A stretch of 61,823 nucleotides of DNA, filler included, from Kipferlia bialata (Eukaryota): NCBI GenBank assembly GCA_003568945.1. It is 3 parts of 2 records of this genome, joined end to end, with 100 filler letters (N's around TTAATTAATTAA, not from the genome) between each part and the next. Parts side by side here need not be neighbours in the genome. Positions count along the whole stretch, not along the records: positions 1 to 31,592 come from BDIP01000105.1; 2 more parts are not named here. The stretch is one strand, 5' to 3'. The notes below the pieces were generated by a model. It saw only the letters and a program-made list of their open reading frames with translations. It was not told the DNA's origin and did no database searches. Numbering within the stretch: the stretch's first letter is position 1; every line of letters starts with the position of its first letter. Below, one piece after another: positions 1 to 61,823 of this stretch. The position numbers and the translations under genes are program-made.

Positions 1-50
<50 letters not shown>
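1..50. repeat. (CT)n microsatellite inside an intron
   Basis: 25 CT units at the window start, followed by ctcactcccag acceptor at ~63. Confidence 0.95.
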
Positions 51-52
<2 letters not shown>

Positions 53-63
53 CTCACTCCCAG

Positions 64-3000
64 CCGAGGCCCTTGTCATGCAGGACGATGTCAACTGCGG
101 CCTATCAGTCATTCTCACAACGGGCACAGACAACAGCATGGTGGTACGCATCCCTCCTTTCTTAGGAAGAGACCTTTCTCTATCACACACACCCACTCTC
201 ACCCCAAGTGGACCACGCCTTGGACCTGTGACGCCAACACAGCCATTGAGTGCCATGGGACTGAGGTGACTACTGTTATAACTACTAGAGTAGATACTGT
301 AGTGTATCATGACTACTTGAATTAGTAGGTACTGGACTGTGGGAGTCACGTCAACCTCTAATCACCTCCATATCCTCTATACAAATAGAATGTATAGAAT
401 ATATACTACATATTCTCTCACCCTAGTGTGTTGTCAGCACCCCTCTGGCCATTGACCCTGACACCGATGTCAACCCAGACCAGGACGTGACGGGGAAGAT
501 CGAGGTCTACTCAGTGGACACGGGTGAGTATGTCTCTCATTTTGATACAGACTACATACAGTATACATACTATATGTAGACTCAATGATAGACTATATAC
601 ACGATACATGATGCTTCCCGAGGCTCAGGTGTGTATTACTCACTATACTACCACTCTCCTCACCCCCCAGGCACAGCAGTCAAGACAGCAACCATATACG
701 GTTACGTCTTCTCTGACGCTGATTTCAAGGTGAGTGTAACGTAATCACCATACCCTCCACCCCAGTCTAGAACCACTGATGTCTCCCAAAGTGTATATAC
801 TAAGTAATGACACAGGGTATTGGTATGGGTGGCTCTCTCTCCTTTGAGGGCGACAGGATTGTGGCCTCTCCCACTCTTGGCCAGACAGGGCCCATCCAAG
901 TGTACGACTCTCTCTCTCTCTCACTCCTTCCTGTAGTAGTTCCTGTCTCACTGGATTCCACACACCCTCTCTCCCTGTCTATTCCCCCTCCTTTCCCAGC
1001 TCTATCCACTATCTACCCTTACAGGTTTGACCGTGCTACCTCAGGGGGTACTGACTGGGTACTCACCGGATTGGCATGGAATGTACGTCCCCCTTTGCAC
1101 CACTTCTCTCTCTCTCATCCAATAGGACTTCACTACATCTGACTACCATTTCTCTCTCTCCCACTCTCTCTCACCAATTAGGACTTCACCGTCTCTGACC
1201 CTGCCTGGAGCACCTATGTCGCATCAGTGGGCAACGACGTGTACTCCTTCTACCCGTACGTGACATGATCTAATCAACCTTCCTTCACAAACTACCCACC
1301 TACACATAGATACTAGTACCTTACATATAACCGCAATATGTATATACGTATGAAATATGTATCTGTGTACCCACCCCAGACAGATGGCTGTCTACGATGC
1401 CGAGACCGATACCTTTGCATCGACAGAGACTGGGGGGGTCATGCAGTACAGACAGGTACCCTAGATACTGTCTATAGTATATATTACAGACGTACTAAGT
1501 ATACATATATACTACATCGAGATATACAATATAGGTAGGTCGGGGGGGGTCATGCAGTACAGACAGGTATATATTGAATACTCAAGTACAGACAGGTACC
1601 CAGTGGTGTAATTGCTATCTATCCTGTATCTTTCTCCTCCCTTGAAACACACACCACTCCTTGCTCGCTCTCTCTCTCCCCCTTGCTAACCCCAGGTCTT
1701 CACCGACTCCCTCTCCATCGACTCTGTGTCACAGGGGGTAGAGGCAGGCAAGGGTTTCACAGGGTCATACCAGCTGACAGACGTCGACGGTGGTATAGTC
1801 CCCAAGGTATCCCTCTCACCTACACCTGACCCTCTACACATCCTGGAATATATACTACGCTGTAATTTAGTACCACCCGTTCTCCATCAAACCAACCCAC
1901 CCCAGACGCTGTCCTCCAACGCCCTCTTCCTGCACAACATATCCTTCTGGACATCAGCAGAGTGGGACGAGGGTACTGAGGGCTACACATTCACTGTGGC
2001 AGAGAGTGACACATGGATGGCAGACGGACCTCAGCAGGTAGTGCTTCACAGTCAGACTCTCTCTCTCATTTACACTCCTTCACACTGTCTTTCAGCACAT
2101 GGTGGCGCCTCTACTCTTCCTTTGTCGACCTACCCCTTTCAGTCTCTCAGTCTCTTTCTCACCCTCACCCCAGGTTGACCTGTACATGGACCTTGTCTCA
2201 GATGACACTGTGGCCCTGCTCTCCGAGGTATATATAGTATATAGTATATAGTATATAGTACACACACACACCTTATCTCCACTGCACTCCACCCTGCACC
2301 ATCTCTCCACCCCCAACCCCAGACTGTCGATGTGTGGGTCTATGTCACAGAGCCCCAGGTCGTTGAGAGCATTGCAGCCTCCCGCCCCCAGGGCGCCATC
2401 CAACTGCTCTCTCCCTCTACCACAGGTATTCCCTCTCTCCCTTCTCTCTCTATCATACGTAGCAGGGATCTGTATTTTTAGGGATCCACATAGTGTTGCG
2501 CTACATATCCCTCACACTAGCTGGTGCCGGTGTGGGTGTCTCCATCTCTGCGGGTACCGATGCCGAGTGGGAGGGGCAGGACGGGGGGGAGCTGCTGGTG
2601 GTAGGGTCTGAGACAGGCCACTGGTACACATACAGCCTCGACGATAGCACAGGTAGGTTACTCCTGTTGGGGTTCGAACTATGTATATATTTATCTGTGG
2701 TTTGCGGTTTCTCCCCAAATATTCGATTCATCATTTTACCCCCCAGGCTTCTACGAGCTCATCAACACAGAGTACGAGGAGGGGTTCGGAGGCACTCTGG
2801 AGATGACCTATCTGGTATGTCTCACTATCGTTGTTTGTACAGTGTATCAGTATTACCCCCTCACCTCCCAGCAGTACTCTGGATGCCTGAGGTCCTTCAT
2901 GGTCATGTCAGACCCAGACTCGAGCAAGGTGAGGCCATATATATACTATACTCCTTATACAATATACTCCAGTATTTACAAATGGGGTGGGTGGGTCTTC

Positions 3001-6000
3001 ATGGTCATGTCAGACCCAGACCCAAGCAAGGNNNNNNNNNNNNNNNNNNNNNNNNNNNNNNNNNNNNNNNNNNNNNNNNNNNNNNNNNNNNNNNNNNNNN
3101 NNNNNNNNNNNNNNNCAATATACTCCACCATATACAAATGGGGTGGGTGGGTCTTCATGGTCATGTCAGAACCGGACTCAAGCAAGGTACAAGCTATATA
3201 TATTTACACTACACTATATACTATATACTACACTATTTACTATTTACTATATACTATACTATTTGCTATTTACTATACTATATACTCATGGGGTGGGTGG
3301 TCTTCATGGTCATGTCAGACCCTGACTCGGGCGAGGTGGGGGTATATTGATATACTATATACTATATATACTACTATACTTTACATACTCCTGGGAAGGT
3401 TGGTGTTTGATATACTCCGTCTCTATCTCGCTCACTACGAGCCCCAGTGGATACATCTGTCTCTATTCCTCTATACATACCTATTCTCTCTCTCACCCCA
3501 GGTGATGCTGAAGGAGTGGGACGAGAACAACCTGGAGTGGGACCTCGTTGACGATACCCTTCTGTCCGATGATCGGTTCACAGACCTGGGGGGGTCTGGT
3601 GAGTAGTATTTGTAGTATGGCAGTGTCGGTATCACCAGGAGACACGAACAGTGGAGAGATGTGGTGATTCCCCCTCACCCCCTATCCTCACCCCCAGTGG
3701 CTATTGGCTGGCCCGGGTGGTACGGCTACTACGCCTTTACCGCGTACTACCTGGACTACCTGATGATCGCTGCATACAACACATGGCCAGGTAGGAACCA
3801 TGTGTGTATCAGTATCTATACTGATACTAATACGATTACCTGGGCCAATTACTGGGACTACTACACACACACCTCTGACGCTAGGCAAGACCACCCCTGA
3901 CACTTCTGTTCCCGACGGATTCGTGTGTGCGTCCATGAAGCCTAGGATATCACTCGGAGGTACAGCCTACTCCATAGCGGCCATAGTATTTACAAATGCA
4001 CAAGATATTCGTATCGTCCCTAACTACACCCTTCTCTCACCTACAGGATCCTATCTGGCCCTCACTGGCGGAGAGGACAGTTACGCCTATGTCATCGACC
4101 TCAGTGACACAGGTAGGGATATAGCTCTCTCTGTTGCTACACCGTCCTCTACACCTTCCTCTACCACTTTCCTTACCTCCAGAGGCTGAGTGGCAGCGTC
4201 TCTACTGCTCCACAGGAACCGTGACAGACGTTGTGGTGTACGAATTGGATCTGGACCAGTGGCCGAAGTACAACATTGGGCTGGGCCTGGTGTCAGATGA
4301 CAGTCCAGACATGAACGGGGATATCACAGGTATGTATATGTGTATGTGTGTGCATGTATATACGGTGATATCATAGGTGCCGCCACATCATCCATCCATA
4401 TACAATAGAGCATGTATACATATATATATCTCACTCGCAGGCACCATCACGATGTACGAGTACTCCAAGGAGTCAACTCCTTTGTATATATACATCTATC
4501 TATATATGTACAGATATATGATATGTAGGTAGGCATGCATTCCTAACCCCCAGGCACCATCACCATGTATGAGTACTCCAAGGAGTCAGCCACCCACGAC
4601 GATGGGTTTGTCTACAAGTCAACTGTCTATGGCCCTGCAGACGCCTTCCCTAACGGGGTATGTACCCCCCTCTCACTCTCTCTTTAGTCTTCCACCCCTT
4701 TCTCACTCAGGATCAGACGTCTGGAATAGCTGCCTGTGAGTTTGTTGACATGAAGAATGAGTACATGACATGTACCTACGCAGATGGACAGAACGGACCA
4801 GCCCTCACGTGAGTACTCTCCTTCGTTCTCTCCCCCCTCCTCTCTCTCTTGCTTATTCTCAGATACCACTATATATATATGTGTATATATATATATGCTT
4901 ACTCCCAGATACCACTAGTACTATGATATATATATATATATATGCTTACTCCCAGATACCACTATGAGGATGCCAACGGAGACTATGAGGCAGACGATAC
5001 GGGAGGCCAGTCATACGTCCTGCAGCATGTGGACTACCCCTTCAGTGTACGTATATATATCTCTCTCATACTACCCTTCGCCGCTCTTTTCTTATAGGTA
5101 CTCTACATATACTTGCGGTATACGTGGATGGCCAGACCACTTTTGATTAGATATCTCCCTCTCTTTCTATCTTGCTCCTACGCTACCCCCTATTCCCTGT
5201 GCTCTTAGTCAGGTTACTTGTACATACTCACTATGTCTTATACCCATCTAATGCCCAACTTATACCCCCCTTATACCCAACTTATACCCCCGTTATACCC
5301 ACCTTATGCCCAGGGTACCCAGGATACCTTTGCCGGAGATGTGGCGAGACTCCATGAGTACACGTTTGTCGCAGATAGGTACCCTTCCCTCCCCCATATT
5401 GTTGCTGTATCTATATGTGTACACTACCCCCACTACGTACCCCTTACCTATATATGTATACATACTACTACTATATAGGTAGGTCCACCTCACCCCAGCA
5501 CAGCCCTCGTTCCTGGCTCCACTACCGCTGCTGGAGGTATGTGTATGTGTGGTAGGTGTATAGTCGCTATAGTATTGATGCTGTAACTGACATACTAGGT
5601 GTGTATGTCATGCGTGATGTCTATGCAGACGAGGCCACTCTCAGTGTGACTGAGTACACTCTGACTGAGGAGGAGGGCACTCTCTCTCTCTCTCTCCTCA
5701 CTGACAAGAGCGACTCCTCTTCCACCCTAACCACACCCCTCCTCGATGGCCAGCTCTGGGTCGAGGTGTACGACTCACAGGGCACCCTCTCCTCAACTGT
5801 GGCCACCTACACATTCGACGAGACTGCCTACACATACACCTTCGACGTGACTATGCCTGTGGTGGCTGGCACCGCTGAGGTCAAGGTGGTACTGGCCGAG
5901 TGGTCGATGCTCGATACCAAGCTAGAGTTTGATGTCAAGATTGACGTCCTGTTCACATCTACAGACATTTCTAGTCTGACCGGTACCTCTACTTGTGGCA

Positions 6001-8550
6001 CTGAGACACTCACCTATTCCCTGCTGGGCGATGAGGGTGAGGGTGATGGCCCTGTACCATGGACTGAGGACCTTGCTAGTGACATGACTGCAGTGTGGGA
6101 CGATGCTGCTGAGACCACCAACACAGTCACATACACTGACGGAGTGTACTCTGTGGCGGTGGTATACCCTAGTGGAGCAGGTACCTACACCCTCTCCATC
6201 AGTGTCATGGGGTCAGTGCTGCTAGGCACCAGGGAGGTCACGGTGGCACCCACCTTCTCCGCTTCCCTCTCCGTTGTCACTCTGTTGCCTGCACAGTCTC
6301 TCTATGGAGCCGCTACCTCGTACCAACTAGTACCTAGGGACGAGTGTGGTCTGCAGATGGACGAGACGGAGACGAGTGTTGCCTTTGCTCTTGGAGACGC
6401 CCCTCTCTCCACTCCTACCATACTGGATACAGCCAACAACTGGACGGTCTCTGTCACATCTGACATCACCTCCGAGGGTCTCTGGACCTTCACAGGCTAT
6501 GCTGCAGACGGTGTGACTGAGGTGGACTCTACAGTGCTGGAGGTGGCACATGAGTACGTCACGGAGGACAGTGTCTCTAGGGGTGTCTCCAAGGGCCTCT
6601 CCTCTCTGACAGGCCTACCCTCTGCTACTGACACTGCCTTCTCTATTGTCTACACGGTGCGTGACCTCTATGGTGAGGCCTTCCTCAGTGATGTCGCCTC
6701 TCTGCTCTGGGACGGGACTGCTATCACTACATGCACGGTAGACACTGTGACAGGTGCTGTGACATGCACTGGCACCAGTGACGTGCATCCGGAGCAGCTG
6801 ACAGTCGAGGTTGCCCTACCATCGGGTGAGGTTGTGGTATCCGATGATGTTGACACTGAGTACGGTCTCACCTCCTCCCTCTCCCTCTCCGTCTCCACCC
6901 CTTGTGACACCGAGTCTGCTGAGTTCACACTACTCAGAGACGGCACCCCCTATGTTACTAGCCTTCTCTCTGTCCTCTCTGCCTCATGGGATGACTCTGA
7001 GGACCTTACTACTGTGTCAAAGGGTACCGGTGATGGTGTCTACTACCTGGCTGTTGGAGCGAGAGAGGTTGGGACCCACACCCTGACCGTGTATCTAGAC
7101 GGGGATGTCCTTTGTTCAGATACCGTTGACATCGCCCAGGTTGCAGCAGGGACAGACGGTGGCTCAGTCGTGGTGGCCGAGGGAGACGACCCAACTGTAG
7201 GGGACACCTTGGTCGTCCAGGTAAGATGCTCTCCCCCACTATCAGGCAACAGTTGCTCCTCAGTACACCTCTCTCCACTACATGTTTCCCTCTGTGTCAG
7301 AGTATCTGCGCTTACCTTAGCTGTTGCTCTTGGATACATGTGGTGATCCCATGGATGCCGTAGAGGATATCCCAGCCACACTCAGAGTGAGTGGCTCCTA
7401 TATGTATATATACTGTGCTCTGATAGCTACAGAGTGCTTGGCTCCTATAGGGCTTTGACAGTAAGATGCTTGCGTGATATACTCACTGTTGCCTTACCCT
7501 AGGTTCGCCGTTCCACTACATTCGAGGTGGTGGAGACAGTTGACTTCGTGTCCACCGTCTCTGACGATGCTGCAAAGGTACACACCAAGGAGTCTGTGAC
7601 CAGCACCAAGTACGCCGAGTCATGTTAGTTTACGAATCCCCAGTCCACTCTCACCCCCCAGCTATAACTTCTACGCCACACCATCCGCCTTCACCAGTGA
7701 GGGTGTGTACTCACTCGAGGTTCTCTTTGGCGAGAGCGACGTAGCCGTACTCTCTTCCTCCCTCTCGGTGTTCACTGGATATGCTTCAGTGGGTGATGTC
7801 TCCGTCGGTGTCTCTGGGACCCTATCCACCCTCTCAGGCGTGCCATCCTCTGGCTACACTGTTGGTGACCCATACTCCCTGACGCTGGTACTCACCGACC
7901 TAGAGGGCACTGCTCTATCCCAGAATCTGTCCCCTACCTGTACCATGGCGGGTTATGCCATGGATCCAGTGTACGATGCAGCTACCTCTGTCTACACCCT
8001 CTCTGGCCTAGTACCCGAGGTTGAGGACGCCGCGTCCCTTGACGTTGTGTGCAGTGTAGACGGGGTGGAGATGGTACGTGCAGTGTGTTCCCTCGACCAG
8101 GGTGGACTACCCTTCTGGGCATACCTTCTCATTGGAGGTGTGACCCTCTGTCTCATTGGCCTAGGCGTGTACTACTTGTGGACACACCAGACTAAGGACA
8201 CGTGCAGTGGGATGGACAGACACGCCAAGGTACAGGACTCCAAGGTGGACGATGGACTGGTTGGTGTGGGTGGTACTGTTGCTGTAGAGCCAGTCATGGC
8301 CGTTCCCGTCATGCCAGTCCAGACAATTCCGGTAGGGTTTGTGCCTATCGAACTCATTCAGCCCCAGGTGGAGGAGGCAGGTGAGGAGGATGGTCTTCCC
8401 AACCCCTCTGTGCCTGTCAACCCCGACTCTGAGTCCTCGGTAGGGTTTGAGGGCGAGATTGACTGTGACTTCCATGTTGTAGTGGAGGACGGACAGGGGG
8501 AGAGAGAGGGAGAGGACGAGGCCCTTATGCCACTGGATTGCAAGGTGTGA
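64..8550 (+). CDS. Large multi-exon type I membrane/surface protein (beta-propeller/FG-GAP-like N-part, Ig/filamin-invasin-like repeats, C-terminal TM); 5' end outside window
   Basis: Many short exons bounded by cccag/gt sites; long exons in ORFs 5556-7346 and 7705-8550 are T/S/V/D-rich beta-strand repeats with YQLVPRDECG and YTVRDLYGE motifs; ELLVVGSETGHWYTYSLD resembles a propeller blade; TM segment FWAYLLIGGVTLCLIGLGVYYLW, acidic tail, stop at 8550. Confidence 0.75.
3032..3115. other. Assembly gap (N) within a tandem exon-end duplication
   Basis: N run flanked by copies of the same FMVMSDPDSSK-coding unit. Confidence 0.95.
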
Positions 8551-9795
8551 TATGGTTTGATATGTTACGATATTGTACGCGCCTTGTGTCTCGTATCTGA
8601 CGTCAGGGTATCAGCCAGGTGAACCTTCTCACACAGACTGCGGAGGAGGGAGAGCTATAAGTACCCCTTCAATCGACGGTATAGGGACTTGGATATATAG
8701 TTAGAGTAGGAGTCTACCTGCTCTACCTGTGGGGTGTATCTACTATTGTGTTACGAATCCGCTGATTTGGTATATAGAGTGCCGAGGTAAACATAAATTG
8801 TATTTGTAGTCGTTGACTGTGTGGTTGCATGGTTTGTACTGCTTGAACCCACTCAGTGTGTAACTCTGTGAGCTCTACCGTACACCCACTCTAAAGTCAT
8901 ACGCTGCCTTTTACCAGGCCAACTTTGTTCGAATGATTAATTGATATAGAAAGACTAACCTCAGTCACCTATTTCATGGGGAGTGTTGTCAACCTAGGGC
9001 AAGGACCAGCCCTTCGAGAGATCTGTGTCACACAGGCCGTTGCTAGCTGTAACCAGCCTAGCCCAGTCGGTCAGTGATTTCACACGCCTGTTGAAGGTAA
9101 CCTCTAATGACGGTGTGACTCTTGACGCGGTCGCTGTAGCGGTATACGAGTCGTATCCGTTAAACGAACAGGTGATATGGCAAGTTCTTCACGCATCAAG
9201 TGCTCTTAACTTTAGAGTCTTAAGTCACCATTGAGGGGCTCTTTGGTGCCGAGGGAAACCAATCTTAAGCTACAACCTTATGAGATCAACCCGTGGCTGC
9301 TGCTCTCATTCAGGTAGCATACGTTGATAACTCCTGGAACACAACCCCTGGGTATCATGGAGTATATTCAATATACTATATTGTTCTTAGTACAATCTAC
9401 TACTTCTTCTTGAAAGGCACACAAGTTGTGTGACACAACCAAGGGTGGAAACTTTCCACTGGAAAGTAGGCATATTGGTGTGCACTAGCCGATACTTGTA
9501 TCATCATGTCTATTCGCATCCGGACCAGTCCAAACATATAGCAATGATTGACTCTACGCACTTGTGAGGTGGTCGGACCTACATGGTTTGTATATAGGTC
9601 CGCCAGTACGGATCCTGTGACAGAACCTGTCAGACAGGACCTGTCACTGCCTTGCGGTATGTCAGTGACAAATGTACAATGAACAATGTACACTGATCAT
9701 ATACACACTCTATTGTCTCTTAGTTAACATGTAAATATACAATTGAATACACAGGAATATGGAAGGGAGACCCCCCCTCCTCTCTCCCTCTCTCT

Positions 9796-11365
9796 TTACT
9801 CCACAGACCCAGGGAGAGACACCTCCCGTGCTGGAGCCTCCATCGAGACCTCCTCCTGCCCCTGCTCCGCCTCCACACTGGCAGTATCAGTGGGGTTGGC
9901 CTCGAGGTCGTCGGCCTTGGACTCAACGGAGCTGCGTCTGAGTCTCCTGGGCCTGACTGCATCCATGAAGGGAGCCACACCCACCACAGCGTCACCCACA
10001 GTGGGTGAGAGGTAGGTGGCAGCTACCACGGCAACAGGGATAACAGCCACAGCAGCTACCAGCACAAGGCCCCAGATACTGCCACCCTCGACGGTAACAC
10101 TGCCTGAGGTAGGAGTAAGAGAGACAGTGTGCATTAGAGCTTTGGAAGAGAGGTGAAGTAATGGCGTTCAGAGAGAGAGGTGATGAAGTTGGCTCCACTC
10201 TACCTGTGGCAAAGGCGACGCCGTCAATGGCAGCAGAGAGAGAGACGTCTCCCTTGGTAGAGAGTGACGCTGCAGCCTGGTACACAGAGGCAGCAGCCAC
10301 CCAGGCAGCAGGGTGGGCGACACCACCCACTGATAGCACCACGTCACTGGATGCCTCTATCGTGTTGCTGTACTGGTCGACAGGGGACATTGAGACGGTG
10401 AGGGTGTCGCCCTTGTTGGCGACGGCCTGGTGCGACATGGAAGAGAGAGAGGGGTAGACAGGGCCGGCGACAATGGTGACACTTCCCGTCTTGAACTCTG
10501 CTCCTGAAGGTGAGGCAGGAGACCGATAGACCGATAGATGGATAGATAGCTGACAGAGGAGAAGGGTAAAGAGGGCTACAACCAGAGAGAGAAAGAGAGA
10601 GTACCTGACACTCCATCATAGATGACTATAGGCTGCTCTCCAGCTGTGGTGAGGCCTGTAAGGTCAGGACACTCCCACCCCATAACAAAGGAGCCTGGTA
10701 TAAGGGACTGGAGACAGAGAGAGGACGGTTACTATGACAGGGGAGGAAGATAGGAGGGTATAGGTGGGGGAAAGTCCCCTATTGCTAGAGAGTGCCAACC
10801 ACACGTACATGGTGCGGGTGCTGTGTCGTTTGGGAGGCCGATGCTGAAGGAGTAAGGGTCCCTGTGGTCTGGGATGATGAGCACAGTCTCGGGCGAGTAA
10901 GGACTGAACGAGACAGAGACGGCATCCCCGGCAACAGTGGCTGAGGTTTGGATAACGGAGGTTGCGGCATCAGGGACACCGCACTGGGTCTGCACAGTGG
11001 CCTGGGTTAGGTATATACTAGGATACATAAGTATATAGAGAGCCATATATATAGTATCAGGGACACCACACTGGGTCTGCACAGTGGCCTGGGTTAGGGG
11101 TATGAGTATCTAGTACATATATATATGCTAGATACACAAATATATAGAGAGCCACATATAGAGTATGAGGGACACCGCACTGGGTCTGGACGGTGGCCTT
11201 GGCTAAGGAGTATAGATATAGATATACAGATCATATACGGGTATATATATAGAGAGAGCCATATATATTGTATGAGGCACACCACACTGGGTCTGGACGG
11301 TGGCCTGGGGTAATGCGGTAGGGGGGGGGGGAGGGAGAGAGAGAGAGACAGTGGGGATTGCATGC

Positions 11366-11411
<46 letters not shown>

Positions 11412-11425
11412 ATATATACCTATGC

Positions 11426-11468
<43 letters not shown>

Positions 11469-11930
11469 TACATACTTGGTCAATGTACCCGTGAAGGCAT
11501 TCGTCTATACTATATAATGATTATTATATAGTATGTATTATATAGTATACAATATATACCTGGTCAATGTACTCGTGACTCCTGACATAGGCTGCGGCAT
11601 GGAACCCGGTGGCCGAGTTGGGCGTGAAGGTGAAGGAGTATGTCTGGGTGGCATTGTCCCACACTGGAGTTATGGGAGACAAAGAGAGAGGAAGAGAGGG
11701 AGAGAGTACCTGGGGATATGGGATCCTCAGCCCCTACCACATTGGATATCTCAATTGTGAATGTCTCTGGCTCCCCGGCCTGGGAGTTGGGGAGAGAAAG
11801 GGGGGGGGGAGAGAGAGAGAGAGAGAGGGTGGAGGGGGAGAGATGTGCACCTGTGTGTTTGTGGTACTGAGACTGCCTGACCCGTCGTAGTAGGACATGG
11901 TGTTCCCATACTGGTCCTCAAGAGTGACAT
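9796..11930 (-). CDS. Multi-exon type I membrane protein with Ig/filamin-like repeats (5'-truncated)
   Basis: Spliced exons (VTLE)DQYGNTMSYY.. / AGEPETFTIEISNV.. / WDNATQTYSFTFTP.. / ATVQTQCGVPD.. / ..SMSPVDQYSNTI..; TM IWGLVLVAAVAVIPVAVVAATYL; stop at 9796. Confidence 0.7.
10968..11312 (-). repeat. Four tandem copies of 3' splice site + exon start (ATVQTQCGVP)
   Basis: Copies at ~10970-11005 (functional), ~11056-11092, ~11167-11200 and ~11274-11308, separated by AT-rich spacers. Confidence 0.9.
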
Positions 11931-12013
11931 GGGGTTAGAGCAACTCTCAGGTGATATATATAGTTAGTGATAAATATATATTGATAGATAGATTGACCTG
12001 GGGTAGAGACGAT

Positions 12014-12048
<35 letters not shown>

Positions 12049-12071
12049 GGGGGGGGCCCCCCCACCCCCAG

Positions 12072-12686
12072 CCGATGAGGTGTACAACATGGCCGAGGAG
12101 GGAGATGAGGAGGTGGACGAGGATGTACTCGAGATGATACAGGTGCGCACGGGGTCTCATTACAGTGTGGCGCCATGATGAGTGTCATCCATATAAATAT
12201 AGTCCCCCCTCACCCCCTAGGAGACCAGCAGACACATGGATAACACTACGTCTGATGCATACCTAGGAGGGTGGTGCGACTGGATCCAGGACGTCCAGTA
12301 CCCAGAGTGCCCAGGTGGATACTATATAGTGCATAGTCATACAAATACTATATATATACTATATATGCATTGTCATTGAGTTCCCGCAGTGCCCATGTAC
12401 ACAGTGGGTTACGTGTACACATAAGTATAATCAAGTGGATACACTAGCATATACACTACCATGAGTACCCAGAGTGCCTGTGTGTGGCACTGACGTCTCT
12501 CTCTTTCACACACACCCTCCTCCCCCCCCCCTCATGACAGAGTGTGGAGAGGCCATGCGTGAGGTTGTGCTGAACATGGACACCCTGTCGGACATCGACT
12601 TCATGTGGGGGGACTCGGGGACAGGCCAGGTGTGCCAGTGTGAGACCCACCGACACATCATGGCACTCACATGGGCATCCCACTAG
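12072..12686 (+). CDS. DUF1963/YwqG-like domain protein, C-terminal three exons (5'-truncated)
   Basis: Exons 12072-12142, 12221-12314 and 12541-12686 splice in frame to ..DAYLGGWCDWIQDVQYPECPECGEAMREVVLNMDTLSDIDFMWGDSGTGQVCQCETHRHIMALTWASH*. This fits the recalled LGGxPxWxQ..CPxC..MWGDxG pattern of DUF1963 proteins. Confidence 0.65.
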
Positions 12687-13202
12687 GCAGGGAGATGTGC
12701 CCCGGTGACTCAGCTAGGCTTGGCCAGTGGGTGTTCTACACTATCGATATATATCGATACACCCATGGTTGAGGCACCGTATCCTTGGGGAGTCAGGATG
12801 GTTGGGTGGTGAGTTTGTGATGGGTGTCGTGTCAATTCCCAGCCCGCTTGAGTGCCATTAGACCACTGTTAGAATATATACGTGTTCCGTGTACTCCGTT
12901 GTGATCAGGTCTCTTAACCACCGAGGATATATATAGTAGTAGTTATCGTGGGTGCAGAATGTGGATTGCTACTAATACATATCAAAGCTATCTTTACTCA
13001 GCAATATATGGATTCACATATATAGATCTAGATACTGAGTACATCTATACGTAATGACGCCAAGTCCTGAGTCAGGACTCCTGACTGGACATAGACGTAT
13101 AGAATCTACTGACTGCCATCGGTGTGGAATCCAAAGAGAGGCACTCTCTCTTTACCAACTAATTATATAGAACCAAGTAACCTGATTGGCTTGGCACCAT
13201 AG

Positions 13203-13761
13203 ATGCGGGGTGGGATGCTAATCCTTGCCTGTATGTGGGTGTGTCATGTTGTCTGGGCAGGGGCTGTGGGTGACACATTCAATGGGGGTGCTGGTGAGCC
13301 CCTTACCACCTTCTCTCTGCCAGACACTTCCACCCTCCTCGCCCACATAGAGGTCCCAGTACCACCAGGTGCAGTATGTGGTGGTATAGGTGTATACCTA
13401 GAGATAGTAATTGATTATATATACACGTATATATGTGTGTGACGTCCCAGTGTCTTCCTTGACCCCAGGCAGCTGGGCCTCGCATGGCTATGTGTCCTGT
13501 GTGGTCATGACCCCTCAGGGCACACTGTACGTGTGTGACTCATACCATGGTATCCTCTACCAGTACACCAACGCCAATGCCGCCGACCCCTCTCTCCCCG
13601 TTGTGTATGGGGACCCCGTCTGCATCACACCCTCCGAGACCACTACTGAGTACCAGCCCGGCTTCCCAGACGAGGTCACGCTCAACGGAGAGGTATGCTT
13701 GTGTCATGGTGTTGTCTAGTCCAGCAGCGGGATCAGCAGTCTAGAATGTGCAGAATACTCT

Positions 13762-13804
<43 letters not shown>

Positions 13805-15040
13805 AAGCTCACCCCCCCCCCCTTGCTTCATACCCCAGGGTCTCCTTGCGGCCTCTGCCCCCTATTGGGATGACGTGGGTGCTGTGTTTCTCTTCGATGT
13901 CTCTGGCCCGGTCCCTGTGCAGGTGGACACCATCATGGGCACTGGCAACAGCCACACGGGGATGCAGGTGTGTGCCGATGGGGGCACCTTGGCCTTCGAT
14001 GACTTTGAAGGGATGTACATGTACTCAATATATGACAGGACGGGGGATATTGACCCCGCCCTCGAGGGGTTCTATCTCCCACCCGACGGGTACCGCCACT
14101 GGCCAGGAGATGTTCAGATGACGTCAACCAAGATAGTGCTGTCCGGTACGCCGTTTAGCTGATTACGTATTAATGGGAATCGTTACCACAGTTGTATTCT
14201 ACAATGGTTGTCGCCCCTCTTCTACTCTCTAATCCTCCAGGCCGAATGGAGGGAGGTGTGACATGCCTCGATGTACTCGATAGGGCCACAGGGCTGTATA
14301 TAGATGGGGCCAGACTCTGTGGAGATGGGGAGGACAGGTTTGCAGACACCTACGTCGTGATAGAGGGGGAGGGGGAGGAGCTACTCGTAGTAGGCAGTCC
14401 CTGGGCGACAGTGGGGGGTGTATCTAGGGCAGGGACTGTGGATGTGTTCAGATGGGATGAGGCAGCCCTGTCCTATGAGAGGGTCACTGCCATCACCAGC
14501 GAGACACCCACCGACAATGAGCAGTTTGGGCTCAATGTGCAGTATGACATCAGGGCAAGTGTGTTAGCCGTGGGTCAGACTGTGGAAAGGGATAGCGGCA
14601 TGAGTAGCGGTGATGTGGCACTGTTTGGGTGTACCATCCCCGACCTCCTGGGTGGGGCCTGTGCCGCCCTGGGTACCATTGTGCCAGACCAGGCCATGTC
14701 CTCTGTGCAGTATGGGGCGGTGGGGGGTGGGCAGCTGGGGCTGGGGCTGGTGGAGAGGGACGAGGCGGAGGGAGAGTACGTCACATCGGTGTATGTGTTT
14801 GAGGTTGAGTACGACGGCCTGGGTCCCTCCCCCACCCCCGACCCCAACGTCACCCCTGTCACCCCTGAGGCACCGGACACCCCCACTCCCACGTGGCTGA
14901 TAGGGCTGGGGGTGGTGGGGGTGCTGATCCTGGCAGGTGCCGTGTACTGGGTGTGGGTGTCCACCCTGCGGCACAAGCACAGGTACAGCACACTGACCCA
15001 GGCCGTCCCAGTCGACAGCCCACCCATCACAGGGCCTTAG
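13203..15040 (+). CDS. Signal-peptide, FG-GAP/beta-propeller-like, single-TM surface protein (4 exons)
   Basis: N-terminal hydrophobic MRGGMLILACMWVCHVVWA; blades GLLAASAPYWDDVGAVFLFD and ELLVVGSPWATVGGVSRAGTVDVF; PT-rich stalk; TM WLIGLGVVGVLILAGAVYWVWV; introns ~13369-13468, ~13693-13838, ~14146-14241. Confidence 0.75.
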
Positions 15041-15237
15041 ACAGCCATAGGTAGAGAGGGCGGTATAGTAAGTGTTTGTAGTCCCATAGAATCTGAATTT
15101 GTAGCTCTATTACCGACGCTCCTCATAGTATGGTTGTTTACTAGAAAGAGTCTTACGCAAAATGGGGACACTAATGCTCTCCCTGGCTAAGCGGCTATTA
15201 CTGCTTAACTGCTGGTCCGCACCGCCCTGGGACCCCC

Positions 15238-18200
15238 TCACCCCCATGCCGTGCTGACTGTCTGCGCAGTCGTGCTGGGGGTACGCTGGTACCCCTGCCA
15301 GACCTGGGGGTGGAACACTAGGGGATGTATGTATATGTATGCATACTATACAGCTGTGACACTGCGCACCTTGACCTTTCTCTTTGCAGCTCTGGGTCTG
15401 TCCCTGCCAGAGGGTGTCGCAGGGCTCGTGCTCACCCTAGGGCTCACTGTGGCAAAGGTCAGCCTGGGGGAAGCGGGTAGACAGGGTATACAGTATATGC
15501 AGGTCCCCTCTAGTATGGGTGATGTACACCAGTGTATGGCACTCACGTTGACTGGTTACCCATGCCAGGGGTGGACTTGCACCGCAAGGGGGTCTCCCTG
15601 AGGTCTCCATAGACCTTCTTGCTCCCAGCCACCCGGTGCAGTGCCGCGCCTGGGGTAGAGGGCGGTACCTGGTGGTGAGAATACCATCGCCACACCACAT
15701 CACACAAAGTAGGACCAGACAGAGTCACATACTGCATATCATATACATCGCATACACACATGCCCCTCACCATGGGCTCAGGTCTGCCCGGAGTGGCCAG
15801 GGCACGGACACGTCCTGTGCGCCTCTTGCTGTTGGGTCCCCTCGCCATCACATCGTCGAAGCCTAGGCCAAGGTCTGAGTCTCTGTCCCGTCCATCCCCC
15901 ATCCTGCCATCAGCGGAGTCTGTCCGTGTCAGGCCTCGTCTTGAGGGGGACGGGGCCGGACGCTTGCTGCGAATAGCTATGTCATCCCCACCATACACGG
16001 GGTTGAAGTGGGGCTCCGTACCATCCCTGCCTACCCCTCTACCCAGGGCCATAGCCATAGAGACAGTCTTCCCAAACACAGGCTGGGCTCTCTCTCTGTG
16101 TGTGTCTCCCTGGGGCTCTGCCTCCAGATCATCCTCCCCCTCACTCCCACTCTCCTGCGATCCCCCGTCGTATGCCTCCCTAGACGGCGAGGGTGTCCCC
16201 ATGCCCTTCAGAACAGGCAGGTTGGGCTGGTTGAGGGCAGCCCGCATAGCATTGGCAAGGCCGATGGTGCCCAGTACAACCTGTGTGGGTCAGTCTATTA
16301 TGCACATCTAAACAGCACACCACATGCATACACCCACCTGGACCTCCTCACAGGACACCCCTCCCCGGGCCAGACCCGTCTCAATGGCATCTCGCAGCAG
16401 AGAGCACCCGCCGGCAGAGTCACGGGGCTGCTTCTGTCTTGCAGCCACCCTAGAGAGTCAGCAACAGTAACAGCCACACATGGAGAAACACAGCCCTACT
16501 ACACCTACCTGGCCCCTCCCCCCGACTGGGCTGAGGTGCGTCTGATGAGGAGGACGTGCACGGCGTGTCGCTGCAGACCCGGCTTCTGCAGACCCCGGAT
16601 GATATGGCGGGCCTCTACCCTGAGAGTGAGGGCCACTCACTCACTGAATGGTATCGAGACAGCAACACACACACACACCACCCCCCCTCCTAGCCACCCA
16701 CCTGGCATCAGCTATGGAGGCATTGGCAGCAGGGAACCTGACCACAAACGCCACGTTCCCACAGGTGATGTCAGCAACGCCCAGGGCCTGGTGTGAGGAT
16801 ACTATAGGAACACACGGGACTCTGAAAGACAGGACGGTGTTGATATCACCTTGGAGTTTGACTTGCGCACTGTGAATCCCACGGCTGCCAATGAGGCACC
16901 CAGGGCACTGTTGACATCCTCGGGTCGCATCCTGGGGGTCAGACACACAGAGCTCCACCATATCAAACCCCTGACTGGCATACCAACCCTACAGAGACCC
17001 CTATACCTGATGGTGATGGGGGGCAGTGCCGTCCTGCCGATCCCTGCAATCATCCTGTCTCTCTTCCTCGGCGACATCCCTGGGAACGTGTCCCTGACAT
17101 CACCCTTGGCCTTAGAGACAGCAGGGGAGGGGACGGGGTCGGGCTCAGCGACCCTGCCCCTCTCGCCCCCCACCACCCGGCCCCTGGTGTCCAGCCACAG
17201 CTGACCCCTGGGCTGCCGGTGGTCCATGGCTATGTAGACGGTGCCAGGGGGGTGGTCGGCCTCACTCACACACACAGACACCCCGGTATAGAGGGCGTTG
17301 ACCTGGCGCATGTCTGGGGGCAGAGGGGGGCCCTGTGCCTGGAGGGGGTCTCTCATCAGGGCACAGGGAGCGGTGACGGCAGGGTATGTGGGCGGCGTGG
17401 AGGGGCTGGGCATGGAATGCTCTATGGACAGGGTCACAGGTTGGGGGCACAGAGAGGTTATGGTGCGCAGCATGGCCTTGCCCACAACCAGAGGCACACT
17501 GTTAGACTGGGGTGAGATGTCGACACGGTCTGAGTAGGTACCCCATACAACAACACCCAACAACACCCAAAAGGGTGTCAATCTCACCTGCAGCACACCC
17601 AGACTAGACGTCAGACACCGGGGGGGACCAACCCTGACGGTGAGCACTTAAAAAAAGAAATATTGACAAGACAAATAGAGTCAGGACTATCGCAACATAC
17701 TCCACCTGCCGAGTGCCTCGAGGATAGGCTCTATGCGCATGGTGGTGAGGAAGGGGGCCAGAGGGCCCTGGGCCCTCGCTACCTGGGGTTAGTACTCCAA
17801 TGGATACTGAATCGACACTCAATCAACACTCACCCTGGCGTAATTGGACGCAGGTGCGTTCCCCAGCCTGGCCATCTTGAGCAAGGTCCTACCGAACACC
17901 ACGTGTGACAGGGCCCGCTTCAGCCCAGCCGACGTCTCCTCGGTGAACATCCGCTGGAGGTCACCAATACCCACGGCCCATATGCCCCCTGGGGTCAGTC
18001 AAAATGAGGGTCACGCACGATAGAAACACCAATACTGATACATTCATACCTGGGATATTCTGTCCGCATCCGTTCTGCTTGAGGAAGTGTCCGGCTGGCT
18101 GTACGGCCTTGAGGAGTGCCTGCTCCAGTGCCACCAGTCCATCAGGGGGAGCGGCATACATGCAGAGACTGAGGGGCGGAGGGCGGCATCCGTCAGGCAG

Positions 18201-21200
18201 CGACACGGGTTTGGACAGGGCATGCACACCGAGTGGGGTGCATATGCGAGAGAGAGAGACTGGTGCAGACGGCACGGAGGTCACAGGATGGACCACAAGT
18301 GGGGGCGACAACCACGTCGGAAGGGGGGTGGGGCCGTGTCCTGTGTGATACAGATAGATATATGGATAGATGGAGATAGACTGACAAGGGTACACTGTAT
18401 AGAAGCTGACACCCACCTGGGAGTATGACGCTAGGGGCACACACCACTGCACCGATAGCCGTGGAGAGTATGGTGTGGGCGGTGAACACTGCAATGGCGC
18501 TTTGAGACACAACAAGTAGGGAACCAGGGGCAACTGCACCTAGATCAGCGGCTGTCGCCACCTCCGCCAACCTCTTGACCTCGGCCACCAGATGGGCTAG
18601 GTCTCTGCACCATATAGCATCGGAGAGGGCACCCAGCCCCAGAGTGGCCCCGTCCGGCCCTGCCTCCTTGTCGTCCTGTACCACCTGTGCTATGTACTCT
18701 CTGAATGTGTCCTCAGCAGCCATCACACACTCGGGCACCACTAGGAGAGTGTGGGTATGGGCAGGGGGCTCCGTTGTGTGGCGAGCACCCTCGCCTGGGA
18801 CCCCCCCAAGGGCCCTGCCTAGGGCCACGTTGGACTCGGCTGCAGACAGGAGCAGAGGGCGGAGATGGGTGAAGACCCCTGCCGCCATGCACAGAGAGAG
18901 ATGGAAGGCAGAGAGGTACCCAAGGAGAGGGAACCCCTTGGCAGCAGATGGCCTGTCAGCGTCGGTGTCTGCCTCATCACTAGACACAGTCCCAGTGGAG
19001 ATGGCTAGCCTAGTACGGCCCCTGGCCACCTGCTTTGCTACGGCCCTGTGGATGGACCCCGAGACCGAGGTGTCTGGGGCGTCAGTCAGGATGGTGGACT
19101 CCTCAGCCCCCAGCTCGGTGCCGATGTCGACGTCGTTGGCCATGAGGTATGCGTCAATCATGGACAGACCCCCACCTCCACCCTGGCTCTGCTGGGTATG
19201 GGCAGGGGGGGCGTCGTACCCATCGACAGTGTCGTCACCACCTACAGTATCTGCCTCAGGTGCAGCAACGTTGTCGGTGTCCCTCTCCACCTCGCTGTCA
19301 AGGGCCACGGGAGATACAGGGGGTGGGCGACGCTTGGCAGAGACCGCTGCGAGGGGGGGTATGGGGGGAGCAGGGGGAGGGGCAAAGGGCAGGGTCCGGC
19401 TGGTAGGGGCACAGAGACTGGAGTCAGAGCATGTTGGGAACAACAAATGCGACACAGACCACCAAACAATACTGTGTCGCACACTCACCTTGGTACCGCC
19501 CTCTGGACCTTCTGGCGCAGAGTCTTCGCCTGTCCGCACACATTGTGTGTAGAGAGTGCGCCCCATGGAGCATCCTCACTCACGTGCCACGGGGTGACGA
19601 CTGTGTTGCACTGACCAGCTATCACTGTGGATACATTAGAAAGGAGGGCCACGGGGGGAGGGGGTGGCAGGGGGAGGGAGAATGGGAGGAGAGAGGAGGG
19701 ACGTGCATCCACAGCTAGGTGTCCTCCCTCCACCTCACTGTCGACCCTCATGAGACTATGTACCATGATAACCTCCTGACTGTCTACCTCCACAGGGCTG
19801 GTGGTAGGAGTGGCATGGGCAGTTGGGTGGGTGTCCCCACCCGTGGCTGATTCACCTATCCTGGCCAGGAAGGAGGCAGGGCTTGTGTTCTTGTCGACAG
19901 CCTCCCCAGTGTCCCTCCCCTCCCTCCCCTCCCTCCCCTCCCTCCCCTCTCTGGGGTGTGTGGGGTGGGGTGTCTGTCTGCCTCTGATGGTGGGTGTGGC
20001 CATGGCAGCAAGGTGGCTGGGCCCCTTCTGTGCAGCCTTGGGTGGAGACTCGAGCTCACTGAGGGTGTCAGCCTCCTGCTGCCCATTGCCAGACCCACCA
20101 CTGGTAGGCACCACACTGACACTGGGGGACGACATGCTGTGTGTAATGCATGTCCGCTCTCCCTCCTTCTCCCCCTCCGACTGGGAGTCCTGCTGCGACG
20201 CCAGACTCCGCTGGGCCATGACCCCACTGCCCGGCACATACCCATAGGCAGTGTCCACAGAGGGCACACCCCCAGGACCCACAGCGGTAGGGGTGGGGGC
20301 ACCCGGGCTGAGAACAGCGGTGGGGGCAGGTGCCTGTGGGGTTCTCATTGGGATGCCAAGCAGAGACAGGGCAGAGGAGTTGTCGTCTGAGTCTGCATCG
20401 GCCTCTGAGTGCTCGGGGCTGGCAGGTGGGTGAGTCTTGTCCAGTGTCTGTCTGGCAGGAGACTGGGCCTCAGTTGCAACGGGGGACTCCTGGCTAAGGG
20501 TACCACCCAAGTCACCCAAGTCACCTGCCATGTCCTCCTGATCATCCTGGTCCTCCTGGTCAGACACGGCATGGGGGGAGGGCACGGTGTGGGGGGCAGA
20601 GACTGGGGAACATGCCGAGATGGGTTCAAGTGCGGCATCGTCAGTGTCCTTGGAAGGGACGGCACCATCTGTGGAACCATCATCCTTGACTGGAACCCTG
20701 TCTGCCGAGCACACAGTACCCTCAGCAACGACAAACTCAACCTCGCCTACCTGGGTCTCCTCCATACCCACCTCAGCGAGGGTATCAGTGAGGGAGGGTA
20801 CCTCCTCGGCAGTTGTGTCATCGGCAGGGGTGTCATCGACACAAGCGTGGGGGGCAGCAGCCTGTAGAGCTGAGGACGTGGGGTCGGGGCCAGGGGATGT
20901 TGGCATCACAGGTGCCACATAGTCAGGTCCTGAGTGGGTGTCGGCTGGTGTTGGCTCAGGGGGGACTGACTGGGAAGGCGACATGGAGAAGGACGTCAGG
21001 GAGTGTAAGCTGTACTGCTGCTCGTCCTCAAAGAGAGCAGGGCCCGGCAGAGTAACAAGCATCTCCCCCATGGCCTCTCCCTCTCCCTCCCCCTCCCTCT
21101 CCTCCCCCTCACTCTGACTAAGCACACCCAGCACCTGCGGCGGCATGTCCTCCTCCTCCTGAGAGGGAGCTGTGTCCTCAAGGGGGCCCTGCTCACACCC

Positions 21201-22860
21201 TGCATAGCCCACCCATGCCTCAGAGACAGGGGCCTCGGGGAGGGGCACCTCACACACAACCACCTCGAGCCCATGGCCCAGGGTCCAGAGGGGCTCTGCC
21301 AGCTCCTGGCCTGTGCCCTCCCCCCCTGTCCTCAGCAGCAGCCGCGCCATGTCGAGGGGTCTCTCCGTGCACATGTAGCACCCGATGACATCGGGGATGG
21401 GTCGGGGGCAGGGGGAGTCGAGGTCGAGGCGGGGCACAGACAGAGGCCGGGGCAGACCAAGGATCGTGTAGGCCCGGAATGTCTCCCCCAGAGTCACCAG
21501 AGGAGCGGCCACCTCCCGCCCTACCTCGGACGTCGTCTCTGCCCTCTCCCCTACCCTTGCCGTCACAGCGGCCTTAGCCACTCTTGAGGGAGGGGGGAGG
21601 GCGGCCCTCAGGTCACGGCTGGAGGGAATGACTGAAGACAGGTGCATGGCGGTGAGGCCCCCGATGAAAGAGGCGTTATATGGGTTGGGGTCGCCGGGTA
21701 TCTGGGTCAGAGGCAGCTCCAACAGGGGGAGGGCGGGGGGTGCCATACCAGACCCAGGGCCAGAGGGAGATGGAGGCCCATGCAGACGGGCAAGGGAGGG
21801 GAACCCCAACTGTACGGGTGTGCATGCCGCCTCCCACGCCTGTCTGTCCCTGCCGCACTGTACTGCTATGGAGTCGGCGGTAGCAGAGTACGGCTCTGTC
21901 ACAGACCGGTCGCACAACTTGGACAGCACGGGGGAGGCGGAGAACGGGTCAGACGGGTGGGGTATGCTTAGGGGGGCCAGTCCGGCATACACCGAGTCGG
22001 CATATGCAGCGAGGTCACCCTGGGCTGATAGGGGGTCGGTGTCAGGGGTATCCACCTGGGGGTTGGACGCAGAGAAGAGGGAGATGTTTCTATCATTACA
22101 CACACACACGGATGAAACGAAGGTACAATTAATGTGTGAAGGAGACATTCCGAATGCTCTGATAGTGTGACGATAGAGGGTGGGGTTATACGACCAATGC
22201 ACAGTAACGCACTCCCTCACCAACCTGACTGAAGAGACACGAGTCCCCTGTGCACCCCTGGTCGGCTAGGAGGTCACCCGCCATGGATGTGTACATGTCA
22301 CCCAGAGTCACATCGTCATCAAGCACCCCGACCTCCAAATACACATGGTCCGGCAGCAGTACCAGAGGGGCATCCAACGGGTCCTCGAACACGTGGAATG
22401 GTGCCATTGGCATGAGGTCACAGAGGGCAGAGGATGGCAGGACAGGGGGCACAACCTGGACCAGAGACAGGTGGCTGGATATGGAGGCATACTCCGGGAT
22501 GGGGCTGACATCGTAGCTCAGCAGTGGCACTTCCAGACACACAGGGGCAGTGGGGAGGCTGATGTGTGTCACGACAGGGGAGTCCGGCAAAGCAGCCAGC
22601 TCCTCACTGACACCAATGGCAGCAGAGCGGAACTCAGCAATGATGTCCTCTATGCTAGGCACACGCACCTCAGGTACCCGTGCTGGTGCCTCCACTGGGA
22701 TATCCAGAGGCTGCATCCGTCTGAGGACTTCTCTCATGGGCATCATCTGACTGAGCACCTGCTTCATCTTGGGTACCTTCATCAGTGAGTGGCACTCGGG
22801 GGGGCGCAGGCTCTCCTCTAGCTCCCCCCAAAAGTCTCGATGTCCAGTACGTAACACCAT
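15238..22860 (-). CDS. Very large multi-exon protein, mostly low-complexity, with a possible degenerate ERCC4/XPF-like domain near the C-terminus
   Basis: ORFs 22186-22860, 19485-22223, 18193-19566, 16802-17647 and 15543-16247 are linkable by GT-AG introns; last exon frame and stop uncertain. The domain call rests on pattern only. Confidence 0.6.
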
Positions 22861-24153
22861 TGTGCGAGTGTGTGAAGAGAGCTCATTGTGATGTGGATGA
22901 ATCTGAAGGAGTGTGGCGAGATTTGCGGCTCAAGGTTTTTCTTTTGTTCAACCCCTAGACATGAAACTCGATCAGGATAATCAGCCGACGCACAATGTGA
23001 CTCTTCAGCTCAGTAACCTCAGTTGAATGATCACATCATACAAGAACGCCAAAACTGTGTATACAAGTGGAGATTCCTCAGGTAGGCTAGTGGTACCATT
23101 CATATTGTTGTCACTGACTATAGGTGTCTCGTACGGTGTCTCCAATGGAGTCGAGGTTGTACATCTATCTATCGCCCCTGGAGACATCATCCCATCCCAT
23201 GCTCTACCATTCAATGTGACTTTCTTTGTTAGCAGCGGTACTGGAGCAGTCACTCTGGGGGGCGAGCAGGAGGAAAGTCTATCGTTTTAGAATAGCGAAT
23301 AGTGATACACCAGATGGACCATCATCTCACATTCAGGTGACAGTGGAGAGGCAGTCACTGGTTACAGCTCCTGCCGGAGTGCAGAGATCCTGGCGGAACT
23401 CTGCAGATGATGTCTTAGAGTTGGTAGTGATGAAACACATCGGCACCAACCAATAGACTCTTTGTTGGCCTTCGTGTTTGATCGCTTGACACTTGTATCG
23501 ATTACCCTAATTACTAATGTGTGATAAGTATGCCATAGAACACCTCCCCAGCGGGGCCCCCCCGTCGGGATGCAGCAAGTGTTGGCCCAAGTTGGGCAAC
23601 ACCTTGAAGGTCCTGCTGGAGTCTAGACCCTTACTTCAAAGAACTCTGAACCCTTTTGTAGAAATTTGAGTATCAAGGATGTCTCTCGTAGTCCTCTCTC
23701 AGAAGAATTGGCTAAAGCAGAATAGCAACAGTACTTGTAGCAGAGCTGATTATAGTGGGAGACAGGGTGCTACAGGATGCCTTCGCTTACTTTTGGTACG
23801 GAGTGTAAGTTTTAGGTTTGGGTCAATAATGTACACATTTTCTTACAGCAGAAATCGGCGTCACTGGTCTTCGCAATGCACCATTACAAGAGAATGCACT
23901 TCCAGTACACAGCTTCGCGTCGGCTTCTCTGCTGAATAGGTAACTTTTGTCATCTCTCCGCTCATATATTGCAAGTCTTAATCAATATACCTTCATCCAC
24001 TCAATACGATGTCCTCACCCAGGTCCTCGGCGTTGCTCCCAGACTCTGTCCAGTTCAGGCACATCACGTGAGTGCCCGTATGTAACTGTCGCCCATTTTC
24101 ACATCCTAGTTGTGCAGTTATACTGTCTTTTCCCTCCTTATTCCAGCCCTGAT

Positions 24154-27100
24154 ATGGACGATGACGATATACCATCTGGAGAGGACCTCTTCTTCGCCTC
24201 AGACAAGGTGGCGAGTCTCTCTGTCCCTGTGGCCTCCCGGGATGCCATCCCTGCAGCCCTCATGGCCTTTGAGGCCAGTGTCTCTGTGGTGGGGTGTCTG
24301 CCCACCTATGCCAAGCCCGGTAAGGAGGACATCCCACCAGTGGACACCCACGCACCCTCCCACGGTGCCCATGTGGCCGACATCAAGACGTGCATCCTGG
24401 GGACGTGTGTGGTGCCTGCGTCCACCCTTGTGACGGGTGCCATAGACGCCGAGGACAGGGAGGTGGCCGAGGGCCTGGGGGGGGAGGGGGTGTGGCTGGC
24501 GCTGACTGTGCAGGACTCCCTCCTGGGCCAGGGCATGGAGTCCGAGGAGACTGCCATGGACAGATGTCCCACGGTGTGTGTGACACTCGCTGTGCGGTAC
24601 AGTGAGGATCAGGAGGACGCCGTGGCAGCCGAGGGTGGGGTGGGTGAGACTGGTGCAGAGGGGGAGGAGACGGAGAAGGAGAAGGAGTATGTATCAGCGA
24701 TGGAAGGAGGAGCGATGCTGACCGTCGACGTTCAGGGCATATTCTCCCCCCCTGGCTTCCCAGCCGAGACGTCTCTGGGCATGGCCGTGTCCCTACCCCT
24801 AGTGGGAGAGGGCACCCCTGCCTCCACCCCCCTCCTCGGCCTGACCCATGGCACTGTCTCCCCCCTGGCCCCAGAGCATGCCATGGAGGCCCCTCCTCCG
24901 GCCTATGACCCCGAGGCCACCCTGCAGACCACTCTGTCCAGACACATAGCCTCCAGCGAGGCAGCCCACGCTCCTCACGTCCTGTTCGACAAGGTATCAG
25001 CATATGTATCAGTATCTGTTTGATCATGTTTCTGTGGTCCTGTGAACCCGATCGGAATCATGACAGTTCTCCTCCTGTAATTATCCCCAGGGTCCATCTC
25101 TTTCACCTCTTCTTGGACCTCCCTATCTATCCATCTATCTCACCCAGGCCATCCCGGAAGCCCATTTCTTGTCTCTCCTCAACACGCCCCCCTCCCTATC
25201 GACCCCTGGGTCCGAGAACTCGCCCGGCCTCACTGCCGCAGAGCGTGCTCTCTCCTCCATGGCCAACACCAAGGGGGGGGAGGCAGAGGGTCAGGCTGTG
25301 GAGCCCCTGCCGCTCTTCCCAAGTGCCGCTGAGGCCCTGGCCGCTGCCTACCTCGAGGGCCATGGCCACCCAGCCGAGGCAGGGGAGGGCAGGGCGAGCC
25401 GGGCAGCTGCTCCAGTGACCAAGGGGACAGGTCAGGCCAAGGGAGCCCCCCGCATCCACCCCCCTACCTGCGACAAGGACATCAAGCCCCCCCGCATGAT
25501 AGCCAACCACACGCAGCAAGTGTACCTCTCAGACTCCCTCCTCGACCGAATGCAGGCCTCGGCTGAGGGCGGGCCTGATCTGGCGCTGGTGGTGAGTGTG
25601 GCTGGTAACCCCGCGCAAGGAGGGGTGGGCTGTGTGTCCCTCAGGGACCTGGCCACCCCCGGTGCCACCCGGGCTGCGGTGCGTGTGCCCCTGTCCCACT
25701 CCGCTGCCCCTGTGTCCCACCCCCCTGCCCCCAAGGAGAAGGAGAGGGCGGGGAGCAGAGCCAGGAGCAGAGCCTCGAAGAAGAGTGACGATCCCACCTT
25801 CGACCCCGACGCCCCATTCCGAGCCACCAACTCATACATGTCCCTCTCCCTCACCCTCTCCACCCCTCTGGTGCCCCTCCCCTTCCTTGACGATGCGTCC
25901 GATGCCCCCACCCCTGTCACCTCTGCCACTATGCACACAGGGGCTGTGGTAGGGGCAGACAGGGCCAGGGAACAGGCACTCAGGAGGATGGGACGGAGTG
26001 TGCGCAGCGTCCTGGGCCGCAGGTTCTGTGGGAGGGAGCAGGCCAGACATGCGGTGCAGGCTGCTCTGAGGCCTCACGTGGTTTCTATGGCTAGGCAAGG
26101 GGTCGTGGGGCCAGAGGAACTACGTACCGCCCTACTAAGGGGGGTGAGTGGTGCAGGGGTCCTAGAGGGAGAAGAGAAGGCGCAGGAGCTACAGAGCGTG
26201 CAGCGCGAGATGCAGCGGTGTCGGGGGATGCTGCTCCCGCCATTTGTCTCCACTCTCTCTCTGGCCACTGCCTCCCTGGCCGACCTCCTCATGAGGCTAC
26301 AGGACCAGGACGGGGACTCAGCAGAGACGGAGAAGGTTACCGGGCTCTATGCATCCGCTGCATTGCGCCGCCGTAGCCGGGGTAGGGCCGTCGCTGTCCC
26401 AGAGCAGTACCCCCCCAGCCTGGAGGCAGCTGAGGATGTGTGCGATGAGGACTGTGCGGCTGCAGCAGAGGCAGAGGCCGCAATATCTGTTGTCATGGAC
26501 CATCTCTCACACTCCCCCTCTCTTCCCCTTGCGCTACTTGCGGTGTGCGAGAGGCTCTGCTTGGGTGACACCGACATGGGCATATACAGGGAGCCGGGTG
26601 CTGTGTCCTCCTGTGGTCCCAGGCGCCACCTTCCCTCCATGTCCGTGGCCAGTGTGTTGGCATCCACCGTCGGTGAGGCCCTGGCCTCTGGCGGCAGGGA
26701 GAGCGAGCGTGCTGGGCGGCCTGATGCCTGGCTGGGCCATGCTGCCCATGCCCTGTGTCTATGCGTGGCAGGCAGAGACCCAGAGGCACAGGCAGCGTGG
26801 GGGGAGTACGACGCAGAGATGCAGACGCTGTGTGGCGACTGGTCGCCGGTGTCTGCCGGGGGTGAGGCCAGGACACACGTCCTTAGACTCATGGGGCTCC
26901 TGGCCCTGCTTGAGCTAGGGGTGGCCCAGGGCGCAGAGCGGCTGGCTACTGCCGTACTTCCATCTCTCTCTCTCCCTCCGTCCCTTCTGGAGGCTGAGGG
27001 TGATGATGTTGAAGACGTGTGTGTGTACTTGGCTGCTAGGGTGTGTTTGCTCGCCAGTCAGTGTGGTGTGCCTCTAGATGACATGCATGAGTCTATCGTA

Positions 27101-27964
27101 GGAACCCCCGCCCCCGCCAACCCCTATGCTGCTACCGTCTATCAGCAGGCGAGGGAACTGCTCGCAGCGGGTCAGAGCAGCGACTCTGCCAGTCTCTGCG
27201 TCTCTCTGATGCGCTACGGTGCCAGGTCCTCTGGTGGTTTCATCCCCTCTCTCTCTGCATGCGATGGGAGGGATGGTGAGGGAGAGTCGCTGGTGGGCTC
27301 TGTGGCCCTGGGGGTGTCTCTGCATGCAGACCCCACCTTCCTCCTGTTCACAGCCCTCTCTCTGCTCTCCTGTGTCAACCCGGCCACGGTGTCAGCCCTC
27401 GTCTCCCAGGTCAGCACCCCCCGCAGCACAGGGGCCCCCCTCTCCCCCCTCTCCCCTAGCAGCAGTACCGGCAAGGCCGCGGTGCTTCCTGTCCGGCCTG
27501 GGGTCTCTCTCATCCGCTCTCTGCTCCCTGGTGGTGCCACCCAGGCAGAGAGAGACAGGGACGAGGGGGACAGCATGTATGCATCCACAAACAGGCTCCC
27601 CATGCCCGGTCTGCCCTCGGGCCACAAGCGCCTCCTGCTTGCCAAGGATGCGGCGTCCCAGGCCCTGGCCCTGTGCCCGTCTCTGGGGCTGGGCTGGGTG
27701 GCCCTGGCCCTCGTCCACCTGCTGCTCAAGGAGCGCAGTGCCGCCCACACCTGTGCCGCAGCGGCCACCCAGCTGAACCCAGCCTGGGGGGTGGCCTGGA
27801 CGGTGGCCGGCATCATATCCGCAGGGGAGGGCGAGACCCAGTGCGGGGCCGCCTTCATATCCAGCGGCCGTGCCCTGTCCGGGTCCCTCTCCCAGGAGTG
27901 GACCGAGATGGGGCTGCAGGGCGTCATGGAGCCTCTCCTTGAGGCCGTCATAGCGGGTAACTGA
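24154..27964 (+). CDS. CFAP70: CFAP70/TTC18-like cilia- and flagella-associated TPR protein (2 exons)
   Basis: ATG 24154, intron ~24994-25148. Motifs AMLTVDVQGIFSPP, GVGCVSLRDLATPGATR and FRATNSYMSLSLTLSTPLVP resemble recalled CFAP70 blocks; C-terminal TPR-like helices (ALALCPSLGLGWVALALVHL, ATQLNPAWGVAW). Confidence 0.55.
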
Positions 27965-28093
27965 TCTGTGGTGTGCTATTTGTGTTGTCTTTCATGTGTC
28001 TGGTCCCGTGTTGTAGAAGTAAATCAGTGAATCCAGTAATCCAGCATTCTCTGGCAACGTAATCTATTCCCACACTATGTATCTGTGTCACTT

Positions 28094-30058
28094 CTACTTC
28101 ACCCTCTTGGCAGGCGTACCCACACTCTCCCCCTCCCGGGCTCTCTTCCTTGCCTTCTTTTCTGCCTTGCGCCTGGCCCTCCTCTCTGCCTTCTCTCTCT
28201 CCCGCTGTGCCTTCTCCTCTGGGGTCCTGTGTCTAGGTCTCTTGCCAGACAGCACACTCTCCCCCTCGTAGAGAGACGGCATCTCGGTGAGCTCTGACGC
28301 ATCAATCACAGTCTCGTCCATCACAGTCTCGTCCATCACAGTCTCATCCTCCTGGGTCAGCACTGTGGTCTCTGCCTCTGCCTCAGGGGCAGCCTTGGCT
28401 ACCACCACGGGTGCAGCCATTGGCTCTGGGGATGGGGAAGGCGATATGATGGCTACCCTTGGGGGTTGGCTCCCGATGGGAATGGGTAGGGGATTGGGCC
28501 GACCCCCACTGACACTGTCCCGACACATGACCTCCTTGGCCACGTCTAGGGGCTCTGTCACAGGCACGGCCTCCATCACCAGTCTAGAGGGGAGGGCAGC
28601 ATCGCCGGAGGGGGGGTGCGCGGAGTCGGGCAGCACGTGACGCCCAAGGTTAATCTGGGAGGCCAGCCTGCGTCTCTCCCCCTCCTCCCCGTCGTCTATA
28701 GGCTGTGCCCCCGAAGTGACGACCACCCCCCTCTGGGTGCCCGGGTGGATGACGAGCACAGACCCCTCCGGCCGGAACCCCACCCGCACGCCCACCCGCA
28801 CCAGGGTGCCATCCTCCACACCCTCCACACGCATGTGCTTGCCCTCAGACATGTAGGACGGCAGCAGGAAGGGAGGGGGGGACGTCTCCAGCGCCTTGGA
28901 AGGGGGACGCAGACCGCACAGCACCATCCCTCCCACCACCGCTGCCCCACTACCCCCTACTAGAGAGGCCAGGCGGAGGAGCGTGGTGGGCTCTGTGTCT
29001 GTGAGGCACAGGGCGCTGAAGGGGTGGCAGAGGGCACTGTCACCCAGGGCCTTAACACACACCCAGGCCTCTGCCTCTCTGTCCAGTCCCATGCCTGGGG
29101 TCAGACAGAGACAGATGGGGGGATGGGGGGGGGGGAATGTGTGTGTACCTGGGGTGTCCTATCAGGGCTAGTACTGCGTCACCTGGGATAGCCAGAAGAG
29201 AGTCCCTCCTCTGAGTGCGCAGAACCTGGGGGGAGAAAATGGGAGGATGACCTATACCAACTACAGACCAGCCCAACAGAATCTGTGACAGCAGCACCCA
29301 CCTCTCTAGGCCAGATGGATCCCTCGGGACCGGAGGGGGCACAGAGGAATGGGGCAGCCACGGGGTTTGCGGCAATAGTCTTGATGACAGTGTTCCACTT
29401 GTCGCAGTACTCCTTGTCATACGGGAGAGAGACAGAGAACACCGCACTCAATGCCTGTCTGGGGATCAGGAGAGCAATATGATGGGGTGGATAGAGAAGG
29501 GGGGGGGGGGGCATAGGATAAGGCAGAGAACGAAAGACTTGAATAAGCATTGATTCCAGACAGGAGACGAGAATACATATGGACACCCCACCTGGTTGGC
29601 TGTGCATGGAATGTGTGTCTCAGCCGGACAGACAGCAGGCTGAGGAGAGAATGCAGCTCCTGCTGAACATGAGTAAGGGAATTGATACATATACCAGTGA
29701 AAGCATATCATTGGAGACTGATATGTATATATATGTACACAGGGTATGAAGGGCCACCACTACCCCTACATCCAACCCTATATCAGTCCCTCCCACCGAC
29801 ACCCCTGACACAGTGTGACCCCCACCTTGTAGTCCAGCATTGCCCCTGGGGGTGCTGCGGCCAGGGCCACCATCAGACCCGGCAGGGCATCCTGGAGAGA
29901 GGGTATCTTCCACTCACCCATTGCCTACCGGAATCCACAGAGACCTGCTATGGGTGTGTGTACTGAGGAACAGTGTACAAACTGATGCGTGGAGGAGCAA
30001 CTGAAGAAGCGATTGACACGATGGAGGTCAGAGAATCTATTCTGATGATTCGAGACAT
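28094..30058 (-). CDS. Hypothetical multi-exon protein with basic C-terminal tail (probable nuclear localisation); start uncertain
   Basis: In-frame exons VSVDSGRQW / DALPGLMVALAAAPPGAMLDYK / ELHSLLSLL..PTR / QALSAVFSVSLPYDKEYCDKW.. / VLRTQRRDSLLAIP / ORF 28094-29092 ending ..RRARRKAEKKARKRARE..PAKRVK*. Confidence 0.6.
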
Positions 30059-30207
30059 TCGTGTCACTTCAACAATATATTAATACAATATTGAAGGGTC
30101 ATTTACAAACAGTGGTGAAGACGTCCAATGTCATAGCATTCAGCATTCAGTCATATCCAAATTCAAAGGTGATATTGACTGGCAAAGACATCGTCACTCT
30201 CGCCCCC

Positions 30208-31482
30208 TCACCCCAGACTGAATCCCTGCTCGGTGGGTCTGGCCCTCACAGGAATCTCCCTCCTCTCATCCCCAGTCACTGGGTTGTACTTAGAGTTCTG
30301 GTTGCGGTATATGTTCTCAGAGCGGCGCTCAGCACGGAACCTGGGTGAGAGATAGCCACTGTCACTCACTTCAATAAGCACATATATAGACCTATATATC
30401 CACCCCCACCTTGCACACTCGTCATCGTACTCCAGTCTCCTCCCGTCTAATCCGTCGTTGTACTGCAGAGTGATGGGGTTGTATGGGGCCCCTCCCTCAT
30501 TCTTCTTTCCCTGGTTCTTCTGCAGGGTTAGACCAGGGGAATACAGCGGTCACTTACATAGGCAGAGACAGGGATATACTAGAGATAGAGGACACAGTGG
30601 CACAGAAACCCGGTGAGCAACCCTACCTGGAGCCACTCCCCCCTCGCCCTGTATGCCTCTCTCTCTGCCTCTACCTGGGCAGTCCTGGCCCTGTCCCGGT
30701 CATCAGTGGCCCTGGGGTGAGAGGATGGGGGGTGGGGGGGGGGGGGGGGGGGGGGGGAGAGGAAGAAGAGGGGGGGGGGGGGGGGGGAAACAGTAGCATG
30801 AATATAGTGCAGTACAATGTATCTGGTGTGTACTCACATGACCATGTTCCACAGCAGTAGGGGGGGGGAGAGAGAGAGAGAGAGGAAGAAACAGGAATGA
30901 ACGTGGTGTAGTATATCTGGTGTGTACTCACATGACCATGTTCCACAGCAGTGCCCTGAAGACCTTGGCCTCCCTGACACTGTCGGGATGGGTGGAGACA
31001 GGCATACCAGCCAAGGGTGTGGTCTCAGGGAGCTGGTAGTCTCTAGGGTCAGGGGGTGAGATCATCATGTGATGTATAGTAACTCATCACACAGTGCAAT
31101 ATACTATATACTACATATGCTGAAATATTTCTGCAACACCAGCAACCCATACCTCTGGAATGATGTGGTGTCCAGGTTGAAGGCCTGAATGTCCTCGGGG
31201 CGACCGGTCTAGAGTGAGGCCAGAACAGCAGTGTCAGTATCATGTATCCACCACTAAACAGACATACTATTGACATATATATAATACATGTCATATATAT
31301 ATAATATATGTCATATACATATAACATACCAGGGCAATGATATCGCCAAGCATGTGCCGGGCCTCGATGTGGAGGTTGGTCCTGCGGTGGTTGACAAGAC
31401 CACCAGGCTTGGAGCGTCCTATCCACTTCAGGCCATTGTAACGGAGGAAATATGTCTCCACCGACACCCTGCCCATCTGGGC
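30208..31482 (-). CDS. C-terminal six exons of a protein with two YNP(I/V)T motifs, resembling ciliary/microtubule-associated proteins (5' end beyond linker)
   Basis: Spliced: AQMGRVSVETYF..IIAL / TGRPEDIQAFN.. / DYQLPETTP.. / ATDDRDRAR..EWLQ / KNQGKKNEGGAPYNPITLQYNDGLDGRRLEYDDECAR / FRAERRSENIYRNQNSKYNPVTGDERREIP..FSLG*. Confidence 0.65.
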
Positions 31483-31592
31483 CTGGGGGTCAGAGACACA
31501 CAGAGAGAGAGACACACACTCAGAGGAAGAGTAGTGGAGTTGAGATGAGAGGGGGGGGGGGAAGAGAGAGAGAGAGGGAAGGAGGGAGAGAC

Positions 31593-31692
31593 NNNNNNNN
31601 NNNNNNNNNNNNNNNNNNNNNNNNNNNNNNNNNNNNTTAATTAATTAANNNNNNNNNNNNNNNNNNNNNNNNNNNNNNNNNNNNNNNNNNNN
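31593..31692. other. Artificial contig-joining linker (44 N + TTAATTAATTAA + 44 N)
   Basis: Six-frame stop linker centred in exactly 100 nt. Confidence 0.95.
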
Positions 31693-32034
31693 AAGCACTC
31701 GGCGGGAGGGGGGGGGGGGGGGGGGAATACACAGACATCACAGACTCTGGGTAGTACGTGTAGATGTACATTTCTATTGACATGTGTTCTCTTTAGTGTT
31801 CTAACCATCAGATGACCCCACCCTCCTTGTTCTGTTCCCATCAGCTACTATTACACTATCACTATACATTATACAGATATATATATGTACATATTAACAG
31901 ATGTATTTGTATGTGTCTCACCCCAGATGACCCCACCCTCCTTGTCCTGTTCCCATCACACTATCATTTTATGATGAATATCTCCGTTTATATATATATA
32001 TGCATGATTTCTTCTCTCTTCTATTAATCCCCAG

Positions 32035-32277
32035 ATGACCCCACCCTCCTTGTTCTGTTCCCATCCGACAACGGTGTGATAGACGCTGACACTGGGGTAT
32101 GTGTAATCGCCAGTGCAAAAGATTGAAAAGAGTCCACACATGTTCCATTACTTATGTAGAATTAGTGTTTACTAATTTGAGTATTGACCTCTAACCCCTT
32201 CAGACCACCAAGAGCAGTGGGTACTACATTGCTGGCGTCCAGGACCTGTTCGACCCCACCATCGGTAAGTCTCTCTA

Positions 32278-32308
<31 letters not shown>

Positions 32309-34540
32309 GTGTGTGTGTATTCAATTATTTATACGTATATACCCTTACCCCCAGGTAACACCGACCTCAACAATGCCTTCAGTGCCGGTCTCAATGAGTT
32401 CCTGTCAGACGATACAGAGGACGGTACGTTTATACACTGAATATACAGTATATTGGTATATATTTAGTAGTGTTTAACTATATATTTACAATTTATGAGT
32501 TCCTGTCAGATGATACAGAGGACGGTACGTTATTACCATATGTATACACTATTTCCACACTCTATGTACACTATTTATATATTTATATATTTCATTATAA
32601 GGTAGTATTGGAATATGTTGGTATCACTTGAGTTTCTGTCAGACACACTGTTTATTGTGATATGATCTCGGTCCTGGATACCCTGACCCCCAGGCTATAT
32701 TATTGTGTATATAGTACAGTATATATAGAGTTGTATAGTATAGTATATGTATATACACTGACCCCCAGGCTATGTGGCCATGATGAACACCCTCTATGGC
32801 CTGGAGGTCGATGTGCCTCTGTACAAGACAATCAGGTATATAAATTTATAATGAATGAGTCATTTATACATAATTATATACATATTTTATAATTATATAT
32901 ATATATAGTTATAAATATGTAATTATGCATTTGTATGTATGTGCCTCTGTACAAGACAATCAGGTACCTCTATTGAATTATTTCAATTATATGTTGTACT
33001 AGCTCTTATACGTTGGCTGTTATGTCAAATACTTCACCTCAAGTATTTCTCAGCGATTGTGTTTGCATTCTCTGCATGCATTTAGCATGTGCTAACATCA
33101 GTGGCTACTGGCCCTCCCTCCTGGATACCCCCACCCAGGGCACACTCAGAATGGCACTGGCCAGACACACAGTACGTGTGGTATTATGAATATTCCGTAT
33201 GTATATGAGTATTCTGTATATGTACCAGTGCAAGGATTTGTGTAGATTGAACCGTCTCTCATTCCAGGCCACCATCGGATACTCTGCTGAGAGCAACCTC
33301 CTCGGAACAACGGCCCTCCCAGGCAAGATTCATGTGTATATGTATATTATTTGACGATGTATAACTATTATTATAGATACTTTCGTTGGTTCGATATGTG
33401 AGTATATGTCCCTCCCGGGTGTACACAATTAGTATGATTAGAATAGTTCCATTGGATAATTGTTATAGTTGTTATCATTGTTATAATTGTTGATACAGGA
33501 AATAGCTGCCATATATTTTACATATAATGGTATGGTATAACACAAAGTCATTAGATTAATTGCTGATACAGGCATTGAGCGCAAGGCCATTGCATACATC
33601 CAGGAGAGGTTCCGCGCACAGTACCTGGTAGCAGACTTCAGGTATACCTTCTCTCTCCCTCTACACCCCTACTACCAACTTTGCCCTCGTTGAGTTCCAT
33701 TGAGGAGATACTGTCTCTCTCTCCCCCTCTACACCCTTATTGTCAGCTTTGCCCTTGCTAAGTTTGCCACCACTACTCTCACTCTCTCTCTCTCTCTCTC
33801 CCTCTACACCCTTATTGTCAGCTTTGCCCTTGCTGAGTTTGCCACCACTCAGGAGATGCTTTCTCTCTGTCTCTNNNNNNNNNNNNNNNNNNNNNNNNNN
33901 NNNNNNNNNNNNNNNNNNNNNNNNNNNNNNNNNNNNNNNNNNNNNNNNNNNNNNNNNNNNNNNNNNNNNNNNNNNNNNNNNNNNNNNNNNNNNNNNNNNN
34001 NNNNNNNNNNNNNNNNNNNNNNNNNNNNNNNNNNNNNNNNNNNNNNNNNNNNNNNNNNNNNNNNNNNNNNNNNNNNNNNNNNNNNNNNNNNNNNNNNNNN
34101 NNNNNNNNNNNNNNNNNNNNNNNNNNNNNNNNNNNNNNNNNNNNNNNNNNNNNNNNNNNNNNNNNNNNNNNNNNNNNNNNNNNNNNNNNNNNNNNNNNNN
34201 NNNNNNNNNNNNNNNNNNNNNNNNNNNNNNNNNNNNNNNNNNNNNNNNNNNNNNNNNNNNNNNNNNNNNNNNNNNNNNNNNNNNNNNNNNNNNNNNNNNN
34301 NNNNNNNNNNNNNNNNNNNNNNNNNNNNNNNNNNNNNNNNNNNNNNNNNNNNNNNNNNNNNNNNNNNNNNNNNNNNNNNNNNNNNNNNNNNNNNNNNNNN
34401 NNNNNNNNNNNNNNNNNNNNNNNNNNNNNNNNNNNNNNNNNNNNNNNNNNNNNNNNNNNNNNNNNNNNNNNNNNNNNNNNCCTTCTACACCCTTTATTGA
34501 TGTTCAGGTGTCTTCTTCTCCCCCTCCGCTGTATCCTCCA

Positions 34541-34575
<35 letters not shown>

Positions 34576-36780
34576 ACCCCTAATCCCTAGGTGTCTTCTT
34601 CTCTCCCTCCGCTGTATCCTCTATCCCCCTATGCCCTGATGCTGGGTGTACCGACACAGAGGAGCTGCTAGAGCTGATCAACATGCCCACATTCACAATG
34701 TGCTAGTACGTGACAACTGTATATACAATTTCATTACACTATAATGGGTTGTGTACTTTCATATATACATATTAACTGGATACATACCATTTGTTACATT
34801 TCAATCAGTTATTTTTTCTTTTATGCGACCCTTACCCCCAGCTATGATGCCAGTGAAATCCCAGCTGTCAACTTCATGCTGGATGCATTCGGTAACGAGG
34901 TGTGTCTAGTACACATATATATAGATTGTGTGAGGGTATATGTGGGTATATCTATATATTATCTTACATGTATGTATACATATAGATATACACATGGCAC
35001 CTGTCAACTTCATGCTGGACGCATTTGGTAACGAGGTGTGTTATGTGTGAGCTATATCCCTATCTGGGTAACTCTCTCTCCCCCTCTCTCTACACCCCAT
35101 TCACTCCAGGATCTCTCCTCCGAGTACTGTGTCAAGACCCTCTGTGACTCAATCGAGGATGCATTCACTAGGACAAAGAACAACGAGGTACTCCTATTTG
35201 TCTAGTAGTTTATGTACCAAACCAAGTATCTCACTGCACTACTTCTTTCATATTGTTGTTCTCTCTCTCCCTCTAAATCCTTATTCTCTCTCTTCACCCC
35301 CAATTCTCTTTCCCTCTACCCCCTTATTCCCAGTGTGACTTTGTCCTGGCAGACACTGTGCTGCTCTCAGCATACAACACGGTGAGTAGTGTTTGTAGAC
35401 ACATATATATACATACATGCAGCTTACAACACGGTGAGTACATTCGCACACACACATATATATATGTATAAGGATAATTATTAGTAAGGAAGTTACATCT
35501 CACCTTAAATTAGATATATAGATTATCACTTGTCTGGCGGGAGATCTCTATGTGTTTCATTGTGGACCCTCTCCCCCCCACCTTCTATCTATCTCTCCCT
35601 CCCGCCTTCTCTAATATCACCCTTAATATCAGGCCTGTCTTGCTGAGAACGACGCCAGTGCCTGTCTGACATACCCAACCACAGACAGGTAAGGAGACGG
35701 TAGTAATGTATGATATATAATATATATATATATATATAATAGTACAGTTGATGAATCATGGTATTCACTTCAAATCCCTATTTCATTTGTCTGTGTGTAT
35801 ACATATGTCAGTGCCTGTCTGACATACCCCACCACAGACAGGTAGGGATATGTTATATGAATGGTATACAGTAGTACATGTACTATATATGTGTAATCAC
35901 ATGTCAGTGCCTGTCTGACATACCCAACCACAGATAGGTAGGGAGACGGTAGTATTGTGTCATATAGAGTTCATTCACACACATATATATTCATATATAT
36001 ACATATATATATATATATATACTCCTTTACGTATCTTACCCCCAGGGAGTACTACACCATCCCAATCAGCGAGTCCAGCGCCCCAGCATTCAGGTTCGTG
36101 TCCCTCTATCTGCCTATCTAGATTCCTCAATCGACCTTGTTATATTATAATTATGAGGCTACGGGAACTCTTTCTCTATATTCTCACTCACTGTCTCTTC
36201 AGTGAGTATCTGTTCACGGTGGCTGTATATTTCTCTCATATCTATTCCTTCTGAGTGCATATGAGTGATTGTCGGTCTCTCTCTTCGGGTCTTATGCCAA
36301 TGATATCTCTTCTCTCTCTCTCTCTCTCTCTCTCTACACCCTTAATTCCAGGCTTGATACTGGTACCACAGAGTCCACCATCGATTTCTTCAGCCTGTCT
36401 TTCAAGACTACCACCGTCTACTTCAGTCTGTCCCTGGTGACACTCGTCTTTGGTCTCACCATTGCCGTAGTAGGTGTGTATATTGCAATGCTTGTGTATA
36501 CACTACATATAGTCACATATATATAATAATTGAATGTAAATAGTAGTAGTTCAGTCTTCAGTACTTCAGTCTGTCCCTGGTGACACTGGTCTTTGGACTG
36601 GCAATTGCCATAGTAGGATAGTACTCTGTGCACAGTAATTGAGTGTGTATACAACTACTGTGTATATGTGCGCTCTTTATATGTTATATGTATGTCTCAC
36701 CCCCAGCTGCGTACTACATCTATGCCTTCTGCTACAAGAAGAACCAGTCCTCCATCCTGTACAGAATAAGGTTCAGATAA
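32035..36780 (+). CDS. Membrane-anchored protein with tandem type 2 periplasmic-binding-protein (SBP_bac_3-like) domains; 5'-truncated, internal gap
   Basis: About 16 exons splice in frame: ..YYIAGV..GNTDLNNAFSAGLNEFLSDDTEDGYVAMMNTLYG..TQGTLRMALARH..GIERKAIAYIQERF..FALAEFATTQEMLSLCL..[gap]..CDSIEDAFTRTKNNECDFVLADTVLLSAY..; TM VYFSLSLVTLVFGLTIAVVAAYYIYAFCY then KK; TAA 36778-36780. Confidence 0.6.
33875..34480. other. Assembly gap (N)
   Basis: N run inside the PBP2-like gene. Confidence 0.95.
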
Positions 36781-36791
36781 AGGGTGTAGAG

Positions 36792-36826
<35 letters not shown>

Positions 36827-37033
36827 AAGGGATTCATCTGGTCTAATTGTATGAAGTAAATTGACATTATTGCTGAAGTCTATTGTGGTGTGGAAACCAT
36901 AAAGGCTTCCATACTACTGTTTCAAACCTGATGACATTCATATTCAAACAAGAATCCAATGCCCAGTGAAATGTGTATAATAGTCTATACAGTGACGTAC
37001 AAGAACTCGTGAATCCCATCTATAAACAGTCAG

Positions 37034-40000
37034 CTAGTCAACGCAATATGAACGCCAAATGTCTCCCTTAGCTTTGTCTTGGGCAGACTGAGCGTGCTGG
37101 TCGGCCCTGCGACGCTTGCGCGTCCGGCGGGACATGGTATTGTCTATCCTTTCCTGGATGTCCAGGGACATGGGGTTTCCATCAAGAGGCAGCTGAAGTG
37201 AATAGAGACCGCTAAGAAGAATGTATGCGATCACCATATCTTGAAGTGTGGCACCGGAGAAACAATTACAAACACAACGGGTCAGCAAAGGGGCTTCTCG
37301 GAAAGAAGTTCTTCCCTACCTCCCGTAGGGCATTCATTGTCGCGAGACTCTTGCGGATGGCCTCTCCTCCCTCGTCTCCTATGTTGTTGCTTCCCAGGCA
37401 CAACTGAGTATTGGGTATATAGGAAGAGGTAGGGAGTGTACTATTGTAGCAGGAGCCTTCAGGGAACGTACCTTCTCAAGTAGAGGCACATCCCTGCGAG
37501 CTTCGATGATGGCTTGGACTCCTGGGTTTCCGATGCAATTGTGGTCCAGAATGAGCTAAGAGTAAGACATATTCAGACTGATGCCGCATCACACAACTGT
37601 CCAGAGTAGAGAAGAAGGTGTGTACCACAAAACCGGTGACGTTCAATGAACGGGTCATACCTCTGTCAGCAGAGGTACGAGCCACAGGCGACTTGCGATA
37701 TCCCTTGCTCCGGCGTCTCCAATCCCCTTGTCCTCACAGTCTTTGACTCCCTTCAGACACAGCTAGAGTGAGACGAGGAGCAGGTTATATCACCGACCAC
37801 AAGAGTACACACAACACAAATGCAAGCCAACCTTCTTGAGCCTCGGCCAGCACGCAAGACCTTTACCAATAAGCTGTGCCGCATCATCGCGAACTGTACA
37901 ATCCACGATCATTAGCTTGTGTAAAGACTCACAACTACACGAGAAGAGTCACTGAAGGCTAACACCTTGTTGCGGTCTTACACCGTCTGTCAAAGAGATT
38001 GACCTGTTACCAACAAGTCCCTACATACCTCCTCTAGTGAGCGAGCGTCACTGACACTCACCAACACAGCTATGGCCCCCTCCGGTCTCATGTCACCACA
38101 GAGGTGGATCTGAGGTCAGCGGTGCGGACGAGTACTGATGTAGTGCCATCGGAGGTCAAAGAGAATGGCCATGTAGATGGCTACATTGAATGTACCTTCT
38201 CTAACCTCTTGGTAACCTTCAGGCCCTTTGCCAAGGACATGGCGCCAGCTGGGCCGAAATCACACATGTCAATATAGAGCTGCGGTGAAAGTACTATAAA
38301 ACATGTATAGATAATACATGTATATACAATATATAATACATATAATATCCAGACAATGAAAAGATGATTTGTCTCTATACGTGGGACTGTTAGAGCACGG
38401 GGATAGACACCTCTTGTATACCTCAGTTAGAGAGCGCAGGGAGTTGAGCGACTTTCCCAGCGCTGATACTTCCCGGTCTCCAAGTTCAAACGTCAGATGC
38501 AACTAGAGTCAATAACGGCGCAGAGAGTAGTAACACTTTCCAACCAAGAGAAGGCCAGAGTGACGCTGTTCTATAAGAATACGTATTCCTTCATGGATTT
38601 TCCATGACATATAGAAACTATTTCTGTATGATCACACCTTAGTTAGGAATGGCAGACTGGCGAACGATTCTGCCAGCGCAAGCGCTCCCACACCAGTCAG
38701 AGAGTCCAGACACAAGCTCAGCTGGGTGAGAGGAGACAACTCTTCGTACTTCATCCGCCATAGCAGAATACATACATAAGTATGAATTCATATACATATT
38801 TTCATACATATAGCTATATATACCTTGCGTAGTGAGGTAGCACCAGAGAGGGCGCCTGCAATGGCCGCGGCACCTGCATCAGTGACGGACTCATCTACCA
38901 GAGCGAACTGGAAAGTGAGATCGAGGTTTGTAGTATGGTGGAGGTAGTACATACACTCATAATGCTACTACACACCTATCTGCAGCTTCCTGAAACAAAT
39001 ACCAAGTTTGTAGCACACTCGACCCTCACCTCCCTAAATGGCTTCTGGCTAAGGGCACCCGCAAGAGCCTCGGCACCTGTGTCACCGATGTAACAATCTG
39101 TCAGGCAGAGCTGAGGTGAAACATGACACAGAAGAATCGCAAGAGTGTGTCCAAAACGCAATCGGTATAAACCTGTTCCAGGAAAGTAACAGAAGGGATC
39201 ACATCTGCCAGCGCCTGAGCTCCATCTGGGCCTAGGCGGCCACTAACGCCGAACTAGGATGAGGTTATGTATCCATAGACTCCGGGGGTTACATGACTAT
39301 ATATGGGGGAATATATTACAATAATATATAGTTACTCTACGTACAGCCATTATGTTCTTCAATTTTGGGAGACCTCGGATGACATGCAGAGTTCCGGCAT
39401 CTCCAAGACCCGTTACATCTAGATCGAACTGTGTTGGTCGGAGAAGCAAGCCCATATTTAAACAATATTCGAAAAGGAACAGTATAGAGTATATATATAC
39501 TATGAGTCACATACGTGTCTAAGCGAGGGCAGTAAGTTGAAAAGTGCGGTCAGGTCCCGTGCACTACCGGCTCCAAATGTCTGATGGACCAGGGATATCT
39601 GATCTGTTAGGCATGATGATCGGCCAATGGCGGAATAACATACTATTGTAGTAGTACTATCATATGAGAGGTAGGGTACCGCAGCTTACTGCGGCAGAAT
39701 ACCTTGGTGGGTTTGGTCGTATAGAATAGTTGCCTGAACCAACAATGCTTGCTCTGACACTCCTCAAGGAAATTGCAGAGAAGTGTCTGGAGTCAGAACC
39801 AGATATGACAAGTATGTGCAAGAATAGACCAAATACACATACAAGTACGGTAGGGTCCACCCTCAGTCTCCGGTTCGTCTCAGACTCCTCTGCGTCCACT
39901 TTCTCTCTCTCTCCCTCTCTTCCTGCCATTGACTGATTTCCATCAGTCTCCTGACCTTGCGGCCCATCAGCGATGTCGATGTCTCTCTCTCTCCCCCCCT

Positions 40001-40679
40001 GTCTCTCAGCATCACAGGACACTGCCGTCTCTCCCTCTCTGTCTGTCTCTGTCAATCTAGTTGCATCTATGACTGGAGTTAGAGCATCCATCCGCTGCTC
40101 GAGGGTCTGGATCCTCTCTCTCTGTGAGATCTCCCTCCGCCCAGCAGTGTACAGATCCTGCGCCATCTGACCCATGAGAGCACCACACTCTCTCAGGCGC
40201 CCTGAGTCCTCCTGAGTGTATATCCAGGTTGCTAGGTCATTGACACTGTCTCTGTGGGCGACTGCCTTCTCGGCCATAGGTACGCCATCGTCCCCTCCCT
40301 CTCCCTCCTCCTTCACGGGGACAAGTAGGGGAAGGTCATCACGCTCCTTGAGGGGAGGGAATCCCTCGACCTTGACCTGGGTCTCGAGTACTCCCTCTCT
40401 ATCCCTCCCCTCCCCCTCCCCCTCCTCCTTCACTCTGACCCCAGTGGCTAGGTCAACCCTCTCGCTTAGGTATGGGAGCACCTCTTGCTTGACCTGGGTT
40501 GACCTTGGTTGACCTTGGTTGACCTGGACAGTAGGGTCTACATTGACACTAGAAGGGACAAGAGTGGACTCAGTGGGAGCTCCCCCTCCCTCCTGCCTCC
40601 TCTTGGGAGGCCTCTCATCTCTCTCCCTCTCCCCACCCTCCCCCTCTCTAGTGGGTCTCTTACGTGCAGTCTCTGACAT
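37034..40679 (-). CDS. Ribonuclease-inhibitor-type leucine-rich repeat protein with charged N-terminal region
   Basis: Long first coding exon (ORF 39660-40679), then more than 10 phase-0 exons each coding one repeat, mostly 27-28 aa, e.g. LCLTDCYIGDTGAEALAGALSQKPFRE, LILDHNCIGNPGVQAIIEARRDVPLLEK, LCLGSNNIGDEGGEAIRKSLATMNALRE; last exon ends ..RSYCVD* at 37034. Confidence 0.85.
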
Positions 40680-41538
40680 GTAAGTGCCTGGAATGAGCAG
40701 TGAATAGAAGGAGGAGGGGGGATGATGGGTGGGGGGGGGGAGAGAAAGGGGGGAGAAGACTCACGGGTGCAATAACATAATCTAGAGGGACTAGCCATTG
40801 ACATAATGAGGGGAGTATACCTCAGAAAGAGAGATCATATCTACAGGAGGAGAGATAGCATATATGAGATGACATAAAGAAAGGGTGGGAGGTATATGCC
40901 CACACGTTTACACACATAAACTAGGCACCAGGATATACCAGCCCTCAACTATGAGTACTGACAGTAATCAGGGGTACAGCGAGAGAACGAGAGAAAGAGT
41001 CACTATATACCCAAATACGTAGTGGGAAGAGTCTCTATAGTATATAACAAGCAGCCTCTATAACACCTCTGAAACCAGATGTGCATGTATAATCAGCCAC
41101 AGTGTATATAATGTATAACAACAAGTCGGAGGTCTGGTATATATGGATATAGTTCTAGTCACGAATTAGATATCACTTTGGACACTATCCAAGCTAAGTC
41201 CAGTGCGTCTCCGCTGCTCTATCGCTACCCCCATGATATATAGGTTACTATACACACTCCCAGTGGTATTTACAGTCTCTGACCTGATAGTCCTTCACAG
41301 ATGCACAAGTAAACAGTGGTAGAAGGAGGCCTACGATAGCATATCTGGATGAAAAACGAGAAAAGGGTCTGGCAACCAAGTCCCTTTCAGGCTTGCACTG
41401 AACCATTTCTTTTCAGAGGCATCCCTCAGTATAGCTTGCTGTCCACGAACTCCATCCAGGTTTGGCCCGACCGTAGTATATATAGTGTATTAGATAGCGG
41501 ACTGAGACTTCTGTGCACTCTGTCATGTGGAGGAGCGG

Positions 41539-41582
<44 letters not shown>

Positions 41583-41762
41583 TCACATAGGTACTGATGA
41601 CAATACGGATCCTGGGGGTAAGGATATACACACATAGACACATAGAGAGAGAGTAGGGTGATCACAACACGGATCCTGGGTAAGCGTATACATAGATTGG
41701 GAGAGAAGGGGGGTAATCACATGGACACTGATCATGTGGGGTCTATACGCATATAGGTGCAC

Positions 41763-42441
41763 CTGTGCCCCATCTGGTCCTCGAACTGGTCTGGGGGTGG
41801 CACCACAGTGCCATGGTCGGTGGGGATACCCCTGGGGTCCACCTTGGCAGGCCGGGACTGGGGTGAGACACTAAGTAGGCATATAGATACACATCAAGGT
41901 GATACTGATACTCTCATACTACAGACTTGGCGGTCTGGACTGGGGTCAGAGCAAGGACTGTGTTGTAACATACGGCCAAGTAACAACGGTAACTAGCCCT
42001 GGAGCCAAAATACAGATAGCAGCGTCCCACTGAGACTGACACATGTAGATGCAACATGACTAGTATATGTATACTTACCGGAATGCTAGATGGGATCCTT
42101 GAGTTCCGGGGCTCAGGCTCCTCCCTGTAGCTCTCTCTCTCCCTCTCCCTCTCCCTGTGCTCTGGGACTGGTGCCTCTCTCTCCCTCTCCCTAGGCTTCA
42201 CAGGGGACACCTCAACCTCACGTGGGATCACAGGCCGAGACTCAGAGGGCTGCTTCATCTCCTCCTTCAGCGCAGAGACCAACCGGAACAGCTTCTGCTT
42301 GTCTGACAGCTTCGTCACACCGAGACTGGCATAGTCCTGGATCGTAATGGCGATGAACTCCTCCTCTGATATCTTCTGGACCTCAAAGTTGGGGTAAAAG
42401 GCCTCCAGACCGGCTGAAACTAGCCAATCGTACACACCCAT
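41763..42441 (-). CDS. N-terminus (SAM domain + linker) of a kinesin-13 (KIF24/Giardia-type); motor domain missing
   Basis: MGVYDWLVSAGLEAFYPNFEVQKISEEEFIAITIQDYASLGVTKLSDKQKLFRLVSALK is a SAM domain closely resembling the recalled Giardia kinesin-13 N-terminus; a downstream exon ends ..FEDQMGHR and is followed by acceptor+IRVVI fragments, the start of the motor RIRVVIRKRP motif. Confidence 0.7.
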
Positions 42442-42744
42442 ATTGTAATTATGACAGTAAGGAAGTGGACGAGCACACAGGCCTCTGTAAACAGGCTCGG
42501 ACGAGTCAAGTTCTGATAGAAGTTGACTCTAGCCCCTTATGTTGTGATACTCAAAAAGTCTGGCGTCTTGAGCCTTATTCGCGTATCTCATATCCAAGCA
42601 GGAGTTTGCCTTGACTGAAGTGTTTCGAATAGAGAGGGAGCTCTGCAACACTCCAACTTCTGAAATATGCCCCACAGCCGTATCGCTGTCACAACTGCGA
42701 ACTGTGGCAAAGGTCCACCGTACTTCAGTCCTCTATTCATCTAT

Positions 42745-43589
42745 TCAATCGTCCTTCCTGGCGTTCCCATATGGGTTGTGTGGAGGTGTGCTTGCCTCCT
42801 CTGCGATGCCCTCTGACATACCCTCTGGGGAGTGTGCATCAGGGGAGGCAGAGAGAGAGAGAGAGGCGGGGGTGGGGGAGGGGGAGGCAGACACGGACTC
42901 CTCAGCCTCAACCTCATCAACCTCTACCTCGCACACTGGTATGTGGGGCATTCTGAGTGACTCTGCGACTCTCTCTCTGCCACTCTTGATGAGTGACTCC
43001 CTCCACTCCCCTAGCAGTCTCTCTGTCTGCCCCTCTACACCCTTATGCCCCCTGGCAAACATGGCGGCATGGGCCTCCTGCCCACTCTGCTCCATCACAC
43101 GCAGACAGCCGGGGGCATCGCCTGGGGGTGAGTGTATGGGTATACTAAACAGTATATATCTATATCTACTATATGTATAAAATGCATATACCCCACCTAT
43201 CTGATACAAGCAGAGGAATGCTATGTTGTATGCCCCCTCTGCCCATATATAGACTATTTTCCATATATTCTATATATACCATACATACTATACCATATAC
43301 AAACTATATACCCACCTGTCTGATAGAGACATAGGAATGCTATGTTGTATGCCCCCTCCTCCTCTGCCTGTGAGGCCAGGTGGGTCAGACCGTCAGTGTC
43401 CTCAGTCACACTCAGGATGGTCAGGGCGCTGCCATAGTCCTGGGGTTAGTAAACATAGATCCACTAAACCCATAGTCCTGGGGTTGATGTATATAGATAG
43501 AGAGGGAGTGTGTCTGTGTGTGTGAGAGAGAATGACAACTCAGGATGGTCAGGGCGCTGCCATAGTCCTACAGTGAGGTATATATGTAT

Positions 43590-43631
<42 letters not shown>

Positions 43632-46600
43632 TCATATCACTCAGGATGGTCAGGGCGCTTCCATAGTCCTGGGGTTGTTGTATAGATATATATATATATA
43701 GTCACTATTTATAAACACCAACCTTAGTTGCTATGTAGCACTGCACCGCCACCCCATCGATATATATACAATATACAAAACAGTACAGTATACATATCTG
43801 TATTAACATGTTCCACTAACCTTTGTGGCTATGTAGCACTGCACCGCCACCCCCATGGCCCCGTGGTCCAGGGCACGCTTGGCAAGGGTAGGGTAGGAGC
43901 CTGGGGGTAAGGAAGTGGGGGAGTGAGCGCCAGTACATGTACTGTATACACATATATATATATAATACACACCTGTGAGCCCCTCTGTCTGCAGCAGTGC
44001 CAGGGCATCAGAGTATCTGTGGAGCTGACTCAGCAGACTGAGACCCAGGGCGGGGGAGGGGCTGAGAGCCAGGGCCTGAGGTCAGGTAGAGTATGGATTC
44101 ACTCGCATAATAGATATATACCACCCTGTACAATATACATCACCATGCCTCCGTCGGCATGTCCCTCTCCTGTATGTACTGTGCCACTCATATACCATAC
44201 CATACACTATACATATACATATATATATAAGAATAGGATACACACCTCTGCGAGCATGCCCCTGTCCTGCATGTACTGTGCCACCTGGTCCCTCACTGAG
44301 ACAGTCTCAGAGGACACGAGGGTGGAGGCCTCACTAATCTGGGGGTCAGAGAGAGGAGAGGGAGGGAGGGAGAGAGATATGACGCCTCACAGAACTAGTA
44401 GTAAGGAGGGCACATGCACACACTTTCAAGATATCACATGAACATCCCCTACCTTCCCGCCCTCAATCAGTGAGTATGCCTGCATCTGCCTTCCATTCAC
44501 AGACACAGTGGTCACAGAGCCATCCTTGGCAAGAAGCACACACCTGGGGTGAGGGATATATGTATGTATGCACATACATACTGTATACTGCACACCCACC
44601 TGTCCTGGCAGAACCCGAGCAGCGTGTCCTCTGCCTTGACCCCCCTCCTCACTGTGTGCCTATCCACATACTCCTCTGCGTCGTGCATCCTCTGGGCATA
44701 CTCAGGCACCACATGGTGCAGACCCCCAGTCGATGCATCGATGAAGTGCAGCACCCCGTGGAACCATGCCGCACTGGAGACAGCGTAGGGCAAGGCAGCC
44801 ACCAGCTCGAGTGCCCCCTCCACCCCCTCCTCCCCCACATCCTCACCCTTGGCCGTGGCAGAGGCTATCACGCCCAGGTCACTCTGCATGATGTAGGTGG
44901 TGTCCTCGGTGGATATGGACAGGAGGGGGGTCCTGGGGGAGAAGACTACGCCCTCAGCCACAACGTTGATCTGCTGCACAAAGGCGCCCTGGGTCAGGGT
45001 ATTTATGTAATGGATGCAAACACACTTGTGATCACGAGCTGATGTAGGTTATATAATCAATCGTAGTATCGTAGACCCCTTACACAATATTCTTCTAGTA
45101 CAGCACTCCCTACCTGCCACGTGAAGAAGTCCAAGAAGTCTGGTCCCCTGACACACAGGAGAGGGCCACCAAAGACAGCCTGGGGTGAGGTATATACAAT
45201 AGTGATAGATGTACAAACACACATACACTCATACACAGTATAGAGGGGGCCGCCAAAGACAGCCTGGTGGAAGACAAGAACAGTAGAGAGAGAGAGATAC
45301 AATATAATCCACCCTCTTATATCCCTACCTCAGCTGGATAGTCGAGTGCCAGCTGCTGTGCTGTGTCTGGGGATGCCCCTGTGAGTATGGACACAGACCC
45401 TCCCTCAAGCACAGCCAGGTCCTGGTGCTTGGGGTCATGCCTGGGGGGTGAGGGATATACACGATAGTACACATATATATAGTATAATTACTTGTATAAC
45501 ATATATACACATATATAATAATATATACAGCAAGGTCCTGGTGCTTGGGGTCATGCCTGGGGGTGAGGGTACATGGATATCTGTACACAACTACAATGTG
45601 GTTCAATATAAACATGGACTATGTATGTTGCCATATGGCCAGACCCACGTACATGGGTGATACTTACAAACAACTCTATGTAATGTGTGTGGGTACCTCC
45701 TGCCTCTGCTGCCCTGCCATGATACCCTCCGCACTACAGTATAGACATACTAACACTGTATATATATACACACACTATATATACATACATATCCATACCT
45801 CCACGCTGTCTGCTGTCCTGCGATGTACCCCTTCTGCATATACACACACTCTCTCTCCCCCCTATTATATATATATATATATATATATCAGTGTACACAC
45901 CTCCATGCTGTCTGCTGCCCTGCCATGTACCCCTTCTGCTTCCAGGACAGGGTGGAGTACACAACGACCTGGCGAATTAGCTATACATGGATATATATTA
46001 ATATGTCTACATATACATATATCTATATATATAGAGAGAGAGACACACATCTGGACAGGGTGGAGTACACAACAACCTGGGGGGTCAGCTATACATAGGT
46101 ATGTTGATATGTATACATACATATATATATATATATGAGTATCAGTATAGACTGACACACTCATATGGACAGGGTGGAGTACACAACTACCTGGGGGGTC
46201 CGTCATTGATGATATATATATATAAGTAGATATAAGAATAAGTATATGTATATACTGTCACACACTCATATGGACAGGGTGGAGTACACTACTACATGGG
46301 GGGTCAGTGGATACCTATGGAAGAGAAGATTCTCGAAACGGCATATTCACAAATACTGATACTAATCACATATCCACCATACCCACCTCGTTGTCATGGA
46401 CCACCGAGCACAGCCTGCCATTGGGGGACATCTCAACCTGGGGGTCAGAGTCAACATGAGTACACTATACCCTACACTACTCTATGTATATCAGTATTCT
46501 GGATACTATACATACCTGCTGCACCCCTGCCACTGACAGCTGGTCCAGGGCCCTGACAGAGTGCAGGGTGCCTGTGTCAGCGGAAGTGTCAGTATCCATC

Positions 46601-49330
46601 CATGATATATACAATATAGATACTATTCAATAGTATCAGTAGCTGCATACATATATATATGGTGTATAGTATGGACACTGACAGAGTGCATGGTACCTGT
46701 CTCCCCAGTGGGTGCAGTGCCCTTGGACCCAGGAGAGGGATGGCCGGCACCAACAAGCATGCCTAGCATGAGGGTATATATGTAGATATATATATGTATG
46801 TATGTGTCATTATATATCTAGTTTCAGGGGTGGCCGGCACCAGCTAGCATGCCTGGGGGTGAGCAGTGGAAGTGAATCATGCACATATGTGGATATGGTA
46901 TATACACATCCATACCTTGCACCAGCCCCTGCTGACTAGGGGTGATGGTGGGCTCTGCTCCCCCAGCCACAGCGGAGAGGGTGCCGGCAAACACCATGCG
47001 GCCAGTCCTAGGGGGTGAGGGGAGGGGGGGTTATGGTGAAAATACATGATCACACAGATATATATCATTATTAGTGCTCTTCCCCTACCTCTGGTCGAGT
47101 GATGCCAGTGGTCTGTCCAGGCCCAGCTGTACCACGACACACCCCGTGTCCCCACCTATCACTATCCGGTTGGAGGAGTGATCAGCCTCCACACACCACA
47201 CGCGGCCTAAGGTGAGGAGGGTAAGCGGTATATATGTAACAGTACGTGCATATACATGTATTCTAGACATAGAATGAGTGATAAGCCTCCACGCACGGCC
47301 CGGAGTGAGGGTTTATGCGTCCATATCTGATTACTACTTTACACTACATGCAAATGAACTTACCCAACTATATGTCTGCATGTCTTGTCCAACTCCATTC
47401 ACACACATATATATATATATATATATATAATCCGAGATATACTTGTAGTAATATCCAATACATACTCACCCAGCTTGTGTCTGCATGTACATATGTATAT
47501 AATTATTAATACAAATACTCACCCAGCTTGTGTCTGCATGTCTTGTCCAGGGCCAGGCCCTCCCCAGAGACAAGGCCTACCAGGCCATCCTCAGAGCCTG
47601 GGGGGTGAGGGTATATAAATAATATATCGATAGAGAGATACTATTGTGTGTATATCTACGCCCACCCATACCTGTCACCATGCACTCCATAGTAGCAACA
47701 CCAGTGGGCTGGAATATTCTGTAATCTCTATATATCCCTCTATCTCAATATCTCTTTATATATACACCCCTACCTGACACCATGCAGCCCATCCTAGCAT
47801 GGTATGCGAGGCATGTCACGTTGTCTGTGTGGACTGGGATGGTACGGAGGGCAGAGCGCGTGGCAGTGTCCCAGATCTTGACGGTCCTGAAATATGAACA
47901 TATACTAGTATAGACATGGACACATACTGATACATACATATATACATTTCTATATAGTAGAAGAACGAGTGGCTGTGTCCCTGATCTTGACGGTCCTGAT
48001 ACATAAGAACACACCTGTATACGTATACATACATATTCATACACCCACATACCTGTCATCACTGCCCGATGCCACATAGACTGTGCTGCCACTGGACAGG
48101 TAGCACACAGCGTTGCAGTCTGCAGTGTGGCCCTTGAGGGTGTAGAGGGGGCCAAACACACCCTCATTAGGGGTGTAGTGGCCGGCATACACCTGGGGGG
48201 TTAGTTGGTATCAAAATATCCAATATTCAGAATTAGTATTTGACAATACTACACAATATAACAGTACCTTCGTACTCTGCCTTGTGGGCCCTGTCTCTGT
48301 GACCCCCCACAATGTATATGTACTATTGTATAATATAATATTACACATCACTATATACTGCAGTGGTTGTACCTTCGTGCTCTGCCTCGTGGGCCCTGTC
48401 TCTGCCACCCCCCACACCTTGACCGTCCCGTCCAGTGAGGCAGAGGCCAGGGAGGCACCATCTGGACTGAGGGCTAGGGCCATGGCATACCGGGTGTGGC
48501 CCTCGTAGATGCGAAGACAGGCCTAGGGTCAGTTGGGTATATATAGGTGGGTGGATGGATAGATGGATAGAGAGAGAGAGAGAGAGAATATGACACTGCG
48601 GGTGTGGCCCTCATAGATGCGGAGGCAGGCCTGGGGTGAATAAGTGTATACACTTATACACAAACAAACAAGAGACACACCTCTGCTGTACCCTTGTTTG
48701 GTAGTCCCACCCCACTTACATAATATATACATTCAGTGTTAAATCATATGTATGTATACTGAGTATACATACACCCTACCTTTGTCTGGTAGTCCCACAC
48801 CCTGATAGTTGCGTATAACAATAATTACTCCATGTATATAATTATATATTGAAATATGAATACATATATATATACTGTTACCTTTGTCTGGTAGTCCCAC
48901 ACCCTGATGGTGGTGTCTAACAATAAAGACTCTGTACATATATTTGTATATATATATATATATATATTAATGTATGAATACATATACGGTATATACACCA
49001 TACCTTTGTCTGGTAGTCCCACACCCTTATGGTGGTGTCATCTCCACAGGACACAAGCCACTTCTGGTCAGGGAGGACAAGCAGGGCCCTGGGGATAAGC
49101 ATGGTGTATCAAATACTAAACACAAAATTAGATATGGGATATACACATAGATGCTTCTGATCAGGAAGGACAAGGAGGGCGCTGGGTTAGTTACAGATAC
49201 ACACTCACTCATACGTATACATAAAGAGGGAGATAAGAAGGACACATAAACCGTACCGGATGTAGTCTGTGTGTGCCTGCCACATGCCCACCCTGGCCTC
49301 GGTGGAGTAGTCATACAGCCTGGGGTTAGA

Positions 49331-49371
<41 letters not shown>

Positions 49372-49998
49372 GGTATACATATACACTCCATACCATAGGT
49401 CATAACACTAAATTCTACACAATACTGGTATGATAATGAAAGTCAAGAGTATATCTATCCACCCCTACCTAATAGTACCAGTCGTCACAAGACACAAATA
49501 GAATATGTACTTCTATACACAGTAGTATCCAGCATATAATACATCTATCTCTACCCTCCATACCTGATGTATCCATCGTCACTGCCAACAGCCAGGGTGT
49601 CTGTGCCGGGGATGAACCTGGGGTGAGTATATACATATAGAGAATGTATCTGAATATATGATTATATGTAAGTCTGTACCGGGTCAAGGTGTCAGAGAGG
49701 GGTATGTGTACATGCACTGATGGCAGCTATTCAGACTCCAGCCCATACCTCACTCTGACTTGGTACACAGTCATATACATTTACATATATATACTCCTAT
49801 ACCCATACCTCACTGCCCTGATTGGATAGACTGCCATATGATAGGTGTACATATCTACCTACACAAATGAATATTTACCTATATATAAATATATATACAT
49901 ACATGTTTGTCCCTACCTCACTGCCCTGATTGGGTATACTGTCACGTCCAGCTGCTTGGCAACCAGACCAGTCGACACATCGTAGATCACAACATCAC
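42745..49998 (-). CDS. COPB2: Coatomer subunit beta-prime (WD40 + coatomer WD-associated region); extreme N-terminus beyond linker
   Basis: Exons GDVVIYDVSTGLVAKQLDVTVYPIRAVR / FIPGTDTLAVGSDDGYIR / LYDYSTEARVGMWQAHTDYIR / ..SCGDDTTIRVWD.. / YEGHTRYAMALAL..ASASLDGTVKVW / YTLKGHTADCNAVCY..ASGSDDR / RVWCVEADHSSNRIVIGGDTGCVVVQLGLDRPLASLD match Sec27/beta-prime-COP order; stop at 42745. Confidence 0.9.
48690..49040 (-). repeat. Four copies of exon end + 5' splice site (..IRVWDYQTK|GT) in COPB2
   Basis: cctttgtctggtagtcccacaccc at ~49003 (functional), ~48881 and ~48779, plus a degenerate copy at ~48691. Confidence 0.9.
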
Positions 49999-50218
49999 CT
50001 GGGGGTCAGTACATATAACATATATATACTATATATATCAGTATATACATCTGGAGCATAGATCACAACATCACCTAAGTGAGGTAGGCAGTGTATATAT
50101 ATATATGTACATAGTGAATACAGTGTATATATATATACAGTGGGTACATCAGAGTCATATATCACAACATCACCTGGGTGAGGGGGGGGGGGGGGGCATA
50201 GCTGAAATATCAAAATAC

Positions 50219-50318
50219 NNNNNNNNNNNNNNNNNNNNNNNNNNNNNNNNNNNNNNNNNNNNTTAATTAATTAANNNNNNNNNNNNNNNNNNNNNNNNNN
50301 NNNNNNNNNNNNNNNNNN
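50219..50318. other. Artificial contig-joining linker (44 N + TTAATTAATTAA + 44 N)
   Basis: Same structure as the linker at 31593. Confidence 0.95.
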
Positions 50319-50853
50319 CCAAGGCTTTTTTTTTAATATTCCTCCCCCCCCCCCCCCCCCCAGCCTCACTTCATATATTATTGTGTATACACTTCTATTG
50401 GAGTATGTCTGTATTCCCTAGTCCTCCTATACACCCCTCTGTCTATCCATTCATCCGTTGACCTAGTTGGTGTATTTGCTTCTAACATTGTTGCCACTCT
50501 TCTTTCCCCTCCTTACTACTTTCCTCTAGGACAAGAGAACAATAGGTCATGTAGTATTGGGAATAGTTAGTATATATATGGTACATACCCTTTCAGACCA
50601 TTTGGAAACTATCACGACACTATATGGGTGACATAGGTGTATCGGCGGAGTTCATTCATCTGTATTTTTGTATTGCCACAATTTGATAATGATAAGAATA
50701 GTTGAGCTGGATATGTGATTTTCGGTTCGTATGTTTGAGTTCAGAGAGTAAAGTGAATGTATCTGTTATACATTGGGTGTATATCATATCATTTATATCA
50801 ATATTAACTAATAGCAACTTGTATGTAGTATGTGTGAAATATTGTAACCCCAG

Positions 50854-53800
50854 CGAGGTGGTGCGAGTCCGCGCTGGATACGATGGGAGAGAGAGAGAAA
50901 GACCAAGGGAGTCATACGGAAGGGAGAGAGTGAGAGAGGGGGAGAGAGAACGGGTACCAGTGTACTATCGGGAAGAGAGATCGAGGGAGAGAGAGAGGCC
51001 GAGAGAAAGAGTCTACCAACGGTATTCAGAGGAGAGGTGGGTCCATTCTTCTAGCCGATACTGCAGTCATATTTGTAGTATTATATATTCACTGTAACTG
51101 ACTAGATACCCATCTCAATAGTGTATTATCCCCTTACACTATACTTTATGACACTCTGCAGCCCTGTGTATACATACCTATCCATGGTATCTTATCCCAC
51201 TGGTCAATATTTTTGGATCTTATACTATGGTATATACCTTACTATCACCCCGCACCACACCTACATGGTCATGATACGTACTTTCATGAACATAGTACAT
51301 ATTCATACATGCATAAATACACACACACTCACATTGTATATATACATAGCTATACCAACAGCAGACGCCCTGCTCCCCCAGAGTACAGGGAGAGAGGGAG
51401 AGAGAGGGTGTATGCCTCACAGGAGAGTGCCCCCTGGGACCCCAGACATGTCACATCCCCTGTCGTGCCTCAGGTTGTGGCAGAGAGAGAGAGTATGGAG
51501 GTGGTGGACGACAGTGAGAGCGAGGAGGTGTGCTACAACGTCGAGGCTCTTGCCTCTGTTGCCTCCCAGGAGGTGTACCAAGCACCGGCTCCCTCCTACC
51601 CCCATGCGGCCTCTTCCCAGGACCCTAGAGACCCTAGAGACCCCAGGGTGATGGAGGATGCTAGGGGAGAGGTGCAGAGGGTGCGGAGAGAGCTGTCGGG
51701 GGAGCTGGCAGATGCCAAGATGCTACTAACACGTGCCAGGGAGGAGCTCAAGATAGCCGACCAGGCCTATATAGCCCAGAGGGAGGACAGGGAGAGAGAG
51801 AAGAAGGAGGCCCTGGCCATAGTGGAGGGTGTCCGGGCTGAGAGCAGGGCAGAGCTCGACAAGGCACAGGGGGAGGTGGGTCTCTGCATTACCACCACTA
51901 TTCTATGTATTTCTCAATAATTCTTTCTATATTCTATGTGTAATGAAGGAACATGAGATTCCGATAGTTGAGAATAATGGAGGCTTGGTGTTCATTCTCT
52001 TCTTCAGGTTTGAGCTCCTTTACCGACTCATTGAGCTCTCTTACTACAATTGAGCTCTTTGTACTAATTTGTGTTTTATTCTCTCTAACTGGCAGCTCAA
52101 ACAACTCCACACTCAGTTGCGGCAGAAGACTGCTGCTTGTCTGGCAGTAGAGGCTGAGAGGGCGCAGCTGGAGACAGAGAGAGACACGCTGGAGCAGTCG
52201 TTCAAGGTGCGTTTCTGATGTGCATACAGTAGATATTCATATTTCGCACACGTATTGAACCCCATATTAGCATAGTAGTGGGTGAGTCCTGTACTAATTG
52301 TAGGATGAGCGTGTACTGGCTCTGGCCCTTAAGGAGCAGTGCGAACATGTGGAGGGAAAGAGCAGAGAGATTGTGGCCAAGGTGGGATACTCTATGTACA
52401 ACCCCTAGAAATATGCTTTTGAGTTCATATATGTATTCATTAGTATCTCAGATATAGTATGATACTCCCCCCACCCCCAGGCTGTAGCTGCTGCCTTGTC
52501 CAAGCAGTCTGTTGATAGTATGGGTCAATTGGAACAGACACAGGCAGAGCTGGAGAGGGTCAAGGCCAGTCTGCAGGTATATTCTCAATTTATACAAGTA
52601 TATGAATACCATTGTATATATAGAGAGAGAGTTGGGTAGCATTTGTATCTGACCGCCTGGTATTGTGACATAGTGTATGCATAGTGATCATGAGTTGACA
52701 TCGCTATGTAAAACGCTTCTGGTCTGTCCTTTACTCAACCTGTTGTTGCTGCACGCCATTATCATATCGCTACAAGTGTGTATTTGTTACCATACTTCAG
52801 TACAACTATTCTGTGCCCCACTGATGCGTGTTCCACACACAAACAATGTTTGTTTGTGTCTCTCTCATCTTCGTGAGTATAGACGGCACTCTATATTATG
52901 TACGTCCGATATTTATCCACTCACTGTACCAGAGTACCCAGGCACAGCTAGACAAGATGAAGGAGGCTGAGAATGCACGTCTGACTGCCATAGCTAAGGA
53001 GAAGCAGAGGGAGAAGGAGTTCGAAGAGAGAGAGAGAAGGAGAGAGAGGGCCAAGGGGGGCAGCCTCCTAGACTCTCTGGAGAAGAGAGATAGAGAGAAG
53101 GAGAGAGAGAGGGAGAGGGAGAGAGCGGCTGCCCAGAGGGAGAGAGAGATCAATGCCAGGTATTTCAGACATAATATGACATGACGTAATTCTGCGATGC
53201 TAAACTATATATATATATGTGTGTATATGTAACCACATGTATTATTGGTGTGTATATATATTAACCCCTAGGGCGGCTACCCAGCGGAGAGAGGTGGCCA
53301 CTCTGCAGGCCAAGCTGGACGCAGCACAGAAGGAGATCAAGAGGTGGGGTCGGTCTGTTGGGATATCTGTTACTCTGTCCTTTCTAGACTATATACCGTT
53401 GAGTGTTACTGAATATCATCAATGTAGTCTCTAGTCCGTACCATGTCAACGTATGCTCCGATCTGAAGACGTGTAGATACATTAATCCCAACATATCTTA
53501 TATATGACGTGTTTCCACCCACCCCAGGACCAATGAGATGCAGGAGCGCCTACAGTACAAGATTGACTGTCAGAACGGGGCCTGCCATGACTTTATGGAT
53601 CTGGCGGTGAGTGTTTACACATATCATATACAGTAGCGATCTACGCCTAATCATGGATGCACATATGTCTACATTGCCTCGTACATATATATGTATGTAT
53701 GATACTGTCCTCCTCTCAATACTCACCCAGGACTCTCTCGAGGCCCAGCTGAGACGGGCTGGGTTCCAGCCTAAGGTCGGTTCCTATACTAGGAGGATGA

Positions 53801-56800
53801 GCAAGGCCAGACAGGACAGGGACCACAACAACCTGAGGAGAGACTCAAATGGGAGGAGGTAGGGTCGATTGTATATTGTGTATATATGGTTGAAATCACC
53901 GTATCCATTCAAGGGAGTATAATGTGTGTGTAAGTGAAGGCTGCTTCTTAGGGCTTGCATAGATTGCCGCTTAATTATACGTATTTCTTCTCTGTGGTCC
54001 ATCTCTTACCCCTAGGCATGAGTTCCTGGTGCATCTGCCAGATGGGACACGGTATGCAGGTGATATAGATAGAGACGGGGGGTCTGACAGAGATAGGGAG
54101 AGAGAGAGAGACGGCAGAGACAGAGACTCGAGGGATAGGGAGAGAGGGAGCAGGGAGAGGGACAACAGAAGTCGGGACCGTTCCCGTGGTTCCTCGAGAG
54201 ACCGTGAGGGAGAGAGAGAGAGGGAGCCTAGGGTGAAGCTCCCAGACAGGTCTAGGGACAGAGCCCCTAGGTACTCCACCATTGACTCCTCGGTTGTGTC
54301 AACCCGTACGGGTAGCAAGGGGGAGCCAAAGGATGGGGGCTGGAGTCAGACAGAGACACCTGCTGTGCCTGTGAAGGCATCTAGGGCTGATACCATGGCC
54401 GCAGAGGGAGAGGACTCTGATCTCTCTGAGACATCTGACCTCTCCTTGTCTGACTCTCCCCCAATGCCACCCCCTATGGCTACTAAGCCAGACACTACTG
54501 CTAAGGCAGACGCTGCTACTGAGGGAGAGGGGGAAGGGGCTAGTGGAAAGCAGGAGGGTGAGACTGGTGACGTTGAGATGCAAGAGCCTCCCGTTGGTAC
54601 CAACCTGCTAGACTCTGAAGAGACCTCATCCTCCAGTGCTCCTGTATCAGTAACGCAGAGAGTCGCACAGACTGTGTCTACGGTCACCCCTGTCGATACC
54701 GTACTAGAGGGCAAGAGACCTGCCGAAGAGGAGGCTGCCGCAGAGGTGGTCCCAGACGCCAAGAGACGGCCACCCACCCCTACAGTAGAGAAGGAGGAGA
54801 AGGGGGAGAAGGGAGAGGACGTGATTGAGCTGGGAGAGGACGGAGAAGTGGAGGCAGCTCCAAAGGTGCCCCCTGCGTCTACACAGTCAGTGCCCAAGCA
54901 GGCTACTCCTGCTAAGGGTGGCAAGAGTGTTTGGGCCAGCAGGAAGGCCGAGCCTGTGCTCTATGCGTCACCCTGCAGACAGTCGACAGCTGCCAAGAGG
55001 GATGGTGCAGAGGCCAGTGTGCCACCTGCTGCCTCGCCATCCCCGACTGTCTCTAAGGATACTACTGTTACTGCTACTGCTACTGAGTCCATCCCTCAGG
55101 CAAATGCAGAGGCAGAGGAGGCTGTCGCTGAGGCTGAGCAGCCGAAGGAGGTAGCTGTTGATACTGATGCCCCAGTTCACCCAGAGACCGAGACAGGAGA
55201 TGTGGAGATGGTAGAGACAGAGGGGTCCGGCCCTCAGGTGGAGGTATGGAGAGTACCATGTATGAATATACATGCACAATCCCACACATATGTTAACTTG
55301 CTTTCTTACTCACCTCAGGAGCTATCAGAGGACGGAGATGATGCCGAATCTGCAGTGGATATGACTGAGACTGTACCTACAACTGAGATGGTCACAGCTG
55401 AGGATGCTACAATGCCTAGTGATAGTGCTGAGGCCGAGGCTGAGGCAGTAGTGGTTGCAGAGGTGGAGACAGAGACTGAGACTGTCGTGCCAGCTGATAC
55501 ATCTGCCACAGAGGCCATAGTACCAGAGGCCAAAGATACCACCTCTAGTGCAGAGTCCACCCAGTCTGGTCCCTCCCCCTCCACCTTCACTGTCACCATA
55601 GGCGCCAAGGTGCCATCCCCCTCTGCCTCTGCACCTGTTAGGACTAGCAGACTTCCGTCTGTGGTGGTTGCACATGCTAGGGTGGTTAGGCCTACGCCCT
55701 CCCCTTCTGTTGCCGCTACGACAGGTACAGGCACCATGCCTCCTGGCGCCCCTATGTCTCGCCCTAGTGCTACCCGTAGCTCTGTTGTGATACCCAGGGC
55801 CAAGGCACCTGCACCTAGTATGTCTCTGGCTAGTACACTAGGAAGTGGTGGACTAGGCTCTGCTGGGTTTGTGCTACCCCCCGGTGTGTCCCCTGGCACA
55901 GCTGCCAAGGCTATGCCTCAGTCAGTGGCAAGACCTGTCTCCAAGCTCATCCCATCCTCTGTTGTTGTCAGACACACCCTAGCTGCCAGTGTGACAGGGT
56001 CTCCAGGGGGGGTTCCTCCACCTGGCTCTACACCCAACAGGGCGGCACCTCATCCATTCCCTGCTTCCAGCCTATCCAGTGTCTCTAGCTCCACCTCCTC
56101 TACACTGAGCCCCGGATCCATCCTCTCTGCCTCCACTAGGGTATCCACAGTAGGTGCTAGGGCCCCAGGTGCCCTCACACCCAGTCCCCCTATGGATACA
56201 AAGGCTGTGCAGGCAAAGATGGACGTGGTGAGGGCCAAGATGAGGGTCATGGAGAAGGTACAAGTCTAGCCCTAATAATGCAAAGTATATGTTTATATTG
56301 AGTACAACGACTAACCCCTAGGAAGTCCAGCTATCTCGCATGTCCCCCCAGACCGCCAAGAGACCAGGGCCCGTCCCTATACCAGTGCCTAAGTGGCAGC
56401 CGGGGGCAGGTACGGGCTATACCATAACACCCATATCATTATGATCTCATCTCCATCAATTCCCATCTCTATATATGCAGTATATCAATATAGGCAGCAT
56501 ACGATACAATTTCATCTCACCTCTAGGTATGATGCAGCGCCCAAGCCCCCTGGCAGCACAGGCACAGGCACAGGGTGAGGAGTATATGTATGGGATATTT
56601 CAGTGTATATCACTATTATATACTAATATGCACTCTCCCAGGCCCGTCCTACTACACACATTCATGCACTATTTTGCACTACTATATACTCCCCCCCCCC
56701 CTCACCCAGGCATGATGGGCCAGCCCACCCAGGCATCCAGGGAGAGAGAGAGAGAGGCAGCAGTGGAGAGGGAGAGGGAGAGGCTGCGTGCCCAGGCAGA

Positions 56801-57119
56801 GGAGAGGAAGAGGTGGGAGAGTGTCAATCAAGCCTATCAGCAGAGGGTCAGTGGGACATACCCATCCTCACAGGGTATGTCAGGTGCACAGAGGCCTGCA
56901 GTGGGTGGGCCGTACGGAGGTGGTCCTGTGCCTGTGTATGGACCCCAGTCTACCCAGGGACAGGGTCAGGGGCAGATGTACCAGCAGAGGCAGGGACCGG
57001 TACCCATGCAGGGTCAAATGCAGGGTCAGGGTCAGTATGCCCAGCCCCAGTACCCCCAGCAGTATGGATATCCTGGCTCACAGGGGCAGCAGCAGCACCA
57101 GCAGCAGTATAGGCGTTAG
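50854..57119 (+). CDS. Large multi-exon coiled-coil / RE-RD-rich / low-complexity protein with Q/G/Y-rich C-terminus; start uncertain
   Basis: Exons in ORFs 50702, 51213, 52828, 53219, 53611, 54029 and 56475 join via GT-AG; heptad-rich segments (EVQRVRRELSGELADAKMLL..), RD/RE dipeptide tract, ends QQQHQQQYRR* at 57119. Confidence 0.65.
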
Positions 57120-57273
57120 GACACCCATAAATTCAAAAGATCATTGTTTTGATTATTGTATGAGAGACAATACGACAGCTGCGCGCTTCTCACTTCTACT
57201 GAATACAGTCTTTTGTCGGCCAAACACACAATTCAATATATTGCACCATCCACACTCTGTCTACCCATGGGAA

Positions 57274-60200
57274 TCAGTCTCCAAGGGGGTTCCCAATGAC
57301 CTTGAGGGCGTGGTCCACAGCAGCCCTGCCCCTGAGGGATTAGAGATATAGGATATACTCAACAGATAGAGACAGAGAGAGAGAGAGAGATAAGAAGGCT
57401 GATCATATATATATGTTATATGGTATTGAATATTTATACCCACCTCTTGTTGGGTCCGAGTCCATTGGGGTCGCCGCTGAGCTCAGACAGAGAGCCCTCA
57501 AGGCTAGGGGTGAGAGGGACTCAGAAACCTTGCTCTACTCCTTGTATTTACACTGCACACCTCTGCCTGGCCTGTTCACGTACATACGCCTGTAGCGTAT
57601 TAAATGAATTTACATAAGTGCGTATATACAGCATACCTCTGCCTGGCCAGTGCCAGTCTCTCCAGGGCCTTGTTCACAACATCGAGGGTGGCAGTGACCT
57701 CGCCTGGGTTAGAGTGAGCATATAGAGTATCTAATATATACAGTACAATATGTGAGTGTGTACACCGAGGTACCCACCTACAGACACTGACTCTGGTACC
57801 GATGGGGGCAGGGGCACGGGCTGGGCCTCACACAGGATGGCGGCACCAGACATCTGGGTGCTGGGGGTGAGGGGGAGAGAAAGGGTGGAGAAACAATACC
57901 GACCCAGACACGATGAGGGGGAGAGAGTGACACATACTCACCCTGAGGCCTCAGGTACAAACTCAGGCTCGTGTGCTCTGTATCCTGGGATCAGAGTAGA
58001 AGAGAGAATTCAAGTATGTTATATCTGGAATAAGAGGAAGAGAGGCGGGTGGAGTCAAAGACTCATATCATTGTTATTGTAACGGAGACGGCAGAGGTAA
58101 TGAATGTGACCAACACATCTATACTATATATATATATATACTCTGCAAAATCATGACTACTTAATGATCTATACCTGTGAAGTGTGGGACCGGGGGCATC
58201 TCTGTGAAGAATGCCCACCTCATGAGTCTGGTCTTGGCCACGGCTGAGGGGTGGGGGGTGGCAGAGCCCTGGGGTCAGTACTCTCAGAAGTGAGTATTGT
58301 ATACATATATGCATTATATATGTATATATACATATCACAAATACAGGACACTGAGGGGTGGGGGGTGGCAGAGCCCTGGGGTCAGTACTCTCAGAAGTGA
58401 ATATTGAATACATAGATGCATTATATATGTATATATATATATCACATATACAGGCCACTGATGGGTGGGGGGTGGCAGAGCCCTGGGGTCAGTGCTCACA
58501 AGGGTAAAGATTGTATACATATATACATTATATACGTATATATACATATCACATATGCAGTACACTGATGGGTGGGGGGTGGCAAAGCCCTGGGGTGAGG
58601 GTATATGAATAGAGAGTCATATTCTTATACTAATTAGTATCATGATCCATGATACTATTGAACATATGGCCAAGGGATACAGGGGTCTGCCTACGTACAC
58701 GTATACACATCTGCTCATCCTACCTTGGATGGGACAGGGGGTGGGGCACCTCCCATGGGCATGGGGCGGGGGGTGGCCTGGAGGGTGAAGGAAAGAGAGA
58801 GGGGGAGAGAGAATGCATTAAACCCACCACATATACTTGTATATGTTTACACTTGTATATGTTTATACCTGAGGCTTCGGCTTGGGAGTGGGCTTGGGCT
58901 TAGTAGCAGGCTTGGGGGTTGGCTTGGGCTTGGCCGCTAGTGGTGAGAGTGTACTATACACTGTACTAGAGAGTCTACAGTGTATACGACACCCACCTGG
59001 CTTAGGCTTTGTGGCGGGTGTTGGCTTGGCGCTAGGCTTGGGCTTGGGGGTGGGCTTAGGGGAGGGCTTAGGCTTGGGGGTAGGCACGGGCTTGGCCACT
59101 GGGTGTTAGTGGATCTACTAAACATGAAGAGCTGTACATTGATACATATCAATTACCTGGCACTGCTGCTGTGGGCAGAGGGGGTGGTGGGGGTATGGCC
59201 CCTCCCTTGGGTGCGTGTGTCTTGGGCGTGAAGGCAGGGGCAGGCAGGGTGGCCGGCTTGACGGTCTTGCGGGGCTTGGCACGGGGCTTGGGCTTGGGCT
59301 GCACAAGCTGGCGAATTAGCGACACATATCTATTATATAGGGTATATACTGTGTTCATGATGGGCTATACCTTCACCACATTGGGCTTTGGCTTGGACAC
59401 AGGCTTGGGGGTTGGCTTAGAGACAGGCTTGGGGGCCGCTGGGGCAGGCTTGGGTGCTGGCTTGGTGTCTGTAGGTGAGGGATGTACTACATAGTATACT
59501 GATATATTGGAATATTACACACACCATTGGTATCCTCCCCCTCAGCATGTCCAATATACTATTATATATATATTATATCTCTAAATATACAACTATATCT
59601 ACCCATACCTCCCAGGGGGTTGTTCATGGGTATCCTCCCCCCCTCCACCCAGTGTGTCCAATATACTTTCCCTCTCCCTCTCTATATATATACACCACAT
59701 ACCTCCCATTGGGTTGTTCATGGGTATCCTCCCCCCCAGCATGGCTGCGATGTCAGCCACTCTAGACGCAGAGGCCTCTCTCTCCATGCCCCCACTCTCT
59801 CTCTCTCTCTCTCCCTCCCTCTCCCTAGAGCTCGGTCTGCTCTTGGCCTTGGGGGCAGAGGAGGCACCTGGTAGGATGGGGGCGGACTGGGGGTTAGTTA
59901 CTAATGTATATATATATATACAATATACCACGGGATAGAAGTGTGACTAGGTATACACACATGTTGATACTGGCAGGATGGGGGTAGACTGGGGGTCAGT
60001 TACTAAGAGGAATGTAACCAGGAGTTAATAAGATACTTGCTGAGGGACATATGATACTATGATAAGAATAAGCCCTGGTAGGATGGGGGCGGACAGGGGG
60101 TGAGATATATACAGAAATAATACCCCATAGGATAGAAACAAGACAATATATATGGGGATAGGCATAATGGTGACACTGGAGGATAGAGGAGGACTGGGTG

Positions 60201-60851
60201 TCAGTGTTATACACAACAAGACAAGGACTATTACAAGTTCTATGTAAAGAGTGCACAGAGGAGTGACACAGGGGGTGGAAAAGGGTAGCATGTACAGTGA
60301 CACTGGCACCATGGAGAGACGAGAATGCGCAGGAAACACTTCACCTCCTACCAGAGACCCGATTGAATCACCATATACGACGATGAAACTGTGATATAGT
60401 GTGGGGGGGAGGGTGCTGACCCCACATAGTGTGACAAATATAGATATATAGTCTATATGTATATACACCCACCTTGTCATCCGTGACAGTTGGCTTTAGG
60501 GCACCGCTCTTGAACTTCCTGGCGTCACAAATAGATATAGATATACACACACATGCATAGATATAGGGACTACTTTGTATGTGTATGTCGGTACCGATAT
60601 GTAACTGATACCGGTACCGAAAATGACACTGACTACTCCCTGACTACATTGGTGTTGCAGAATCAGCCATGTACACCTGACGATATATAATGGTGATAAG
60701 TGCCGTGGTGCTCCCAGATAACACAGCCCTATGTACATAACTTGATTCCGGTACCGGTACCGATACCGAAAGTAACGTCTTTTCACTACTATCGTACAAT
60801 ATTCTTATATACTCACCTGATATCATCCAGGAAGGATGATGGGAGGGACAT
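57274..60851 (-). CDS. WIP/verprolin-like actin regulator (N-terminal WH2, Pro/Lys-rich middle, WASP-binding-like motif)
   Basis: Exons 60817-60851, 60473-60518 and ~59703-59887 splice to [33 protein letters not shown] (compare recalled WIP ALLSDISKGKKLKKTVTNDRSAPIL); PKPKP repeats and poly-[19 protein letters not shown]; ends ..KVIGNPLGD*. Confidence 0.75.
58245..58596 (-). repeat. Four copies of 3' splice site + exon start (GSATPHPS) in the WIP-like gene
   Basis: gggggtggcagagccctgggg recurs at ~58255, ~58362, ~58468 and ~58574, part of the intron also duplicated. Confidence 0.9.
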
Positions 60852-61031
60852 CTAGTGTACTCACGACAGGGCGTGAGGGTGGGTAGAGAGTAGACAATCT
60901 ACAGCTCACTGGGTATCAAGACTTGAAATAAGTTTACAGATCAAGATAATGAAAATGGATTTAGAAATTAAATCCAGTGTGACGATATTTCATCCTTCCT
61001 CTCTACCAACCTGAATTAGAACTCTGCGAGT
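60852..61031. promoter_or_regulatory. Short (180 nt) putative bidirectional promoter region
   Basis: Divergent ATGs at 60851 (-) and 61032 (+) with an AT-rich spacer; no specific element identified. Confidence 0.45.
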
Positions 61032-61452
61032 ATGCCTGGAGGCGAGTTGGAGCCATCCGACTTCTCGAAGCAGTTCCTGCTGTCCATCAGGCAGCGCAAG
61101 GCGGCTCAAGGTGTGTGGGAAGAGGAGATTTGTGTCAATCAAATTCTGTCCATATATCCATTAATGAGCACTGTATTCCAATTATGTATTTGTATGAGCA
61201 TATGTGTACTCTCTGTGCATGTAGTACTGACTCTTAGACAAGCAGCTCATAGAGTGCCGATAGCTAGTATTCACATATTCATATATCCCCATATGTACAT
61301 TGATATTGATATGTACTAATTGTCAGACAAGCAGCGCAAGGAGCGTGACCGGCTGAGGCACAGACTGGCCCACCAGCAGAGGGAGCTGGTGGATGAGGCC
61401 AAGAAGAGGGCACAGACACAGGCACTGCACAGGGCAATGCTCGAGGAGGCAG
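61032..61452 (+). CDS. N-terminal exons of a coiled-coil hypothetical protein (continues past window)
   Basis: MPGGELEPSDFSKQFLLSIRQRKAAQ / DKQRKERDRLRHRLAHQQRELVDEAKKRAQTQALHRAMLEEA with GT-AG intron ~61111-61326. Confidence 0.65.
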
Positions 61453-61775
61453 GTGTGTATGGGATTGTATGCATATATGTGTGTGTGTGCGTGTATGTTT
61501 ATATAAGTACTGCACAGGGCAATGCTCGAAGAGGCAGGTATGTATGGGAGTGTGTGTTGCGTTACATTATCCATATGGAGAGATATCCATATGGCTACGT
61601 CTATGCTGATGATTGGAACTTGGTATAGGAGGGATATGATATTTGTGCATATGAGTGTTGAGTAGTAGGTGGTGATTTGCGGTATAGCATCCTATATATA
61701 CTGTCTTTGGGATATATGCGTGATTACGGTATTGTAACACACTCCTATTCAGCCAGGATCAAGTGTCGGGTATCC

Positions 61776-61823
<48 letters not shown>

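What the first reader, a model, noticed from the sequence alone, without database searches (positions are those of the whole stretch)
2890..3340. Polarity rule of splice-junction duplications: decoy donors follow the real donor, decoy acceptors precede the real acceptor
Seen: after the real exon end (..TCAGACCCAGACTCGAGCAAG|GT at 2929) three further exon-end+G(T) copies occur at ~2995, ~3152 and ~3300. Conversely, acceptor+exon-start copies precede real exons (4858/4905/4951; 31810/31925/32034; 43435/43560/43660; 45950-46300; 58245-58596; 59975/60080). Copies nearly always straddle a splice junction and are ~15-40 nt of exon. Many decoy acceptors keep an intact branch-point+CCCAG. Inference: the spliceosome must skip intact proximal acceptors or use them recursively, and this duplication could drive intron lengthening or intron gain.
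Basis: partly seen in the sequence, partly recalled or inferred. Interest (0 to 1): 0.8.

Follow-up and report, generated by a model that had tools for sequence, protein, structure and literature searches.

The report
Introns stuffed with borrowed splice junctions
In the free-living protist Kipferlia, about a quarter of the introns examined hold spare copies of a neighbouring exon edge and its splice signal, and these copies differ from the working exon mostly at silent codon positions, so they were likely copied from other working versions of the gene, which would be a record of genetic exchange in a group where sex has never been observed.

Summary
The window is Kipferlia bialata. There are 60 copies of an exon edge in 35 of 147 intron stretches; none has reversed polarity, and permuted controls give no polar hits. 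The polarity 'rule' is not a new splicing law. It follows from tandem geometry plus selection, and such structures are known as amphioxus 'mirages' and human F7-type minisatellites. One RNA-like contig joins the first donor to the last acceptor across five decoy-bearing introns. Recursive splicing is not supported.

Of 85 copy-versus-exon differences, 68 lie at third codon positions (pN/pS about 0.11; a neutrally decaying copy gives at least 0.5). Decoys also differ from each other at third positions (18 of 21). Decoy acceptors keep a valid but different branch point plus AG (19 of 26, 4.5 expected), while the intron sequence beyond is nearly unrelated. So the copies diverged while each was under coding and splicing constraint. 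Best reading (0.6): exon edges captured from diverged alleles by recombinational repair. No second haplotype was available to test this. Each unit adds about 100 nt of intron, and one intron looks newly born by duplication.

The parts
2872..2928 (+). Working exon of the focal array (gene KIPB_000843, a large protein with one predicted membrane segment); real donor GT at 2929
   Evidence: same junction in the public annotation P0122
2997..3031 (+). Donor decoy 1: last 34 exon nt + G, cut by an N gap
3032..3115 (.). Assembly gap whose flanks are 66/72 identical; copy number uncertain
3153..3188 (+). Donor decoy 2 (34 exon nt + GT)
3302..3337 (+). Donor decoy 3 (34 exon nt + GT)
3490..3501 (+). 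Real branch point + acceptor of the focal intron
1543..1597 (+). Two donor decoys of exon 1380-1455
4427..4475 (+). Acceptor decoy of exon 4554; valid but different branch point; 2 of 2 differences synonymous
4845..4922 (+). Two short acceptor decoys (period 47) of exon 4956; below the score threshold, not counted
11056..11494 (-). One donor decoy then three acceptor decoys in one intron (real acceptor 11002)
31798..31957 (+). Two acceptor decoys of exon 32035; spanned by one DNA contig
32424..32768 (+). Intron with donor decoys (32495-32525, degenerate 32629) and an intact short acceptor decoy (AG at 32692-32693); spliced first donor to last acceptor in the RNA-like contig
32836..33101 (+). 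Intron with donor decoy 32939-32965; first donor used
34900..36045 (+). Three introns with four donor decoys (35001, 35420, 35809, 35905); RNA-like record length fits first-donor use exactly (288 nt)
36562..36616 (+). Longest decoy (55 exon nt); GT lost
42796..49998 (-). beta'-COP gene (KIPB_000854): 28 decoys in 16 of 23 intron stretches; model identical to the annotated protein over 865/865 aa
46572..46696 (-). Candidate intron born by exonic duplication: intron start repeats the next exon's start (16/18) behind a shared ACAG
45969..46386 (-). Three acceptor decoys with graded decay (intact, branch point lost, AG lost)
48523..49003 (-). Three donor decoys then one acceptor decoy
43440..43820 (-). 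One donor decoy, two counted acceptor decoys and one short one
58269..58723 (-). Three acceptor decoys, period 107; the clearest whole-unit tandem array (intron parts 94, 82 and 62% alike)
59469..60107 (-). Two donor decoys and two acceptor decoys around exon 59886-59703
61509..61539 (+). Donor decoy of exon 61327-61452

Best explanation
These are roughly 100-nt tandem duplications of one exon-intron border (about 30 nt of exon plus about 75 nt of intron) that differ from the working exon mainly at silent sites, and they likely arose when recombinational repair copied the border from a diverged allele of the same gene, pushing the older border into the intron as a predicted inert decoy. Inferred steps: a broken end pairs with another haplotype through the only shared sequence, the exon; synthesis runs past the splice site into the unrelated intron; the ends rejoin without trimming, or an unequal crossover gives the same product. 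Shown: only units holding exactly one junction are found, which fixes the polarity. Inferred: selection removed the others. Shown for one gene: the major RNA uses the first donor and last acceptor. Inferred: the spliceosome chooses sites across the exon, so half-exons are ignored. The copies have no function of their own; they lengthen introns and may rarely seed a new one.
For: Third-position bias: 68 of 85 differences; 64 synonymous, 21 non-synonymous, no stop; pN/pS 0.10-0.12. Four-fold sites differ at 45/285, zero-fold sites at 18/1035. Simulated neutral decoy with a fully constrained exon (transition bias, CpG x5, same detection): synonymous share 0.43 on average, at most 0.61 in 600 runs, against 0.75 observed. 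The bias holds with shared changes counted once (59/21), in beta'-COP alone (32/13), without the focal gene (58/19), in the RNA-checked gene (13/2), for donors (33/16) and acceptors (31/5), and without CpG changes (48 of 68). Decoy-versus-decoy differences: 18 of 21 at third positions. Splice signals were not used in detection, yet GT is kept in 25 of 26 donors (12.8 expected from the local mismatch rate) and branch point + AG in 19 of 26 acceptors (4.5 expected), although they differ from the real site at about 4 of 12 nt. Identity falls from about 95% on the exon side to near background a few nt into the intron. The decoy farthest from the exon is the more damaged in 10 arrays against 2, with 3 ties. 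In 5 of 5 introns with both kinds, donor decoys come first, so no pseudo-exon is framed. beta'-COP has a single cluster member and no listed relative above 34% identity, and some codons show three synonymous states, so more than two templates are needed. Context from papers: fornicates lack NHEJ and Rad51A and have two Dmc1 (PMC8516963, passages); human minisatellites mutate largely by inter-allelic SDSA (PMC2599865, passages); amphioxus, where mirages were described, is highly heterozygous (PMC3087553, passages).
Against: No second allele was seen: two metagenome scans found no relative, and the laid contigs list no other letters (contigs drop rare variants). Intron parts are far more diverged (median 56% gapped identity; 4 of 45 clearly above random) than four-fold sites (16%), so faster intron turnover or constrained synonymous sites must be added. 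Forcing all 60 copies ungapped to the junction lowers the synonymous share to 85/151 (56%, p 3e-4), because 8 old, indel-shifted copies add many non-synonymous columns. The tight period (49 of 59 between 76 and 128 nt), the cap on the exon part (1 of 60 above 45 nt against 48% expected) and the clustering by gene (16/23 against 0/15, 0/13, 0/12) are not explained. The data are one 62-kb window. Reading frames come from my models, checked against the public annotation for two genes and against RNA for one.
Confidence: 0.6

Rival explanations
1. Self-duplication with second-order selection: units arise from the same chromosome, and frequent expansion and contraction move them in and out of the working position, so harmful changes in decoys are purged without any second allele.
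For: Needs no sex. Mirage arrays are length-unstable and evolve in concert in amphioxus (PMC3087553, passages). One array has whole-unit similarity of 82-94%.
Against: Exchange frequent enough to purge non-synonymous changes should also homogenise or delete units. Most intron parts are near random and four-fold sites differ by 16%. No DNA joint that skips a unit is among the joints listed (13 not shown). The rate argument is my inference.
Confidence: 0.14
2. The template is a second gene copy kept in the same cell (permanent heterozygote, second nucleus or hidden paralogue), transferred by mitotic repair; no outcrossing is needed.
For: Gives the same synonymous signature. The focal gene's 3' part is annotated on two further contigs.
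Against: beta'-COP, the richest gene, has one cluster member and no close paralogue, and the bias holds there alone. No other letters are listed in the laid DNA or RNA contigs. The extra copies of the focal gene are identical to my model over 1184 aa.
Confidence: 0.11
3. Decoys are functional: used as alternative or recursive splice sites and kept by selection on the protein product or on regulation.
For: Decoy sites score as well as or better than the real ones in 12 of 26 acceptors and 16 of 26 donors; coding-type conservation. Some human pseudo-sites are used (PMC1557585, Introduction).
Against: The RNA-like contig skips them in five introns. A half-exon has no partner site that would put it in frame. 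There is no GT enrichment for recursion (3 of 17 against 19 of 139). Far copies decay. Minor isoforms cannot be seen in contigs.
Confidence: 0.08
4. Plain slippage duplication from the same chromosome followed by neutral decay.
For: Explains the polarity, the junction enrichment and the age gradient.
Against: Predicts a synonymous share of at most about 0.43 and random damage to splice signals; both are rejected. Predicts similar decay on both sides of the junction; not seen.
Confidence: 0.05
5. Assembly artefact: allelic or paralogous reads joined head to tail; the period is close to a 100-nt read length.
For: Median period 105. The focal array contains a gap with near-duplicate flanks. True alleles would show the same synonymous bias.
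Against: Separately assembled contigs of the DNA run, up to 1409 nt laid, cross five arrays with no other letters at depths of 394-460. Copies show graded decay, with lost AG or branch point.
Confidence: 0.02

Closest known systems
Amphioxus 'mirage' minisatellites (Adh3, troponin C, globins BflGb6/BflGb9, PGBD5); PMC3087553 and PMC3902484, passages read; the original Adh3 paper was not held
   Same: Tandem units spanning one exon-intron border at either end of an intron; many keep AG/GT; splicing is undisturbed; proposed as a route to intron gain; found in a species with highly diverged alleles.
   Different: Here in a metamonad protist and at high density (35 of 147 intron stretches; 28 copies in one gene). 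Intron parts are mostly unalignable rather than 81-100% alike, the period is tight near 100 nt, and divergence is of coding type. The word 'synonymous' does not occur in the globin paper's main text.
Human minisatellites whose first unit spans a donor (F7 IVS7, CBS, 6-16, LAMIN B2, PDGF); PMC1557585, abstract and Introduction
   Same: Repeated donors follow the real one; the most upstream site is used only or mainly.
   Different: Isolated loci with many near-identical units; donor side only in that text; little exon sequence in the F7 unit (4 bp).
Intron gain by tandem duplication of an AG|GY site (Rogers model; ATP2A1), PMC3265369, abstract only
   Same: Intron 46696-46572 begins with a copy of the next exon's start behind a shared ACAG.
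   Different: One candidate in 139 introns; no outgroup gene structure to show the intron is new. The other 59 copies only lengthen existing introns.
Inter-allelic SDSA mutation of human autosomal minisatellites (MS32, MS205, CEB1); PMC2599865, passages
   Same: Proposed mechanism: non-reciprocal transfer of repeat units between alleles.
   Different: There it acts on existing arrays; here it would found arrays from a single-copy exon edge. Not shown here.

Membership tests
Mirage (exon-intron border tandem duplication) | Repeat unit spans an exon-intron border and lies head to tail beside the real border | tested here: met
   52 of 61 hits reach the junction, 8 more lie within 16 nt, 0 are anti-polar
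Mirage (exon-intron border tandem duplication) | The whole unit, intron part included, is recognisably repeated | tested here: inconclusive
   Clear in 4 of 45 copies (z>3), 8 of 45 at z>2; above background only in the first ~8 intron nt for the rest
Mirage (exon-intron border tandem duplication) | Copies keep splice signals yet normal mRNA is made | tested here: met
   GT 25/26, AG 23/26; RNA-like contig uses the outer sites in five introns of one gene
Mirage (exon-intron border tandem duplication) | Copy number varies between alleles or cells | not testable with these tools
   No second isolate found
Recursive splicing (ratchet point AG|GT) | The acceptor is followed at once by a regenerated GT donor | tested here: not met
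   3 of 17 junctions with decoy acceptors against 19 of 139 exons in general
Mutually exclusive or duplicated whole exons | The copy carries both an acceptor and a donor | tested here: not met
   At least 23 nt of the exon is always missing from the copy; no anti-polar hit
Rogers-type intron gain (intron 46696-46572) | Direct repeat at intron start and next exon start, containing AG|GY | tested here: met
   16/18 matches; next best 8 among 139 introns
Rogers-type intron gain (intron 46696-46572) | Intron absent from orthologues of close relatives | not testable with these tools
   No close relative's gene structure available
Inter-allelic capture | Copy-versus-exon divergence has the pattern of two functional alleles | tested here: met
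   pN/pS 0.10-0.12; valid but different splice signals
Inter-allelic capture | Decoy variants occur as working alleles elsewhere in the species | not testable with these tools
   No other isolate found

The most novel reading that the evidence does not exclude
Kipferlia introns are an archive of other alleles. Recombination between highly diverged haplotypes keeps swapping in new exon edges and parks the old ones in the intron. A single genome would then record population diversity (about 16% at four-fold sites) and hidden sex in metamonads, show cross-exon splice-site choice in a protist with 100-nt introns, and catch intron growth and birth in the act.
Probability: 0.5. Interest if true: 0.82.

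Novelty: new variant of a known kind. Interest (0 to 1): 0.7.

Why it matters
[quoted passage not shown] Decoys that are samples of other working alleles would be direct genomic evidence of exchange, measurable genome-wide from one public assembly with about 125,000 introns (PMC5874029, passage). The arrays are also thousands of natural splice-site competition experiments. Short introns are expected to pair the closest sites across the intron (PMC9225289, passages), yet the outer sites are used here, in an organism with a reduced spliceosome (87 of 174 proteins; PMC6679479, passages). They also give a concrete engine of intron lengthening (roughly a quarter of intron bases in this window) and a place to look for new introns.

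Tried and rejected
No whole genome was held, so all counts come from this window. Reads could be laid only on 31740-38200; the focal array and beta'-COP have no read evidence and rest on the public annotation. No run is on record as RNA; X2 is treated as RNA-like because it skips GT..AG introns that the DNA run keeps. Bins without X2 cover over some decoys (31740-31955) were not used as evidence. Two metagenome scans found no relative (13 and 58 pattern hits, none confirmed). The beta'-COP search listed no close homologue or paralogue among the best 120 of 1819 hits. Intron-only repeats of similar size outside arrays were few and weak (about 3 at score 11, plus an 11-mer array at 5237-5312), and exon-only repeats were short, mostly codon-multiple. 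I do not count the intron-only deficit as evidence for targeting, because such copies would be hard to detect. No decoy lies beside an exon over 200 nt (0/39 against 40/247, p 0.002), but this is not significant within decoy-bearing genes (p 0.21), so it is not used as proof of exon definition. An idea that donor decoys carry their own upstream acceptor was checked only by eye and did not hold in most cases. Short decoys under the score threshold and three probable decoys of an exon hidden in the gap 33875-34480 were left out of all counts. The interior hit in gene E was dropped; intron 46696-46572 is among the 60 but left out of the splice-signal and period counts. My early note that the N-spacer at 50219-50318 separates scaffolds was wrong: the annotated beta'-COP gene crosses it. 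Literature: searches listed no paper on such duplications in Kipferlia or on synonymous bias in mirages; I judged most hits from listings. The genome paper's main text has no 'duplicat', 'tandem', 'allel', 'ploid' or 'heterozyg'. No supplements were read, and subscription papers are not covered.
Full report
Setting. The window is Kipferlia bialata DNA: an exon at 44602-44988 (minus strand) matches KIPB_000854, beta'-COP, at 100%, and the focal gene is KIPB_000843. I built 16 gene models or fragments with open frames and 139 complete introns. The beta'-COP model equals the annotated protein over 865 of 865 residues. The focal gene's model matches 1587 of its 1588 residues, with one 11-residue gap away from any decoy and a different C-terminus. 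Introns without copies have a median length of 99.5 nt and end in a branch point fused to the acceptor; 119 of 143 match TNAY-n1-4-HAG.

The observation. At the focal site the last 34 nt of exon 2872-2928 recur at 2997, 3153 and 3302, each followed by G or GT. An N gap with 66/72-identical flanks lies inside the array, and the gene's 3' part is annotated on two more contigs, so the exact copy number here is open. Across the window, a scan of 147 intron stretches against their flanking exons, using exon letters only, found 61 matches. Of these, 52 reach the adjoining junction, 8 end 6-16 nt from it, 1 is a chance interior hit and none is anti-polar. Permuted exons give no polar hits. Copies lie in 35 of 147 stretches, very unevenly: 16 of 23 in beta'-COP, 8 of 16 in the gene at 31800-36800, and none in three genes with 15, 13 and 12 introns. 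Contigs of a DNA run cross five arrays without a differing letter.

Polarity. A tandem unit holding an exon end, a donor and part of the intron necessarily leaves the first copy attached to the exon; the mirror case holds for acceptors. Dropping random units of the observed size on these genes gives 48% detectable single-junction, 20% exon-only, 10% intron-only and 17% two-junction products. Only the first class is found. Loss of the exon-only and two-junction classes by selection is inferred, and intron-only copies would mostly be invisible at the divergence measured below. The rule is therefore a survivor pattern, already described as 'mirages' in amphioxus (PMC3087553 and PMC3902484, passages) and at human F7 and other loci (PMC1557585, abstract and Introduction).

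Splicing. One 2290-nt contig of an RNA-like run joins 32423 to 32769 and 32835 to 33102, and its coordinates leave exactly the 288 nt of five exons between 34705 and 36352. It thus uses the first donor and last acceptor across five decoy-bearing introns, including past a decoy acceptor whose last 12 intron nt equal the real one. Contigs hide minor isoforms. Decoy sites are not simply weak: they score at least as well as the real site in 12 of 26 acceptors and 16 of 26 donors. Recursion is not indicated (3 of 17 against 19 of 139 exons start with GT), and donor decoys precede acceptor decoys in 5 of 5 mixed introns. Choice of the closest sites across the exon would give this result, whereas short introns normally favour the closest sites across the intron (PMC9225289, passages). 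That this organism defines exons is inferred; decay of mis-spliced RNA is an alternative.

The unexpected part. In 1590 aligned nt the 60 copies differ from their exons at 85 positions: 68 third, 11 first and 6 second codon positions; 64 synonymous, 21 non-synonymous, no stop; pN/pS 0.10-0.12. Four-fold sites differ at 15.8%, zero-fold sites at 1.7%. If a copy decayed neutrally while the exon accepted only silent changes, the synonymous share would be about 0.43; 600 simulations never exceeded 0.61, and 0.75 is observed. The bias persists in every subset tried and without CpG changes. Where two or more decoys cover a site, 18 of 21 differences among them are at third positions. Against this, forcing all copies ungapped to the junction lowers the share to 56%, still above the null, because eight old copies carry indels or heavy decay. 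The splice signals give a second, independent sign. Decoy acceptors differ from the real one at about 4 of 12 nt yet remain valid in 19 of 26 cases (4.5 expected), and donors keep GT in 25 of 26 (12.8 expected). Beyond the signals, similarity drops to near background: 4 of 45 intron parts are clearly above random. Both copies therefore diverged while each was under protein and splicing constraint. Only one copy per array works in this genome, so they most simply worked in different gene copies.

Mechanism. beta'-COP appears single-copy and some codons show three silent states, which points to population alleles rather than one paralogue. I infer repair between haplotypes that share exons but not introns: pairing through the exon, synthesis about 75 nt into the intron, and rejoining without trimming, or an equivalent unequal crossover. 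The new border takes over and the old one is pushed inward, consistent with greater damage in the far copy (10 arrays against 2, 3 ties). Fornicates lack NHEJ and Rad51A and keep two Dmc1 genes (PMC8516963, passages), and inter-allelic SDSA drives human minisatellite mutation (PMC2599865, passages); these make the model plausible but do not test it. No second haplotype could be found. Unexplained: the tight period (median 105, 49 of 59 within 76-128 nt), the cap on exon length copied (median 29, 1 of 60 above 45 nt), the excess divergence of intron parts, and the clustering by gene.

Consequences. Introns with copies have a median of 234 nt against 99.5, and each copy adds about 100 nt; copies make up roughly 5,100 of 20,791 intron bases. 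One intron, 46696-46572, starts with a 16/18 copy of the next exon's start behind a shared ACAG, where the next best of 139 introns has 8. This is the pattern expected of intron birth by duplication (PMC3265369, abstract), but it is untested without an outgroup.

Verdict. The feature is real, and the polarity rule is ordinary. The density in a protist and the allele-like divergence of the copies were not found in ten literature searches (supplements not read). New variant of a known kind; interest 0.70; allele-capture explanation 0.6.

Noticed in passing
window 46572-46696 (-): Intron whose first 20 nt repeat the next exon's start behind a shared ACAG; candidate de novo intron from exonic duplication.
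   Followed up: partly
window 33323-33571 (+); 15763-15650 (-): GC-AG introns in two models. The first is consistent with bin depths of the RNA-like contig by my hand count; the second is only predicted.
   Followed up: partly
window 3502-8550 (+): The 3' three quarters of the focal gene is annotated with an identical protein on two other contigs (GIQ81236.1, GIQ82927.1): recent gene copies or assembly redundancy.
   Followed up: partly
window 33650-33868 (+): Three copies (period about 70) of an acceptor plus about 30 exon-like nt, probably decoys of an exon hidden in the gap 33875-34480.
   Followed up: no
window 5237-5312 (+): About seven tandem copies of an 11-nt unit resembling the branch-point/acceptor motif, ending in the real acceptor.
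   Followed up: no
window 37054-39598 (-): Gene with 13 modelled exons, mostly 81-84 nt and all phase 0, each looking like one leucine-rich repeat (label recalled, not scanned); six exons are covered by an RNA-like contig; no decoys.
   Followed up: no
window 31593-31692 and 50219-50318: N-flanked TTAATTAATTAA spacers. The first falls at the end of a 31,592-nt record; the second is crossed by the annotated beta'-COP gene.
   Followed up: partly
window 57260-60100 (-): Gene with long proline/lysine-rich exons (formin-like by recall, not tested) carrying 8 decoys.
   Followed up: no
window 11002-11559 (-): Real exon plus three decoys show all four combinations at two variable sites, as recombination would give; one of the sites is a CpG, so recurrence is possible.
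   Followed up: partly

Follow-up and report, generated by a model that had tools for sequence, protein, structure and literature searches.

Exon-edge copies in introns of Kipferlia bialata differ from their exons mostly at silent sites

Introduction

Why should a piece of exon that lies within an intron differ from the exon mostly at silent sites? The question is raised by positions 10968-11312 (minus strand) of a 61,823-nucleotide stretch of the Kipferlia bialata genome, here called the window. In this region the peptide ATVQTQCGVP can be read four times, at the start of an exon (from 11001 downward) and in three upstream intronic copies. The sequence-only reading of this DNA had pointed out that the copies use different codons (ACT/ACC, GTG/GTC, TGC/TGT and GTC/GTG), and both the copies and these codons are as it described. 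It suggested that they are still under coding constraint, or that they came from functional alleles. The array and its surroundings are:

10809..11001 (-): real exon of gene B, a predicted membrane protein; the first 33 nt are the copied edge, and the model frame is open to the stop
11002..11055 (-): AT-rich spacer, with the used acceptor at its end
11056..11088 (-): nearest acceptor-type copy; differs at one silent site, AG intact at 11089-11090
11165..11197 (-): middle acceptor-type copy; two silent changes plus one replacement (D>H, far end)
11272..11304 (-): farthest acceptor-type copy; four silent changes plus one replacement
11476..11494 (-): donor type, duplicating the end of upstream exon 11560-11663; shares its intron with the array

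The intronic copies begin at 11088, 11197 and 11304, and an acceptor precedes each of the four. After ATVQTQCGVP, the exon and the nearest copy continue with D, and both far copies with H. The variants are mosaic, as sites 1 and 3 occur in all four combinations. The spacers 11089-11164 and 11198-11271 are kin of the spacer 11002..11055, with a breakpoint in common. The neighbouring intron, 11664-11709, closes with a further copy, weaker at score 9, of the end of its upstream exon.

Results

Exon edges are copied in many introns of the window

Gene models were built in the window, giving 13 genes with 133 introns. The exon at 44602-44988 has a 100% match to a single protein, KIPB_000854, coatomer beta' of Kipferlia bialata, and the coatomer beta' model is the same as this public protein at 881/881 aligned residues. 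Thus, the frames are fixed for the coatomer gene, while those of the other genes come from open reading through our own models. The window consists of three intron-rich scaffolds; the N runs at 31594-31692 and 50200-50319 around the TTAATTAATTAA spacer are scaffold joins, so neighbours across them are unlinked.

Each of 285 exon boundaries was compared, ungapped, with its own flanking intron, and a score of at least 12 was used as the main cut-off; all copy counts below are from this window alone, whereas the whole genome has 124,912 introns (PMC5874029). At this cut-off there are 51 exon-edge copies, against 0.2 expected from non-cognate introns of other genes. They occupy 29 of the 133 modelled introns, and 37 exon ends are copied, 21 donor and 16 acceptor, i.e., both 5' and 3' exon boundaries are found duplicated. 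The orientation is constant and the junction is included in each copy. The median copy length is 30 nt and the median period 105 nt (copy-free introns: 101.5). GT or AG is intact in 44 of the 49 readable copies and lost in five.

Some copies stand outside the main count. These are 12 matches at score 9-11.5, which enter only the 80/132 figure below, the copies 31812 and 31927, whose exon begins with ATG (0 and 1 difference), and indel-broken copies near 45697, 59525 and 60190. The gene at 24100-27961 is outside both the gene models and the count.

The other pairs listed in the sequence-only reading were found with the codons it gave, except that the "four silent changes" between 48490 and 48600 are three exonic silent changes, the fourth being intronic, at acceptor position -3. 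Further copies include:

1543..1566 (+): donor type; 24 nt without a difference from exon end 1455, intron flank differs
2997..3335 (+): three donor-type copies (ends 3030, 3186, 3335) of exon end 2928; N gap inside
4441..4475 (+): acceptor type; repeats exon start 4554 with two silent changes, intron flank unalignable
32495..36616 (+): gene C copies, with ends or starts at 32524, 32963, 34508, 35035, 35841, 35937 and 36616
42745..49998 (-): coatomer beta' gene KIPB_000854; copies in 15 of 22 introns, with 44 silent changes among 64 distinct differences
46678..46696 (-): start of the following exon, copied and fused straight to the donor; the opening of the intron reads as in spliced mRNA
58351..58589 (-): exon start 58268 in three acceptor-type copies; no difference in the nearest, whose flank is 91% identical
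61509..61537 (+): donor type; repeats exon end 61452 with one silent change

The copies are clustered by gene. The coatomer gene stands at one end and five models (C0, E, J, K, M), with copies in 0 of 47 introns, at the other. Copy-bearing genes tend toward more TA-rich introns.

Several other features were seen in the window. In gene C, 33322-33572 (+) is likely a GC-AG intron, and the model frame is open only with a GC donor at 33323. Further on, 33645-33875 (+) holds entirely intronic tandem repeats of about 60 nt that run into a 600-nt N gap, which probably hides a gene C exon. A leucine-rich-repeat-like gene at 37320-39580 (-) has regular 81-84-nt exons and 10 introns without exon-edge copies. 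At 60575-60770, an intron of gene F contains inverted repeats whose arms include GGTACC.

The differences are mostly silent

Within the window, the excess of silent differences is real and has firm statistical support. At score at least 12, 70 of 103 distinct differences (68%) are silent, and codon positions 1/2/3 hold 16, 13 and 74 of them. The share varies with the cut-off, being 80/132 at score at least 9 and 60/81 at score at least 16. For pairs of copy and exon, silent sites diverge by 0.196 and replacement sites by 0.031. The earlier hand tally of roughly three quarters silent was slightly high as a figure, while the excess that it claimed over the expectation for a dead copy is borne out against a strict null, a lenient null and a simulation. 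For a dead copy the silent share should be 0.24-0.30, and 0.39-0.47 if the exon drifts silently too (P at most 1.1e-5). In the simulation, which used the same detection filter and let the exon drift at silent sites and the copy everywhere, the share was 0.40-0.44 with a maximum of 0.58 in 300 runs with a similar number of differences; counted in the same way, the observed share is 77/111 (0.69). A bootstrap over exon ends gives 0.59-0.78. Read in the two wrong frames, only 12 and 11 of the 103 differences are silent and the excess is gone.

The excess is seen both inside the coatomer gene and outside it (26/39), and also when one copy per exon end is taken (53/77). Between copies, 18 of 28 differences are silent. 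Examples of copy-specific codons are ACC GTC in the focal array and CTC TGC TTG for the coatomer exon that ends at 43316. Acceptor-type copies have a silent share of 33/39 (85%) and donor-type copies of 37/64 (58%; P=0.049 vs 0.467), a difference between the two types that was noticed post hoc. CpG decay was considered as a cause of the excess and rejected, as CpG-type changes are only 19 of 103. The direction of the silent changes (S>W 33, W>S 20) is not diagnostic.

Silent counts are even among copies, while replacement counts are over-dispersed (P=0.035). No heterogeneity of the silent share between copies was detected (P=0.88), and replacements are not nearer the copy's far end (P=0.44). 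Nor are the replacements milder than random ones (P=0.22); among them are a stop and, within a WD40 motif, a W>R change, and the copy at 44149 is plainly decayed, with five replacement codons. In 16 of 16 informative pairs the farther copy is more diverged, silent sites included, although this trend is reversed in the uncounted arrays 32035 and 59886.

Splice signals differ by swaps and intron flanks align poorly

Between the copies and the gene's own splice sites we see swaps between working splice-signal variants, unlike decay. The acceptor signals differ at 156 of 322 positions, a number inflated by C-run shifts, and of these differences 80 score better and 76 worse. The mean change is -0.16 bits, where -1.12 is expected if all differences were decay and -0.56 if half were (P=0.003). 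The corresponding test for donor signals is borderline (P=0.06). Copy donors score 7.4 against 7.3 for real donors, and copy acceptors 8.4 against 10.8 for real acceptors (random: -3.3). Of 23 copies, 18 have a branch-like motif, compared with 86% of real acceptors and 21% of random AG.

Outside the exon part, the copies and their exons have little in common. The median flank identity is 0.56 (null 0.49), and it is at least 0.8 in 2/48 and at least 0.7 in 10/48. Even among the copies that are identical to the exon, 5 of 8 flanks are at or under the 95th percentile of the null. Had the copies been fresh tandem duplicates with 3% decay, their flanks should have been preserved. Taken together, undecayed splice signals and poorly alignable flanks suggest that both sides of the junction diverged while they were working and then decayed briefly. 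Homology past the breakpoint gave no significant signal (P=0.20) and microhomology a weak one (P=0.08); flank identity shows no relation to silent divergence (P=0.40), and among 42 distinct far-end 4-mers no common motif is visible.

The copies are present in the DNA and are probably not used

The published K. bialata assembly is, according to the genome paper, a short-read SPAdes assembly. Contigs of a DNA run over 4000-12100 (8.1 kb) agree with the window and contain no other letters; this run may be the assembly's own reads, and two loci were compared. One contig (4000-4864, depth 480) holds the 4441 copy together with its exon. Another (10982-11098, depth 444, with 492 beside it) reads through the nearest focal junction, with 43 bases to one side of it and 74 to the other. 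Both far focal copies are contained in a contig of depth 303 (11069-11313), with neighbouring pieces at 277-282. No excised DNA form was seen at the two loci, and none of the joints listed (15 of 25) skips a copy, with the proviso that contigs drop rare forms. Excision between the repeats, one of the routes named in the sequence-only reading, gains no support from a shorter form at these loci.

The public coatomer protein, a predicted model of one gene, uses the outermost splice sites and no copy. The genome paper describes the K. bialata gene models as drawing on transcriptome data. A further run, presumably of RNA, yielded only shallow pieces within exons (depth 3-7), and no joint is listed at the compared introns. 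Our own gene model, when unconstrained, took several copies for micro-exons. Mutually exclusive or alternative micro-exons were considered and rejected, as each copy has one junction only and the far ends are without a common motif. Coding constraint that persists because the copies are used at present is not supported: the replacements are no milder than random and include the W>R change and the stop, five GT or AG are lost, and the public coatomer model is copy-free. From the sequence, it appears unlikely that the copies are at present used in mRNA or excised from the DNA, and they are probably not used today.

Discussion

A probable origin of the copies as edges of other alleles

We lean towards the view that the copies are dead now but once were working exon edges of divergent alleles, joined to the gene by offset exchange between homologues. 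An origin from functional alleles or divergent haplotypes had been among the earlier proposals, and it is favoured by the splice-signal swaps, the unalignable flanks and a silent divergence that is even while the replacement divergence is variable.

In a hyperdiverse population, exons would align between alleles but AT-rich introns hardly would. A broken end in the intron of allele A could then rejoin about 30 nt inside the exon of allele B. The joining would probably occur by template switching or polymerase-theta, which are suggested because the species is without Ku70. In the product, the exon edge of allele A and most of its intron would be followed by the edge of allele B, splice site included, and then by the intron of B; the gene would survive if the outermost donor and acceptor stay in use. 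Later unequal crossovers between an edge and a copy would add units beside the exon, each retiring another working edge, and units added in this way would share one breakpoint, as in the focal array.

Two clocks would be expected from such a history. Silent and splice-signal differences would measure the divergence of the alleles, about 0.13-0.2, and replacements a short decay after retirement, about 0.03-0.05. When the decay is subtracted, the allele divergence is about 0.13-0.17, and 0.196 is an uncorrected ceiling. Some copies would be plain same-allele duplicates; the nearest copy of exon start 58268 is a young one. We also count within the allelic origin a variant in which the edge was first duplicated on the same chromosome and the exon edge was then replaced by that of another allele; this would give an equal silent signal.

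The background fits such a scheme. PMC8516963 has entries for Spo11, Dmc1, Msh4 and PolQ in K. bialata and gives none for Ku70; metamonads are also described as lacking canonical end joining. In the hypervariable Schizophyllum, crossovers are mainly in exons and the silent diversity is 0.13-0.20 (PMC4209137, PMC4576712). However, some observations stand against an allelic origin. The silent share is uniform and the replacements are not at the far end, where the two-clock model expects some of both. That the farther copies are more diverged, also at silent sites, suggests age and not a fixed distance between alleles. Further, the donor-type copies barely clear the lenient null, and flank identity does not track silent divergence. 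A second allele or strain was not found in the 8.1 kb of the DNA run, in metagenome contigs (searched by protein and by a degenerate exon pattern) or among proteins of near or shorter length, where the best other matches have 27-34% identity.

A wider version can be speculated on, which we hold to be possible but rather doubtful. Here, a genome-wide "revolving door" would exist in K. bialata: homology-only repair between hyperdiverse alleles would deposit edges in introns and swap them back, the introns would be a selected archive of allelic variants, and one genome would thereby show recombination between divergent haplotypes in a metamonad.

Alternative explanations

The copies could instead be old duplications in ongoing exchange with their exons, in which edge and copy swap by conversion as well as expansion and contraction, so that a copy often returns to service as the edge and harmful changes are purged indirectly. 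This would account for the conserved core of about 30 nt with decayed flanks, the equal silent share in all copies, the distance gradient and the mosaic variants of the focal array. However, conversion on the same chromosome alone yields only the 0.40-0.47 of the null, and some copies, such as 44149, are plainly decayed. A rate of exchange sufficient for purging would presumably also erase a silent divergence of 0.2 unless the alleles were already diverse, so ongoing exchange would also need high polymorphism. We consider it unlikely, yet less so than duplication within one chromosome of the kind known as mirages, which is improbable as the general cause. There, silent exon sites would change several-fold faster than the dead copy, and slippage would scramble the AT-rich flanks. 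The layout fits mirages, divergence rises with distance, and some units, such as 58375, are near-perfect tandems. But silent sites would have to mutate about five times faster than the copies, with the adjoining DNA changing fastest of all, CpG changes are too few, and the swaps between working splice signals would be unexplained.

Use of the copies in RNA, by a non-canonical, repeat-guided splice or a template switch that substitutes a copy for the exon edge in some transcripts, would predict codon-periodic constraint and splice sites of working grade, as seen here. Each copy has a single splice site, though, the 42 far-end 4-mers reveal no motif, the replacements are not conservative and include the W>R and the stop, and the public model equals a copy-free model at all 881 residues; we therefore find such use very improbable. 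Programmed excision of DNA between direct repeats, as with ciliate pointers, would give shorter somatic genes with chimeric edges. Every spacer is flanked by direct repeats and the depth dips over 11069-12004 (277-303 vs 492). However, the contigs that bridge copies (444 and 480) are near single-copy depth, the low-depth stretch includes copy-free pieces flanked by poly-G, no listed joint skips a copy, and the copies are already removed by normal splicing, which leaves excision with hardly any credence. No more credible is an assembly artefact in which alleles or strains were stacked in tandem. Silent differences and unrelated flanks would follow from stacking, and N gaps lie within some arrays of this short-read SPAdes assembly. 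Still, stacked alleles would be without these junctions between copy and spacer, and separately built contigs repeat the junctions letter for letter (depth 480 for 4000-4864, 444 across the nearest focal junction), which argues against stacking. No second version is present among the contigs listed, for two loci and a run that may be the assembly's own reads.

Implications

To our knowledge, sex has never been observed in metamonads. If the copies do come from other alleles, a single genome would hold evidence of exchange between divergent haplotypes, and of high diversity, in a group without observed sex, and the estimated silent diversity would be near the highest reported (0.13-0.20, in Schizophyllum). 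The same process would explain how mirages arise, a point described as unclear in PMC3087553, and mirages would be predicted to be commonest in highly polymorphic species. Whatever their origin, the copies mislead gene prediction, and they raise the question of how the spliceosome, on introns of about 100 nt, passes intact splice sites that are nearer.

Comparison with known systems

The sequence-only reading knew of no description of such a system. The layout is in fact known, as the mirage of amphioxus, while the silent and splice-signal signature and the frequency of the copies were not found in print. Mirages are tandem duplicates across an exon-intron boundary, 5' or 3', with AG/GT mostly kept, splicing reportedly undisturbed and units of 10-160 bp; described loci are Adh3, the globins BflGb6 and BflGb9, troponin C and PGBD5 (PMC3087553, PMC3902484). 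The K. bialata copies are likewise direct tandem duplicates over the boundary at either edge, with AG/GT mostly intact. However, the BflGb6 units are 81-100% identical throughout, while in K. bialata only the exon part is so alike. Since this falls short of whole-unit similarity, we call the copies mirage-like. A few loci are reported in amphioxus, in contrast to 29 of 133 introns in one window here. The word "synonymous" does not occur in the main text of PMC3087553 or PMC3902484, and a report of silent bias in exon-edge copies was not found in literature searched largely without subscription journals, where by title and opening of the abstract the two mirage papers alone were relevant.

Schizophyllum commune has the regime that an allelic origin needs, with a silent diversity of 0.13-0.20 and crossovers concentrated in exons. 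These were, however, measured in crosses and populations, and the abstracts mention no exon-edge duplicates (PMC4209137, PMC4576712).

In the Rogers model, cited in PMC3087553, introns are gained by tandem duplication over an AG/GT proto-splice site. A similar arrangement is found in intron 46572-46696 (-), which starts at its donor with the 19-nt copy of the next exon's start. This intron is a candidate for intron gain by duplication, or for a fragment of an intron-less allele. However, it accounts for 1 of the 51 copies; the rest add length to introns already there instead of giving rise to further ones.

Ciliate IES pointers are direct repeats that flank AT-rich sequence, and in K. bialata direct repeats likewise lie around AT-rich sequence. 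The K. bialata repeats are, however, located at spliceosomal junctions, and it is the full-length form that dominates the DNA contigs.
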